In this document: in pieces, positions 1 to 64,000 of the stretch | Position numbering within the stretch: position 1 is the first letter of the stretch | Layout: each line of letters begins with the position of its first letter | From: a bacterium | GTDB taxonomy: Bacteria; Hinthialibacterota; Hinthialibacteria; Hinthialibacterales; Hinthialibacteraceae | Direction: 5' to 3' | NCBI GenBank assembly: GCA_963663405.2 | Contig: CAXXSM010000144.1 | Location: 1 to 64,000 of the forward strand | DNA: 64,000 bases | Notes under the pieces: model-generated | Seen by the model: the letters and a program-made list of their open reading frames with translations, nothing else | Told to the model about the DNA's origin: nothing | The model's database searches: none | Position numbers and translations under genes: made by a program

Positions 1-647
1 GTCATCGTGGTCCTAATCAATGGCAGACCCTTGTCGATTCGCTGGACGGCGGAGAATGTTCCTGCCATTGTTGAAGTCATGGATGTGCGGTGAACAGGGT
101 GGTAACGCTATTGCTGATGTGCTTTTTCGGAGACTTTAATCCTTGTGGCCGTTTGCACGGTTACAGTTCCCATATCACGTTGGGCAGCTTCCTATTTATT
201 ATAATCACTATGCCATCCAGAGCAGGGAAGAAGTATATAAATATGACGGGGGAGCCTCTCTAATGAATTTGGATATGGAATGAGCTACACGAGTTATGAG
301 TACAGCAACTTACAAATTCATCCCAAAGTCATCAATCCCGCCGGTGAAGTAACGATCACCGCTGACATCGAAAATACCGGCGCCCGCGCCGGTCAAGAAG
401 TGGTACAACTGTACATCCATGATACGTTGAGCAGTGTATCCACTCCCGTAAAAGAATTAAAAGGTTTTGAAAAAATATCTTTACAAATTGGGGAAAAGAA
501 GAGAGCGCAATTTAAACTTACATCCGAGGATCTATCCCTATTAGACAGACATATGGAATGGAAAGTCGAGCCGGAACTTTTGAAGTTATGGTTGGCCATT
601 CATCACAGGATATACGGCTTAAGGGACAATTCGATGTAAAAGAATAA
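1..647 (+). CDS. GH3 beta-glucosidase, C-terminal part with Fn3-like domain (5' end outside window; frameshifted)
   Basis: Frame 1 opens with VIVVLINGRPLSIRW. Later fragments read GEQGGNAIADVL and HVGQLPIYYN. ORF 280-639 reads SYTSYEYSNL...NTGARAGQEVVQLY...PVKELKGFEKI. A shifted frame ends FEVMVGHSSQDIRLKGQFDVKE* (TAA 645-647). Confidence 0.85.
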
Positions 648-683
648 GGGGATTGGAATTCGTGTCAAACAAAACGCGGGAGA

Positions 684-1864
684 TTAATCGACTTTCAAAA
701 TTGTGCCGGCGATATGACGCAGTCCATTATTCTTATTGAAATAATAGGTAACCAGTATACGTCCATCCGCCATTACAGCCGCCCAGGGATAGCCGATATC
801 TCCATTCCGCCATCGTCGCGTAGAATGATTTCTTCCGCGCTTTCAAAATTGCTGCATTCAGCGTCCAGAAACGCGGGCGCGAATTCCATATGGTTGATGG
901 CGGTAGCCATAAATCAACAATACCTGTTTGTCCGGCAGGCGCAGCGCGAAATGTGGATGACCTTGAAATCCTGAATCCCGCCACGGTTGGAAACTCTTTC
1001 CTCCATCCGTGGACCGCGCTACGACTGTCGCGTCGTGAAAATCAGCGGTCCGTAAGAACGCGATCAAATCGCCTTGTGGCGTTTCATAGAGAGAGGTTTC
1101 GTTGAACGAGGCGTTTTCATCCTTTGCGATAGGGCAGGGCGTATGACCAGGTGAATCCTCCATCATCCGAAGTGAGTAAGTGGACTTCTGTTCGACGTGG
1201 ATTGAGCTGGGCGATCACAGCGCACGCCCAATAAAGACGCTCATTCCTTCCCTGACACATAGCGCCACGATTATACGCCGGACAAGAATCGCCGAAGACA
1301 TTTTTAATGGCGTTTCCAGGAACAACCGGCGGGATGGTCGGTCCTTGCCAAGAATGACCGCCATCTTTCGAATGAAGCAAATAAACCGCCCATAAATATA
1401 AAAATTTCCATGGCGGATTGTTTCATCGAACGAATCGGCGACCTCATCATTTACACGCGCCCATCCATAACTGCTGCATATAATCGAACCATCGCGCAGT
1501 TGAACCATACAAGGATCCTGTGATCCTCCAAATGGGTGCGCAAAGATTAATTCCGGTTCGGAGGTCCACGTGGCCGCGTTGTCTTTTGAGCGAACGAGAA
1601 CGAGATAACTATTTGGATCGACGTGACTCGTTCCCTCTTCTCCGAAGGACCTGCCGGGATGGCGCGCGGCGGAATGCAACAAGTAATTCTCCGTCAGGCC
1701 GAGTAATAACGGATGGAAAGGCGCTGTATAAAGTGATTATTTTCATAGATCACAATATCTTTGACTTTTGTGATACTCGATGATTGGGCTTCCACTGGTT
1801 GTATCGTCTCATGAACATATAAAAAACGATAATTGCATGCACAGAATAGTAATATTTTTCTCAT
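684..1864 (-). CDS. Secreted BNR/Asp-box sialidase-like (GH33-like) beta-propeller protein, frameshifted
   Basis: Signal peptide MRKILLFCA. Asp-box repeats RSKDNAATW, HSKDGGHSW, TSDDGGFTW, RSTDGGKSF are spread over ORFs 1694-1903, 1215-1682, 1117-1380 and 858-1166. The tail reads HIAGTILKVD*. Confidence 0.75.
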
Positions 1865-1944
1865 GATTCTCTTTCCTTTCCTTGTCTTTTGTTTACTGCC
1901 CAATCATATCGACTTTAGGCAATCATAAAAAATCGTCTACTCGA

Positions 1945-4900
1945 TCACTCAGAGGTCATCATAATAACGTCTTTCCTGCGAGATTCGGGGAGATGTTCAG
2001 TTTGACGAGCTCTCCTTCCTTTATACATCCTTCAATCGTGGTTTTGTATGGCGCGTGAAGTTTGAAATCCACATTCCAATCTTTTGGCCAAGCCGGCGCC
2101 AAGTAAATCTTCTCCCGTCTGTTTGCAGGATCATCGACTGAAGAACCCTTCATCAGCACACCGCCGTGCGTTTGATCCGGTATCCAATCATAGTTAGGCC
2201 CCCAGAATGCGGGGAAACGTGAATCGGAGTGTTTGTTCTTTGCGCGGTCCACCAGATTCTGCTGCGCTTGGTCAGCAAGTCCTAGATAGGCCATGAAGAT
2301 GTCATCTTGGCGCCAACCGGAATTTCCTTTGTCAAGTCGATTGATTGAGAGCCTGGACGCCAAGGTTGATGTGTGGTTTGCCAACCGCAATCTGGCGGAA
2401 TGGGAAGACCGCGTAAAGTTCGGGATTTTCAACGTTTCGCTTGTTGGCGAACTTTTCCGCAGGAGCGAGCATCGTCACACCCTCATGGTCTCGCACTGGT
2501 AATGTTGGGATTTTCGTTTTGAAGGCCGCCCAGAATTCCCTTTGCTCGTTCGTTGTCAAATTCTCTGGCAGGGAAAGAAGGCGGTCCGTTATCGCATGCA
2601 ATCCCGCCACTTCAGGCATCGGATTGGTACAGTCCCACCAGGTTTCACACGCCATAGATGGATGCATGACAAGTTTACCATCCGGCCCGGTCTTGTACTG
2701 CAAATCAAAGAAGGTCACTATCTCATCGGCAAAGGGAAGAATGGTGGTTCGCAGGAATTCTTTATCAAGCGTGTGTTCGTAGCGGTCTAACATCATGAAT
2801 ACGAGTTCCGGTCCTGAAAACCCATTCCCATTTGTGCCAACCACTCGCTTGTAATTTAGTCGATTCTCTCCGAGCAGGGTTCCCAGCCATAGGTATTTGA
2901 AAACATGTCTCCCCAAAAGTAGATACATTCCGGGACATAAATTCCAGCGTGCCCCGTGTGGATTTTTGTTTGGTATTTGAGATATTCAAACAGGTCTCTG
3001 CAGTACATTTTGTACAGTGGTCCGGTTAAATCGAAATCGCCTGACGCGCACATACTGATGTAGGGCAGCCGCGTATTCTGCCACCAATATCCCGGCCCCC
3101 AGCGGCGGTAATCGGCGTCACCAGGTCCTCCATCAAAAGGCACAGTGAAGATCGATCCGTTGAACTTAATCGGATACCTTCCGCGGCCTGCGCATGCGTT
3201 CATGTAACGCTGCAGCGCGTAGGCTTGACTTACTAGAAACGCGTCATTCGATTGAACTCCCTCCGCCGGCGCCATATGGATCCAACTCCGATTCCAGAAC
3301 GCTCTCCACCAATCTTCGTGAGCCTCGCGCCGCTTTTCGAAATCGATCTTCTCTGTTTCTCTTATCGCGGTGTCAATGGCCGTCAGCCAATCGTTCTCTG
3401 TGGCTGGGTGTTTCGTTAACACGTAGACATCAATGCGGTGTTCCTTCGATTTCGGTGACAGCAGGCGCATGTTATCAATCCGTTTGGCTCCGTTGGCTTT
3501 GACAATGGCTCCAAAGGTGCGGTGAAGTAATGGATCCGGCCGTTTGAATCCGTCCACGCCTTGGATCTTGGCGCACATGGCGGGCCCAACTGATTTACTA
3601 TTGCGGTGATACCAGCCGATCCGGTCTTTTTGATTGTCGAGAATGACATCCGGCTCAACAATGGTTTCCGCGTGCTGGTTATTGGGTTTCGAACTGTCCA
3701 ACAAAACGTCGCTGGATTCAAGACTAGGAAGTGAGTATGGCTTGGTTCGCCAGAGTTCGACTGTTGCGATCGCGTCTGTTTCCTGCGGCGCCTTGATCTC
3801 GGTGTGTATGACCGGGTGATTCGCGTCAACCCAAAGGCGGAATTCCGTCTCGCCGCAACGCGCCCTAAGCGTCCCATCGGCGAGGTTCAGCGTTTGCAGG
3901 AAATCATCAGTCGATGGCGCCGGATCGAGTGATATTCTAACGCGTCCGATCTTCAGCAGCCGCCCGTTATCTCCCCATGAATCGATCCGGGAGATGTAGA
4001 AGATCAGATCGCCATTCTTCTCGATCCACGCATTCAGTCCTGTCTCTCCATTACCGAGTGGCCTGGAACCGTTGTGGTCTTTGCTCGGAGTCTTCCAGTA
4101 CAACGTTATATGTGTTCAGTGGATCAACATTCTCTACCGCCGCTTCGCCGGATCGAATCATTTCACCGGTCCGCCGCAGGATTTGGACATCTCGATCCGT
4201 TAGTTTCCCTTCAGTATCTGGTCCCACATCCAACGAGAGCAGATTGCCGAATTTCACCGCGCCCAAGTAGTCATTGTATATCTTTGTAGGTGAGTGATAG
4301 GACTCGGGTTTAATCGCGGGATTATAAAAGCCAATGTGTCGAGGATAGGGGATAGGTGGAAGTCAGCGGCAAGATATCCGTTGTATTCCTCTTCCGCTTT
4401 CTTATTATACTTGGAGGCTTTTGGATCTCCGAGTTTTTCCCGGTGTTTCCACGCTCGCGAAGGCAAAGCCTGCCTGCCGGTTGACCGTGATTGAAACCAA
4501 TAAAACAATTCGGCTGAAATTGATGAATCCACTCCACTGTTTCCACGTGAGACAAACCGCCATCACCACATGCGGCATGATCCATCCAGAAGAATTCGAT
4601 GGGGCCGTAGAGCATGCACAATTCCTTCAGTTGAGCCTTCTTGTATTCGATCGCTTGTTGCTTTGCTTCCGGAGTTTCGCGGGGATGCCGCCAATCTCCT
4701 TCGGAATAGTAAAGCGCCAGTTTGAGACCGTATTTTGTCACACGACGCTCGAAGTTTTGATAATACATCCATGCCCAATGGACTGTTGGTTACCTTTAAA
4801 TCGGTTGTCTGCGTATCCCATAAACAGAAGCCGTCATGATGTTTGGTAAGAAACCAAGATATATTTCATTCCCGCGTCTTTTGCCGTCTCGCACCATTGA

Positions 4901-5134
4901 TCTGTGTCGCATCCCGTGACGTTAAAAAATTCCGGACCGTGCGGTTCCTTGGTCCATTCCAATCCAGATACCGAACTGAAGGACCAACAGACGAACAACC
5001 CGAACTGCAGTTCTTTAATCTGCCGCGCCCTGATTTCATCAGGAATCTTATTCATGTTGATGAGCAGAATCAGTGCTCGTTACGGCTCCTGTTATTGCAA
5101 GAGATAGTAACGCTGTGAAGAGTTGTGTTTTCAT
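1945..5134 (-). CDS. Apparent fusion of a GH29 alpha-L-fucosidase-like domain and a DUF5703/GH95-like glycoside hydrolase, multiply frameshifted
   Basis: Signal peptide MKTQLFTALLSLAI from ATG 5134. GH29-like motifs FGLFVCW, QWCETAKDAGMKY, KAQLKELCMLYGPIEFFWMD and LSLDVGPD. These run into DPLNTYNVV/WKTPSKDHNGS.PLGNG, IKFNGSIFT, DYRRWGPGYWWQNTR, ENPELYAVFP, WGPNYDWIPDQ and AWPKDWNVDFKLHAP. Confidence 0.7.
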
Positions 5135-5511
5135 TTTTTCTCTCTCCAGTCAATAATCTGGTAGATAGTATTTCTGAAGGATCATCCCAAAGTGATAATT
5201 TTCCACTTTAGCGGTTCTTCAATTCCATACCAAGTGGCGATCCCATCTTTTCGCGCGTATAATCTTCTCAATAAGCGGTAATCGAAAATGGTCTCCAGCA
5301 ATCACAGGTTAAGCTGGATCGGGCAGAATTGTAATGGATTCTTAGGGGATACGCATGCTTCTGACCTATGACTTATATGTAAAAATGAAGAGAATATAAT
5401 TGCAAGAATATTGTTGGGCGGCGATGCGTGTATGCAGATACTTTGATCACCTAAAAACCTATCATCACTTTGGAAAAATCAGATAAATGTATTTTTAAGG
5501 AAAAGTAATAG

Positions 5512-8500
5512 ATGAAAACAGGAATTCAATACGCTTTTCTGTTGATTATACTGATCGTTACATCAAGCGTTTCTCACGCTCAACACCCAGGTATCTGGAG
5601 ATATTTTCCAGAGATCCCGTTGCCATTTGCAGTGAATTTTACGCCAGAAGGGAACGCGTTGATCCTCAATCCTGAAACGGTATTTATCTATGACGGGTAT
5701 GAAATTAAAAAAATTCCCACAGATTGCCGCTTAGGCTCAATCCAGCAAGATGCGCAGGGACGGATCTGGTCGGTGTATAAGGGGCAAACGATTAATATGT
5801 CGCCGGATTATTATGGCATGATTATGTACAATCCCGCGACTAAAAACTGGCAGAGATTCCCTATTCCGGATTTGCAGGGAACAACCATTTGGCTTTCGGA
5901 TTGTTTTCAGTTTTATGAACCGAATCGCGTGATTATGACCAATCAGGAGAAGTTTTTTACCTATAATCTCGAAACTGGAGAATCCCACGACATACTTCGG
6001 AGAGAAGATACTTCTCATAACTCATTTCTGTCGATCAAAAAAGGATCGAGTGATGGCGTCTTTTGGGGATTTGGGGATCAAGGGATTTTGCGAATCACTC
6101 GAAATATGAAGGATGAATGGACCTGGATAAATTATGCGCTTCCCGGCGCGGATCATAGAAAATTGCATGGGTATCCGATAGTTCTATCCGATTGTGAAAT
6201 TTATGTACAAATCGCTGAGCAAAACAGAGAGTCGATTTCCTATTTTCTAATGCGATTTTATGGGGATCGCTGGGAAAAACTAACTCAAGATTATCCTTAT
6301 AATCTCCGCTGCGGTTGGGCTGATTCTCTTGGACGGGTATGGACCACTGGCTGGCTTGATGGGTATATTTTTTTACAGGAACCGGATAAAAAGGTCAAAA
6401 CGATCGAAGGAAATGATATATTAGGTATGGCATTATGCCGTTCCGCATTTTGCAAAGAAGATATTGCATTAATCGGTACCGTAGGAGGCTTGATTCGTCA
6501 CGCTCCCCCTTTATGGCAGCTTCCAGCGAAATTGAATCCTCAATTCTATGGTTATGACAAAGTATTGGGAACTGATCAGCACGGGAATCTTTGGCTGGCA
6601 AAACCTGGGCAACTTATACGCGGACAAGGGAATGAGGTTCAACGATACAATTGGAAAACGATGGAACAGATTGAAGATTTGCAAACCATGAACTTCGATT
6701 TGCAATGTCATCCCTTAGCCGATGGACGCACGGTTCTTTATTTTTATCAGAATTTTAATGATGCAAATCAGAATCGGCTGATCGTGTATAACGCCTCAAC
6801 TGATCTCATCGAATCGGTCATAGAACCTCACAAGATTTTTGTGAATGGATTTCCCGGACTGAATAATACTGTTTATCTTATTTGTAAAGACAACCAAACT
6901 AACCTGTTTTCACTAGAACAATTTGACGGCATTACCTATCAACGGATTGCCGATGGGAATACGATTTCCGGCCTGGATATTAATACGCGCGTGTTTCACA
7001 CTCGCTCCGGTGATATCTGGTTATTGAATTATTATCTCGGCCCTTATGGGATCTATCGAAAGGGAAATTATCAAGCATTTGAACCACCCGTGACCACTAG
7101 CCCCGGCAAACCTGGAAGCGCCTTCTTAGAATGTTCGGATGGAACCATTTGGGCTGGTTTCGGATATGCTGTATTTGAATTTGACAATGGAAAATGGCAT
7201 AAACAACTGGATTGCAGTGAGGATGTCGGCGTTACCCAGCTGTTGGAAAGTCATGATGGCAGCATTTGGGTGGTGACACGGAAACGTATCTATCGCTGGA
7301 AGAATGGCGTCTGGACGTATCATCATTATCAAGAGGGATTGCCCTCCGCTACATATTTATCAATTTTTGAAGACAACCAACAACGGATTTGGGCGGCTAC
7401 ACGAACTGGTGACCGGCTTTTTTGTCCAGAGGCTGACGCTGATCCACCCATCGTCACTTTTCTGGAAGAGGAAAATAACCGTCAATTCTTACCACATGTT
7501 CATGTTCGCATCACGTTTACCGCCCAGGATCGCTGGAAATACACGGCTAAAGAGAAACTACAATATTCGTATTGTTTGGATGATCAAGATTGGTCGCCAT
7601 ACTCCTATAATGCATTCGCGACATTCCCCAAATTGGAACCAGGGAAACATCGGCTGCAAGTCACAGCCATAGATGTGAATTACAATCAAGCGGTAATCCC
7701 TGCGGTTTGGGAATTCGAGGTGTTGTCTCCCTGGTACAAAGAACCTGCCTTTCTCATAATCATAACGTTGGCTTCGATTTTAATCCTGGTCTTGATGACA
7801 CTGTTAGGTTCACGGTATTTCAATTTAACTCGATTGGTCGCGGAACGAACGGATCATTTGACGAAAGCGAACGAACAACTCCTCAGCCATCGCGAGAAAT
7901 TGCAAGCCTTAACCTCCGAACTATTTTTGATTGAAGAACGCGAGCGGCGTAAATTGGCGTCCGATCTGCATGACAGCATTAGCCAATCACTATCGCTCTC
8001 GATGTTGGAATTATCCTCGTTAGCAAAAGAAAAAGCGGTGGAAGAAATCAAGGAACAGGCCACTCAAATTCGCAAACGTCTCGATCGAACCCTTCAATCC
8101 ACTCGCGATCTCACGTATCAACTTTGTCCTCCTCTCCTTTATCAAGCCGGACTCGGTCCGGCTATCGCTCAATTGGCTGAAGAATTTCAGGGACATTATG
8201 GATTTGTGGTTGATTTTCACGAATCGGGTGAGTCTGAGCCGTTAGTGGAAGAGCATCGATATTTTCTGTTTCGCGCAACGCGGGAATTATTGATGAATAT
8301 CACCAAACACGCCCAGGCGACACATGTGGATATTTCATTACTGTGGAATAACGATACAATCCAAATTCAAGTCCGTGATAACGGAATTGGATTGATCCAA
8401 TATGAAAACCAACACTTTATATCAGAACAAGGCGGTTATGGTCTTTTCGGTTTACGGGAACGAGCCACTCGGATGGGTGGTAAACTCGATATACAATCGA

Positions 8501-8547
8501 TACCGAAACAAGGTACAATTGTTTGCATGACAATACCGTTACGGTGA
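5512..8547 (+). CDS. Membrane sensor histidine kinase: extracytoplasmic beta-propeller repeats, Y_Y_Y domain, TM, HisKA_3/HATPase
   Basis: Intact 1011-aa ORF with signal peptide, D..G.IW repeats, LQYSYCLDDQDWSPY (Y_Y_Y) and a TM segment. EERERRKLASDLHDSISQ is the HisKA_3 H-box; ELLMNITKHA and DNGIG are HATPase motifs. Confidence 0.9.
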   Translation: MKTGIQYAFLLIILIVTSSVSHAQHPGIWRYFPEIPLPFAVNFTPEGNALILNPETVFIYDGYEIKKIPTDCRLGSIQQDAQGRIWSVYKGQTINMSPDYYGMIMYNPATKNWQRFPIPDLQGTTIWLSDCFQFYEPNRVIMTNQEKFFTYNLETGESHDILRREDTSHNSFLSIKKGSSDGVFWGFGDQGILRITRNMKDEWTWINYALPGADHRKLHGYPIVLSDCEIYVQIAEQNRESISYFLMRFYGDRWEKLTQDYPYNLRCGWADSLGRVWTTGWLDGYIFLQEPDKKVKTIEGNDILGMALCRSAFCKEDIALIGTVGGLIRHAPPLWQLPAKLNPQFYGYDKVLGTDQHGNLWLAKPGQLIRGQGNEVQRYNWKTMEQIEDLQTMNFDLQCHPLADGRTVLYFYQNFNDANQNRLIVYNASTDLIESVIEPHKIFVNGFPGLNNTVYLICKDNQTNLFSLEQFDGITYQRIADGNTISGLDINTRVFHTRSGDIWLLNYYLGPYGIYRKGNYQAFEPPVTTSPGKPGSAFLECSDGTIWAGFGYAVFEFDNGKWHKQLDCSEDVGVTQLLESHDGSIWVVTRKRIYRWKNGVWTYHHYQEGLPSATYLSIFEDNQQRIWAATRTGDRLFCPEADADPPIVTFLEEENNRQFLPHVHVRITFTAQDRWKYTAKEKLQYSYCLDDQDWSPYSYNAFATFPKLEPGKHRLQVTAIDVNYNQAVIPAVWEFEVLSPWYKEPAFLIIITLASILILVLMTLLGSRYFNLTRLVAERTDHLTKANEQLLSHREKLQALTSELFLIEERERRKLASDLHDSISQSLSLSMLELSSLAKEKAVEEIKEQATQIRKRLDRTLQSTRDLTYQLCPPLLYQAGLGPAIAQLAEEFQGHYGFVVDFHESGESEPLVEEHRYFLFRATRELLMNITKHAQATHVDISLLWNNDTIQIQVRDNGIGLIQYENQHFISEQGGYGLFGLRERATRMGGKLDIQSIPKQGTIVCMTIPLR

Positions 8548-8583
8548 AATCATCATCCTAGATTGCAAGAGAGTGAATTCCAT

Positions 8584-9237
8584 ATGAGCATTCGAATTTT
8601 ATTGGCCGATGATCACATCGTAATCCGGGATGGAATTCGCGCCCTATTGGAGAAGCACTCTGACTTCGAAGTTGTCGCTGTGGCCGGCAATGGGAGGGAA
8701 ACGCTGGACTTAATTCAGAAACAGGACATCGATGTTGTCATTATGGATATCAGTATGCCCCATATGACCGGAATCGAGGCGACTCAACAGATCAAGACAT
8801 GTTCCCCTAAAACGAAAGTTTTGGCATTGTCGGTTCATACGGATAATGAATTGGTTGCGCGGATGATCGAAGCGGGAGCGTCGGGATATCTCCCAAAAAG
8901 TTGTGAGATTGATGAACTCATCGAAGCTATCCAAACCGTCATTCAAAATCGAACGTATCTCTCCTCAGCCGTTGTGGATTCCGTATTTAAATATATGCAA
9001 AAGGAATCTTCTTCTCCTCCCGATCTCACGCCGAATCCGCTGACTACCCGTGAACGGGAAGTCTTGCAACAAATCGCGGAGGGAAAATCCACCAAGGAAA
9101 TGGCTTCCCTTCTTTGTGTGAGTGAAAGCACAATCGAATCCCACCGCAAAAATATCATGAAGAAACTGGATCTTCATAGCATCGCCGAACTCACAAAATA
9201 TGCCATTCGGCATGGGTTGACATCAATCGAGTCATAA
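8584..9237 (+). CDS. NarL/LuxR-family response regulator (REC + LuxR HTH)
   Basis: ILLADDH, MDISMP, GASGYLPK, LTTREREVLQQIAEGKSTKEMA; lies directly after the HisKA_3 kinase. Confidence 0.93.
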   Translation: MSIRILLADDHIVIRDGIRALLEKHSDFEVVAVAGNGRETLDLIQKQDIDVVIMDISMPHMTGIEATQQIKTCSPKTKVLALSVHTDNELVARMIEAGASGYLPKSCEIDELIEAIQTVIQNRTYLSSAVVDSVFKYMQKESSSPPDLTPNPLTTREREVLQQIAEGKSTKEMASLLCVSESTIESHRKNIMKKLDLHSIAELTKYAIRHGLTSIES

Positions 9238-9241
9238 GAAT

Positions 9242-9274
9242 TCCCTACTTTTTATGAAAGACTCTCCCTACTTT
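9242..9274 (+). promoter_or_regulatory. Direct repeat TCCCTACTTT x2 (23-bp period), candidate response-regulator operator
   Basis: Exact 10-mers at 9242-9251 and 9265-9274, just after the regulator stop and upstream of the REC-FGE-esterase genes. Confidence 0.4.
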
Positions 9275-9387
9275 CCTGGATCTCTATTCACCAGATTCCA
9301 CGGCATAAAATTCATTGAAATTCAGAATATACAAAACATCAAGTTCTCATAAAATGTTCATTCATACGAGACAGAAGAGAAAAGCGT

Positions 9388-9786
9388 ATGATGAAAATCT
9401 TATTGGTAGATGATGATATAGAATTCCGAAATTATATGCGTTGTTTATTGGAAGAGAAACTAGGCCCTGTTGAAATCCAGGAAGGAGAAAACGGTCAGGA
9501 GGCGATCGTAATTACAAAACAATTCCATCCAGAATTGGTATTTATGGATATTACTATGCCTGGATTGAACGGTCTTGAATCCACGCGAGAAATACACCGC
9601 CTAATGCCAGAATGCAAGATCATTATGCTTACCGTACATACCGATCCTGCTTTCGCAATTCTCTCTCGACAGGCTGGAGCGTCTGGATACTTGATAAAGA
9701 ACCATGTGGATCAAGATGTATTTGTGGCGATAGAAAAAATCATGCGAAATGAATGGTTTGAAAGCGCAATCAATCTTGAATCATAA
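9388..9786 (+). CDS. Single-domain response regulator (NarL-type receiver only)
   Basis: ILLVDDD, FMDITMP, GASGYLIK; no output domain. Confidence 0.88.
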   Translation: MMKILLVDDDIEFRNYMRCLLEEKLGPVEIQEGENGQEAIVITKQFHPELVFMDITMPGLNGLESTREIHRLMPECKIIMLTVHTDPAFAILSRQAGASGYLIKNHVDQDVFVAIEKIMRNEWFESAINLES

Positions 9787-9814
9787 AATCAAATTAGGGA
9801 AAAGGAGTCGTATC

Positions 9815-10720
9815 ATGAAAGTGATTAGAGTGTTTCAGATCGGAGTGTTGCTGAGTTTTGGAATGTGTAGTATCTGTTTTTCACAAGTGAGTGAACCGTC
9901 ATTAGAAACCATTACGGTTGAAATTCCTAACGTGGTTGAGGAGGCCATACCGCTGAAAATGGTCCTTATTCCTGCAGGTGCGTTCACCATGGGATCATCG
10001 ACCGAAGAACGCAGAAGCGATCCAAGAAGTAATGCCGTGGCTGATGCGGACTGGCCGCAGCATGAAGTTACAATCTCCCATCCGTTTTATTTCGGCATAT
10101 ATGAAGTAACCCAAGCGCAATGGACGGCGGTAATGGGATACAATCCGGCCAGTCGAATAGGCATAGACATCCCCGTCAATAATGAAAGTTGGATCGAGTG
10201 TCAGGAATTTATCGAAAAGATTAATGAAATGGGTCTTGGAACATTTCGTCTTCCGACAGAAGCGGAATGGGAATATGCCTGCCGCGCCGGAACCACGACA
10301 AGGTTTTTTTATGGAGATGTTCTGGAAACAAATGACTTGGATGAGTATAGCCCGATTCATGACCTGTACATGTGGTGGTGTGGAAATTGTGTGGCAGAAG
10401 AGACGCCTCTTCCTGTCGGTTTAAAACTTGCTAATCCCTGGGGACTTTATGACATTCATGGGAATGTCTGGGAATGGTGTGAGGATTGGTGGGAAAAGCC
10501 ATGGGATTGTGGCGCCCAAGTGGATCCCACCGGTCCGGAAACCGGCACGGCGCGTGTAGTACGTGGAGGGGGCGCTCTTGGGTATGCTCAAGGTTGCCGA
10601 TCGGCGGATCGCCGCTGCGATTTCTGTACCCCTGATTACCAAGTCCCACATATCGGTTTCCGTCTCGTAAAGGAATACGAAGAAGTTTCCAGTGTGGACT
10701 ATTTTTCTCTCTATCAATAA
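9815..10720 (+). CDS. Formylglycine-generating enzyme (FGE-sulfatase/SUMF1) family secreted protein
   Basis: Signal peptide after RBS aaggag; IPAGAFTMGS, EVTQAQW, FRLPTEAEWEYACRAG, NPWGLYDIHGNVWEWC, RVVRGG, IGFRLV. Confidence 0.9.
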   Translation: MKVIRVFQIGVLLSFGMCSICFSQVSEPSLETITVEIPNVVEEAIPLKMVLIPAGAFTMGSSTEERRSDPRSNAVADADWPQHEVTISHPFYFGIYEVTQAQWTAVMGYNPASRIGIDIPVNNESWIECQEFIEKINEMGLGTFRLPTEAEWEYACRAGTTTRFFYGDVLETNDLDEYSPIHDLYMWWCGNCVAEETPLPVGLKLANPWGLYDIHGNVWEWCEDWWEKPWDCGAQVDPTGPETGTARVVRGGGALGYAQGCRSADRRCDFCTPDYQVPHIGFRLVKEYEEVSSVDYFSLYQ

Positions 10721-10804
10721 ATGCTTTCATTTCTTCCCAGTCTCTGTTTGGCAGGCTAGGGAGGATGCCCTGTGAAACAAAATTCAGCCAGGTGAGAGAC
10801 GATC

Positions 10805-11938
10805 ATGAATAGAAACGGTATTCATATACTTACATTCTTCCTGCTAGTATTAATCACCACTATGACCGCCTGGGGCGATGTTCAAGCCAAGAGAATTGTG
10901 ACCGGCCGGGTCAATTCCTATTTTCTGCCGGGAACTCAAATTACCGTATCGATTTATGTGACGGGCGATCCAGGTTCTGTGACGGTCATCGAACAACCCC
11001 CGGCGGATTGGACAATTACTCAAGTGCAGAATGAGGGCGTCATCGCTGATGGGCAAATTATATGGAATATAACGGGATTTACCGGGAATCAAACCCTACA
11101 ATATTTTCTTATGCCACCATCCCCCGCTGACGCTGCCCTGGATGGAATTTTTTTTGGTAAAGTGAATGAGGCGGAGATTAGCGGAATGAATATTTTGTTA
11201 TGCCCCATACCCACACCGGGGAAACAAGTCCCGATGAAGACCGGCCTGGCATACCCCTATTGGTTGTATTTACCGGAGGAGTACGGAATTATCGAACAAG
11301 ATTGGCCTATGATTCTATTTTTACATGGAGGGCCAATGATAGGAGCCATGGGTTCTCTAACCAATGGCGCGCTGACATCATTCCTGAATTTTTCATCGAA
11401 TCGGGAAAAATATCCGGAATTATTTCAATGCGTTGTTGTATCTCCATATTGTTATGAGGAATGGTGGACAAATTCTCTTTTGTATGAAGTTGTCGCTGAA
11501 GTATCGTCGAAATACCACATTGATACCCAGCGAATCTATGTAATGGGAGTCAGCATGGGAGGATTTGGCGCGTGGAGTTTTGCCGGCGCTTATCCGGAAT
11601 GGGTCGCCGCCGCGATTCCCATCTGTGGCGCGGGAGTCGAGATATATGTGGAAGAATTACATTCTACCATTCCGGCGGTTTCGTTGGAAAATCTGGTTTC
11701 CATCCCGATATGGGCGTTTCATGGCGCGAAAGACAGCCTCGTCCTGGAAGCGTGGGAAGCCCAAACTGTACAAGATCTGTTGGCGATGGGGGGGAATGTA
11801 AAATACACTGTTTATCCCAACGCTGGTCATCTTGACACCCCTAACTACGCATATAACGATCCTGAGGTTTATCAATGGCTGCTGCAGCAGAGAAAATCGC
11901 GCCAATCCGCCATATTCATTTATGAAAATTTCAAATAA
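10805..11938 (+). CDS. Secreted alpha/beta-hydrolase (esterase/peptidase) with an N-terminal beta-sandwich-like domain
   Basis: YWLYLP, LFLHGG, nucleophile elbow GVSMGG, FHGAKD, YPNAGH. Confidence 0.85.
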   Translation: MNRNGIHILTFFLLVLITTMTAWGDVQAKRIVTGRVNSYFLPGTQITVSIYVTGDPGSVTVIEQPPADWTITQVQNEGVIADGQIIWNITGFTGNQTLQYFLMPPSPADAALDGIFFGKVNEAEISGMNILLCPIPTPGKQVPMKTGLAYPYWLYLPEEYGIIEQDWPMILFLHGGPMIGAMGSLTNGALTSFLNFSSNREKYPELFQCVVVSPYCYEEWWTNSLLYEVVAEVSSKYHIDTQRIYVMGVSMGGFGAWSFAGAYPEWVAAAIPICGAGVEIYVEELHSTIPAVSLENLVSIPIWAFHGAKDSLVLEAWEAQTVQDLLAMGGNVKYTVYPNAGHLDTPNYAYNDPEVYQWLLQQRKSRQSAIFIYENFK

Positions 11939-12059
11939 ATGTCAACTATATGTTGACATAACCGAATCCAGTTCCGTTAAATTCATATCATCTGATGAAT
12001 TGCCTTCGAATGGCGATTGATTGTTAGTAGTGAACGGATTATTGATTAACGATATTCGA

Positions 12060-12847
12060 TTATCGAGAAGATGCTTGAGCATTCCTCTCTAAGCGTTCGT
12101 ATTCCTTAATCAATTGCATGACGATATCCGGTATGGAAGCCATCAGGTTACAAGTCAATCTAATATCATTATTCAGATCGAACAACTGCCATCCATGTCC
12201 TAGACTTTCCTAGACCGCTTTGTAGTTTTTCCAAAGAATTGCCCGGCTGTTTCCCAAGCGCCAATACAAAAATTGATGAGATGATTTCCCTCTCCCCGTT
12301 AATGCGTCTGTTGGTTTTTCCATCGATTTGTTGTGAAAATGTAATTTTCGAAAATACTAAATTAAGGTTCATCCTGTAAGTGAGTACGCAATGTAAAAAT
12401 ATATTCTCTTTTCATGGAAGATTGTGTATCCATGTTTACCCAGACTTCATGCTCTGGCGCAAGCGCCAGTATCTGGGCCACTATAATATGTCCTACCGGC
12501 GCTCGCGCCGGAGCCTTAGTGGGACAAAAGAAAATAGCCCGAGGATTTCAATCCTGGGGATAGAGGAATATGCTTTCTCATTAGAAGCAGCGTCTACTAA
12601 TAGTACTCACTTACCGGATGAGCCAAAAAAAGAAAAGCGATGATTCCAACTGCCCAAACAAAACAAAACTCAACGTTATTAAAATTAGCTCAATTTCCGA
12701 TCCCATACCGATATTGTGGAAACACGACGTGCCCAAAAGATACTGTTTCTGAGCTTTAATGGATTCTTGCGCGAGTGTGATGACCGCATTCGTGCACATG
12801 AAAATGATCGCAGCGATGATCAGGGGAATTCAATTGTGTGATTTCAT
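12060..12847 (-). pseudogene. Decayed sulfatase gene: C-terminal remnant 12060-12278 and probable signal-peptide remnant near 12847
   Basis: My translation of 12278->12060 is HQFLYWRLGNSRAILWKNYKAV*ESLGHGWQLFDLNNDIRLTCNLMASIPDIVMQLIKEYERLERNAQASSR*, a typical sulfatase tail with an internal TAG at 12210-12212. IDGK lies upstream in another frame. ATG 12847 gives MKSHN*IPLIIAAIIFMCTNAVITLAQE. Confidence 0.6.
12439..12526. repeat. Two inverted copies of a REP-like nested hairpin
   Basis: ctggcgcaagcgccag lies inside an outer stem cccaga...tctggg (about 12439-12477). ccggcgctcgcgccgg lies inside tgtcc...ggaca (about 12489-12526). The same core recurs at 39554-39577. Confidence 0.65.
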
Positions 12848-13085
12848 GTTTTTTATCCTTTCTATTTGATATTGATGCGCATTTAAATAGAATATAACCA
12901 TAACGCGTTTGATTCACATAACGAGATGAGTTACGAAAAGTATACTGATTTGCATAATAATTAATCCGGACTCCGGCTCCCGGTGAAAACCGAACTGGTG
13001 AATTGAATTCTAGGATTGTGAGTATAGAGCGCTTGATCATATAACCGGTTTTTGTTGCTTCTTTCTCGAATTCAACAAACGTACA

Positions 13086-15244
13086 TTGGAGAGTCCATTG
13101 AACGATTGTAATTATGCTGATGAATGCAAGGGGGGGGAAGAACTACTGGAAAGCTGTATAGTGGAGGAGGACCTTGGATTAACGTTTGAAGACTTGTTCG
13201 ATCTTGATGAGATTCAAACGATCCAAGACGCCTTTGCGAATGCCACGGGGGTCGCATCAATTATTACACAGCCAGACGGACGTCCCATCACTCAACCAAG
13301 CAATTTCTGCCGTCTTTGTCGCGACATCATCCGTCATACGGGAAAAGGATTGGAAAACTGCATGCGTTCGGACGCCATAATCGGCCATCCCAATCCCGAT
13401 GGCCCGATCGTCCAACCTTGCCATAGCGGTGGACTCTGGGATGGTGGCGCTAGTATAAGTGCCGGAAACAAGCACATCGCCAATTGGTTGATCGGCCAAG
13501 TCCGCAACAAAGCGCAAAATGAAGAACGTATGCTCGAATACGCCCGTGAGATTGGCGCGGACGAAGATGAATTCCGGTCAGCGTTACAGGAAGTTACCAT
13601 CATGTCGACGGAACAATTTCAGCATACCTGCAACACGCTTTTTTTGTTTGCTAAACAGATGTCACAATTGGCGTATCAGAACATACAACAACAAGCCCGG
13701 GCAATCCATCGCCGCAAACGGGCGGAAGAGGCGTTAAAGAATTCAGAAGCCTTGTATCAATCCCTTGTACAATATTTACCACAGGGTATTTTCCGCAAAG
13801 ACTTGAAGGGGCGATTTACTTTTATCAACCAGAAAGTCTGTGAATATGTCGGATTCAAAGAAGAAGAGATTATTGGAAACACTGATTTTGATTTGCTCCC
13901 AAAAGAATTGGCGGAAAAATATCAGCATGATGACCTTCGTGTTTTTCAAACACAAGAAATGTTCGAATGTATCGAAGAGAACCAAAGCCGCAGTGGTGAG
14001 AAAATATACGTACATGTTATTAAAACTCCTATCTACAATGCGGAAGGAAAAATTATTGGGCTTCAAGGCATTTTTTGGATATTACTGAAAAGCAGAGAAT
14101 GGAAGAAGAATTGCTAAAAGCAAGAAAACTGGAATCGGTCGGTATTCTCGCAGGAGGAATCGCTCATGATTTCAACAATCTTTTAATGGTAATCCTTGGT
14201 AATATCTCTCTTATCAAATCGTTTTCGAGTTTGAGTGATTTCATTTCGCAGCGATTGCAAGAAGTTGAAAAAGCCATCCAACGGGCACAGGATTTAACCC
14301 AGCAATTACTCACGTTTTCAAAAGGCGGCGCGCCGGTTAAAAAGACTATTTCGATCACAAAACTTGTCGAAGAAACCACTGCTTTCACCCTGCGAGGATC
14401 AAACGTTCGATGCGAGTTCGATCTCCCTGATGATCTCTGGTTTATTAATGTGGATGAAGGGTAGTTTAGCCAAGTGATCCAAAACATAGCGCTCAACGCT
14501 GTCCAGGCGATGCCCGGCGGGGGTGTTTTAACGATCAAAGGAAGAAATGTTCCAAATGAAGATACGAAGGACTTAATGATCCATTCTTCAGAGGTAAGCG
14601 ATTTTATCGAATTGACAATCCAGGATCAAGGATCAGGTATACCGGATAAGGATTTACAAAAAATATTTGATCCTTATTTTACAACCAAATCCAAAGGCAG
14701 TGGGCTGGGACTCGCTTCCGCTTATTCGATTGTCAAAAATCACGGGGGAAGGATCGCTGTCCAATCCGAGTTGCAGAAAGGGACGATTTTTACGATATAT
14801 CTTCCCGTCTCTAACAAACCGGTTTCCCCACAACAGGAATTTGAAATGAATAAATCGGTTTCAGGACATGGACGGATTCTTATTATGGATGATGAGCCTC
14901 TGATCCGCGATGTCACTTCTCAAATGCTTCAACAGATAGGCTATGAAGTTGTGGCTGCTAATGATGGCGCGGAAGCGATTGAACGATACTTAAGAGCTAT
15001 TGAAACCGGAACTCGATTTGACGCAGTCATCATGGATTTAACAATTCCCGGTGGAATGGGGGGCAAGGAGGCAATCAAAAAATTGCGTGAAATCGATCCG
15101 AATGTGAAAGCCATTGTATCGAGCGGGTATTCAAGTGATCCGGTTATGGCGAATTACCAGGACTATGGATTTGATGGATTCATCAGTAAACCTTATAAGA
15201 TGGATGAACTTGGAAGAGCGCTGCAAACCGTAATGAAAAAGTGA
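13086..15244 (+). CDS. Hybrid sensor kinase PocR-PAS-HisKA-HATPase-REC; one frameshift near 14075 and one in-frame TAG at 14462-14464
   Basis: PocR domain: IQTIQDAFANATGVAS...CHSGGLWDGGASI...WLIGQV. PAS: IFRKDLKGRFTFIN. Kinase: LAGGIAHDFNNLL, IFDPYFTTK..GSGLGL. REC: LIMDDE, MDLTIPGG, SKPY. Confidence 0.85.
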
Positions 15245-15254
15245 GAATATCGGA

Positions 15255-15749
15255 ATGCGACTTTTTTTTATAACATTTCTATCATTTTTATTCTTAGCCG
15301 GATGCGCTGGAGCAGGGAAGAGAACTCCCTCCACCAGTCAGCAAAGTTCGCATCCTGTAAACTCGCAAGAATCATCTCCCTCGATCAACGTTCCGGAACA
15401 CGTCCCTTCCATTTCCGAAGAGAATTCTTCCAGCCCACCGGATTCCAGCGCGCAATCTCCACCATCCGAAATACCAGACAGCGCTCTGACTGAACCAATC
15501 GAAAATACAAGCCAAGAGCCTGAAATCACCATTGAACCGGATTTGGGCCGCCGCAGTCCCTATTTGATCTATTCTGAATCCCTTAAACTGTATACGTCTC
15601 CAAGCGCTCAATATGATATCTTTTTTTCCGATGGCGTTTGGTACGTGCGGTCACGAGGAACGTGGTTTACGGCTAAAAGCCATCGGGGGCCTTGGCGCGA
15701 GATTGAACCATCCGCTTTAATTCCAGCTCTCCAGGAGATAGGACAATGA
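15255..15749 (+). CDS. Ser/Pro-rich lipoprotein of unknown function
   Basis: Lipobox LAGC, low-complexity linker, short aromatic C-terminal domain; overlaps the next start (ATGA). Confidence 0.7.
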   Translation: MRLFFITFLSFLFLAGCAGAGKRTPSTSQQSSHPVNSQESSPSINVPEHVPSISEENSSSPPDSSAQSPPSEIPDSALTEPIENTSQEPEITIEPDLGRRSPYLIYSESLKLYTSPSAQYDIFFSDGVWYVRSRGTWFTAKSHRGPWREIEPSALIPALQEIGQ

Positions 15750-17134
15750 TAAAAGAGAATTCACGGCGGCATTTCCTGCGGCAGGCGGCTTGCCTGGCGG
15801 CATGGCCGTTCGCTTATCCACTTTATACGGCTAATGGATCGAACCAACAATCCCGGCCTAACATTGTATTCATCCTCGCCGATGATCTCGGTTATGGTGA
15901 CGTAGGCTGTTATGGATGTCCTGATATTGACACACCGGCCCTTGATCGATTGGCCACGGAGGGAGTGCGTTTCACCAGCTTTTACGCCAACGCGCCCGAA
16001 TGCACACCCACCCGGACCGCTCTCCTGACAGGCCGCTATCAACAGCGGGTAGGCGGTTTGGAATGCGCGATCGGGATCGGTAACGTGGGACGCTATGATG
16101 ACGCGATCCGGCTGCGGGAAACGCATGATCTCGGCCTCCCCGTTGAAGAAACTTCAATCGCTCGTATGCTGAAAGACGCCGGTTATCGAACCGCCCTGGC
16201 CGGGAAATGGCATCTTGGCTACGAACCGAAATTCTCCCCATTAAAACATGGTTTCGATCGCGCGTTTGGACCCATTGGTGGATCCGCTGACTATTTCCAT
16301 CATACAGAACCGGAAGGATTACACGCTCTTTACGAAAATGGCGAACCCGTCCACCGTGATGGATACATGACCGATCTAATCACCAATGCAGCGGTCCAGT
16401 TCATTGAAGACCAAACGGGGAAAACGCCTTTCTTTCTTTACACCGCCTACACCTGTCCCCATACTCCCTACCAAGGCCCAAACGACCAGACGGACACTCG
16501 CAAAACACCGGAAAATTGGAACCAAGGAACGCGGGAGACTTTCATCGAAATGGTCGAACGCATGGATACGGGAATCGATTCAATCCTCCAAGCGTTAGAG
16601 CGAAAAGGATTCGCAGACAACACTCTTGTCATTTTCGCCAGCGATAATGGAGCCAACCAGCACGGCCGCAACGCTCCATTCTCCGGCTACAAAGGCCAAC
16701 TCTTTGAAGGAGGCGTCCGTGTCCCCTGCATCGTCCGCTGGCCAAAAAAAATCCCCGCTGGAACAGAAACGAATCGCCCAACCCTGATAATGGACTTCTC
16801 CACCTCCATCATCCGCGCCGCCGGAACAGCCCCTCCAAAAGATCGTCCATTTGATGGAATCGACATCCTCAACGAAATTCAAACCAACCAACCTCCAACC
16901 AAACGCCCCCTCTTCTTCCGCAAACGAAGAGGGGATGAAACTTGGAAAGCGGTTAGAGAAGGGAACCTAAAATACATCCATCGCCAAAAAGGTTCCGAAA
17001 TTGAAGAATACCTATTCGATCTTAAACAAGACCCAGCGGAAAAGAATAACCTCTTAACATCACATCCACAGGACAAAGAGCGGCTTGAGAAATTACTTGT
17101 TAAATGGGAGAAAGATGTGCGGCATACTAGATAA
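15746..17134 (+). CDS. Tat-exported Cys-type sulfatase (S1 family)
   Basis: Tat motif SRRHFL; PNIVFILADDLG; CTPTRTALLTGR (CxPxR); GKWHLG; ASDNG; EGGVRVP; LFDLKQDPAEKNNL. Confidence 0.95.
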   Translation: MIKENSRRHFLRQAACLAAWPFAYPLYTANGSNQQSRPNIVFILADDLGYGDVGCYGCPDIDTPALDRLATEGVRFTSFYANAPECTPTRTALLTGRYQQRVGGLECAIGIGNVGRYDDAIRLRETHDLGLPVEETSIARMLKDAGYRTALAGKWHLGYEPKFSPLKHGFDRAFGPIGGSADYFHHTEPEGLHALYENGEPVHRDGYMTDLITNAAVQFIEDQTGKTPFFLYTAYTCPHTPYQGPNDQTDTRKTPENWNQGTRETFIEMVERMDTGIDSILQALERKGFADNTLVIFASDNGANQHGRNAPFSGYKGQLFEGGVRVPCIVRWPKKIPAGTETNRPTLIMDFSTSIIRAAGTAPPKDRPFDGIDILNEIQTNQPPTKRPLFFRKRRGDETWKAVREGNLKYIHRQKGSEIEEYLFDLKQDPAEKNNLLTSHPQDKERLEKLLVKWEKDVRHTR

Positions 17135-17221
17135 AACACCAGTTCCGTAGGGCTAAAAGCGAAGCGTAGGGCGCCTTTCTACTATCCCAATATTAGTAAA
17201 AAAACAACGAAAGAACATGAC

Positions 17222-18055
17222 ATGAACATCTCTACCAAAACTAGCGTAAACATAATCTTCCTCCTCCCATTCCTCCTCCTCTGCATCAATCCCCACCCCG
17301 TAAAAGCCGAACTCGCTGCGGATCAAATCGCGCTAACCACGGGAGAATTAATCATTCCCCATCGTTTCCACCCCAAAGCCGGCAAAGTCAATCTCGTGTT
17401 TCACATGCACTGCGCCCCATCTGCGGCGGGAAGAGCGTTGCTTCGATCGAATGTAAACGCGGTTATGATCGGCGTTCATCTTGGTTCGTTTTCCAGCCCC
17501 TATCAGAATTATTTCTCCAATCCTGATCGATTTCATGAACTGCTCGATCAGTCGATGAAGATATTGAAAAAACGCTATCCGGAATCCCAATTGAAGTGGG
17601 GGCATATCTGCGTAACGGCTTTTAGCGGAGGTTATGGCGGCGCAAGGGAATTTATGAACTGTAAGGAGATTTACGATCAGATCGATTCACTTATCCTGCT
17701 GGATTGCCCACATACATCCTATACAGAAGATCGCAAGGTTTATCCTCCTCAGATGGAAGGATTCCTGCGTCTTGCCAAAGACGCCATCGCAGGGAAGAAA
17801 TCGTTCATCATGACGCATTCCGAAATTGTGCCGGGAGATTACGCCAGCACAACGGAATGCGCGGATTATCTGATTTCGCAATGTAATGGAAAACGGGAGC
17901 CGTGGACGGGAACCAACGAGATGGGCATGATACGCGCTTCCAAATTTGAAGCGGGTCAATTCAAAATTCTGGGGTACAAAGGAGATACCGGGCCGGAGCA
18001 CATGAAACATCTACACGGCATGTTTCTCTATCTAAATCAAATCAAATTCGAGTAA
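17222..18055 (+). CDS. Secreted hypothetical protein, probable alpha/beta-hydrolase fold
   Basis: Signal peptide; TAFSGGYGG nucleophile-like elbow; LILLDC; C-terminal His. Confidence 0.6.
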   Translation: MNISTKTSVNIIFLLPFLLLCINPHPVKAELAADQIALTTGELIIPHRFHPKAGKVNLVFHMHCAPSAAGRALLRSNVNAVMIGVHLGSFSSPYQNYFSNPDRFHELLDQSMKILKKRYPESQLKWGHICVTAFSGGYGGAREFMNCKEIYDQIDSLILLDCPHTSYTEDRKVYPPQMEGFLRLAKDAIAGKKSFIMTHSEIVPGDYASTTECADYLISQCNGKREPWTGTNEMGMIRASKFEAGQFKILGYKGDTGPEHMKHLHGMFLYLNQIKFE

Positions 18056-18103
18056 TGATCATGTATTCGAACGGCAAGGACAAGATTCATACTGTTGTTG
18101 GAC

Positions 18104-19487
18104 TCACCAATTCCTAACCAACTCTTCTACAGCCTCCAAACTCCCCTTCGCCACACGGAAATCATTTTTATACTTCAAATCCCGCTCACTGGTATGATAA
18201 TCGGCGGCGGCTTCAGAAAATTTCAATCCCGTCGCGGTGCTAATAACCGCCGTCGCGTCATTTTCCTTTACCGTCCCATCCGCTCGCGCTTGGAAGAGCG
18301 CGGAAAGGGCGATCCCCGTTTGTGGGCAGATATCTACTCCACTCCGGGTGACGGCCATCTGCGCGTCCTGAATTTCATCTTCCGAGACACGGTAGAAATG
18401 CGCGTCAAACGATTGGATCAATTCCGCGACGCGCGGAAACGATACGGGATCACAAATATTCGCCGCTGAAGCGACACTCGGTTGATGTTTTCCCGGTTTG
18501 TACGCATCGGGCGCGCGCCGGTTCTCATCCCATCGTACCAGGGTATCGCATACCGCCGCTTGCCCGACAAGAATCCCCGGCAGCCGGTCAATCAAGCCAT
18601 GCAGCCGCGCCCGTTTCAATCCCATTAACAGCGCAGTCAAATTCCCCGCATTGCCGACGGGAATCGAGATCCAATCCGGCGCCTTCCACCGTAAATCCTG
18701 GCAGATCTCCAGTCCGATGGTTTCCTGCCCAGCGATGCGGAACGCGTTCTTTGAATTGACCAGCACCAATTCGGAATGAGAACGGCTGAATTCTTGAATG
18801 ATCCGCATACATCCGTCAAATCCATCTGGGTGATCAACTGCGATCACTTTCGAACCAAACTTCAACGCTTGTGTCAACTGCGCAACGGAAATCTTATTAT
18901 ACGGAACAAGAATCACACAACCCAAACGGTCCCCGCGCATACGCCGCATACGCCGCCGCCGCCGCTGATGTGTCTCCCGTGGACGCGCAGCAGACCCCGG
19001 TGATTCCCAACTCAGGATACGCCATTTGCAGACGAAGCACTTCACTTACCGCAATGGACATTCCACGATCTTTGAAACTCCCGCTCGGATTCTGCCCTTC
19101 CAGTTTCAAATAGGTCGGCCCAACACCCAGTTCCTTCCGCAGCCATAGCGGCAGTTCGAACAGATCTGTGCATCCTTCAAACAGCGCCATACTCGCTTCA
19201 ACCGGAAATTCTGGCAGAATGATCTCTCTCCATTCAAATACGCCGGAACCGGATGGATAACGCTGGGCGATTTCGCTCCAGCGAATACGATCGAAATACT
19301 TCTGCGCGGACTCACCATGTCCGATTTTATCCCGGATAAAGTCCTCGTCCCGTTCCACCAGAAGCAATCCCCCGCAATCGTTCTTCGTGCAGGTATAGGT
19401 GAAACGGTCGGTTGGATACTGCGCGCCGCATTGGATGCATTGTTGATAGTAACGCACATCTTGCCCTAGCGTAGTGGATGGAGACAT
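18104..19487 (-). CDS. thrC: Threonine synthase (frameshift near 18900-18940)
   Basis: KLEGQNPSGSFKDRG (PLP lysine), CASTGDTSAAAAAY, LVNSKNAFRIAGQET, PVGNAGN, STATGLKF. Confidence 0.88.
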
Positions 19488-19652
19488 ACAGCAAACCTCT
19501 TATCAATTAAACGTTCGACACATGAAATAATTCATGACCGGAACTAATCATATACGTAATACGATAAAGGGTGAATGTGTCCAGAAAGAAAGGCGCCTTC
19601 TTTTAGTCTGCAAACCATGACGCTAGCCTAAAGTTACGATATTCTGATAAGA

Positions 19653-20576
19653 TTGATGGGATTTTTGAGGAGAATGAGATCGATGTTACAGCGTATGAAT
19701 AGAGAGTGCAGATTCTTTGTCTCTTTGTGTTTATTCACGGGATTCCTTTGTTTTCCCGCCTCTCTGGCCGCCGAACCGTGGTGGACGAAACAAACACTCG
19801 AATCAAGCGAAGAATTCTATTCAAATATTAACTATCGTCTCATGATGTATGAGGCGCCAACCGCTTCCCCCGTTCGCGCCCATATCCTTCACGTTACGGG
19901 ATTAGGAACTGATTATATCTTCGGCGTTCTGGGCAGCTTCGGCGTGCTGATTCCCCCTACAACATTCGCCAAACAATCCAACGCGTTTGGTCATGGTCAA
20001 CGGCGGTTTTTTTCACCCAACAACCGACGCGCGCGAGAGGATTGGTTGTCGCCCACAACCGCATGCTCTATCCACCCTATGCCGGCGGGTCCCATCCGGG
20101 GAGCCGCCGGATTTAAACCCAACGGAATCCTCATCGATTGGATCGCGCCGGATGATGTTAGTGGTTTCGTATTCTCCAGTTCCAAACCCGGCTGGGATGA
20201 GTGCCATTCCGCCCTTGGCGCGGGTCCCATTCTCGTGAAGAAAGGCGTCTCACGCATAGACGTCAGCGAAGAAGGATTCAACAAAACTCAACGCGCCCCC
20301 CGCACCGCCATCGGCTCCCGTGCCGATGGAAGTGTAATCCTCATCGTCGTCGACGGAAGACAACCACTATGGAGCGCCGGTGTCACACTCAGTGAACTGG
20401 CGGAACTTTTCCTCGCGGAACAAGCGGAAGAAGCCATGAACCTCGATGGAGGAGGCTCCTCCACCCTCGTCATAGACCAGAAAATCATCAACCACCCCTC
20501 CGACCTAACCCCCCTCGGAACTCCCGGAAAAGAACGCGCCGTCGCCAATGTGGTGGCTTTATTTAAACGAAATTAG
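19653..20576 (+). CDS. Phosphodiester glycosidase (NAGPA/DUF2233) family protein, with a compensated frameshift near 19985-20070
   Basis: VNGGFF in the alternate frame at 19987; GAGPILV, APRTAIG, IVVDGR, AMNLDGGGSS, ERAVAN. Confidence 0.85.
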   Translation: MMGFLRRMRSMLQRMNRECRFFVSLCLFTGFLCFPASLAAEPWWTKQTLESSEEFYSNINYRLMMYEAPTASPVRAHILHVTGLGTDYIFGVLGSFGVLIPPTTFAKQSNAFGHGQRRFFSPNNRRAREDWLSPTTACSIHPMPAGPIRGAAGFKPNGILIDWIAPDDVSGFVFSSSKPGWDECHSALGAGPILVKKGVSRIDVSEEGFNKTQRAPRTAIGSRADGSVILIVVDGRQPLWSAGVTLSELAELFLAEQAEEAMNLDGGGSSTLVIDQKIINHPSDLTPLGTPGKERAVANVVALFKRN

Positions 20577-20602
20577 TCAACAAATTTCAACTTAGATAAC
20601 AG

Positions 20603-20631
20603 TTGCGTTTCTTAATCCTCTATGCCATAAT
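20603..20631 (+). promoter_or_regulatory. Putative sigma70 promoter for the ORF at 20732
   Basis: TTGCGT-17 bp-CATAAT with an extended TG. Confidence 0.45.
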
Positions 20632-20731
20632 TGCTGAATTGTTCGATAATTCTTGATAGGATTATATGGGGAATCGTGTACGAATTCATCGTAAACCATA
20701 TAAAATTGTATTTTAGTAATGAAAAAGGGGT

Positions 20732-21079
20732 GTGATTATGCTTAAGCAAGATGAAAAAATCGATAAGCTTATTGATGTATTATATGAATGTGTATTCAAG
20801 GATAAACTTAAATGGAAATCAATAATTGATGATGATGATGATGTTTTTCAAACCTCTTTTCCAGATTCATCTATTCGGATAGCTAGAAAAGGGTATGATG
20901 ATTATTGGTATATTTTGAGGATATATAACGAAAAAGGAATGGAAATCGTGGAACGTATTGTAAACGATAGCGCAAGTGAATTCTATGAAAAGATGCAATC
21001 CATCTTTGAGAATGCAAGATATAAAGCGTTGGAAGTGGATAAGGCTCTTGACAAGTTAATTTTACAGCTGACTGTATAA
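20732..21079 (+). CDS. AT-rich hypothetical protein (about 113-115 aa)
   Basis: Clean ORF with RBS-like aagggg; visibly more AT-rich than its neighbours; no family recognised. Confidence 0.65.
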   Translation: MIMLKQDEKIDKLIDVLYECVFKDKLKWKSIIDDDDDVFQTSFPDSSIRIARKGYDDYWYILRIYNEKGMEIVERIVNDSASEFYEKMQSIFENARYKALEVDKALDKLILQLTV

Positions 21080-21101
21080 AATCACAATTGTTTTTATAAA
21101 C

Positions 21102-21335
21102 TCATTCCATATATTCCCTGAAATCATCCAAGGGAGCGTCAAAATCATCTTCCATTTGAATCATCCCGCGAGCGCTGCCGAACTGTGGGATTGGTTTGGA
21201 TGAAGAAAAAGGAACGAGCCGGACTTTTTGATTTTCATCATGAATAATAAAGACTTCTTCGCCCGCTATCGCAGCGGAGATTAAATCCGGTAATTTGAAT
21301 TTTGCTTCTTCCAATTGGACTTGAACCATCATCAT
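21102..21335 (-). CDS. Phd/YefM-like (DUF2281-tailed) antitoxin with no adjacent toxin
   Basis: QLEEAKFKLPDLISAAIAGEEVFI...PQFGSARGMIQMEDDFDAPLDDFREYM. Confidence 0.8.
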   Translation of the reverse strand: MMMVQVQLEEAKFKLPDLISAAIAGEEVFIIHDENQKVRLVPFSSSKPIPQFGSARGMIQMEDDFDAPLDDFREYME

Positions 21336-21406
21336 TCTCCAAAAAGTCTTCTCTATGCGATTATATCACAAACAAAAGAAAAATGATGTATTTTATAATC
21401 TCCTAT

Positions 21407-22647
21407 CTACCGCCCCGCCTTCCCCTCCGGCAAAGGCATCGTCTCTCTCAAATCCATCGCAATTTCCTCCGGCGTCTCCAGCGCCTTTAATTGTGGGCAC
21501 CAATCGTACGGATACCGCTTCGGGCGCATGATTTTATAATTGAAAATAAATTCCCACACAATTTTTTCCAAACTTTTTTACTTCGAACACGCGGCCGGTT
21601 GTGGAAGATACGATCATCGTATTGCCATTGCGCAATCGTTGTTGTGTGCCCGCTAATGGATTGAAGAAGGTGAGATCGGATTGATTGTGGGTTCCATACG
21701 ACCAGACAATTTTTTTAGTCATGGGATCGATCTCGAGCACGTAGGTATGTCCAGCATGATTAATGTCACTGCAGGCGATGCCGTTATCATATACTAAAAT
21801 ATTCCCCGCGCCCGGCAGATCCGGTTCGATCAATCGCGCTTCGTGTGGATGCGCCAATCCGCCATTGTAATCTCCCCGGTAAACTCCATACGATCGCCTT
21901 TGTTTCTTTATCAATCAGGTAGATCGTATTCAAATTGCGAACGCAGATGAGAATATTCCCCGGTTTAAACCGCTGGTCTCCCTGCTCATACCATCGGTTC
22001 GATGGGATCGACTGAACCGAATTAAAGTGAGTCCAATCGTTCAGTTCATCAACGGGTGAATAATGATTCACATCCAAATGTTCGCACGCGCGCCATTCCC
22101 ACACGATTTCCCCCTGACGATTCACTTCACACACTCGATCTCCCTTAATTTTTAATTTCCGCCGTTGGGGATTCTCAATCCGGGCTTTATATTTTTCTGG
22201 GATGAATTCGTTACATATAAATAGTGTATTTCCATTTTCGAGCCGTTGGAAATCATGATGGGGTCCGACGGGAAAATCCAATTCCCAAACGAGATTCCCA
22301 TCCCAATCCACTTCGATCAACCGGTTTCGGCCTTGGAATGTATCATCCGGTGGATCAACCTTGTCCCAGGAATACATCAATACAAGGTTCCCATTCTGAA
22401 GCAGCTGCATCCGGTCGTAGCCTTGAACGTTTTTCCAAAGATGAACGATATTCCCATTCATGTCCATCACCATGGGATACCGCCACTGCCCTTGATAGAA
22501 TGCGAGAAGATACCCATTCGCGCATTCTTCAGGTGAGTATATCGTCACCCCGGTTGGATAGACACTAGGCAGAGAAACCGCCTGTTGCCCCAAAGCGGTT
22601 AATATCAAAAAACATATTCCCATAACAGCGGTCTTATACATCTCCAT
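21407..22647 (-). CDS. Arylsulfate sulfotransferase (ASST)-like protein, copy 1, frameshifted
   Basis: PSVYPTGVTIY, HHDFQRLENGNTL, DWTHFNS, HPHEARLI, NILVYDNG, QRLRNGNT; tail RPKRYPYDWCPQL...GKAGR* (TAG 21407-21409). Confidence 0.82.
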
Positions 22648-22770
22648 GACCTTCCTATAACGCCTATGTACGAGTATTCGTTAGCGGCTTATGTTTCCTC
22701 TTTTTTAGTAGCATAATGGTATGAAAGAGCTGCGCGAAGGATTCGCGTCTGACAACATTGGAGTCTCTGT

Positions 22771-24058
22771 ATGCGGCGCCCAGAAATTCATCGAATTAAT
22801 TTGTTTGATCCGTTTCTTCACTCATTATCATATCCTATTGCCGTAGTGATCGGCATTCTTCTCATAACATGTTGTGGGGAACCGAATAATATCAATACCG
22901 AAGCGAACTTTCCCGATCCCAATTTCCGCACAGGAGTCGAAGAATTCATGCAAATCGCCCCAGGGGGTGGTTTTTCCGCTCAACAAGCGGCGGCGAAAAC
23001 CGGTCTTTTGGATTGTGCGCGCCGCCACATTCGAACTCTGGCTGGACTGGAATATTTCCTCAACATTACCCGTCTGAATTGCAGTGAGAATTATCAATTG
23101 CGTGAACTCGATCTTTCCCATAACACCGCATTGATCGAACTCGATTGCAGTTGGGGAATCCTTCAACGCCTTGATCTCTCGCACAATCCACTCCTGACTG
23201 TAGTGAACTGTGAACGGAACTGGCTGACTTCGCTCGATCTCTCTCACAATCCGGAACTCATTCGCCTCAATTGCCGGGGAAACGCTCTTACGGCGCTTGA
23301 TACAAAAAACAATCCAGAATTGACTTGGCTCGATTGCAGTTGGAATCAACTCCGCACACTCGATTTCTCTGACAATCCTCAGTTGTCTTCTTTATATTGC
23401 CAATACAATAACCTGATCGATCTAAATCTCTTGCAAAACCAGAACATGTCCACCCTCTATTTCGGCCGGAACGGATTGACCCAATTGAAAGTCTCCTTAA
23501 ACGCGTATTGGATGGAACTGAACGGATTGAATAATGCGAAAACTGACATCCATCGCGGGGGATGTTCTCTATGCCTGTGATTTCGATCGGGAGGGGAATC
23601 CGCAGGGATGGTTGGGAAATACAGAGTTATCTTCTCTCACTGTATCGAATGGCCGGCTTCAAACACGCGTTCAAGGCGCCAATCCATTACTTCACTGCGC
23701 CGGTCTCGCGATCCCCTCTGAATCACTGCGTGTCGCGCTTATCACACTCTCCACTTCACAAACAGGAGAAATAGAAATCCATTTCAAAACGAAAGACCGG
23801 GATGTATACGCGGGAAATATTGTCTGCCGGACAACAAAAACAAGAACCCGCTATCTCTTTCTCTACAGCTGTTTGGAAACGGGCGAAATCGTGGAAGAGA
23901 TTCACATCGTACCATCGCAAGAAGCAGGCTGTTCAATTATAATCGACTCGATTCAACTAATCGGTCTACGTGACGCGAAGGATGTTCTTCAAGACGTCTC
24001 TCATCCTGTCATGGACAAAGCCTACGAGGAAGCGCTGCGGTCGTATGGGTATTGGTAG
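22771..24058 (+). CDS. LRR lipoprotein with C-terminal beta-sandwich domain, copy 1 (frameshift near 23540)
   Basis: LLITCC lipobox-like; FPDPNFR LRR cap; 21-aa repeats LxxLDCSxNxLxxLDLS. ORF 23534-24058 matches the C-terminus of the 25507 paralogue. Confidence 0.8.
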
Positions 24059-24095
24059 TGAATGAGCGCTGATAAGGGGGAATTGATTAGAGAAT

Positions 24096-25339
24096 TCACT
24101 CCGCCGCTTTCCCCACTGGAGCGGGCATCGCATTTCGTAAATCAACAGGCGTCTCAACAGGCGCCCCTAGCGCCTGCAATTGCGGACACCAGTCGTAAGG
24201 GTACCGCTTCGGTCTTAACGGTTTATACGCGGGAACGAATTCCCATACAGTCTCCCCTTGCGGCGTCACTTCGAAAATACGTTCATCCGCCGAAACGACA
24301 ATAACGGTGTTACCGTTTTTTAACCGTTGTTCCGATCCCGCGAAAGCCGAAAAAAAACGAAAAACTGGCTCGTTCCGAACCATACGACCAGGCAATTTCA
24401 TCCATTACCGGATCGACTTCCAATACATATGAATGTCCCGCATGTTGAATGTCACGGTACGAAATGCCATTATCAAAAACCAGGATATTGCCCGCCCCCG
24501 GAAAACCGAGTGGAATCATTCTCGCTTCGTGTTGATGGGCGAATCCACCCCGAAAATCGCCTGAATACTCCCAAACAATATTTTTTGTTTCTTTATCGAT
24601 TAAGAAGATCGTATTCAAGTTCCGTGTGCTAATCAGTACGTTTCCCGGTTTGAAACGAGTATCCCCATTTTTGATACCAGGGATTTTCTGGAATGGCTTG
24701 TAGAGAATTTAGATGCGTCCAATCGGTCAAACCCTCCGATGGCGTGTAGTGATTCAAGTCCAGATGTTTGTATGAATGCCATTCCCATACTGTTTTACCC
24801 TCATTGTCGATTTCAAAGATTAGGGCGGCTTGTATATTCTCGTGATTTCGCCGTTTGGGATCTGTGATTTTGGCTTTGTATTCATCTGGAACCGATTCAT
24901 TGAAATTGATCAATGTATTCCCATTGTCTAATCTCTGAAAATCATGATGAGGCGTGCGTTCCGTATTATATTCCCATACTTTTTCCCCGTCCCAATTCAA
25001 CTCGATCAAACGGTTTGTTTCATTTCGGATTCGGTCTCTCGGTTCTGTTCCACTGCTGCCTGTGCAGAATGTCAGTAAATTACCGTTCCGCAACAGCTGC
25101 GCCCGGTCGAACGCGCGAACCGTGTCCCAAATATGAACGATTCGTCCGTTCATGTCCATCAAGGCGGGATAGTATTCCTTATACAGCAACAAGGTATATC
25201 CATTGCCACATTTTTCTGGTTGATAAATTGTCACACCTTTTGGATAGACAGCCGGTTTGGACATCACCAAACGAGGCCCTTCCATCAACAACACCAATAG
25301 CAATCCAATTCCAAAGAAACTGATTGACTTCGATCGCAT
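24096..25339 (-). CDS. Arylsulfate sulfotransferase (ASST)-like protein, copy 2, frameshifted
   Basis: PAVYPKGVTIY, HHDFQRLDNGNTL, DWTHLNS, HQHEARMI, NILVFDNG, QRLKNGNT, RPKRYPYDWCPQL. Confidence 0.82.
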
Positions 25340-25506
25340 ACTATCACCTTTCGCATCGTTTATGATCTTGAAAAAAATCACGTTGCGTGTTTTCGCGTAA
25401 CCAACGCGCCCCTTCGAAGCGAGTCCATTCAATAGGATAATAGAATCGCGGGACTACGCGAAGGATCAGAGATAATCCCGCCTTATTTTAAAACGGGAGT
25501 GGAGGA

Positions 25507-26670
25507 ATGATTGTATTCTTTGAACGTAAAATACGCAGGCGGCAAATGACACTCTCATCCAGTTTGAATTGGATGGGACTCTTTTTCCTTCTTTTGCTTG
25601 CGGTCTTTTCTTGCGATGAATCGGGAAACATTAATACACCAGAATATTTTCCCGATCCGAATTTCCGCGCGGCGGTTGAAGAATATATGGGGATTGAGTC
25701 AGATGGAGTCTTTACCGCGGAGCAAGCCGCCGAAAAAACGGAACCGTTCGACTGCAGCCGACGTTTTATCGAGAACCTGACGGGTATCGAATATTTCACC
25801 AGCCTGACGCATCTTAACTGCAGCCATAACTATCAACTTCGTCAACTCGATCTCACAAAGAATAAAAATTTGATCGGATTGAACTGCAGTTGGTCTTTAC
25901 TTCGGACACTCGATCTCTCCCCGAACACAGAACTGGTTAATCTCGATTGCAGTCAAAATTCACTGCAAACACTCGATTTTTCATCTAATTCCGAATTGTC
26001 GCGCTTATACTGTCAATACAATCAGCTGGTCGATGTAAATCTGTTGAAAAACCATCTTCTTTCGATTCTCTATATCGGCTCGAATCCACTGAAAGAATTA
26101 AAACTCTCCCCAAACGCATTTTTAAAACAAATCAACGCTTTTGATCTTCCACTTACTTCCGTCAGCGGTCATGTTGTCTACCAATGTGATTTCAACCGGG
26201 ACGGAGATATGAAAGGCTGGAAACCGAATGAACAGATGACTCCGCCAAAAGTCGCGTATGGAAGGCTCCAAGCGCGCGCCACTGATGAAGATCCGATCCT
26301 AACCCGTTCTGGATTGAATCTACCTGCGCAAAACCTGCGGGCTGTTATCGTCAATCTCTTCACCAACCAACCCTCCCACGCCGAAATCTTCTTTATTACC
26401 AAGAAAAACAGGTTTTTTAAAATCGGCCGCCGATATTTCGAAGGCGCCGGAACAAAAACAATCGTTTTCTTTCTCTATAAAAAGTTTCGAAAAGGGGAAA
26501 TCTTGAAAGCGATCCGCATCGATCCCACCTACCAGCCCGGCGCTCAATTCGCTCTCTATTCAATTCAATTAATCGCATCCAACGCCAATGGGGCGATTCC
26601 GGAAACAGATGAATTGAATGATGTGGATTCGCCGCAGATGGAAACCCTGAAAACACATCAATACTGGTAA
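25507..26670 (+). CDS. LRR lipoprotein with C-terminal beta-sandwich domain, copy 2 (intact)
   Basis: VFSC lipobox-like, FPDPNFR, LRRs, CDFNRDGDMKGW...IRIDP. Confidence 0.85.
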   Translation: MIVFFERKIRRRQMTLSSSLNWMGLFFLLLLAVFSCDESGNINTPEYFPDPNFRAAVEEYMGIESDGVFTAEQAAEKTEPFDCSRRFIENLTGIEYFTSLTHLNCSHNYQLRQLDLTKNKNLIGLNCSWSLLRTLDLSPNTELVNLDCSQNSLQTLDFSSNSELSRLYCQYNQLVDVNLLKNHLLSILYIGSNPLKELKLSPNAFLKQINAFDLPLTSVSGHVVYQCDFNRDGDMKGWKPNEQMTPPKVAYGRLQARATDEDPILTRSGLNLPAQNLRAVIVNLFTNQPSHAEIFFITKKNRFFKIGRRYFEGAGTKTIVFFLYKKFRKGEILKAIRIDPTYQPGAQFALYSIQLIASNANGAIPETDELNDVDSPQMETLKTHQYW

Positions 26671-26688
26671 TCCCACTGGACTCGACAA

Positions 26689-27159
26689 ATGAAACAAACG
26701 ATTGTCATTCTTCTCAGCGGCTTAACCGCCGCCGCTATTATCATTTACCTTTTTACCAACGTCTTCATTTCGGACGAAACGAGAGTTCTTCGCACAATCG
26801 AACGAGGCCGGCAGGCGGTAATCGATGGCTCGATTCTTACACTTTCCGGCCTCCTAACGCCTACATACCAAGATAGCAGTGGGATGGATCGATCGATGGT
26901 CTTGGCGGCGCTGCGCCGTTTCTTCCAAGAAACCGCAAACCGTCAAGTGAATGTGCATGATATTTCGGTTCAGATCTCCGGTGAACGAGCCGATGTCCAC
27001 ATCGAATTTACGTTGCGAACTGGAGAAAAAAACACCGCGAGTCTGCAATCGTCTTCACTGAATGCAGTCTCATATTCAATACGAGCCGTACTCATAAAGG
27101 AAGATGGAAATTGGCTGATCGATCGAACCGTACATGAAGAAAAACAAATCAAAATTTAA
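26689..27159 (+). CDS. Membrane-anchored NTF2/SnoaL-like protein
   Basis: N-terminal TM; Y.DSSG; V.ISGERADV; L.KEDGNWLI. Confidence 0.65.
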   Translation: MKQTIVILLSGLTAAAIIIYLFTNVFISDETRVLRTIERGRQAVIDGSILTLSGLLTPTYQDSSGMDRSMVLAALRRFFQETANRQVNVHDISVQISGERADVHIEFTLRTGEKNTASLQSSSLNAVSYSIRAVLIKEDGNWLIDRTVHEEKQIKI

Positions 27160-27232
27160 TGACCGGACTGGTTTTTTTCTTCATTTTGTGGCAGGATAAG
27201 GAACGAAAATAAGATAAACAGGAACGAACGCT

Positions 27233-27559
27233 TTGAGTTATAAATTGGATGTTCAATACGAATCGGCCTTGTACGTCAGCTTAAGCGGAGCCATCGACGC
27301 CGTTTCTTCCGAAGAGTTTTCAAACGGTCTCATCGAAAAAATTGACCGCGCTTCGGAAACATTGATTGTCATTGATCTGGAGGGATTGGAATTTCTGAAC
27401 AGCATGGGATTGGGCGCGATTATCCGCGTCTGGAACGCTGTCGATGTACAAGGGAAGAAAATTCGTATTCTGGCCAGCCGCCGCATTGCTGAGGTGTTTC
27501 GCGTCTCCCACATCGACACTCTAATCGAACTCCATGTCATGGACACTCCCGAAGAATAA
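27233..27559 (+). CDS. STAS-domain anti-sigma-factor antagonist
   Basis: LSGAIDA, IVIDLEGLEFLNSMGLG with the conserved Ser. Confidence 0.85.
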   Translation: MSYKLDVQYESALYVSLSGAIDAVSSEEFSNGLIEKIDRASETLIVIDLEGLEFLNSMGLGAIIRVWNAVDVQGKKIRILASRRIAEVFRVSHIDTLIELHVMDTPEE

Positions 27560-27565
27560 TCATTT

Positions 27566-27813
27566 TATATGAAAATGAGTCGCGGGAGAAATCTCGAACG
27601 AGTAAATCTAAGAAACTCATTTTTATATAAACCCGCATGATTGAAATCACAACTGCAAATGAAAATGAGTCGCGGAAGAGATTGCAAGTGAGATAGTTAT
27701 CTAAACTCATTTTCATATAAACTATCATGATTTGAGATCACAACGTGCAAATGAAAATGAGTTGCGGGAGCAAATTCGAACGAGAAAGCTTTAGGAACTC
27801 ATTTTCATATAAA
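27566..27813. repeat. Three tandem ~90-92-bp palindromic units
   Basis: Units start at 27569, 27659 and 27751. Each reads ATGAAAATGAGT-N~34-ACTCATTTTCAT (one mismatch in unit 1), followed by a conserved linker. Confidence 0.85.
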
Positions 27814-27826
27814 AGAGCGTATATTT

Positions 27827-29815
27827 ATGAATCAAGTGAAAGAGTCACAATCCTCTCAACAAACCATTCAAGACCTCTCAATACATAACAATATAGTCAA
27901 CGTCTCAATTCTGCCTTTTTTTATTCTGGGCTGGTGGGGATGTTTTATTTTGTATCCACAATGGTATCTCCCTGGACGTGAAGACTTGCGTTTTTATTTT
28001 TGCGCTTTGTTATTTCTGATTTTGACCGTCTGCGCCTGGATTCTTCACTCTTTGATCAACGAGCGCCGGTATGAGGGTGTACAAATTGACACTGGACAAC
28101 CGGACCAATTCTTCTTTCTTATTCTTTTTGCCATTGCGTCTGTCTTGCATCTTCCCTTTCTCGGACTCCCAATTATTTCCGGCCTGGATACGATCGACCA
28201 CGCCGCGATTCCCGCGGTCGTCGCTTCGCGCCTCGTTAAAACAATCTCGGCGGCTGTTGGTTTTTCCGTACAGCCGTTCTTAACCGCGCTGGCAATCGTA
28301 ATTCTGGGCGCTTTCCTTTGGCCCCAATGCCGGGCGCGGATATTGGATGTATGGCGAACCATCGCCTCATGGATCAGTCTCCATCTCTGGTTTTCCCTCG
28401 CCATTCTAGCGGGGGTAACCGCTGCCTACGCGTGGGTATTGATCCAATTCACTATTCCGGAACGATTCGGTGATCTCTCACTGATTTTCCGGTATCCACC
28501 GCTCTCGAAATTGATCCTGATTCCTTTCTATATCCTATTCGGTTTGCAAGAATGGATCGGCCGCGTTATACAGATCGCCTTTTCATATGGGGGCGCTGTA
28601 TATCTCTACCGGTTGACCGGATTGTTCGCTCCCCAATCCGCCGCTCGCGCCGCGGCCATTCTCTTTGTTTTTCTGCCTCCTGTCTTTCACTATGGGAATA
28701 CCCACATGATCGAAGGCGGCACATTGTTCTTTGTCGCAGCCTCTTTTTATTACCTGATTCGCTCATTGGAAAGCGATGGGGCAGGTGATCTGATCAAAGG
28801 GATCGTATTCTGCGCGTTTGGGTGTCTCTATAAACATCCGGTGGTAAGTGTGATTCCCGCTTTCGCGCTCATGACCGTCTATGATTTTTTCTTTCCTAAA
28901 GGCACTAAGCCCATTCGGCCGTTTTGGGCGCCGGTTAAAGGCTTGATTATCCCAGCGGTGACGGTATTGGTATACATGAAATTGTCGTCATTCAATAGTG
29001 ATGTCCCATCCGATCTTTTTTTCCCCACATTTGAGCGGATGGCCGCCAACCTGCGCGCGGTGGCGCTGGGGGTTACTCTCCCTATCGCGCTTTCCTTTTT
29101 AGGGGGGATGATCTACTTGGCGTTCTGGCGCCGGGACCGGTTGTTCTGGTTTCTACTTAGTTGGATAGGAACGCATTTTATTTTGAGTTGTATGTCAGAT
29201 GTATACGCCAACGTGCGTCAATCACTGCCCTACTATGTAGGCGCCATTGTGGCGGCGTCCATTTTCATTGACGCGATGGCGGATATGTGTGGTAATAGAA
29301 AAAAGTTGATATTATATGGAATCCTGCCCGTTTGGCTGCTTTGGGCCTGCCTTTTGATGAACCGCGTCCAAGACATTCACCTCATCGGCAGGGCGATGGG
29401 AGACCGTTCCTATGTGAATCTGACCAATTGGAAAGATTCCTATATCCCGTATGACGCGATCATTCAAGATTTAAAAGAAACCACCGCGCCCGGTGATACG
29501 ATCTACGCGCCAATGGCTAATGAGCCGGTCAAATTTTACATAGAAAAATATGATTTCCATGATCGCCGTTACATCCGGGATGAGTGGGGGCCCATCAATC
29601 ATTCTACACCTGGATTGCTGATTGAATTTTGCCTGCGAAACGAGGTGGATTGGCTTTTATTGCCACGAGGCAAGTGGCTGATTAATTATGGGAATCTTGG
29701 ATTGGTTGAATCTCTTTTTCAATTCCCCCCCGAACGTTTTCAACCAGTCAAAGATTATACTTTCGGGAATACGAAAGTTCGATTGTGGAAGATCAAGCGC
29801 CTTTTCTTACCATAA
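27827..29815 (+). CDS. GT-C (ArnT/PMT, GT39-like) polytopic membrane glycosyltransferase
   Basis: More than 10 hydrophobic segments; RYPPL; ...CLYKHP. Confidence 0.7.
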   Translation: MNQVKESQSSQQTIQDLSIHNNIVNVSILPFFILGWWGCFILYPQWYLPGREDLRFYFCALLFLILTVCAWILHSLINERRYEGVQIDTGQPDQFFFLILFAIASVLHLPFLGLPIISGLDTIDHAAIPAVVASRLVKTISAAVGFSVQPFLTALAIVILGAFLWPQCRARILDVWRTIASWISLHLWFSLAILAGVTAAYAWVLIQFTIPERFGDLSLIFRYPPLSKLILIPFYILFGLQEWIGRVIQIAFSYGGAVYLYRLTGLFAPQSAARAAAILFVFLPPVFHYGNTHMIEGGTLFFVAASFYYLIRSLESDGAGDLIKGIVFCAFGCLYKHPVVSVIPAFALMTVYDFFFPKGTKPIRPFWAPVKGLIIPAVTVLVYMKLSSFNSDVPSDLFFPTFERMAANLRAVALGVTLPIALSFLGGMIYLAFWRRDRLFWFLLSWIGTHFILSCMSDVYANVRQSLPYYVGAIVAASIFIDAMADMCGNRKKLILYGILPVWLLWACLLMNRVQDIHLIGRAMGDRSYVNLTNWKDSYIPYDAIIQDLKETTAPGDTIYAPMANEPVKFYIEKYDFHDRRYIRDEWGPINHSTPGLLIEFCLRNEVDWLLLPRGKWLINYGNLGLVESLFQFPPERFQPVKDYTFGNTKVRLWKIKRLFLP

Positions 29816-29865
29816 GAATCATTGTTGAATCAAAAAACGGCCAAAACACTCTCATTGAATCACGT

Positions 29866-29892
29866 AAAAAAGGCGGCCAAAATGACCGCCTT
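29866..29892 (-). terminator. Rho-independent terminator of the 29929-31257 gene
   Basis: Hairpin aaggcggcca-aaa-tgaccgcctt with an A-tract on the left, which is a U-tract on the minus strand. Confidence 0.65.
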
Positions 29893-29928
29893 AATTGTAC
29901 CTCGTTTTAATTGATTCGCTGTGATGAA

Positions 29929-31257
29929 TTATTTATCGTAACCCAACGCTGGACAGTAGAAAGATCCTTCATTCAGCTCGATGGTTTCATCAATCGTTTC
30001 GCTCTCAGGGGTGTCAAAGATTGGCTGGATAAATTCCGTATGAGTCGTGACTTCGATGAATGAAACGATTCTCATTCCGAGCGCGGTCATCTCATCGGTA
30101 TTCTCAATGGCCAGATCGCTGAAACCAAAGAAACGCTTTTGAACATCAGTCATCCCAGTCATCAAGAGCAGGATATTCTGCGCCAATGAATTGGTGAACT
30201 CGCCGACGGTTGTCCCTTCAAAATCAATCGAAGCGTCTGTGGCGCCACTCAAGTTCACCAGCAAACCGAATATATAATCCTCCACATCCGTCACTTCCGG
30301 AACCGGTAAAAGTTCAGAGCGGATCAATCCACGTGTGGGAATTGGAGTTACCTCAGTGTTCTGATCGGGATTCTCTTCTCCTTCGCCGGGTTTGTCTTGG
30401 ATGCGTTCATTGATCATCTCAATTTGCTCGACGATGGTCGCCGCCAAATCAGAGCTGTATTCCGCCAAAGTTTTGTTCATTATTTCTTCGACACTATCGG
30501 GCATTGGGATCCGCCGTGTATCGTCAGTGGTTTGCGCTTCTTCCACCCGAATCAGAACTTCGAAGTTCTCAATCGCTGTCTCTTCCCAGGAGCGTTGATA
30601 CACGAGTTTAATACTCGTCTCACCCACGGATATCGCCTGGAAGTAATAAGACCGCACTCCGCCACTTCCAATCAGTTCAGTGTTCCCAATGACGAAATCC
30701 GTATTTTGAAGAGCAACCACCTGTTCATCCACGGATACGAGTTCCCACAGGTAGCCCGTGCTGGGATTCTCGGACAGTTGAATCACGATCGATGCCCCTG
30801 GATTGACGCCAAACGCTTCGCCATTGGTTCCCATTCGTTGATCGATGTACAATGTGTTCGCATTGATATTATCAACATCGATCCCAATGCACACATCCGG
30901 ATCGTAAGGGAAAGGAAATTCCGTATCTGTTTCCCCATCTGTTGGACTGGGTATGAAATCCGGTTCTTCCGGGAGAGGAACTTCAACATCAACTAAATCA
31001 ATTCCAATGAACTCATTCGGATCGTAAGGAAAAGGAAATTCCGTATCCGGTTTTGTCTCTCCATCCGGCAGAGAGGGCATGATGTCTGGACGATCGGGGA
31101 GAGGACTATCTATATCTTTCGCTCCGGAATCTGGATTGACTACATCCACTACGACCGCATTGCCTTCCGAAACGCTGATTCCTTGCGCCATGCTCGATTG
31201 AACTAGGCAAGCCAGCGCCGCAAATACAGTTATCGTTCGAATCATTGATTTACACAT
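29929..31257 (-). CDS. Secreted acidic protein with a chagasin (I42 protease inhibitor) domain
   Basis: Signal peptide MCKSMIRT; LSENPSTGYLW, IGSGG, YQRSWE (I42 motifs); a duplicated ~35-aa acidic segment containing DTEFPFPYDP. Confidence 0.8.
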   Translation of the reverse strand: MCKSMIRTITVFAALACLVQSSMAQGISVSEGNAVVVDVVNPDSGAKDIDSPLPDRPDIMPSLPDGETKPDTEFPFPYDPNEFIGIDLVDVEVPLPEEPDFIPSPTDGETDTEFPFPYDPDVCIGIDVDNINANTLYIDQRMGTNGEAFGVNPGASIVIQLSENPSTGYLWELVSVDEQVVALQNTDFVIGNTELIGSGGVRSYYFQAISVGETSIKLVYQRSWEETAIENFEVLIRVEEAQTTDDTRRIPMPDSVEEIMNKTLAEYSSDLAATIVEQIEMINERIQDKPGEGEENPDQNTEVTPIPTRGLIRSELLPVPEVTDVEDYIFGLLVNLSGATDASIDFEGTTVGEFTNSLAQNILLLMTGMTDVQKRFFGFSDLAIENTDEMTALGMRIVSFIEVTTHTEFIQPIFDTPESETIDETIELNEGSFYCPALGYDK

Positions 31258-31484
31258 TATTCTGGATCTCCTATAGTGTAATACTGGTTTTAATACCGGT
31301 TTTTCTTTGATTGTGTAGTGATTCCTGCGAGATCTCACGTCCAACACCTACACATATGTATATTCGATGAATGATCATATCTTTCAAAAAATGTTTAATG
31401 GGAAGGAGAATAATTGATAAGCGTCAATGGGGATTTTTTCTGATCCTTGTTATAAAAACCGTAGTGGAATGCGAGCAATCGCAC

Positions 31485-31514
31485 AAAAAAAGGGCCCGGA
31501 TTTAATCCGGGCCC
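31485..31514 (-). terminator. Rho-independent terminator
   Basis: Perfect hairpin gggcccggat-tta-atccgggccc plus an A7 tract; downstream of the large minus-strand gene. Confidence 0.85.
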
Positions 31515-31562
31515 AGTGTCATTCATGTTAATGGATTCAGCGCATCGAATTCCCGTGTGCGC

Positions 31563-34500
31563 TTATTCGGGAATTCCTACAGCGTCCGCGGCGCCTAAGG
31601 CGGCTACCTCCGCCGCGGTCATCGCGTAGTCACGAATCTGTAGGCTGTTGATATAACCATTGGCGTTTTGTTCGTTATCATCCGCAAATATCAAAAAAGT
31701 CTCCAGATAGTGAGAAGCGGCCGTCCAACGCAATTTGCGTGAGTGTTTGAACGGGCATTCCGTCGATGTAACTTGTCATCGTGCCGGCAGCCCCGTCTAC
31801 AACCAACGCTACACGGTACCATGTTGTGTTAGCGATGACGCCGCCGAAACTTTCATCGACGCCAATACCATTATTACTGGCGAACCAGTCCGCATTGTCG
31901 CTATTATCCGAAGACGTTTGCAATAAGGCCACTTGCCCTTGCGGTTTTGAATCCAGCGAGATGTCCATGATGATCGAGTACTGATTCACATTGGCGCCGC
32001 CGCCGTTCGCGGTGATCTGGTTCGGTACATTGAAATACGTACCCCGGATGAATCGCGCCACCTCACCACGTTCCTGATTGATCGTGACATTTCGATAGGA
32101 GACCGATGGACTGGATGAGGGAGCGGCCGCTCCCATACTCAGGGCTTGTCCACCGGCTGTAGAGGATGTCAGATCACCGTTGAATTCCCAATTATAAATC
32201 ATCGACAATGGGGTATTCGTCGGTGTCGCGGTATTGGTCGGCGTCGCGGTTGGTGTCGGTGTCTCTGTGGGCAACTCGGTCTCCGTGGCCGTCGGAGTAC
32301 TTGTCGGATAGATCGTACCCGTCTGAGTTGGGACCGGTGTCAATGTGTCCGTCGGAACCGGCGTCGCTGTCGGTGTTAATGTTTCGGTCGGTGTCATGGA
32401 TGGCGTCAGTGTGTTTGTCGGAGTCGGTGTCGCTGTGGCTCCTGGAATAAGAATACCGTCCGCATCCGCGGCGCCCAGAGCGGCGATCGACGCGGCGGTC
32501 ATCGGCATATTCCACATTTGTACGCTATTCACGATAACGTTTCCATTTTGCTGATTATCGTCGGCGAACAGAAGCGCGGTCGCTCCCAGCGCAAACCGTC
32601 CATCCAATGCGATTTGAGTGAGAGTCTGCACAGGCGCGCCGTTGATATAACTCGTCATCGTTCCAGCGGCCGCGTCGACAACCAGCGCCAATCGGTACCA
32701 AGTCATGTCGGCGATCGCGCCTCCAAAACTTTCGTCCACGCCAACACCGTTGCCACTGATGAACCAGTCCGCATTGTCAGAGTTGGACGGATTGGTTTGT
32801 AAGAGGGAGACAAATCCAGTCGGTTTGGACTCGACCAGAACGTCCATGATGATCGTGTATTTATTCACCAGTGCGCCGCCCCCATTCGCTTCGAACCCGT
32901 GGTTCGCGCTCAAATACGTGCCTCGCGCTAAGCGGGCCGTTGTGGCGCTTTCCTGGTTGATTGTACGATCACGGTACGTGATCGACGGAGAGCTAGCTGG
33001 CGCCACCGCGCCCGGTGTGAGAGCGGTCCCACCTGTTGAGGACGCCAGATTTCCATTGAATTCCCAATGGGAGAAGGTAACCGGCTGAGGCGCTGGTGTG
33101 TCTGTTGGAGCCGGTGTGTTTGTTGGCCCTGGTGTGTCCGTCGGCGTCGCGGTTGGTTCGGGCGTTACGCCTTCAACAGGTGTGTCTGTTGGAGCCGCAG
33201 TTGGTGGAACCGGTGTGTTTGTCGGCGTTGGTAGCGTTAATTCAATGGGGATACCCGCTGCGCTAACGCTGCCCAAATTCGCGATTTGTTCCGCAGTCAA
33301 AGCGTAATTCCGCATCTGGAGGCTGTTGATATATCCACTTGCGTTCTTCTCGCCACCGTCCGCTAGAATCAACGCGTTTGGAGCCAGCGACCAGCGGCCA
33401 TCCAGGGTGACTCCCGTCATGGTCTGCACAGGAGAACCATCGATATAACTGGTCATGGTCCCCGCGACAGCGTCGATTACGAGCGCGATTCGATACCATG
33501 CCCGGTTGCTGACAACGCCACCATAACTTTCATCAATGCCAACGCCGTTTCCACTCGCGAACCAATCCGCGTCACCGGCGTTGTCTTCATCCGTTTGCAG
33601 AAGTCCCACGCGGCCCATCGGTTTGGAATCCACCCAAATATCCATGATCAGGGTGTACTGATTCACGAGTGAACCACCGCCATTTGGCAGGAATCCATGG
33701 GGCACGCGGAAATACGTTCCACGAGTAACACCGGGCTGTGTAGGGCCCTTTCTTGATTGATTGTTCGTTCCGTATAACTGATTTCAGCGGAAACTCGCTG
33801 GAGCTGCGGCTGACAGTTCAAGCGTGGCGCCACCGTTGGAGGAACTCAGGTCCGTTGTGAAATCCCACTGATATACGAGTTGGGGCTGAGGCGTTGTTGT
33901 TGGGACAAGGGTCGCTGTCGGAGTGGGAGACGCCGTCGAAGTCGGTTCCGGTGTATCTGTTGGCGGCAGTGTGGGGGACTGGAGTTCCCGGCACAGTCGG
34001 CGTATCCGTCGGAACCGGTTGTGTTCGTCGGAGTCGGTTCCGCGGTGTCTTGCGGTATACCAGCGGCGGATGCGGCGCCTAGATTCGCGATCTCTTCCGC
34101 GGAGAGAGCGCGTAATTCCGGCATTTGAACGCTGTTGATATATCCACTATCGTTTTCTTCATTATTATCTGGCCAGCAACAAGACCGTCGGATCGAGCGA
34201 CCAACGCCCATCCAGTTCGATCTGCGTAAGCGTTTGAACCGGCGCGCCATCGATGTAACTGATCAATGTGCCTGCAACCGCGTCCACGACCAATGCGACA
34301 CGGTACCAAGCCCGATCTTCAATCGTTCCACCGAAGCTTTCATCTACACCGATTCCGTTGCCGCTCACGAACCAATCCGCGTCATCGGAATTGTCCGAAC
34401 TGGCTTGCAATAGGGCCGCTTTCCCCAAGAGGTTTCGCATCCACCCAGATATCCATGATAACGGTGTATTGATTGACTTTCTGCCCACCGCCGTTGGGAT

Positions 34501-36234
34501 CAAAGGCCGTGTGTCGCGATCAGATACGTTCCACGGGTGAACCGGGCTGTTTCCGCTCTCTCTCCTGGTTAATTGTTCGTTCAGTGTAGCTAATTTCAGG
34601 TGAGCTCGCTGGCGCCGGTATACTCCATTTCAAGACTGGCGCCGCCCGGAGGTCGTGGCGTCTAAATTCTCTCGAGAAATCCCACTGGATTACCGCGGGT
34701 GGTTGCGGAGTCACGGTCGCCGTTGGAGTGAATGTCGCTTTCGGGAGGCAGTGTATTGGTTGGGCTCGAGGGTATCCACCGGCGTTGGAGTTGGTTCCGG
34801 CGCGGTTGGATGATCCATCGCGGCTAAATATATTGATCCACTCGTCGGATTCACAGCGCCGGTAAATGCGATTAATCCACTTTGTGTTCCGATAATGTTT
34901 GTTATACTGTTGACGCTCGCGGCCGTCAAAGTCCCACTTTAATCGGCCGGTATTTGGATTGCGGAGCGAGCAGATTGGCGGAAACATCCGTCCCGCTGAC
35001 CGAGACGATGCAACCCCGTTCCCACGACCATAACTCATCGCCATCATCCAGATCGCCATTGAATTCACCCGCTCCGCAATACTGACGGAACCGGAGGGAT
35101 TGATGGCTTTCGGAAAAGAACGCTGATCACACTCCGCGATGGACGCATGAAGCCCGTGATAGTTCCTTCTTCTAAAACAGGGTTCGATGACGCCGATCAC
35201 ATTGATCGGAGCCGTGTTGCGGGGATCTTGATCTTCTTCGCTTCCGTGTTGACGGTTGTTGCCTTGGCTCGCAGCGATAATTTCGTTCTGGCCATCGCCG
35301 TTCAGATCCGCCACAACCATTTCAACGCCGCCATTGCCACGGAATTTTGGTTCGAATCCCGCGTAGGAATACCGGGTTCCAATTCCATAACTCTCATTAA
35401 TATTCAAAACGTGGAAAATCGTCTGGGATGTGACACTGTTCGTTTGGCCGACCAGCAGTTCATCGTCGCCGTCTCCATCCAGATCACCAGCCGCCAATGA
35501 TAAGCCTCCATTCGCGTTTTGCTCTTGGGCATTGTCGGATAAACCATTGAATTGGCCCACCACTGCCCAGCCATTCGGCGCGGCTTGGCCTGTGTAAGTG
35601 TAAATCCGGATGACGCCGTTTCCTCCATACCCCTGTGCGACAGCGATTTCATTCGATCCGTTACCGTTGAAGTCTCCAACCGCTGTCCGCACTTCTCCGC
35701 CGTTATAGTTCACGGCGCTTTCATCGCCCATTGGGAAGGCTTTCAAACGTATGGCCGATCACTTCTTTGGTCGAGCCGTCCCGTGGAATGATGATGTTCG
35801 GATAAATCGGCCCTTCCGCTGTGATAGGTCCTAGAGAAGCGACGATATCGGGTACACCGTCATTATTCACATCACCAGTGGAGATATATGTAATTCGTCC
35901 GGTTCCGCCGCCAATCGCGTCCCGAAACGCTCCACCCGCCGCTTTGAACGATAATATGATGGAAGTGAGTGTACCCGCATCGGCGTTTAGATTCCGCACA
36001 TTCACCAATGTTTCGCCCCCCAATCCTTGGGACAAGACGAGATCCTGAATTCCATCTCCTGCATTGTTTGTCTGTGTTTGTATCGCAACGGATAAAGTAC
36101 CGGGTTAACGCTACCGAGGCGGACACGTTCATCGCGCATAGGCTTACTACTATCAATGTCGATAGAATAGACCAATACGCATAACGATGTCTCATACTCC
36201 TAAGAGACAAACCTTCAAACAAGTTTCGGCTCAT
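31563..36234 (-). CDS. Very large secreted protein: FG-GAP/VCBS-like N-terminal region and four LamG/concanavalin-like repeats joined by Pro/Thr linkers (heavily frameshifted)
   Basis: Signal peptide; GDVNNDG, GDFNGNG, GDLDGDG and ADLNGDG motifs. Four ~200-aa copies of W.F.....GG..VNQY..IMD...WYR.ALVVD...YIDG..LDGR..INS.Q separated by PTPT tracts. Ends GAADAVGIPE*. Confidence 0.75.
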
Positions 36235-36831
36235 GACAGTTCCTTTCTATTTTTTCTTTTTTTTATCTGAATCCCTCACGGGAACAATCCATTTCAGTGT
36301 TCTAATTCAGAACACAACTCACACACCGCTCCTTCATTTGGACCGGGTTCCAATCCATCATACCTCATTCCACGCATGTATGTAAAGACAATAATTTAAA
36401 AAGTTTGGATAAATATTCACACTTTCCTTTCAATTCCATAGTTCGCTTGGGAATGATTTACTTTCGTGAATCATTTATCGATTAAATTTTCTTCTTTTTT
36501 ACCATAATAATTGTGTAATGAACCTTTGCATTCAGTTAATTTAACGCACTTTACAGTATGTATGTATCGATGTCAAGCAATTGCTTCGATTAAATTATTT
36601 TTATTTTTGTTAAAATTTTGTATGATAAGGAATCTCTTGAACCATCTCATTCACAAACTCTTCCACGAATCATTTTCATTTGCACGTTATGATCTCAATC
36701 AATTTTCATTCTTCATCAAGCGTAATCTATCGCAGAAAGTTTTCCTCTTCAAAACTTACCTAAAATTAATGGAGAAATAAACATATCAGCCAAATATAAT
36801 CTTTTGCTTCTATTATACGTAGCGCATGATC

Positions 36832-39513
36832 TCACATCTGCCTGGCTTCTTCCACCAGCTCATTCAACATCTGCCACGCTTCCACAGGCGATAGCGTATT
36901 AATATCGATATCACTCAATCGCGCTCTGAGCGGTTCTTCCAGCATGGAAAAGAGCGAGATCTGATACCGGTCGCTTTCATTGACAACGGGGGCTGTGAGA
37001 TGTTCACCGTTTTCCAGCCGTTTCAGGATCTTCCGCGCGCGGTTCGTAACTCGCTTGGGCACACCGGCGAGATCGGCCACGTGTATCCCATATGAATGAT
37101 CCGTGTAACCCGGCGCAATGCGGTACAGAAACCGCACCGATCCTCCCTCTTCACTCACCTGTACATGATAGTTACTTACGCGTTTGTGCGTGTTCTCAAG
37201 CGCCGCTAGTTCATGATAATGGGTAGCGAAAAGGGTTTTAACTCCTTTACCTCGTACGCCGTGCAGGTATTCTACAATCGCCCATGCGAGGTGAAACGCC
37301 GTCGAATGTGCTGGTTCCCCGGCCGATTTCATCAAGAATGACAAGGCTTTTCGGCGTTGCGCTGGTAAGAATGTGCGCCGCCTCACTCATTTCAACCATG
37401 AATGTGGATCGCCCGCGCGCTAGATCATCCGAAGCGCCTACCGGCCTGAACAAACGGTCTACAACGCCGATCGACGCCGATTGTGCGGGGACGAATGAAC
37501 CGGTCTGCGCGAGCAGTACAATCAACGCCACTTGGCGGATAAACGTCGATTTTCCCGCCATATTCGGCCCCGTGATGATTAATACCTGCCCTTTCTCTTG
37601 ACAAAGAAGACAATCATTCGGAACAAATTGATCCACGGCCGGTGATTGTTCTAAAACGGGATGCCGACCCTCTTTGATCTCAATCGTCCCATTATCCGTA
37701 ATCTCCGGGCGGCAATATTGATATCGCGAAGCCGCTTCCGCCATGCTTTGATAGACATCCAACCGCGCCAACAATCGAGCCAGGCGTTTTTAATCGCGGA
37801 CCATATCCTCGCACACTTTCCAATACTTGTTGGAGCAGAGTATACTCGACTTCTTTAATGCGGTCTTCCGCATGAAGCACTTTCGCTTCAAATTCTTTCA
37901 ATTCGGGTGTGATAAACCGCTCGGAATTGGTCAGAGTCTGTTTTCGGATATAATGGTCCGGCGCTTTGTCTTTATGAATATTGGTTATTTCAATGTAATA
38001 TCCAAATATTTTATTGTATGAGACTTTAAGCGATGGTATATCCGTCTTTTTCCGTTCTTGTTCCTGCAGCCGGGCGATATACCCTCTCCCATCTTTCCGG
38101 ATCGCCCGCAGTTCATCCAATTCCTCATCGTATCCGTCACGGATCATCCCCCCTTCCCGCACGGTCAACGGTGGGTTCTCCTGCAATGCCGAGGCAAGCA
38201 GTTCCCGTATCTCCATCACCGGATCCAATAATTCCCCCGCAGGAGACACCGTTTCACTTTGATCGTCCGCTTCGTCCTTCTCCCGTAACCCCCGCCGGAT
38301 CACCGAATCCTCCCCCACTTCTGATAGGAATTGATTTAACTGTGGGATCGATTCCAGCGTTACCCGCAGCATGGTCAAATCCCGCGCGTTGGCGTTTCCA
38401 AAGATCACCCGGCCCAGCAAACGCTCCAGATCGTGAACCATCCGCATCGCTTTACGAAACTGATCACGGATCTGAGGCTGCTCATAAAAAAACACGTACA
38501 ACTTCCTGCCGGATTCGTATCTTCTCCGCGTCCACCAATGGCCGCACGATCCATTGCTTGAGAAGCCGTCCCCCCATTGGCGTAACGGTCTGATCGATCA
38601 CGCCCAGCAGCGAAAACTTTTTCCCCCCTTCTCCAGCGCTGCGCAGCAGTTCAAGATTACGCTCTGTGCTCTTGTCGATAACGAGATATGCGTTTCGCCG
38701 GTACAACTCAAGAACTTTGATGTATTGAAGCGTTTCCTTTTGATTATCCTTAAGATACGTATAAATCGCCGCCGCCGCCGCATGAGCCAATTCCCGTTCG
38801 GATTGGGCTATTTTAATATCCGGATCGTGTTCTTCATCTATACCCGCAGCGGTGAATAATTCACTCGAAAACGCTTCAGGCGGCAAATCGGTAATTAAAC
38901 AATCGGCGTGTGAACGGATCTGTTTCTCAAACGAAGCGTCTCCCGCATTGGCGGTCTCTACAATCAATTCGCTGGGATTCAGCGTCCCCAATTCCGCCAA
39001 AATGGTCCGCCAACTCTCATTTCCATTTTCCCAAGTCGCGCGAAACTCCCCCGTCGTAACATCGATACAGGCCAATCCCCATCCATACAAATTTCCATTG
39101 TATAGAGCCGCGAGATAATTATTCTCTTTCCCATCAATAACGTCAGCGTCGATTATCGTTCCTGGAGAGATTGTCCGCGTCAATTCGCGGTTAAGAAGTT
39201 TTTTCCCTTTTTGCGGTTCTTCCGTCTGTTCGCAGATAGCGACCCGGTATCCTTTCCTCGTCAGCCGATAGATGTAATTTTGTATCGCATGATAGGGAAC
39301 TCCCGCCAATGGAACGGTTTTTCCCTGCCCGGTGGATTTTTTCGTCAACGCGATATCCAGCGCCTCCGCCGCTTTTACAGCGTCATCCATGAACATCTCA
39401 TAAAAATCACCGCACCGGAACAACAAAATCGCATCCCCACAGCGCTCTTTCATCGAAAGATACTGCCGCATCATAGGAGAATAATCTTCAATCGGTCTTG
39501 AAACAGATTTCAT
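36832..39513 (-). CDS. mutS: DNA mismatch repair protein MutS (split over 4 frames)
   Basis: [78 protein letters not shown]. Confidence 0.95.
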
Positions 39514-39538
39514 ATTTTTTCAAACTAAAGGTAGGAAG

Positions 39539-39597
39539 GTAGGGTGGGCTAAATACCGGCGCTTGCGCCGGAGTCTTTAAGCGAAGCGTAGCCCACC
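39539..39597 (+). repeat. GTAG-type REP-like nested hairpin
   Basis: GTAG-GGTGGGCT-aaataCCGGCGCttGCGCCGG-agtctttaagcgaagcgt-AGCCCACC. The aagcgaagcgtag part also occurs at about 17156-17169. Confidence 0.7.
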
Positions 39598-39651
39598 ATT
39601 TTTTTGCTAATCCATCCTAAAATCTTCCTCTCATAAAACCGGGATATCCAA

Positions 39652-40917
39652 TCAATCCTTCTTAAACATATAAACATGTACTCCCAATCCCTCAAACTCA
39701 TCAAAGAATGAACCGTCCTTGACCGCAACGCGCCGGTCTTCCCCCAAAACAGTGAGATATTCCGCCGCTCCCAGTTCCACCGGCAGGTTGGTAAAATCCG
39801 CCGCCGCCGGATCGATACCGGTATTGGCCGCGATTAGATAAATTCCATCCGGCGCTTCTTTGCAAAGTATTTCTATCCCCGCCGCGATTGTTGAGCCTCG
39901 TTCGTGATACCGTAATTCCATATCATTCGCTAACGTGGGACTGAGTAACACAGGCGCCAAAGCGTTTATTTCATTAAGGACGCGGCTCAGGTTCTTCACG
40001 AACTCGTGCTCGCCGGGAACCGTATGCAATCCCCAATACATCAGACCATTGGCGCCATGTATGATAGCGTTATAGGCCATAAAACGCGATTGAGCGTAGC
40101 TGGGAAAAATCACATGTTCGGGATTACGGTTATTGGCTTCGCGAGTGTATTCCCACGAAAATCCCTGGAGCACAAGAAACACGGGCTGATTGTCAAACGC
40201 GACCTCTTTCATTTTATCCACATATTCCCCTACGCAGCTGGGCGTTTGATTGGGGAGGTCTCCATGCCGCCCATCCGGCGTGATCGCATAGGTAGTTTTC
40301 ATGTCGGGATCAAGGATTGGATAGATATCCGCACAGACGATATCGCAGGCTGTGCTGTACTTTTGCAACGTTTCCACCATGTTGCGGGGCGCGTGATTTA
40401 AGTAGACAGGGTGATTGGGATCTAATTGTTTGAGAAATTGGTAGCCTTTCGTCAATCCTTCCGCCGTAGCCCGCGCTTTGGCGGGGGCTTTATTGGTCCA
40501 TGCGGGCTCATCCATGCTTTCCCAGAAGAGCAGGGCAGGGTGTTCCCGTAGCGCTTTTACAATCCGTTCCACGCCCTGTTCCTTCTCGGTTTGATTCCCG
40601 GAATCAAAATCGAGGCGGCTTCCGAATGAACTCCAGACATACAGACCCAATTCCTGCGCTTTATCCCACTCCTCCCGTTTCGCCGAAGAATGGATCAGGT
40701 TAAATCCCATCGTCTTCCCATCTTCCATCGAAAAACCTTTTGGAAGACCATAGGCCCCAATCACGAAAACAGGCTCTCCATTCACTTCCAGAAAATTATC
40801 CCGCCCAACACGGACAACGGATTCCCCAAAAGTCACTTCAGAAAATGAACAAAACGATCCTAACAAGAAGAAAATAACGAGAACACGAATATTACACGAT
40901 TTAGCTAAAGCAAACAT
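39652..40917 (-). CDS. Secreted TIM-barrel glycoside-hydrolase-like protein of unknown family
   Basis: Signal peptide; VNGEPVFVIG.Y, HPALLFWESMDEP, LDPNHPV, DIVCADIYP, VLQGF, AIIHGANGLMYW. Confidence 0.65.
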   Translation of the reverse strand: MFALAKSCNIRVLVIFFLLGSFCSFSEVTFGESVVRVGRDNFLEVNGEPVFVIGAYGLPKGFSMEDGKTMGFNLIHSSAKREEWDKAQELGLYVWSSFGSRLDFDSGNQTEKEQGVERIVKALREHPALLFWESMDEPAWTNKAPAKARATAEGLTKGYQFLKQLDPNHPVYLNHAPRNMVETLQKYSTACDIVCADIYPILDPDMKTTYAITPDGRHGDLPNQTPSCVGEYVDKMKEVAFDNQPVFLVLQGFSWEYTREANNRNPEHVIFPSYAQSRFMAYNAIIHGANGLMYWGLHTVPGEHEFVKNLSRVLNEINALAPVLLSPTLANDMELRYHERGSTIAAGIEILCKEAPDGIYLIAANTGIDPAAADFTNLPVELGAAEYLTVLGEDRRVAVKDGSFFDEFEGLGVHVYMFKKD

Positions 40918-41011
40918 AAAACACCTCGCGATAAAATGTGATGATTGAAAACATCAGAATGAGTGTCTTCAAGTAAATAACTGATGTTAAGCAACTTTAT
41001 TGATTGAGATT

Positions 41012-41264
41012 TTTTTGTCTGAATCCGGATGGCCAGGACAACCAGGATATACAGGATAGGTATTATCAGAGTGATATTGATCATCGAATAGTAAAATTCG
41101 TACTCAAAGTTTTTTATCCTGGTTATCCTTTTCATCTTGGGTATCCAGATTCAGACAAAAGCGGATTCAGAGAAGAACTTCAATCTATTGGTTTGCGTAA
41201 CATCTGTAAATAATTCCTATCCTGAATATCCGAAATATCTTGACCATCCAGATTCAGACAAAAA
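41012..41264. repeat. ~54-bp inverted repeats with a third internal copy (MITE/REP-like element)
   Basis: 41012-41065 tttttgtctgaatccggatggccagg...caggataggtatta matches the reverse complement of 41211-41264. Another minus-strand copy lies at about 41115-41160. Confidence 0.75.
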
Positions 41265-41400
41265 CGCTAATCAACCATTATAAAATAGCAATAATCATTG
41301 TATAGATTAAAGTAATCTAAATAATCCAGTGTCTTACAAGATATCGTGATTTCGATTAAAGTGAATGAAACCAGGCAATGAATAAAATTCTTCAAAAACT

Positions 41401-42660
41401 ATGAGCATTATCATTGATCTAATATTTAGTGGAATCTTCGGCGCAAGCGCGTTTGCGATCGCCGCGTTTCCAATACTGGGCGCTTCGTTGTTAATCGTAT
41501 CATCGACATTAGAAACCGCCGTGATCTCTTTCGGTTCCTGGCAAGGCGCTTTGGTGGATGGAGCGCTTGCTTTGTATCTTGCGGGATGCGCCCTGCGCTT
41601 GATCCTTGTTCGAAAAAAAGAGATCGGTTCTTTTTTCTATCCTCTAGCGGCGATCGTATTTACTGGATTTCTATCGGTGCTCTTCTGTTTAAATCCACTT
41701 TCAGCGGCGTGGTCCGCTTTTCGTATCACTAGTTACGCCGCAGCGGCGTATTTCTTTTCCGTGACAATCAACCGGCAAAGCAAAGCCGGCTGGATTCTTG
41801 CGCTCCTATTTCTAAGCGCCATCATCTCCGCGCTGCTTTCTATCATGCAATGGGTCCGGGCGGACGATCCAAGCCTAATCCATGTCTCCGGTGGATTCTC
41901 AGATTGGAATTTCTATCCAATTTTCCTCGCCTCGCTCTCCCCATTCTGGATCTATCAGGCGTTGCGTTTCAAACATACGGCAGGGGAGACACTCTTTCTC
42001 ATTTTCTTCTATCTAATGCTTCTGCTTGCTCTTGGAGTGGGCTCACGCAGTGGAACGGCGATTGTTGTGTTCGCGTATCTATGGATGGCTGGCGCCGGTC
42101 CATTAAAAAAGAAGCATATGACCTGGCTCCTCCCCATCGTTCTCGTTGGTGTAGCGCATCTTTCGTATAATGGATGGTTTACGTCTGTTCCCTGGTCGAA
42201 ACGGGCGGCGGATTGGATCGCGAGCCCACGCATGCAGGAACGGGCGGTCTCTGGCTTGACTGCGCTGCGTGTAGCTACCGGGCGCCCTTTGTTTGGCGCA
42301 GGAGTTGGTCAGTTTGATGAATACATCGAGTGGGCAAATCCGGATCTGTCGTATCTTGGATCATCAACGCAATCGTCTATCTTGTTAATCCCTGCAGAAA
42401 CCGGTCTATTAGGACTCTTCGCATATGTCTTCCTGATCGTTTCTCTTTTTTCCATTTCAAAAAAAAGAGATGTAGAGAATGAAGAACAACTCCAACTAAA
42501 ATCTACAACCATTAAAGCTTCAATCAGCATCGTTATCGCCGCATCTCTAATATGCGTTATCCACACCCACCTTTATATCTGGCTCCTGCTCGGATTTCTT
42601 TACGCTATGGACCACGCAGGTATCCAGCCCGTGAAAAACAATAACAATTCCAATCTATAA
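41401..42660 (+). CDS. O-antigen ligase (Wzy_C) family membrane protein
   Basis: Polytopic; GGFSDWN, GSRSG, ER...RPLFGAGVGQF, AETGLLG. Confidence 0.75.
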   Translation: MSIIIDLIFSGIFGASAFAIAAFPILGASLLIVSSTLETAVISFGSWQGALVDGALALYLAGCALRLILVRKKEIGSFFYPLAAIVFTGFLSVLFCLNPLSAAWSAFRITSYAAAAYFFSVTINRQSKAGWILALLFLSAIISALLSIMQWVRADDPSLIHVSGGFSDWNFYPIFLASLSPFWIYQALRFKHTAGETLFLIFFYLMLLLALGVGSRSGTAIVVFAYLWMAGAGPLKKKHMTWLLPIVLVGVAHLSYNGWFTSVPWSKRAADWIASPRMQERAVSGLTALRVATGRPLFGAGVGQFDEYIEWANPDLSYLGSSTQSSILLIPAETGLLGLFAYVFLIVSLFSISKKRDVENEEQLQLKSTTIKASISIVIAASLICVIHTHLYIWLLLGFLYAMDHAGIQPVKNNNNSNL

Positions 42661-42817
42661 TGTTTTTCCCAGTCCTGCGCTGATGTGTTCAAAATATGAA
42701 TTAATTCACTAATTTATATGCTTAAAAAAATGGTTAATCCCTAGATTTTATGGAGTATAATGATATAATAATTTACAATTTGGAATGAAATATTGTGAAT
42801 GAAAGGGGTATCAATTC

Positions 42818-45169
42818 ATGCACATTTCCTTATGGAAAAGTATGAAAGCGACAAGGATACTATTGGTAGCCGGAATTTCTTTACTGTATGTCGTCCAAAC
42901 GGACGCCGTTATCGATCCAGTAAAAAAATTGGATTGCCGGCTTCGGGCGCTGATTGGACGGGCTGACACAACGACGGCGAAACCGAGCGCCATGAAAGAT
43001 GAAAAAACCGGTGAGATTATTGTTCAAGTTCGGCTGCATACAGCGGATGACTCTGTTCTAACAGAATTGGAGGCGGTTGGATTAACCGTTTTGGCGCATT
43101 TCCGAGGCTTGGTCACAGGGCGGATTGATGAGGATAATCTGCTGAATCTTGCCGGTTTAAAGATCGTTTCGACCGTCTATCCACTGCGGAAGCCATTAAC
43201 GCGCGCTGTTCATGGTCAGGGTGTCACTTCAACACGGGTGGATCAGGTCAGGGAAGTCTATCCTGGTTTTACCGGAGCCGGAGTGAAAGTGGGGATCATC
43301 TCTGACTCGTTTGGATTAGTCTCTGAAGCGACACCGACTATTGTTGATATCGATGGAGATGGGATCGAAGAGATTCTAGGAACCGATTCTCAATTGGCGG
43401 GTGAACTACCCGCTGTAGTGGAATTGATTCAGGATGGCACACCCGAAGTCGATGATTTTGGTGAGCCGATTCCATTTGAGTATTCGTATATCGATGAAGG
43501 AAGAGCGATGGCGGAGATTGTTCACGAAATGGCGCCGGACGCCGAACTCGCTTTTCACTCCGCATGGTTGGGAACCGCTGGTTGGGCTGAAGGGATCATT
43601 AAACTGGCGGAAGCGGGATGTAAAGTCATTGTGGATGACATTATATACTTAACGATGCCGGCCTATCAGGATGGAGAAGTCTCTCAAGCCATCGAAGAAG
43701 TGTCGGAAAAATACGATGTTGTTTATTTATCCGCCGCGGGAAATTCCTACGCCAAGGTCGTTGAATCGGCTTATCATGATTCCGATCCTTATGAAAACGA
43801 GGGCCCCTGGTCAAAAATCCCCGAAGGTCATGATTTTCACAATTGGGATCCGGAACAGTGGGATCCCTATCTCGATGTTCACATTCCGCCAAATGGGTAT
43901 GTCGCGCTTTCTCTGTTTTGGGAAAATCCATATGGCGGAACACTCGGACCCGGAGCGTCAACGGATTATGATTTATATCTCTTTGACAAGGATGAATACT
44001 TTCTTTGGGGTTCCGATAACGCACAGGGAACGGAAGAATCCCCAATGGGTGACGCCTATGAGTTTACAGTCATTTCTAATGACAGCGATACCGAAATTCT
44101 ACATATCAAAGTAGCGGTGAACAAACACCACGGACCGGGGGTGGTTTTCAAACTGTTTTTCTGGGGATCAGAAGTCTATATACAATCGTCGGTTCGCAGC
44201 CGTGATGGAGCCATGATCATCGGTCATAACAAAGCGGATTCCACCGTCAATGTTGCGGCAGTCAATTTTACAGAAACCGATTCGTATGGATACGATCAGA
44301 ACAATCCCCGGCGGATTGATCCATCCTACTATACATCCAAAGGTGGGTATGTGATCCGGTATTTCTCCCCCATTGGTGAACCTTTGGAAACACCCAAAGT
44401 CCGATTCGTTCCCGATATCGCCTGTGTTGATGGCGCGAATACATCTTTCTTTGGGGAGTACTCAGACCTGGACGGCGATGAATGGCCCAATTTCTTTGGC
44501 ACATCAGCGGCGGCCCCGCACGCGGCGGCGATTGTGGCGCTGATGCGTCAGGCCAATCCTTCGTTAAGTTCACAGGAAATCCGAAATCTTCTCAGAGAAG
44601 CGGCCACGGACATTTTCGAACCTGGGGTGGATCAATATACCGGTTGGGGATTTCTCTACGCGGATGAAGCGCTCAACGCCGTTCCCGGAGCGATTGTTCC
44701 CAATACGCCAACGCCGGTTCCTACCAACGCCCCAACCGCAACCCCGACTATGACCCCCGTTCCTACAGCGACGCCTCTTGTGAGTAATATCATACTGGCT
44801 GCCAATCAGGTCATCGTCACCGACAATCGATGGACATTCGCCGACTTGAGTAATGGCGTTGATTATGATGATCCGGAGAATTCCGATCTCACAATTCGTT
44901 GGAACATCCCGTTTGATGATATCGTGGATTTTCATATTTACGTGAAAGTGGACGATGAACCAGTACGATACTTAAGCCGCACAGGGAATGGAGAATCGAG
45001 TCAATTCACATGGAACGCCAAGCAGACTCGCTTGAATCCCTATTACCAGGATGGGCCGCAATTTGGGCATTCTTACGTTTTTCATGTTTATGCGATAACA
45101 GGAAGCGGTGAACCGCATCATTACGGACCGTTCTCCACTTTCGGTCCCGTTATACTAAAAAAATTGTAA
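42818..45169 (+). CDS. Secreted S8/S53-like serine protease with Pro/Thr linker and C-terminal domain
   Basis: GAGVKVGIISDS, DEGRAMAEIVHEMAP, SAAGN, FFGTSAAAPHAA, PTPT linker. Confidence 0.88.
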   Translation: MHISLWKSMKATRILLVAGISLLYVVQTDAVIDPVKKLDCRLRALIGRADTTTAKPSAMKDEKTGEIIVQVRLHTADDSVLTELEAVGLTVLAHFRGLVTGRIDEDNLLNLAGLKIVSTVYPLRKPLTRAVHGQGVTSTRVDQVREVYPGFTGAGVKVGIISDSFGLVSEATPTIVDIDGDGIEEILGTDSQLAGELPAVVELIQDGTPEVDDFGEPIPFEYSYIDEGRAMAEIVHEMAPDAELAFHSAWLGTAGWAEGIIKLAEAGCKVIVDDIIYLTMPAYQDGEVSQAIEEVSEKYDVVYLSAAGNSYAKVVESAYHDSDPYENEGPWSKIPEGHDFHNWDPEQWDPYLDVHIPPNGYVALSLFWENPYGGTLGPGASTDYDLYLFDKDEYFLWGSDNAQGTEESPMGDAYEFTVISNDSDTEILHIKVAVNKHHGPGVVFKLFFWGSEVYIQSSVRSRDGAMIIGHNKADSTVNVAAVNFTETDSYGYDQNNPRRIDPSYYTSKGGYVIRYFSPIGEPLETPKVRFVPDIACVDGANTSFFGEYSDLDGDEWPNFFGTSAAAPHAAAIVALMRQANPSLSSQEIRNLLREAATDIFEPGVDQYTGWGFLYADEALNAVPGAIVPNTPTPVPTNAPTATPTMTPVPTATPLVSNIILAANQVIVTDNRWTFADLSNGVDYDDPENSDLTIRWNIPFDDIVDFHIYVKVDDEPVRYLSRTGNGESSQFTWNAKQTRLNPYYQDGPQFGHSYVFHVYAITGSGEPHHYGPFSTFGPVILKKL

Positions 45170-45318
45170 ATCATTATCCATTACAATAGTCCATTCTTTT
45201 CAAGCGTATCCAAATTTATTTACAAATGGTTTCTTCCTCTCAAATAGATACGCTTTTCCTTTATATTTTTCCTTAAACTTATCTCCACTACTTTCGATAA
45301 TAGATTTATATATATCTA

Positions 45319-45411
45319 TTTCATATCAAGATTAGTTACATAAACTATCTCATTCTCGATTACAATCACGGCTCATTTTCTTTTGCAGTAGTGATCTCAA
45401 TCATGATAGTT
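45319..45411 (-). repeat. Dispersed degenerate copy of the 27566-27813 repeat unit
   Basis: The reverse complement aactatcatgattgagatcactactgcaaaagaaaatgagccg matches 27720-27764. Confidence 0.7.
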
Positions 45412-45573
45412 CATTTGTATTTCTAATTCCAATCTATACACAAAAAAAAATCTCTACATATTTTCTTATCATTTGAATTTTCTTTCAAGTAACATTACGT
45501 TACATGATTTTGGTGATATCCAGTAAATTAATCCATTTTATTAATGAAATATCAAAATTTTTTACAAAACCAC

Positions 45574-45602
45574 TTGACAGAATTAAGGAAACAGAATATA
45601 TT
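45574..45602 (+). promoter_or_regulatory. Putative sigma70 promoter
   Basis: TTGACA-17 bp-TATATT in an AT-rich region upstream of the TadG-like gene. Confidence 0.6.
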
Positions 45603-45753
45603 TGCATAATGCAACACGTGAAGCTTTATTAACCTTTTTCGGTAAAGATATGGAATGTACTTTACTAGTTTAAGTAATATCGTTTTTATGTTAATGAAAT
45701 AATACAAATTTTGATCATTTATAAATATTTCTTTATATATTTATTTAGAGGAG

Positions 45754-47094
45754 TTGGACATGAGAGTATTAAGACAATTACTGAGCGCAAAGAAGGAAAT
45801 CAATGAAAGGGAAGGAGAAAGATGTAACGTTTTGAAGCATGAAAGGGGATCGATTCTTATTTTAGCCTCAGTGAGTATGACGCTTCTAATCCTGTCCGCC
45901 GCTCTTTGTATTGATATCGGTTGGATCATTCTCGCCAAAACGCAGCTCCAAAACGCAGCGGACGCCGCTTCTTTGGCAGCAGCCGCTCAATTGCTCGATG
46001 AAGATTGTTTGTATGGTGAACCTTCGCAGGAAGATGATATCGTTATCGCGCGGGATAGCGCCGAATTATTTGCCTTACAAAATAAAGCCGCCAAACGATC
46101 ACTTACGCTTCATCGCAACGATGAGAACGATCCCGATGGAGGAATCGTTGTCGGTTATATAGAAGATCCAAACGATCCAACAAGCCCTTTTCTAACGGAA
46201 GGTGTTTCTTATTACAATTCCGTCCAGGTCGAGACTTGCCTAACCCATGAATTCAATGGTCCTTTGGGGCTTTTCTTTGGAGCGTATGCTGGGAGTGATA
46301 CTCTTCAAGTTACAAAAAAGGCGACGGCGACTCTCGATGATCGGATCTCTGGTTTTGATGTGGATGAAGGGGAAACCCTCCCCATGCTGCCATTTACCAT
46401 TTGGAAAGACACGTGGTATACCCAGAGCGACTCTCCTCCACCGGATGGGATGGACAGCTGGGATAACTACACTGTCGGTGAAGATGGTCAGGTAACATCC
46501 GGTCCGGACGGCATTCCAGAACTCTATGTTTCAATCTGGGCGCCGGATCTGGGGATCCCCTGTCAAACAGGCAATGTCAGAACTTGTTTCATATCCGCTG
46601 TTATTGGAACCACTTATGTAAGAAACCAGATTTATAATGGTATGTGTGAACTCGATCTTGACGCCATCGGTGGACTTGAACTTCAAGATGATGGGGAAGG
46701 TGGATACAGCAAGTGGCTCCCAGGTGAACATTGGATGTCCAGTTCATGGCATTACGCTCTTCTTAATATAATTGGAGAAACGCGGCTCATTTCGTTATTT
46801 GAGACACTCAGTGTCGGCAGTACGCCACCCGTCGCCTATGTGGATCCTTTTGACTCAATGTTTGGCGCGTTAATGGGACAGGATTTCTACCAACCTGAAA
46901 CGTGCTGTGGGATTTATGAATACTATGAAGTAACCGAATTCAAATCTGTGACCGTTGTTGATTCTGAATGGACAGGAGACTCAGAAGAACAGTATTTTGT
47001 TTTTCAACCGACTCAAGTGACGACGAGTAATGGTAAAATCAATCCAGATATGCCCCATTCCGAAATGGTCTATAGTCTTTCCCTGACAAGATAA
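45754..47094 (+). CDS. TadG-like pseudopilin (Tad N-terminal domain)
   Basis: ERGSILIL-hydrophobic segment-IDIGW...QLQNAADAASLAAA. Confidence 0.8.
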   Translation: MDMRVLRQLLSAKKEINEREGERCNVLKHERGSILILASVSMTLLILSAALCIDIGWIILAKTQLQNAADAASLAAAAQLLDEDCLYGEPSQEDDIVIARDSAELFALQNKAAKRSLTLHRNDENDPDGGIVVGYIEDPNDPTSPFLTEGVSYYNSVQVETCLTHEFNGPLGLFFGAYAGSDTLQVTKKATATLDDRISGFDVDEGETLPMLPFTIWKDTWYTQSDSPPPDGMDSWDNYTVGEDGQVTSGPDGIPELYVSIWAPDLGIPCQTGNVRTCFISAVIGTTYVRNQIYNGMCELDLDAIGGLELQDDGEGGYSKWLPGEHWMSSSWHYALLNIIGETRLISLFETLSVGSTPPVAYVDPFDSMFGALMGQDFYQPETCCGIYEYYEVTEFKSVTVVDSEWTGDSEEQYFVFQPTQVTTSNGKINPDMPHSEMVYSLSLTR

Positions 47095-47263
47095 TCTTCT
47101 TAGAATTAAGCATTGGACGAAGCGGCTCCGCCGCAGAGTGTCGTACGCCGAATTTTCTAGTTGAACAATCCCCTTGCGAAATCTCCTGAGTTGTCATGTA
47201 TTTCTTCTGAGAAGGCAGTGGCTGTAAGACTGCCAACCACTACTTATTTACAGGAGAAAGATC

Positions 47264-48111
47264 ATGAAATCATTACGGAAACGCATGATCGAAGACATGA
47301 CGTTAGCAGGACTGAGCGAAGGCACGCAAAAAGCATACGTCCGAGCCGTCGCCTCATTCGCTCTAGAATTTGATTGCTCGCCAGAATGCATTAGCGAGGA
47401 ACTCGTCCGGGTCTATTTACTGAATTTGCGAGACGTGAAGAAAGTCGCTCTCGGAACGTTTCAGGTCCACTACAGCGCGCTGAAATTTCTTTATCAAACC
47501 ACGCTGGATCTGGGGTGGCCGTTGTTTGCAAAAAAAAGATTCGTAAGCCTCGCCAAAAGCGCCTGCCGCATTCATTAACCCATTCCCAAGTTCGCGCCCT
47601 CCTGGCCGCCGTCAGGAAAACGCCCTACCGGTTGGCTCTAACGTTGATGTATGCGTGCGGCCTTCGGACCAGTGAAGTCATCTCTCTTCCGGTGCGGCAG
47701 ATCGATTCCAACCAAATGAGTTTACGGATTATTGGGAAGGGCGATAAAGAGCGAATCGTTCCTCTCCCGGACACCTTGTTGGAGCCGATGCGTGAACTCT
47801 GGTTGATGCATCGCCATCCCACCTGGCTATTCCCCAACCAACAAGGCTCCAACCACATTCCCTCATCGACACTCGGCAAAGCGTTTCGCTTGGCCTGTAA
47901 CGCTACCGGGCTGACAGACGATGTGAAGCCGCATTCGATGCGTCATTCGTTTGCCAGCAGATTGCTGGAGAACGGCGAAAGCCTGCGCGTTGTCCAGATT
48001 CTTCTCGGCCATTCCAGTATTCGTTCGACACAGATCTACACTCATTTGACTGAGCCGCTTCGCCACGAGGCTCAGGATCGGATCAACGCCGTGTTCGCCG
48101 ATCTGATGTGA
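47264..48111 (+). CDS. Tyrosine recombinase (N-terminal SAM-like domain + catalytic domain), split by a -1 shift at the A8 run 47530-47537
   Basis: LRKRMIEDM.LAGLSEGTQKAY; catalytic R-K-H-R-H-Y in YACGLRTSE, GKGDKER, HSMRHSFA and LLGHSSIRSTQIY. Confidence 0.9.
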
Positions 48112-48120
48112 GGAGGAATC

Positions 48121-49287
48121 ATGAATTGCACTTCATCGAACCTCGAACTCGGCGATGTGGTTCGCCGGTTTGGCCCGGCCTATATCCGGCAGCAAGGGAA
48201 GCGCCTTTTGCCCTCCCAGCGTAAAGCGCTGCACGATATCATGGCCTGTCATACGGCGGAACTGGGAGGGCATCGTTATCACTGTCAGGACTGCGGCGAA
48301 GACTTCTGGGTGTATCACGGGTGTGGCAATCGATCCTGTCCGTCCTGTCATTCCCAGGCGATGCGGCAATGGATCGAGAAGCGGGAAGACCAGATGCTTG
48401 GCTGCCGTTACTTTCATGTAATCGTAACAGTTCCGCAGTCTATCCGGGCGGCTTTCTTGGCTCATCAAAAGATTCTCTATGGGTTGCTGATGACGACGGC
48501 TGCTTCCTGTATCATGGATCTGATGCGCAATCCCCAAGTCGTTGGCGGGACCCCGGCGATCCTGGCCGTGCTGCACACTTGGCGGGGAGATCTGGAATTG
48601 CATCCACATGTCCATCTGTTGGTCAGCGCCGGCGCCGTGAGTGAGGACGGCCACTCTTGGATGGAACTCCGCCACCCGAAATGGCTTCTCCATGTGGGAA
48701 CGCTCAGCTTACTCGTTCGCCGGCGCTTTAAAGAACGGCTCGAAAAAGCGGCGCCGGAGATCTTCCAAGGCATCGAGACCAAGGTCTGGAATAGAGGCTG
48801 GAACTCGTTCTGCAAACCGTATGGCAAAGGCGTGAAAGCCATCTTGAATTACCTGGGGCGCTATGTCTATCGCATCGCGATCTCCAACCACCGGCTTCTG
48901 GCAATGGACGCTACCCACGTGACGTTCCGCTACAAGACCTTCAAAGAGAAGCATTGGCGAACTCTCCGCTTGCCGGGCGAAGAATTTCTGCGGCGCTTCG
49001 TGATGCATGTGCTCCCCCGCGGCTTCCATAAAGTCCGCTACTATGGGCTGTGGCATCACTGTCATCGGGACACACGCAATCGAATCCGTTTGCTCCTCGC
49101 CCCCAAGGCGGAGAGCGTTTCTATTCCCGAATCGGTTGAGAATTCCATCGTTTCAAAAGAGACCAACGACAAAGCAGTATTCGATCGGACCGGCCAAGAA
49201 TCGGCGCCGGAATGGCCTAAATGTCCGCGTTGCAAAAGCTGTAACGTGATTGTCATTGAAACCCTCAATCGGAATCGAAGCCCCTGA
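48121..49287 (+). CDS. IS91-family rolling-circle transposase (Zn-binding + Y2)
   Basis: C.T..LGG...C..C....CGNRSCPSC; HVIVTVP; HTW...HPHVH (HUH); YLGRY; EFLRRFVMHVLPRGF.KVRYYG; C-terminal CPRC. Confidence 0.93.
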   Translation: MNCTSSNLELGDVVRRFGPAYIRQQGKRLLPSQRKALHDIMACHTAELGGHRYHCQDCGEDFWVYHGCGNRSCPSCHSQAMRQWIEKREDQMLGCRYFHVIVTVPQSIRAAFLAHQKILYGLLMTTAASCIMDLMRNPQVVGGTPAILAVLHTWRGDLELHPHVHLLVSAGAVSEDGHSWMELRHPKWLLHVGTLSLLVRRRFKERLEKAAPEIFQGIETKVWNRGWNSFCKPYGKGVKAILNYLGRYVYRIAISNHRLLAMDATHVTFRYKTFKEKHWRTLRLPGEEFLRRFVMHVLPRGFHKVRYYGLWHHCHRDTRNRIRLLLAPKAESVSIPESVENSIVSKETNDKAVFDRTGQESAPEWPKCPRCKSCNVIVIETLNRNRSP

Positions 49288-49945
49288 TCGATTCCGATTG
49301 TAAGCATCGCGATGGTAATATAAAGAAATTATAACTTTACGCGGGAAGATTTTTTACTTTTCTTGCCGTGAGGGGATTTCTATAGCTTCAAGAGGATTTT
49401 CTCTTTCTAAACTATCAACTTCTCTTCCTCAATTAAGCCGTTTCGCGAATAAATGGCGTGTTATTGGTTCTCACATTCCCCCCGCACTTCGTCCAATAGA
49501 GTTTGTATCTCGGCTTCGCTCGATAAAAACTCCTATCTATTTTATACTGCTTAAACGAAATCCCTCTAAATGTTTTAAAAGAACTACGCTGATTCCTCCA
49601 TTTTGTATTTCACGATATGACGTATCGTAAAACTACGCTCGTTCAAAATACTTTTAACCTTCAATTTTCGTTGGTGTTATCTCTTCTTTGATCAATCTCG
49701 ATTTTTTTCTGATTTTCATTTTTGATTATAAAAATAGAAAATTCGAAGAGATTGTGTCATAAAAATGTTAAAATTATTATACAATTCGAAATATTCATTT
49801 GTATTTAGATATAAATTGTGATAGTATTAATTCGGATAGGTCCCACAAGAATCGAATGGAGATATTCATTTACACGTTTTGATTTCAATCAAATGGTTTT
49901 GACGTGAAACCGTGGACAGAGATGATTTAAAAAATATTTGAGGAT

Positions 49946-51532
49946 TTGAAAATTATGAGTATAACAATGTTTGAAGACAATAGAGGAAAAGCGGTAAAGG
50001 AAAATGAAAGTGGCGCCATAAGTTCAAGTTTCTCAAATGATAACGGGTCAGAAAATTTAAAAATGGAAGATCCGCTCCTGTTGCGTTTATTACCGTATTC
50101 TAAGATAATGCGCTGCCGGAAAGACGAGGATGTCATCGTTAAAGGATCGGAATCCCTTTCGCTGTACTATGTTGTAGAGGGGATTATCGAAGTTTTTACT
50201 ACAGTTCGGAAAACCAAGATCGTCGTGGCGATGATCGGCGCGGGTAATTTTTTTGGTGAAATTGGATTTTTTGATGGAATCTCCCGTGTGCGTGATATTC
50301 GAGTCGCCCAAGACGCTGAAATCAGGATATTTAACCGTGAGGCGCTTGGTTTGTTGAAGGTTGAGGATCCCGTAGCCTATGGAGATCTCATGACCTTCAT
50401 GACCCAATCCGTCTGCAAAAAATTCCGCAGAGTTTTGGAGGAACGGGAATCACTTTCAGGTTATGCCGCTTCGCTCGTCGCCGGAGGACGAAGGTATGAA
50501 GAGACAAAGCCTTTACCAGAGCGTTTTTTTGAAACCCCTACATGGCAAACCGTAAATAAGGCCATTGACGAATTTAAAGCGCGAATCTTCAATGTTTCAT
50601 ACCGTTTGCAGAAGAACACAAGCGAAGATATTCCGGACACATTCAAAGAGGAGTGTTTTACTGTTCTTGATAGTCTTTATGATTACGTTCTTGAATTTCG
50701 TAACAAAGACTGTTCTCCAGAAGATGAAGATTTAGCCTGGGGATATATCTTTAAAGAGATCTATCCTTATTTTATGCGAAGCCGGTTTGCGGAACGTATT
50801 TATTTCAAACCCAAAGGCTACGCGGGCGATTATCTGATGATGGAAATGATTTATCGGAATCAACCGGAAGGAGATGGTAAGCTGGGGGCTCTTGTCGATG
50901 AATGGTGTTTAAACTCGGTCGGCGCCAGGGCGATTCGTGGCCGGCGGCAGCTGCTCGGTGAACGATTGTTATCGTTAAGCCGATCCCGGCTCAACCGTCA
51001 AGAACCAATTAATATCATGAACCTTGCCTGCGGATCCAACCGGGAGTTGTTTGATTTTGTCTACGCGTGTGATTTTAGTGAACGGCTCGAAGCGCTATGC
51101 GTGGATATCGATTCCGACGCTTTGGAGTATACGGATCAAAAAGTAAATCAATTCCCGCACCAGGCCACGATTCGACTCATGCGGGAAAATCTTGTTAAAT
51201 GGGCATTAGGCCGAGTTCGGCATGATATTGGAAAACAGGATATAATCTATTCCTCCGGTTTGACGGACTATTTGGACAAGAAACTCTTTGTGTCTCTTGT
51301 GTCGAAATGTCACGAGCACCTAAAACCGGGAGGCGTATTATGCGTTGGGAATTTCGCTCCCAATCCGGATCAGACTTTCATGGATCATATTTTGCAATGG
51401 CGGTTGATTTACCGGGATGAGGCGGAATTAAGAAAGTTATTCGCCAACACTCCGTTTGGCGGGAATATTACGGTGATCGCGGAAAAGCAGGGAGTCAACC
51501 TGTTTGCCATCGCGACAAAACAGAAAACATGA
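49946..51532 (+). CDS. cNMP-binding domain fused to a PhcB-like class I SAM methyltransferase
   Basis: cNMP domain: LYYVVEG.IEV...GNFFGEIGFFDG.SR. Methyltransferase: KPKGYAGDYLMMEMIY, IMNLACGSNRE, VDID, DIIYSSGLTDYL, LKPGGVLCVGNF, W.LIYR. The true start may be a later ATG. Confidence 0.78.
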   Translation: MKIMSITMFEDNRGKAVKENESGAISSSFSNDNGSENLKMEDPLLLRLLPYSKIMRCRKDEDVIVKGSESLSLYYVVEGIIEVFTTVRKTKIVVAMIGAGNFFGEIGFFDGISRVRDIRVAQDAEIRIFNREALGLLKVEDPVAYGDLMTFMTQSVCKKFRRVLEERESLSGYAASLVAGGRRYEETKPLPERFFETPTWQTVNKAIDEFKARIFNVSYRLQKNTSEDIPDTFKEECFTVLDSLYDYVLEFRNKDCSPEDEDLAWGYIFKEIYPYFMRSRFAERIYFKPKGYAGDYLMMEMIYRNQPEGDGKLGALVDEWCLNSVGARAIRGRRQLLGERLLSLSRSRLNRQEPINIMNLACGSNRELFDFVYACDFSERLEALCVDIDSDALEYTDQKVNQFPHQATIRLMRENLVKWALGRVRHDIGKQDIIYSSGLTDYLDKKLFVSLVSKCHEHLKPGGVLCVGNFAPNPDQTFMDHILQWRLIYRDEAELRKLFANTPFGGNITVIAEKQGVNLFAIATKQKT

Positions 51533-53238
51533 AATTGTACTCTTATACATCCGCCATTGAGGAAGAACACCAACTACGTTTTTTGAAAGAAACTCGTGAA
51601 TTATTGCACCGGCGGGTGATTGCCGCTCTCTGGATCGGTATTATCCTAATCCCGTTGTTTTCCGTCCTGGATTATATGATTGTCCGTCAATATTTCAGTT
51701 CGTTTTTAATTGCGCGGCTGATTTGTTCGTTATTATTCATTGCGCTTTTGGTATTGCATTATCAACAATTCGGCCGTGAGCATCCTTTTGTCATCGCCAT
51801 TCTCGCCTACGTTCTCGCCGGGATCACCATATCATTCATGGTGATCAAAATGGGGGGGTACGATTCGTTTTATTATGTCGGAATCATTCTCGTTCTCGTT
51901 ACCTGTTCGACGATCTTACCTCTGGATGCGATGCAATCCACCTTCGCGGGTCTGTTGCTCTATCTCATCTATGCGGTTCCAATCTTCTTGTTCTGTGAAC
52001 GAACGAATGACTCGATGATGGTCTTTTTCAATAACAGTTTCTTTTTCGCTTCGTTTATCGTCATCAGTATCATACAGTGTTTGGAAGATACAAATGCGCG
52101 GGTCGGAAAATTCAATATGGAAATGGAACTCGATTCCCATGCGAAAAAACTGGCCTATTACGCGGAACACTTAGAGACTGAGGTAGACAAACGCGCCAAA
52201 GAACTGGAGGATTCCGAACTGCGTTACCGGAATCTATATGAAAATATCATCGATATGGTCATTCTAGTCGACCGTCACGGGCAACTCCTGCTGGCCAATC
52301 CTTTGTTTTATTCGAATCTTTGCATCTCCAATATCACAGATCGTAATGTATCAATTAAAGATTGGGTGCATGAAGACGATGTTCTGCTGGTACGGAATCA
52401 TATCTTCTCCCGCCTGGAGGATGGAGGCATTGTCAAGAACCTGAATTTCAGAATCGTCAGCCGGGATGGGAGAGTTTTTGATGTGGAGTGTAACGCTAAA
52501 GGAATTTTGAAGAATAAAAAACTCGCCGGTCTGCAGATGGTGATCCGGGATATCACCGAGCGAAAACGGTTGGAGAAAGAACTACTCGACTCTATGCGTG
52601 ATGTGCAAAACGCCCGAACCTGTACGATCCTGGGACTCGCCAAACTCGCGGAATGCCGGGATATGGATACCGGTGTTCATTTAGAGCGAATCGGTGAGTA
52701 TACAAAAATAATAATCAAGGAAATTTCCACTCTTCCCGCGTATCAGGAATATATATCACAACAATATATAGATGATATTTACCTTTCCTCGATCCTCCAT
52801 GATATTGGTAAAGTTGGAATACCCGACGCAATTCTTTCCAAACCAGGTAAATTGACACCTGAGGAATTTGATGTCATGAAACGCCACACCACATTTGGGG
52901 GGGACGCCCTTCGAGCGGTAGAAACGCATGTCAAAGGACAATCCTTTCTAGCTCTGGGGAAAGCCATTTCCTATTACCACCATGAAAAGTGGAACGGCGA
53001 TGGATATCCGGAAGGATTGAAGGGAGAGGATATCCCCCTATCAGCCAGGATTGTCGCTCTGGTTGACGTGTATGACGCCCTCACCTCTAGACGGAGTTAT
53101 AAGGAAGCCTATTCTCATGAAAAGTCAAAAGAAATCATTGTCAATGAACGGGGCAAGCACTTCGCCCCGGATATCGTAGACGCCTTCATCGCCACAGAGG
53201 AACAATTCAACGCCATACGTCAGCAACTACAGCAATAA
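51529..53238 (+). CDS. Membrane sensor (about 6 TM) + PAS + HD-GYP cyclic-di-nucleotide phosphodiesterase
   Basis: ATGA overlap with the upstream stop. Hydrophobic N-terminus with F..LDY and S.YYVG.IL. PAS ...RDITERK; AECRD.DTG.HL.R; LHDIGK; HHEKWNGDGYPEGL; SARIVALVDVYDAL. Confidence 0.9.
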   Translation: MKLYSYTSAIEEEHQLRFLKETRELLHRRVIAALWIGIILIPLFSVLDYMIVRQYFSSFLIARLICSLLFIALLVLHYQQFGREHPFVIAILAYVLAGITISFMVIKMGGYDSFYYVGIILVLVTCSTILPLDAMQSTFAGLLLYLIYAVPIFLFCERTNDSMMVFFNNSFFFASFIVISIIQCLEDTNARVGKFNMEMELDSHAKKLAYYAEHLETEVDKRAKELEDSELRYRNLYENIIDMVILVDRHGQLLLANPLFYSNLCISNITDRNVSIKDWVHEDDVLLVRNHIFSRLEDGGIVKNLNFRIVSRDGRVFDVECNAKGILKNKKLAGLQMVIRDITERKRLEKELLDSMRDVQNARTCTILGLAKLAECRDMDTGVHLERIGEYTKIIIKEISTLPAYQEYISQQYIDDIYLSSILHDIGKVGIPDAILSKPGKLTPEEFDVMKRHTTFGGDALRAVETHVKGQSFLALGKAISYYHHEKWNGDGYPEGLKGEDIPLSARIVALVDVYDALTSRRSYKEAYSHEKSKEIIVNERGKHFAPDIVDAFIATEEQFNAIRQQLQQ

Positions 53239-53350
53239 TTGTACTTTTTTTTAGGAAGAGCAGTCAATACAAAGAGGGAGATACAGGTTTTTAGAGGCAT
53301 CGGTTATTTGTGTGGATGTAATCATCCAATTCTCATACGATGGAGGAAAA

Positions 53351-54334
53351 ATGATGTCGCTCTCCTATAAATTACTCTTATTCACGTTGCTTATTGCAGT
53401 ACAATTTCTTTTCCCAATCCTCGCGCCCGCTCAGGAAGATGTGTCTTCTCTACCGTTGCCAACCATCGGGGTGGAAGGTTTTGGAGGGCTTCTCGCGACG
53501 TATGCGGCGTATCTCACCAATCCACCAGCGGAAGGCGATATCTTTGGATTACCCAGCTTTGCCTACGCGTATGTCAATCTTGGACACAGCCGGGACTTGA
53601 ACACATTTGGAATCACCGAGACACTCTGGAACCGGCTCGAATTGGGTTACGCCTATATCCGGATGGACTTGGGGGATCTACCGGAAGAGATTGCTAGAAC
53701 GGGGCGGCAATTATTGATTCCAGGTGGTTTAAGTATCGATGATGATACAATCGGCCTCCATAACTTCAATGCCCGGCTTGCTCTGCTTCACGAAGGGGAA
53801 TGGGATTTGCGCTGGCTGCCGGCGGTGACAGCGGGCGTACATTATAAATATAACGATACGATCGACGATCTGAATGACGATCTGACGATTCCTGGTCTTT
53901 TTCCCCAAGGCGCGATCCGAAGCCTCGGCATTGAAAGTGATGATGGGGTGGATTTCACTCTCTACGCGACGAAAACAATGCCTGATCTACCCCTGCCCAT
54001 GTTGTTTAATATTGGACTCCGCGCGACCAAAGCCGCCCATATTGGTTTATTTGGATTTACCGAGGATTACAATGTCATGGTTGAAGGCAGCCTATTCGCG
54101 TTTCTTTCCGAACATCTTCTTGTGGGGGGGGAATACCGCATGAAACCGGATGAATATGATCAACTCCCGGCGGCTCCCCAACTGATTGAAAAAGAAGATG
54201 ACTTGTGGACCCTCTACGCCGCGTATCTTATTAATAAGAATCTATCCATTTCCGCCGGGTACGGACATTTTGGCGATGTTTTCAACCACAAAGCGAACGG
54301 CGCGTGGGCCATTCGATTGAATTGGGAATTTTAG
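53351..54334 (+). CDS. DUF3034-like outer-membrane beta-barrel protein
   Basis: RBS ggagg; signal peptide; LPLPTIGVEGFGG, RLELGYA, GLRATKA..GLFGF, EYRMKP; C-terminal amphipathic strand ending in F. Confidence 0.7.
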   Translation: MMSLSYKLLLFTLLIAVQFLFPILAPAQEDVSSLPLPTIGVEGFGGLLATYAAYLTNPPAEGDIFGLPSFAYAYVNLGHSRDLNTFGITETLWNRLELGYAYIRMDLGDLPEEIARTGRQLLIPGGLSIDDDTIGLHNFNARLALLHEGEWDLRWLPAVTAGVHYKYNDTIDDLNDDLTIPGLFPQGAIRSLGIESDDGVDFTLYATKTMPDLPLPMLFNIGLRATKAAHIGLFGFTEDYNVMVEGSLFAFLSEHLLVGGEYRMKPDEYDQLPAAPQLIEKEDDLWTLYAAYLINKNLSISAGYGHFGDVFNHKANGAWAIRLNWEF

Positions 54335-54343
54335 GAGATAATC

Positions 54344-54547
54344 ATGGACGATTTTCGTAAACAAGGAAAATTGGTTTTTTCATCTGCGCAGGAGAATATG
54401 GATGATATTATTTCGCAGCATGAGACTTACCTTTCTTCTGAAAAAGATAAGGAAGTTTTCTTTTCTGCAATAATGAATCCACCCGAACCCAACCAAAAAC
54501 TGCGCAGGGCGGTTGAACGATATAAAAAGATGAGTTTTGATTCTTGA
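54344..54547 (+). CDS. Truncated DUF1778 (TacA-like) antitoxin fragment
   Basis: SSAQE...LSSEKDKEVFFSAIMNPPEPNQKLRRA; the RHH N-terminus is missing and no GNAT toxin follows. Confidence 0.6.
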   Translation: MDDFRKQGKLVFSSAQENMDDIISQHETYLSSEKDKEVFFSAIMNPPEPNQKLRRAVERYKKMSFDS

Positions 54548-54662
54548 ACGAATCTTTAATCTCAAGGACACATCAAAAATGGAATCCACCCTTCCAAGGC
54601 TGTGCGCGTGAATCCTCTTTCTTCTTCCATAAATCTGTTGGTTTTATTTGCTGAAAATCTTC

Positions 54663-54692
54663 TTGCCATTTGAGTATCAATTTCATTATAAT
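54663..54692 (+). promoter_or_regulatory. Putative sigma70 promoter
   Basis: TTGCCA-18 bp-TATAAT upstream of 54775. Confidence 0.5.
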
Positions 54693-54774
54693 TGGATGTC
54701 AACAGTTAGAAAGAAGTTATCAATAAAGAAATTCATCTCCGTTATCGTATAGGAATAACGGGGTATCATTTTTA

Positions 54775-56562
54775 TTGAAACTGAAAATGGAGAATGTGAT
54801 GGTACGTAACCCTTTTATTATTATTGCTTTACTATTTCTGACTTCACTTATTTGCTTGACGGGTGAGAGTGAGCCATTGCCGAAACCGTCTCAATGGATT
54901 CCCCAGGACGCCATTCTCACGTTTGAACTCTCTAATCCCCAGGCTTTATTTGATGTTATCCTCGGCGCCAAGGTCGAAAAAGCCATTACCTCCGTTCCCG
55001 AATTTCAAGCGCTGACCAATGAGAATGGATTCAAAGAATTTCTTGGCGTGGTCCATTATTTGGAAACCGCGCTTGCTACTGATTGGAAAGCCGCGGTGAA
55101 ATCTCTTCTTGGAGAAGGCGCTGTATTTTCTGTTTTGCCGGAGGATCAACTCGTTTTTACCGCTGATTCCACGAATCCGGATTTACTCACCCAGCTACAT
55201 GATATTCTTTTCGGATTCGCGAAAAATGACGCGGAACAACATGGTGATTCCGATAGAGTGAAGTTAAAAGAATACAATGGCGTGACAGGCTATTCATTTG
55301 GGAATGATGAAGTTCATTGCATCATCGGCAACCGCTTTGTATTGTCGAATAAATCGAATATTCTTAAACGAATTATCGACAATCGCACGAATGTTGAATA
55401 TGAATCCCTATCCAATCTCAATCACTATAAAAACGCGCAAATGGATATCGATCCAGAAGCGGCGCTGACGGCGTTTCTGCGCATGGATATCTTGAATCAA
55501 GTGTCTGGAATCAACAATGCGCTAACAAGAAATCTGAATCCGATGGCCGCATTGTTAGCCGCCGGGATCACGGATTCATTAAGCGCGTCAAACTGGCTTT
55601 TAGCGGAATTATGTATTGATGAAGAGAATCTTCTTCTTTCAACGGAGATTGACGGCAAACTGGATATGAGTGGCCCGATGGCGTTCATTGGAACGAACGA
55701 TCGTGTTGGCGCTGCGCTTCCAATGATCGAGGTTCCCAATCAAATCGCCAGTTTCAGTTTCTTCCGTGATTTGTATAAGTTTTATTCCGCCAAGGATGAT
55801 CTGTTTCCTGAGCGCACATCGGGATTGATCTTCTTTGAGAATATGATGGGAATTTTCTTCACTGGACGGGACCTGACCGAAGAAGTCTGGAAAGAGATTA
55901 AACCAGAAATCCGTTTTGTCGCCGCTGAACAGAAATTCGATTCATCCACCGGTATTCCAGCCGTTCAACTCCCCTCCTTCGCTGTAGTCTTCAAGCTATT
56001 CCATCCTGAAACATTCGGGATCGTCGCAGAAGAAGCATGGCAGAAAGCCATCGGTTTGATAAACTTTACGCGCGGTCAAAACGCCCTGCCTGGACTGCTG
56101 ATCGACCGACCTGTCTATAAAGATGTTAAAATGACATTGACTTACTTTCCTTCGGTGGGAGAAGAGGATAAATCTAAACAGGATATACGCTTCAATTTCC
56201 GCCCGACACTCGCGCGGGTTAAAGACAATCTGATTTTAAGTTCAACAGACCAATTAGCGGAAGACATCATTGATAGTGTGCTGTTGGAAGAGAAGAATCC
56301 ACCTGAAAAGATATCAAATGTACATAGTCTCGTTCAACTCGATGTGGATCGTTTAGCGTCGATCTTGGAATCGAACCGGGAAACCATCGTCCGGAACGAT
56401 ATGGTCGAAAAAGGAAAAACAAAAGAACAAGCGGAAGCGGAACAAGTAATGCTGACTCGTATCATGCAGTACTTCAACCAAGTCTCACTACAAGTTGGCG
56501 CGCAGGATGACACGCCCCAAGCGGAACTCAAACTCAGTCTGAATCTACCCGCGGCTGAATAG
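54775..56562 (+). CDS. Secreted hypothetical protein (DUF3352-like)
   Basis: Long clean ORF with signal peptide; WIPQDA; G.RFVLS; first gene of the DUF1800/DUF1501 operon. Confidence 0.7.
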   Translation: MKLKMENVMVRNPFIIIALLFLTSLICLTGESEPLPKPSQWIPQDAILTFELSNPQALFDVILGAKVEKAITSVPEFQALTNENGFKEFLGVVHYLETALATDWKAAVKSLLGEGAVFSVLPEDQLVFTADSTNPDLLTQLHDILFGFAKNDAEQHGDSDRVKLKEYNGVTGYSFGNDEVHCIIGNRFVLSNKSNILKRIIDNRTNVEYESLSNLNHYKNAQMDIDPEAALTAFLRMDILNQVSGINNALTRNLNPMAALLAAGITDSLSASNWLLAELCIDEENLLLSTEIDGKLDMSGPMAFIGTNDRVGAALPMIEVPNQIASFSFFRDLYKFYSAKDDLFPERTSGLIFFENMMGIFFTGRDLTEEVWKEIKPEIRFVAAEQKFDSSTGIPAVQLPSFAVVFKLFHPETFGIVAEEAWQKAIGLINFTRGQNALPGLLIDRPVYKDVKMTLTYFPSVGEEDKSKQDIRFNFRPTLARVKDNLILSSTDQLAEDIIDSVLLEEKNPPEKISNVHSLVQLDVDRLASILESNRETIVRNDMVEKGKTKEQAEAEQVMLTRIMQYFNQVSLQVGAQDDTPQAELKLSLNLPAAE

Positions 56563-56597
56563 GAAGAAGATATTACTCCTTCCACTGGAAGTACATT

Positions 56598-57959
56598 ATG
56601 AAGAATCAAAATGCTGCATTCGATCCTCAGTGGGCGTGGGAGTCTTATGTCCCAAGCGATGAGCGGCCTTGGACTTTGAAATGGGTGGGGCATCTCTATC
56701 GCCGGGCGGCGTTTGGCGCGTCATGGGAACAGCTGCGGCAGGCGATGGAAGAAGGCCCGGCTCGAACCGTTGAACGTTTGCTGAATCCCAGTGGGAATAC
56801 GGATGAATTTGAAACGTCCTTCGATGAATACGAATCAGCGGCGGCGAACTCGGATTCGACGGAAGGATTGCGCGCCTGGTGGCTGCGCCGCATGATTCAA
56901 ACTCCAGATCCTCTCAAAGAGAAGATGACGTTGTTTTGGCACAACCATTTCGCAATTGATTGTGGTAAAGTCAAAAGTGGTGTATTGGCTCTCCAACGTC
57001 TGCGGCTCAATCGGGAAGACGCATTGGGAAACTATGCTCATTTACTGCAAGCGATCGTACATCATCCAACAACGTTTTTGGCGCTTAACGCGGAAAAGAA
57101 TCGCAAAGTTCTTCCGAATGACAATTTTGCTAAAAAGGTACTAGAAAATTACTGTCTTGGCCCGGATATGGTTTCAGAACAAGATATCCACGAGACCGCG
57201 CGGGCGTTCACGGGATGGTTTTTGATCCGGAATGAATGCCGTTTTCTCGATCGGGAACACGATCATACAAACAAACGTATACTTGGAGAAGAGGGTGATT
57301 TTGATAGTCAAGATGTCATAAATATCATACTGCGGCGACCTGATGCTGCACAGTTCATTGTTCGTAAGTTATACCGGTTTTTCATTTCTGAAGTCGAGGA
57401 ACCAGCGCATTCTTTTCTTGAGCCGCTGGTTCGTTTGTTCACCGCTGATTTCAATATCAAAAAAGTCATAACTGTTATCTTGAAATCGAATCTTTTCTTC
57501 TCGGAAACCGCCTATCGGAAACGTGTAAAATCTCCCATCGAGTATGCGCTGGAGATCGTTAGAGGATTTGAGGCCAATGTTTCAACAACGCATCTTGGGA
57601 ATGACCTTAAAGCGCTGGGGCAGGATCTATTCCATCCCCCGACTGTCAAAGGCTGGCTGGGAGGCCGGCATTGGATCAATAGCGCGGCTCTGATCGGCCG
57701 ATGCAATTTGGCCCATGCGCTGATATCCAACTCCGCTCCCTATGAAAAGCAACTCGCTTTTGACACTGTCTTTGAGAAATATAAATGTAAGTCAGATGAG
57801 GAATCATGTCAGTTTATCCTGAATCTATTCTTACAGGATGATTTGGATGAAACGGTTCGAAAACAACTATACCGATCCACAGCGGATAAGAAGCCATCGT
57901 CATGGCTTCAGCGCTTTACAATAGATGTCTTGACATGTCCTGAATTTCAAATCGGATAA
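56598..57959 (+). CDS. DUF1800 family protein
   Basis: HLYRRAAFG, WWLRRM, L.EKMTLFWHNHFA, ARAFTGW, RVKSPIE, GQDLFHPPTVKGW, PEFQ. Confidence 0.9.
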   Translation: MKNQNAAFDPQWAWESYVPSDERPWTLKWVGHLYRRAAFGASWEQLRQAMEEGPARTVERLLNPSGNTDEFETSFDEYESAAANSDSTEGLRAWWLRRMIQTPDPLKEKMTLFWHNHFAIDCGKVKSGVLALQRLRLNREDALGNYAHLLQAIVHHPTTFLALNAEKNRKVLPNDNFAKKVLENYCLGPDMVSEQDIHETARAFTGWFLIRNECRFLDREHDHTNKRILGEEGDFDSQDVINIILRRPDAAQFIVRKLYRFFISEVEEPAHSFLEPLVRLFTADFNIKKVITVILKSNLFFSETAYRKRVKSPIEYALEIVRGFEANVSTTHLGNDLKALGQDLFHPPTVKGWLGGRHWINSAALIGRCNLAHALISNSAPYEKQLAFDTVFEKYKCKSDEESCQFILNLFLQDDLDETVRKQLYRSTADKKPSSWLQRFTIDVLTCPEFQIG

Positions 57960-57979
57960 GATGAGTAGGGAGATCGATC

Positions 57980-59188
57980 GTGAAGTTTTCAAGACGACAA
58001 TTTCTACACACCTCAGCGATCTGCTCTTTCGGATCGCTCGCGCCATCCTTCTTACAAAAAACTGCCTTTACCGCAGCGTCGAAAAAGGTGAAAACAGACC
58101 GCGTTCTTGTTGTGTTACAACTCTCCGGCGGCAACGATGGCTTAAACACGATTGTTCCCTATGCGGATGATGAATATGGACGCAATCGTTCGACCTTGCG
58201 TCTACAGGCGCCGGAAGTTCACAAGATTGATTCTTATTGCGGATTCCATTACGAAATGAAAGCGATGTGGGAACAATTTCAAGATGGACATGTAAGTGTC
58301 ATTCAAAGCGTCGGCTATCCGAAATCGAACCGCGATCACGCCGGCGCCCTGCGTGACTGGTATACCGCTTATCCTCATGATGAAAACTGTGAAACGGGAT
58401 GGCTGGGCCGCTCTATCGAGTATGCGAACCAAGTGGATCATACAGATCTTCCCGGCGTATTGGTGGGAAATATATCCATGCCGCTAGCGCTGAATGCGGA
58501 ACGAACGATTGTCCCATCCATACGCCGCCTCGATCAAATGCAGTTTCAGCAGGAACCACTTTCTGCTGATATTCACAAAACTGACAATGCATTACTTGAT
58601 TTTGTAAATCAACAAACATCCATCGCGCTGGAAAAAAGCCGAAAACTTACAAATATCACGAAAGATATACACTCTTCTGTTGAATATCCGCCATTCCAAT
58701 TGGCTAAGACATTACGTACCGCCGCGCAGCTGATTCGCGCTGATATTGGTGTATGTATTATTTATACGGCGCTTGGGGGGGATGGATTTGGTGGATTTGA
58801 CAATCACGCCAGCCAGCGCGACAATCATGCGGCGCTGCTGCGGCAACTGTCCGAATCGGTATCGGCCTTTATTAACGATCTCAAACACGATCGCTTATTG
58901 GATCGTGTGTTGTTAACTACTGTTTCTGAATTTGGCCGCACGCTGAAAGAGAACGGCCGACGTGGTACAGGACATGGCGCGGCGGCCCCCATGTTGGCCG
59001 CAGGCGCCCAGCTCAAACCTGGATTGATCGGCCAATGTCCCAGCCTGACCGATCTCGATGATGGCGCGTTGAAACATCAGATCGATTTCCGCAATGTTTT
59101 CGCGGCGCTGCTGGATCAATGGCTTTGCATTGATTCCAAGGAAATACTGGGCGTGTCTTTCGATCCGATTCCGCTTTTCCAAAGTTAA
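57980..59188 (+). CDS. DUF1501 family Tat-exported protein
   Basis: SRRQFL, LVVLQLSGGNDGLN, GGFDNHA.Q, SEFGRT..ENG..GTGHG, IDFRNV. Confidence 0.9.
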   Translation: MKFSRRQFLHTSAICSFGSLAPSFLQKTAFTAASKKVKTDRVLVVLQLSGGNDGLNTIVPYADDEYGRNRSTLRLQAPEVHKIDSYCGFHYEMKAMWEQFQDGHVSVIQSVGYPKSNRDHAGALRDWYTAYPHDENCETGWLGRSIEYANQVDHTDLPGVLVGNISMPLALNAERTIVPSIRRLDQMQFQQEPLSADIHKTDNALLDFVNQQTSIALEKSRKLTNITKDIHSSVEYPPFQLAKTLRTAAQLIRADIGVCIIYTALGGDGFGGFDNHASQRDNHAALLRQLSESVSAFINDLKHDRLLDRVLLTTVSEFGRTLKENGRRGTGHGAAAPMLAAGAQLKPGLIGQCPSLTDLDDGALKHQIDFRNVFAALLDQWLCIDSKEILGVSFDPIPLFQS

Positions 59189-59301
59189 ACGACTTCTTAT
59201 TCAATAAAATTGATCTCATTTCATTCTCACATCTTGCCATTCCCTATCCTGCAATGAGATAATAGTACTTCAAATAACACGATACTAATCGAGAGCATAC
59301 T

Positions 59302-60363
59302 ATGAAACGAATCGTTTGTATTTTATTTCTTTGTATTTCCATTTCAGCCGTTGGCGCGGAATTTGAACGTAAGATTATCCCAGCCAAGGCGCTGGGAAAG
59401 GTTGTTGATCCCGCGTCAATGGAGCGGATTTATAATGAAGTCAAAACTCCATTCAAATATGGGATTGTCTTGCGGGGCGAAGAAGGGAAAAAGGTGGATT
59501 GTCCCAGCGTTTTTCGTTATGATGGCAAATGGTATATGATGTATATCATTTTCGATGGTGATGGATACGAAACGGCGCTTGCTGAAAGTGACGATCTTCT
59601 TCATTGGAAAACCTTGGGAAAAATACTTACATTTACATCCGGCCGGTGGGATGGAATGCAGGCGGCTGGGTATGTTGCTTTGCAGGATTATTCATGGGGT
59701 GGATCGTATGAACTGCAGAAATTTGATAATAAATACTGGCTTTCGTATATCGGTGGCGCTTTGAAGGGATATGAGACAGATCCACTGTCTATCGGAATCG
59801 CTTGGACTGACAATCCAGCGAAACCCAATGCATGGAATCGGTTGGACAAACCGGTTTTGACAAGAGACCAGCCTGATGTCCGTGAATTTGAAGCGCTGAC
59901 ACAGTACAAAAGCAATGTTATTTGGGATAAACAACAGCGGTTGGGCTATCCATTTGTGATGTTTTATAATGGCAAGAAAAATCATGGATATGAGCGGATC
60001 GGCATGGCGGTATCCAACGATATGATACACTGGCTGCGTTATGGAACGGAACCGGTTATCGATAACGGGCGCGGGATATCCGGAGATCCACAGATTGTGC
60101 GCATCGGTGATCTATGGGTGATGTTCTATTTCGGCACATTCATCAAACCGGGGGCGTTTGACACATTCGCCTGTTCGTACGATTTAGTCACCTGGACCAA
60201 ATGGACAGGCCCCCATCTCACCGCGCCCACCGAATCATGGGATAAAACATACGCCCACAAACCGTGGGTCATCAAACACAATGATATCGTATATCATTTC
60301 TACTGCGCCGTCGGCGAACAAGGCCGCGTAATCGCGTTGGCTACATCCAAAGAACTCAAATAG
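59302..60363 (+). CDS. Secreted five-bladed beta-propeller glycosidase (GH43/GH32/GH130-like)
   Basis: VDCPSVF, S.DLLHW, ERIGMAVSNDMIHW, SGDPQI, HKPWVI. Confidence 0.8.
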   Translation: MKRIVCILFLCISISAVGAEFERKIIPAKALGKVVDPASMERIYNEVKTPFKYGIVLRGEEGKKVDCPSVFRYDGKWYMMYIIFDGDGYETALAESDDLLHWKTLGKILTFTSGRWDGMQAAGYVALQDYSWGGSYELQKFDNKYWLSYIGGALKGYETDPLSIGIAWTDNPAKPNAWNRLDKPVLTRDQPDVREFEALTQYKSNVIWDKQQRLGYPFVMFYNGKKNHGYERIGMAVSNDMIHWLRYGTEPVIDNGRGISGDPQIVRIGDLWVMFYFGTFIKPGAFDTFACSYDLVTWTKWTGPHLTAPTESWDKTYAHKPWVIKHNDIVYHFYCAVGEQGRVIALATSKELK

Positions 60364-60530
60364 AACTCCATCCAACGTATATCTTCCATACGATCATACA
60401 TTGATCGATCTAGCCGTCTTACAAATTTATAAAATAGCGTCTACAGCAATTGACTAACAAATGCGAAGTATTGTATTTTGGTATGCTATAGAACGTTTTT
60501 ATATTTGTAAATGTATAGCGGGATGGGCCA

Positions 60531-63500
60531 ATGCGTGTTTTTATCAGTCATTCTTCGAATGACAAACCAGCCGTCTTGAAACTTAATCAAGAACTTCGCG
60601 ATCGCGGGTTTGAGACGTGGATGGATCAATTCGAGATTCTTCCTGGTGATAATATTGTTGAGAAAATTGATGAAGGGCTTGAGAAGTCCGACGCTGGGAT
60701 CATTGTTCTTTCAAAAAATATTGACGGCAGTCCATGGATTAAAACGGAACTTAATTATCTTATTTATGCTTGTATCAAAGAAAGCAAGAGACTAATCCCA
60801 GTCGAATTAGAAGAAGGTGGTTTCATCCCGCCGCTGATTCGGCCTTTGGCAAAGTGCGGGATTCATGATATTGACGCTATTACTATGGCGCTTCGTCAAG
60901 AGACGCCTGATCCATCGTTCACCGGTCCTGCATCGCTTGATTCTATTCTCATTCGCTTAATGCGGAACGAAGATCATAGTATTCAAATCACTGCGAGCAT
61001 TGGCGGGAAAACGTATGGGGAAACGCGATTTGATGATCTGCCTTCTCCACTCGTTACACTGCAAAATCAATTCTTACAAGGCTTTAAAACTTGGAACGCG
61101 CGTGATCCGGTTGATGCGGAACGTGTCGCGAATGAGAAGAGTGTGGTTGAACTTGGCGCCGCGATTCGTGATTTCTGCCTGCCGGAAGATTCGGGCGATG
61201 TGTTGACCAGCGTGATCGATAACAGTAACAAAATTAATAAAACGGTGGAGGTTTGTTTTGAGGCGGATGATCCCGCTTTACTGGGTTTGCCGTTTGAAGC
61301 GCTCCGGCTGCCGGATAACCGTCTTCTCACCACGCAGCCGACGGTGGTAATGTACCGCCGGTTGGCGGGGGAACTGGATGCGAAATGGACGCCTTTGCCC
61401 TCTCCGATTAAGATTCTTGTTGCGGTGGGCGCGCCGGATGAGGGACAAACCGGCGCGGTTGTCCTTGATTACGAGCGAGAGATGCAGATCATTCTCGATG
61501 CTGTTGAACAGGCTCAGCGCCTTGAAAATGTGCAGGTGCGCATTCTTGAGGTTGGGCATCCTAAAGTGATCGGTGACGCGATCGAGCGCGATACCTATCA
61601 TGTCCTGCATCTCAGCTGTCATGGAATGCCTGGTTTTTTGGAGTTGGAAGACGAGGAAGGGCGCGCCGTCAAAACCAGCGCGGACGATCTGCTTGATCCC
61701 ATTTTGACGAAAGGGAAGCCGTTGCCGCTGGTTTTTCTTAATTCCTGCAAAGGAGGCGTGCAGGAAGAGGAGACCGCTAGTTTTGCGGAAGCGTTGTTGC
61801 GTAAAGGTGTTCCGTCGGTCATAGCGATGCAGGCTTCTGTGAGCGATTGGTATGCGACAGAATTGGCGCGGGCGTTCTACAATCATCTAGCGGTGATGGA
61901 TCGTCCATGGGTCAGCCGGGCGTTGGCTTTGGCCCGGAAAGATTTGGAAGATGCGCGTCAAAACGCCATCCAGACGGGCGCAGGTTTAGGCGAAACGCAG
62001 CCGGAATACGCTACACCGGCGTTCTACCTCGCTGGTGAGGAACAGCCCCTTGCGGATTATTCGCTTACGAAAGAACCATTGACGAAAAGGCCGGTGTATG
62101 AAGTTTCGGGCCTGTGCCGCAATTGCGGATCGACGATCTGATCGGCCGCCGGAAGGAACTGCGGGAAACCTTGCGGACGCTGAGGGATCCAAACCGGCAG
62201 TATGCGGGTGTTGTATTGACCGGGATCGGTGGTGTGGGAAAAAGCGCGCTCGCGGGCCGGGCCATGCGCCGTCTGGTGGAAGAGGATTTGGCTCGTCCCC
62301 GCGTGTAAGGGCCGTTTGAATTTGGGGGATATCGCGTTGGTTCTTGGTTTGGAATTGATGCAATCCAAGAATGCGGATTGGAAAAATCTTGGTAAATTGT
62401 TGTGTAATACTGAATTGAATGACATTGCGCGTATGCAATTGATTGGAAAATGTTTGGCGGAAGCGCCGGTTGTCTTGGTTTTGGATGATTTTGAACAGAA
62501 TCTCACCCAAGATGGAGCCGCGTTTCTTGATCCTGACACTGATACGTACCTGCAATTTCTCGCACAAAGCGCGCGGAAAGGGCGTCTCTTAATCACTTGC
62601 CGGTATCCCGTTCCCAACACCAGCGCTTTTTTCCGTCATATCTCCATCGGCCCGCTCAGCCCATCCGAATCCCGGAAATTGATCCTCCGCCTGCCGGAAC
62701 TGAAGGGGCGGCCTGTATCCGATATTGTGCTGATTCTGCGTGTCATCGGCGGTCATCCACGTATGCTTGAATTACTCGACAGCCTGTTAAACCACGGCAC
62801 AGGGCGGCTTCCACATGTGACGGTAAAACTACAGGATTTGCTCAAGAAAGCTGAGTTGGATGAAAAGACCACCGCCGCCGATTTGGAGGAGGGGATTCAA
62901 CAGACATTGCTGCTGGGCGCGCGCGATGTCTTTCTCGCCGAATTGTTTGCGATCGCTAAAGACGAGTCGATTGATGAAATCCTGCTGCAGACGGCGGTTT
63001 CCAACCTGCCGATTTCACCAGAAGGAGTGGCGCACATGCTCACCGGGGCGCCCGCCGATCCCGCGCCGGTGGAACAGGCGTTCGATCGATTAGAACGCCT
63101 CTCGTTGATTTACCGGTTTCCTGATGGATCGGCCTGGATCCATCGTTGGACAGCCGAAGGCCTGCTTGCGTTTGACTCAGAAGACGCATTCCATCAGCGC
63201 TGCGTCCGCGCGGGCCGCTATCGTATGTGGAAGGGAGAGAAAGATAAGTATGGATTAACAAATGAGATAGAAGCCATCCGTAATTATTTAAAGGGCAAGG
63301 ATTTTGATGAAGCTTCAAAGGTTGCGCTTATGTGTATCAATACCTTAAAGCGTTTTCAACAAACGGCGCAAGTCGCGGCGCTGGCGGGTGAAGTCCTTGA
63401 AAGCCTGCCGGAAGAGCATAAGCGTTTTGCCGCCATCGCGGATGAGGAAGCGCAATCTCACTTGGCTCTCGGTTTTACGGAAAGAGCGTTTGAACGGTAT

Positions 63501-64000
63501 CAACAACTTTGCATGATGCATGAGCGTCTGACTAATGAAAATCCAGATCGTGCCGATTATCAGTACGTTCTTTCAGTCTCCTATGAGCGAATGGGTGATC
63601 TATATCTTGATCTGGGCCAAGGAGGTAAGGCCCAAGAGGCTTATCAAAAGTTATTGGATATTATTAAACAACTGGTTAACTCGGAGCCAGATCGGGCAGA
63701 CTATCAACGCCAACTATCCGTCACGTACAATAAAATAGGTGACCTGTACCGTGCCCTGGGTGAGGGAGGCAAGGCCCAAGAGGCGTACCAGCGCTCGCTG
63801 GAGATTCGGGAGCGTCTGGTGAAAATGGAGCCGGACCGGGCGGACTATCAGCGTATCCTCTCGGTTTCGTATAATAAAATGGGCGACCTGTACAGTGCCC
63901 AGGGCGAGGGAGGCAAGGCCCAAGAGGCGTACCAGCGCTCGCTGGAGATTTTTGAGCGTCTGGCGAACTCGGAGCCGGACCGGGCGGACTATCAGCATGA
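60531..64000 (+). CDS. TIR-CHAT-STAND(NB-ARC-like)-TPR multidomain NLR-like protein (frameshifts near 62112 and 62290-62300; 3' end outside window)
   Basis: TIR: VFISHS..DK, W.DQ.EI.PG, SPWIKTEL. CHAT: LPFEAL, LHLSCHG, VFLNSC, VIAMQ. Walker A GIGGVGKS. Then an open frame to the window end with VLVLDDFEQN, ITCRY, GGHPRML and 48-aa TPRs EPDRADYQ..LSV.Y.K.GDL. Confidence 0.88.
63535..64000 (+). repeat. 144-bp tandem coding repeats (48-aa TPR units)
   Basis: gagccggaccgggcggactatcagc and ggaggcaaggcccaagaggcgtaccagcgctcgctggagatt recur at a 144-bp period. Confidence 0.85.

Follow-up and report, generated by a model that had tools for sequence, protein, structure and literature searches.

The last gene in the analysed window, by which is meant the whole stretch of 64,000 nucleotides, raises the question of whether a sequence that runs through three reading frames encodes a working receptor, with two enzymes mounted on one switch, and what such a receptor would do. 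TIR domains and caspase-fold proteases are executioner modules common to bacterial, plant, and animal innate immunity. The reading preferred here, with moderate confidence, is that one gene at this locus encodes an NLR-like (STAND) receptor that belongs to a conserved TIR - CHAT - P-loop NTPase - TPR family, and that this copy is probably intact, its frame breaks being assembly errors.

The gene occupies positions 60531 to 64883 of the contig, and thus runs 883 nt beyond the window; it encodes, in order, a TIR_2 domain, a CHAT protease module, a STAND P-loop NTPase, and approximately ten TPR-like repeats of 48 residues (Table 1). This is the order that the original prediction had read from the sequence, and it proves correct by Pfam matches and motifs. 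The coding sequence is split over three frames by the loss of a base near 62107 and a surplus T at 62287-62289. TIR_2 and CHAT share one frame in an open reading frame of 536 aa (60531-62141), where the motifs named in the prediction are all found: SPWIKTEL with Glu73, LSCHG with His364, and LNSC with Cys406. The Walker A motif, GIGGVGKS, lies in another frame, within the piece 62102-62305, while Walker B, GGHP, and the TPRs (TPR_12 in Pfam, E = 1.8e-19) belong to a third piece that is back in the first frame. At contig positions 63678-64721 the repeats show at the DNA level as 7.2 tandem copies of a 144-nt unit, with 85% matches.

Table 1. Coordinates of the features of the TIR-CHAT-NTPase-TPR gene in the window.
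Feature	Position	Strand	Remarks
Two overlapping sigma-70-like promoter matches	60450..60505	+	Just 5' of the ATG; weak, consensus match only; L005 450-479 and 478-505
TIR domain, aa 1-122	60531..60896	+	Glu73 (catalytic position) at 60747-60749; Pfam TIR_2
Pro-rich flexible linker, aa 123-136	60897..60938	+	pLDDT <50 at aa 124-133
N-terminal beta/alpha subdomain of the protease module, aa 137-239	60939..61247	+	Contains the GC3 step, ~0.38 to ~0.60
CHAT caspase-like protease domain, aa 240-500	61248..62030	+	His364 at 61620-61622, Cys406 at 61746-61748
Frame break 1, one base short relative to relatives	62104..62110	+	Frame 0 to frame 2
Start of the STAND NTPase, shifted frame	62108..62287	+	Walker A GIGGVGKS at 62222-62245; AAA_16, E = 3.1e-07
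Frame break 2, one surplus T in a TTT run	62287..62289	+	Frame 2 to frame 0
Remaining NTPase with helical and winged-helix-like region	62290..63482	+	Walker B VLVLDDFE at 62472-62495, sensor-1 TCR, GGHP at 62748-62759
TPR-like sensor array	63483..64000, on to 64883 past the window	+	About ten 48-residue units

TIR_2 is matched at aa 3-101 (E = 6e-25, 88.5 bits against a Pfam cutoff of 28), and the domain aligns to the bacterial TIRs 7uxr, AbTir (7uwg/8g83), PdTir (3h16), and TcpB (4c7m); Glu73 falls on the WxxxEL Glu of AbTir, PdTir, and BtTir, their catalytic residue. An AlphaFold2 model of aa 1-536 has a mean pLDDT of 91.4 and a pTM of 0.90, with values above 90 for the TIR, which Foldseek superimposes on AbTir 7uxu with an rmsd of 1.4 Å over 94 columns at 32% identity. 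By its fold and the Glu in the catalytic position, the domain is a putative NAD-cleaving head. CHAT is matched at aa 240-475 (E = 3.1e-25, 89.6 bits against a cutoff of 24). The folds closest to aa 137-530 are SAVED-CHAT (8tl0, E = 1.5e-13), Csx29 of Craspase (8eey chain B, 7zoq), and separase, with Foldseek E-values from 1.5e-13 to 1e-6, and the His/Cys dyad is kept. SAVED-CHAT is switched by cyclic oligoadenylate, Csx29 by a target-bound CRISPR complex, and separase by the loss of securin; here, the switch is presumed to be the STAND NTPase.

For that NTPase, the match on the short piece between the breaks (68 aa) reaches 31.5 bits, just under the AAA_16 cutoff of 32.6, and NB-ARC has no Pfam match on the window pieces; PF00931 is listed for one homologue. 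With the family profile, PH0952, a STAND protein (6mfv, E = 1e-9), and ADR2, a plant NLR (9qlv, E = 6.6e-6), are matched, and the Walker A (GxxxxGK[ST]), Walker B (hhhhDD), sensor-1 Arg, and helical-domain GxP motifs are all present.

Whether this copy can be made as one protein depends on the two single-base breaks, for which the read evidence consists of Logan contigs at a depth of 2-4. Two other sequencing runs hold related strains: in run X3, a T is inserted behind 62107 and one base is omitted at 62287, so that both sites are in frame, and in run X1, whose coverage excludes 62107, one base is omitted at 62288 and the second site is in frame, each of these indels resting on a single contig. 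The contigs of a third run, X2, possibly the source sample, agree with the window at 100% identity; at the first site they end at 62110 and start at 62108, at the second they both end and start at 62288, and at a depth of ~2.2 none bridges either break. The same window carries mutS in four frames (three breaks), a PALP enzyme in two, and an arylsulfotransferase in two or more, while the stretch between the breaks agrees residue for residue with the family consensus and no further lesion is found in about 1450 codons. Because the related runs are in frame, the X2 contigs leave both sites unbridged, neighbouring genes are likewise split, and no other decay is seen, both breaks are probably errors of a low-quality assembly, and the gene is probably intact in the living organism. 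Programmed frameshifting was also considered and rejected, as the homologues are collinear in one frame.

The original prediction had itself named real frameshifts, and hence a pseudogene, as what would overturn it. Were both indels real, the gene would be a true and recently inactivated pseudogene from which only the 536-aa TIR-CHAT protein, deprived of switch and sensor, could be made. Both breaks do stand in the assembled sequence, the X2 contigs offer no alternative at either site, an active insertion sequence adjoins the gene, and a mutS that was really broken would favour homopolymer indels; however, breaks in several genes of the window, three of them in mutS, are unlikely to be tolerated by a free-living organism with an 8.4-Mb genome, and the in-frame relatives, the unbridged sites, and the lack of other decay weigh against it as well. 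Inactivation is accordingly regarded as quite unlikely, and assembly errors as most likely. In practical terms, the quality of the assembly is most likely at fault here, as it is in mutS and other genes of the window, and it would be a mistake to score this gene copy as a pseudogene or a split system.

The original prediction called for a search for the architecture elsewhere, and the search revealed no one-off but a widespread family with more than 100 homologues across many phyla. At E ≤ 1e-3, 392 longer proteins are matched, whose best 120 members show 42-59% identity across 98% of the TIR-CHAT part, and 288 clusters formed at 50% identity reach E ≤ 1e-30. In genomes, 119 relatives were found, and an unbroken open reading frame of at least 1000 aa is present in 55 of the 80 loci kept. 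Cultured isolates that carry an intact homologue include Azohydromonas aeria CFCC 13393 and Variovorax rhizosphaerae KACC 18900. Relatives occur in Acidobacteriota, Gemmatimonadota, Chloroflexota, Planctomycetota, Cyanobacteria, Proteobacteria, Bacteroidota, and Actinomycetota. Among the best 120 homologues of the 392, TIR_2 is listed in 111 and AAA_16 in 117; the TIR Glu is kept in 114, the CHAT His and Cys in all 120, the Walker A Lys in 119, the first and second Asp of Walker B in 120 and 114, the sensor-1 Arg in 120, and the His and Pro of the GHP motif in 120 and 118, respectively. Since the catalytic motifs of TIR, CHAT, and NTPase are nearly invariant, selection acts on all three enzymatic modules. 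A TIR_2 or SEFIR head is also found in 10 of 13 sampled distant relatives, which suggests that the TIR-CHAT pairing on a STAND-TPR chassis is near-obligate across the range from Actinomycetota to Cyanobacteria, including members whose TIR has become SEFIR-like. At E ≤ 1e-20, none of 40 related genomes yields an orthologue, and the gene therefore appears to be accessory within a patchy distribution.

In the original prediction, an AT-richer TIR segment was taken as the sign of a grafted module. The difference in composition is real, aa 1-122 having a GC of 0.415 and a GC3 of 0.377 against 0.558 and 0.594 for aa 240-500 (genome GC, 0.469), but the graft does not follow from it: TIR_2 heads most of the best homologues, and TIR_2 or SEFIR most of the distant ones. 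The GC3 step sits near aa 175-240, away from the TIR boundary, and a comparable step occurs in 0 of 67 homologous loci; an AT-rich 5' end as a family-wide trait was rejected, the mean GC3 difference across these 67 loci being 0.003. Also rejected was a transfer from the other TIR-STAND gene of the same genome (contig C123), whose TIR is 41% identical over 90 aa, whereas family TIRs reach up to 60%. To judge by these comparisons, the TIR head goes back to the family's ancestor and is no foreign graft, and recombination between family alleles fits the composition step better than a new fusion.

As one possibility, the original prediction had the protease cut a substrate encoded beyond the window, and it asked for a search for defence-island enrichment; the genomic context supports neither a substrate gene nor a defence island. 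An insertion sequence with four near-identical copies in the genome follows 165 nt 3' of the gene. When 439 open reading frames within 5 kb were clustered for 57 of the 80 loci (the 23 with short flanks were left out), no conserved neighbour gene emerged from the 57, and a conserved partner or substrate gene was rejected: the most frequent cluster (7/57 loci) is made up of fragments that continue the TPRs or of a second, tandem gene copy, followed by ABC transporters (6/57), histidine kinases (5/57), and a small open reading frame that has no Pfam match (4/57). For defence islands, the nearest 116 of 271 eligible neighbouring open reading frames, from 55 loci, were compared with PADLOC at E ≤ 1e-15 in a crude test that lacked a matched control, and only four matched, three of them as a generic ABC ATPase; no defence-island signal was thus obtained. 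Around the gene and in the family loci, no phage or prophage context was seen. The genomic habit of the gene is to stand alone.

These observations also bear on what the family is for. It might not be antiviral at all, and might instead control developmental processes, cell death under stress, or kin conflict in bacteria of complex lifestyle, in response to an endogenous ligand. The silent defence-island and phage contexts agree with such a role, as do the surroundings of the members, which are everyday genes of metabolism and signalling (ABC transporters and histidine kinases, for example), and a weak resemblance of CHAT, far below cutoff, to HetF, a cyanobacterial protease of cell division and differentiation (NCBIfam NF045509, E = 5.3e-07); published comparative genomics (PMC8195603, PMC7159879) places STAND-caspase-TIR systems mainly in multicellular bacteria. 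In contrast, the characterized STAND proteins of bacteria that bear a TIR or protease head, as described in PMC13581612, are all antiphage, and the patchy distribution and the linkage to an insertion sequence suit accessory conflict genes. A non-antiviral role is on balance rather unlikely.

Several known systems resemble parts of this architecture. Avs (AVAST) and the other NLR-like STAND defence proteins (Avs1-21, bNACHT) likewise carry an N-terminal effector, a STAND NTPase, and a C-terminal repeat sensor on one polypeptide, and are stand-alone, patchy, and presumably activated by oligomerization; unlike the family described here, known Avs proteins have one effector head rather than two tandem enzymes, and no defence-island context was found at the present loci. 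The homologues match no PADLOC Avs model, four intact homologues and the window pieces giving only domain-level TIR and CHAT matches in PADLOC 2.0, in a comparison that did not extend to the Avs6-21 models. Neither PADLOC 2.0 nor NCBIfam holds a whole-protein model for the family, their matches being at the level of domains. The WD40-propeller STAND ATPase/caspase-fold system shares the combination of protease, STAND ATPase, and repeat sensor, and probably the proximity-induced activation of the protease, whereas here TPRs form the sensor, a CHAT-type protease is fused in cis, and an extra TIR stands in front. Plant TNL resistosomes (Roq1, RPP1) and a bacterial TIR-STAND-TPR protein (PDB 9m0n) also place a catalytic-Glu TIR at the N-terminus of a STAND chassis, and the family profile matches the Roq1 TIR (E = 1.6e-10) and 9m0n (E = 6.6e-10); the contig C123 gene, a TIR-NB-ARC-TPR protein of 978 aa, has a comparable layout. 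What sets the present family apart from them is a CHAT protease module of ~400 aa between the TIR and the NTPase. A literature search returned neither a description of a fused bacterial TIR-CHAT-STAND-TPR protein nor an experimental study of any family member; "TIR-caspase" led only to the two-gene type IV Thoeris and one synthetic Toll-like receptor paper, and six supplementary files of PMC13581612 contain zero occurrences of CHAT, caspase, or TIR.

The proposal of a dual-output receptor remains a fair reading as far as the two enzymes are concerned, because their catalytic residues are intact and nearly invariant in the 120 homologues. The most likely function would be that of a self-contained receptor in cell death or immunity whose two enzymes are activated by proximity. 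Drawing on established knowledge of STAND/NLR proteins, TIR NADases, and caspase-like proteases, the TPR array would keep the protein off until a ligand is bound, upon which nucleotide-dependent oligomerization would gather the N-terminal heads; a composite TIR active site for NAD+ cleavage or cyclic-ADPR production would then be assembled and the CHAT protease switched on, after which the cell would stop growing or die.

The heads may alternatively act in series, in that an ADPR-type nucleotide made by the TIR gates CHAT, as a one-chain type IV Thoeris, or a cut by CHAT releases or licenses the TIR, the latter having been suggested in the original prediction. A TIR-class head is coupled to CHAT throughout most of the close and distant homologues counted above, and a flexible linker separates the two; in type IV Thoeris (10.1101/2024.10.24.620036), the N7-cADPR made by a TIR protein switches on a caspase-like protease. 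The likeness lies in the pairing of a TIR with a caspase-fold protease, but type IV Thoeris consists of two genes linked by a diffusible signal and lacks STAND and TPR parts, its effector is a different caspase-like protein from a separate gene, and here both domains are fused to an NTPase switch. Moreover, the linker varies widely, its top residue having a mean frequency of 0.51; no shared self-cleavage motif was seen in it across the homologues, so that a conserved site for releasing the TIR is not evident, and neither Pfam nor Foldseek on the model detected a nucleotide-sensor domain between TIR and CHAT. The computed data favour neither series nor parallel action, and action in series is considered a doubtful prospect. 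If it were true within one oligomer, the protein would merge the logics of the TIR resistosome and the apoptosome in a single polypeptide, as a fused counterpart of type IV Thoeris.

On the preferred reading, that of a self-contained receptor with two proximity-activated heads, both executioner modules are carried by one NLR-like switch in a family of hundreds. Whether the heads work in parallel or in series, and which ligand the near-identical TPR units would recognize, bears on the origin of apoptosome-like and resistosome-like machines.

A TIR domain and a CHAT protease ahead of a STAND NTPase and TPRs are confirmed in one gene, which extends along the + strand in three reading-frame pieces, designated A, B and C. 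All of the motifs that the original prediction had named are found, namely TIR SPWIKTEL (Glu73), CHAT LSCHG and LNSC (His364 and Cys406), and, for the NTPase, Walker A GIGGVGKS, Walker B VLVLDDFE and GGHP. The sensor is composed of about ten TPR-like units of 48 residues each, seven to eight of them nearly identical, and its DNA forms a tandem array of 144-nt units (7.2 copies, 85% matches). When nine units were compared, 16 of the 48 positions carried at least three different residues, the others being nearly fixed.

Coordinates of the gene pieces, domains and other features. C144 is the contig of the window and L005 its stretch around the gene; L006 is a stretch of contig C123 of the same genome; L018 and L041 are homologous loci in other genomes
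Feature	Location	Strand	Details
Piece A	60531-62138	+	536 aa; codon starts at positions divisible by three
Piece B	62102-62305	+	68 aa; frame one base back from piece A
Piece C	62283-64883	+	867 aa; again in the frame of piece A; ends 883 nt past the window
TIR_2	piece A aa 3-101	+	Pfam E 6e-25
CHAT	piece A aa 240-475	+	Pfam E 3.1e-25
AAA_16 over P-loop	piece B	+	Pfam E 3.1e-07, 31.5 bits, slightly below cutoff on a short piece
TPR families	piece C	+	Pfam, TPR_12 E 1.8e-19
TPR tandem array	63678-64000, on to contig 64721
mutS, four overlapping frames	38485-39519, 37695-38597, 37250-37789, 36835-37386 (36835-39519)	-	consecutive Pfam coordinates MutS_I to MutS_V
PALP gene	18107-19499	-	frame-broken
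Arylsulfotransferase gene	24099-25453	-	frame-broken
GH95/DUF5703 gene	1962-4362	-	apparently frame-broken
FG-GAP repeat gene	33849-36104	-	apparently frame-broken
Downstream IS	C144 65049-67062 (L005 5049-7062)		2014 bp, just outside the window
Second NLR-like gene	C123 (L006 2782-5715)	-	978 aa, intact
bSEFIR-matching protein (Bryobacterales)	L018 12870-14033		388 aa, PADLOC E 1.8e-18
Tandem family pair (uncultured Holophagae)	L041 3937-8835 / 9001-13188	same strand	1633 and 1396 aa
Response-regulator receiver by FGE-sulfatase-domain protein	9319-10717	+
Histidine-kinase/receiver fragment by sulfatase	14465-17131	+

The proposed search for this architecture showed, at both the protein and the genome level, that it is common. 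Using piece A (the TIR-CHAT part) as the query against longer proteins, 392 matches at E<=1e-3 were obtained among 7999 candidates scored; the best 120 of these are 42-59% identical to piece A and 972-1960 aa long, with a query coverage of 96-99% in the 111 that carry TIR_2 and of 69-90% in the nine that do not, while AAA_16 is present in 117 and TPR families in most. When the representatives of clusters at 50% identity were searched exhaustively, there were 26,691 matches at E<=1e-3, of which 288 reached E<=1e-30, and 42 of the 150 best representatives show a single alignment that begins no later than residue 6 and extends at least to residue 500. Among species-representative genomes, at least 580 stretches match the patterns, and 119 of those listed encode a relative; the 80 kept belong to Acidobacteriota, Gemmatimonadota, Chloroflexota, Planctomycetota, Cyanobacteria, Alpha-/Beta-/Deltaproteobacteria, Bacteroidota and Actinomycetota, with an unbroken ORF of at least 1000 aa in 55 and many of the others cut by contig ends. 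Across the 120 best homologues, the CHAT His and Cys, the first Walker B Asp, the sensor-1 Arg and the GHP His are kept in every protein, the Walker A Lys in 119, the GHP Pro in 118, and the TIR Glu and the second Walker B Asp in 114 each, which indicates purifying selection on all three enzymatic modules. An uncultured Holophagae genome carries two TIR-CHAT-AAA_16-TPR genes in tandem. A preprint mentions TIR and CHAT, each by itself, at the N-terminus of bacterial NLR-like proteins (10.1101/2020.01.06.895854), and comparative genomics has catalogued STAND proteins that carry TIR or caspase-like effectors (PMC8195603, PMC7159879); literature searches turned up no description of the fused family, and neither PADLOC 2.0 nor NCBIfam holds a whole-protein model for it.

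Alignment with 17 full-length homologues places the frame switches after ...RPVYEVSG and after ...RRLVEED. Because these homologues are continuous through both points and the intervening 60 residues are almost exactly the family consensus, each break is a single-base indel: the sequence is one base short near 62107, and the TTT at 62287-62289 holds one T too many. To judge whether these frameshifts are real, as in a pseudogene, Logan contigs of three public sequencing runs (X1, X2 and X3) were compared over 61400-63000. X3, about 93-95% identical, has a T inserted behind 62107 and lacks one base at 62287; X1, about 90% identical, lacks one base at 62288, its contigs not covering 62107. Each of these indels comes from a single contig of depth 2-4 and is weak taken singly; both runs restore the frame. 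X2, possibly the source sample, is 100% identical to the window at a depth of about 2.2; its contigs (61400-62110, 62108-62288 and 62288-62934) end or start exactly at the two break sites, neither of which is bridged by any X2 contig. Unrelated genes in the window also show many frame breaks by Pfam profile coordinates. For example, mutS is spread over four frames and thus has three single-base breaks in one housekeeping gene, a pattern that points to indel errors across the assembly; the PALP enzyme is divided at profile position 77 (3-77, then 77-293), and an arylsulfotransferase is also split. An overlapping-frame pattern like that of PALP is seen, from the frames alone, in the GH95/DUF5703 and FG-GAP repeat genes. 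Across about 1450 codons, the TIR-CHAT-STAND-TPR gene has no other lesion. Errors are favored over genuine frameshifts, and the two breaks probably arose in assembly or sequencing, at positions where reads conflict.

The TIR segment had been described as AT-richer than the CHAT segment, and this is borne out, GC3 staying at 0.36-0.40 between the start codon and about 61100 and standing at about 0.6 past about 61160 (neighboring host genes, GC3 0.48; genome GC, 0.469). The CHAT-minus-TIR difference in GC3 averages 0.003 over 67 homologous loci (sd 0.046, maximum 0.129), none of which reaches the 0.217 of the window gene. The TIR/CHAT identity ratio is 0.81 in this gene versus a background of 0.96 (sd 0.13); judged against its CHAT, its TIR stands somewhat further from the family TIRs than expected. 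The further proposal that the TIR is a grafted module finds no support in that form, because the TIR is of the family type (it shares up to 60% identity with TIRs of the family, versus 41% with the TIR of the TIR-STAND gene on contig C123) and the GC3 step, near aa 175-240, lies inside the N-terminal subdomain of the protease module and off the TIR boundary. Distant relatives match from about residue 200 only, and the heads of 13 sampled are TIR_2 or SEFIR in ten, absent in two and unassigned in one. We read the head as evolving or recombining faster than the core, and the window copy as probably combining two family alleles that differ in GC history, rather than representing a new fusion.

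The surroundings of the gene are not a defense island. Genes for a DUF1501 protein and a GH43/GH130-like protein precede the gene; 165 nt downstream lies an IS with 35-nt terminal inverted repeats (94% complementary), coding for a 590-aa DDE_Tnp_1 transposase and a 116-aa DUF6788 protein and present in the genome in four near-identical copies (C144, C18 and twice in C122) and one degraded copy (C132). Beyond it follow a sodium:solute symporter, a periplasmic binding protein and a response-regulator/GGDEF gene. A substrate encoded past the window is unsupported in the form that had been suggested; across 57 homologous loci, no conserved neighbor was found, the commonest neighbor cluster (seven loci) being TPR continuation pieces or a tandem second gene copy. 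Nor was enrichment in defense islands apparent, as only four of the 116 nearest neighbor ORFs match PADLOC at E<=1e-15, three being ABC ATPases and one a bSEFIR protein. The latter, directly downstream of a family member in Bryobacterales, is the sole clearly immune-type immediate neighbor among those scanned. Forty related genomes, of which 19 belong to the same family, yielded no copy at E<=1e-20. Together, these results indicate a self-contained, patchily distributed accessory gene. Elsewhere in the genome, a second NLR-like gene has a TIR_2 - NB-ARC - DUF7779 - TPR_12/TPR_10 array order without CHAT. The window itself is sulfatase-rich in character, with sulfatase-type + strand genes, a DUF1501 gene and arylsulfotransferases, and two of its sulfatase-type genes adjoin receiver-containing genes.

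Piece A was modeled with AF2 from an alignment of 112 sequences; the mean pLDDT is 91.4 and the pTM 0.90, and only the Pro-rich linker (aa 124-133) and the final few residues are disordered. In Foldseek searches of the PDB, the protease half matches the activated SAVED-CHAT filament 8tl0 (E 1.5e-13), as well as Csx29 of Craspase (8eey_B, 393 columns), separase and the anti-sigma factor DdvA, and the TIR matches the TIR domains of MAL, AbTir (rmsd 1.4 A, 32% identity) and BtTir. Sequence comparison places the TIR nearest to the bacterial TIRs 7uxr, AbTir, PdTir and TcpB/BtpA, with whose motif Glu, which we take to be the catalytic residue, Glu73 aligns. By family profile, the NTPase is nearest to the archaeal TPR-sensor STAND protein PH0952 (6mfv, E 1e-9), and the plant NLR 9qlv is also matched (E 6.6e-6).

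By analogy with Avs/NLR proteins, TIR NADases and caspase-fold proteases, a ligand would be bound by the TPR array and oligomerization would be driven by the NTPase; the clustered heads would then be switched on, with TIR pairs forming an NAD+-cleaving site and the CHAT protease becoming active, leading to cell arrest or death. All computed data are compatible with the two heads acting either in parallel or in series. The variable sequence of the TIR-CHAT linker lends no support to a fixed self-cleavage site; the series arrangement is kept alive by the strong family-wide coupling of TIR-class heads to CHAT and by the precedent of type IV Thoeris, in which a TIR-made signal turns on a caspase-like protease (10.1101/2024.10.24.620036). 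The window copy probably looks broken owing to assembly errors only and is of low interest in itself; the gene is a real member of a widespread two-headed NLR-like family, and it is this family that is of moderate interest.
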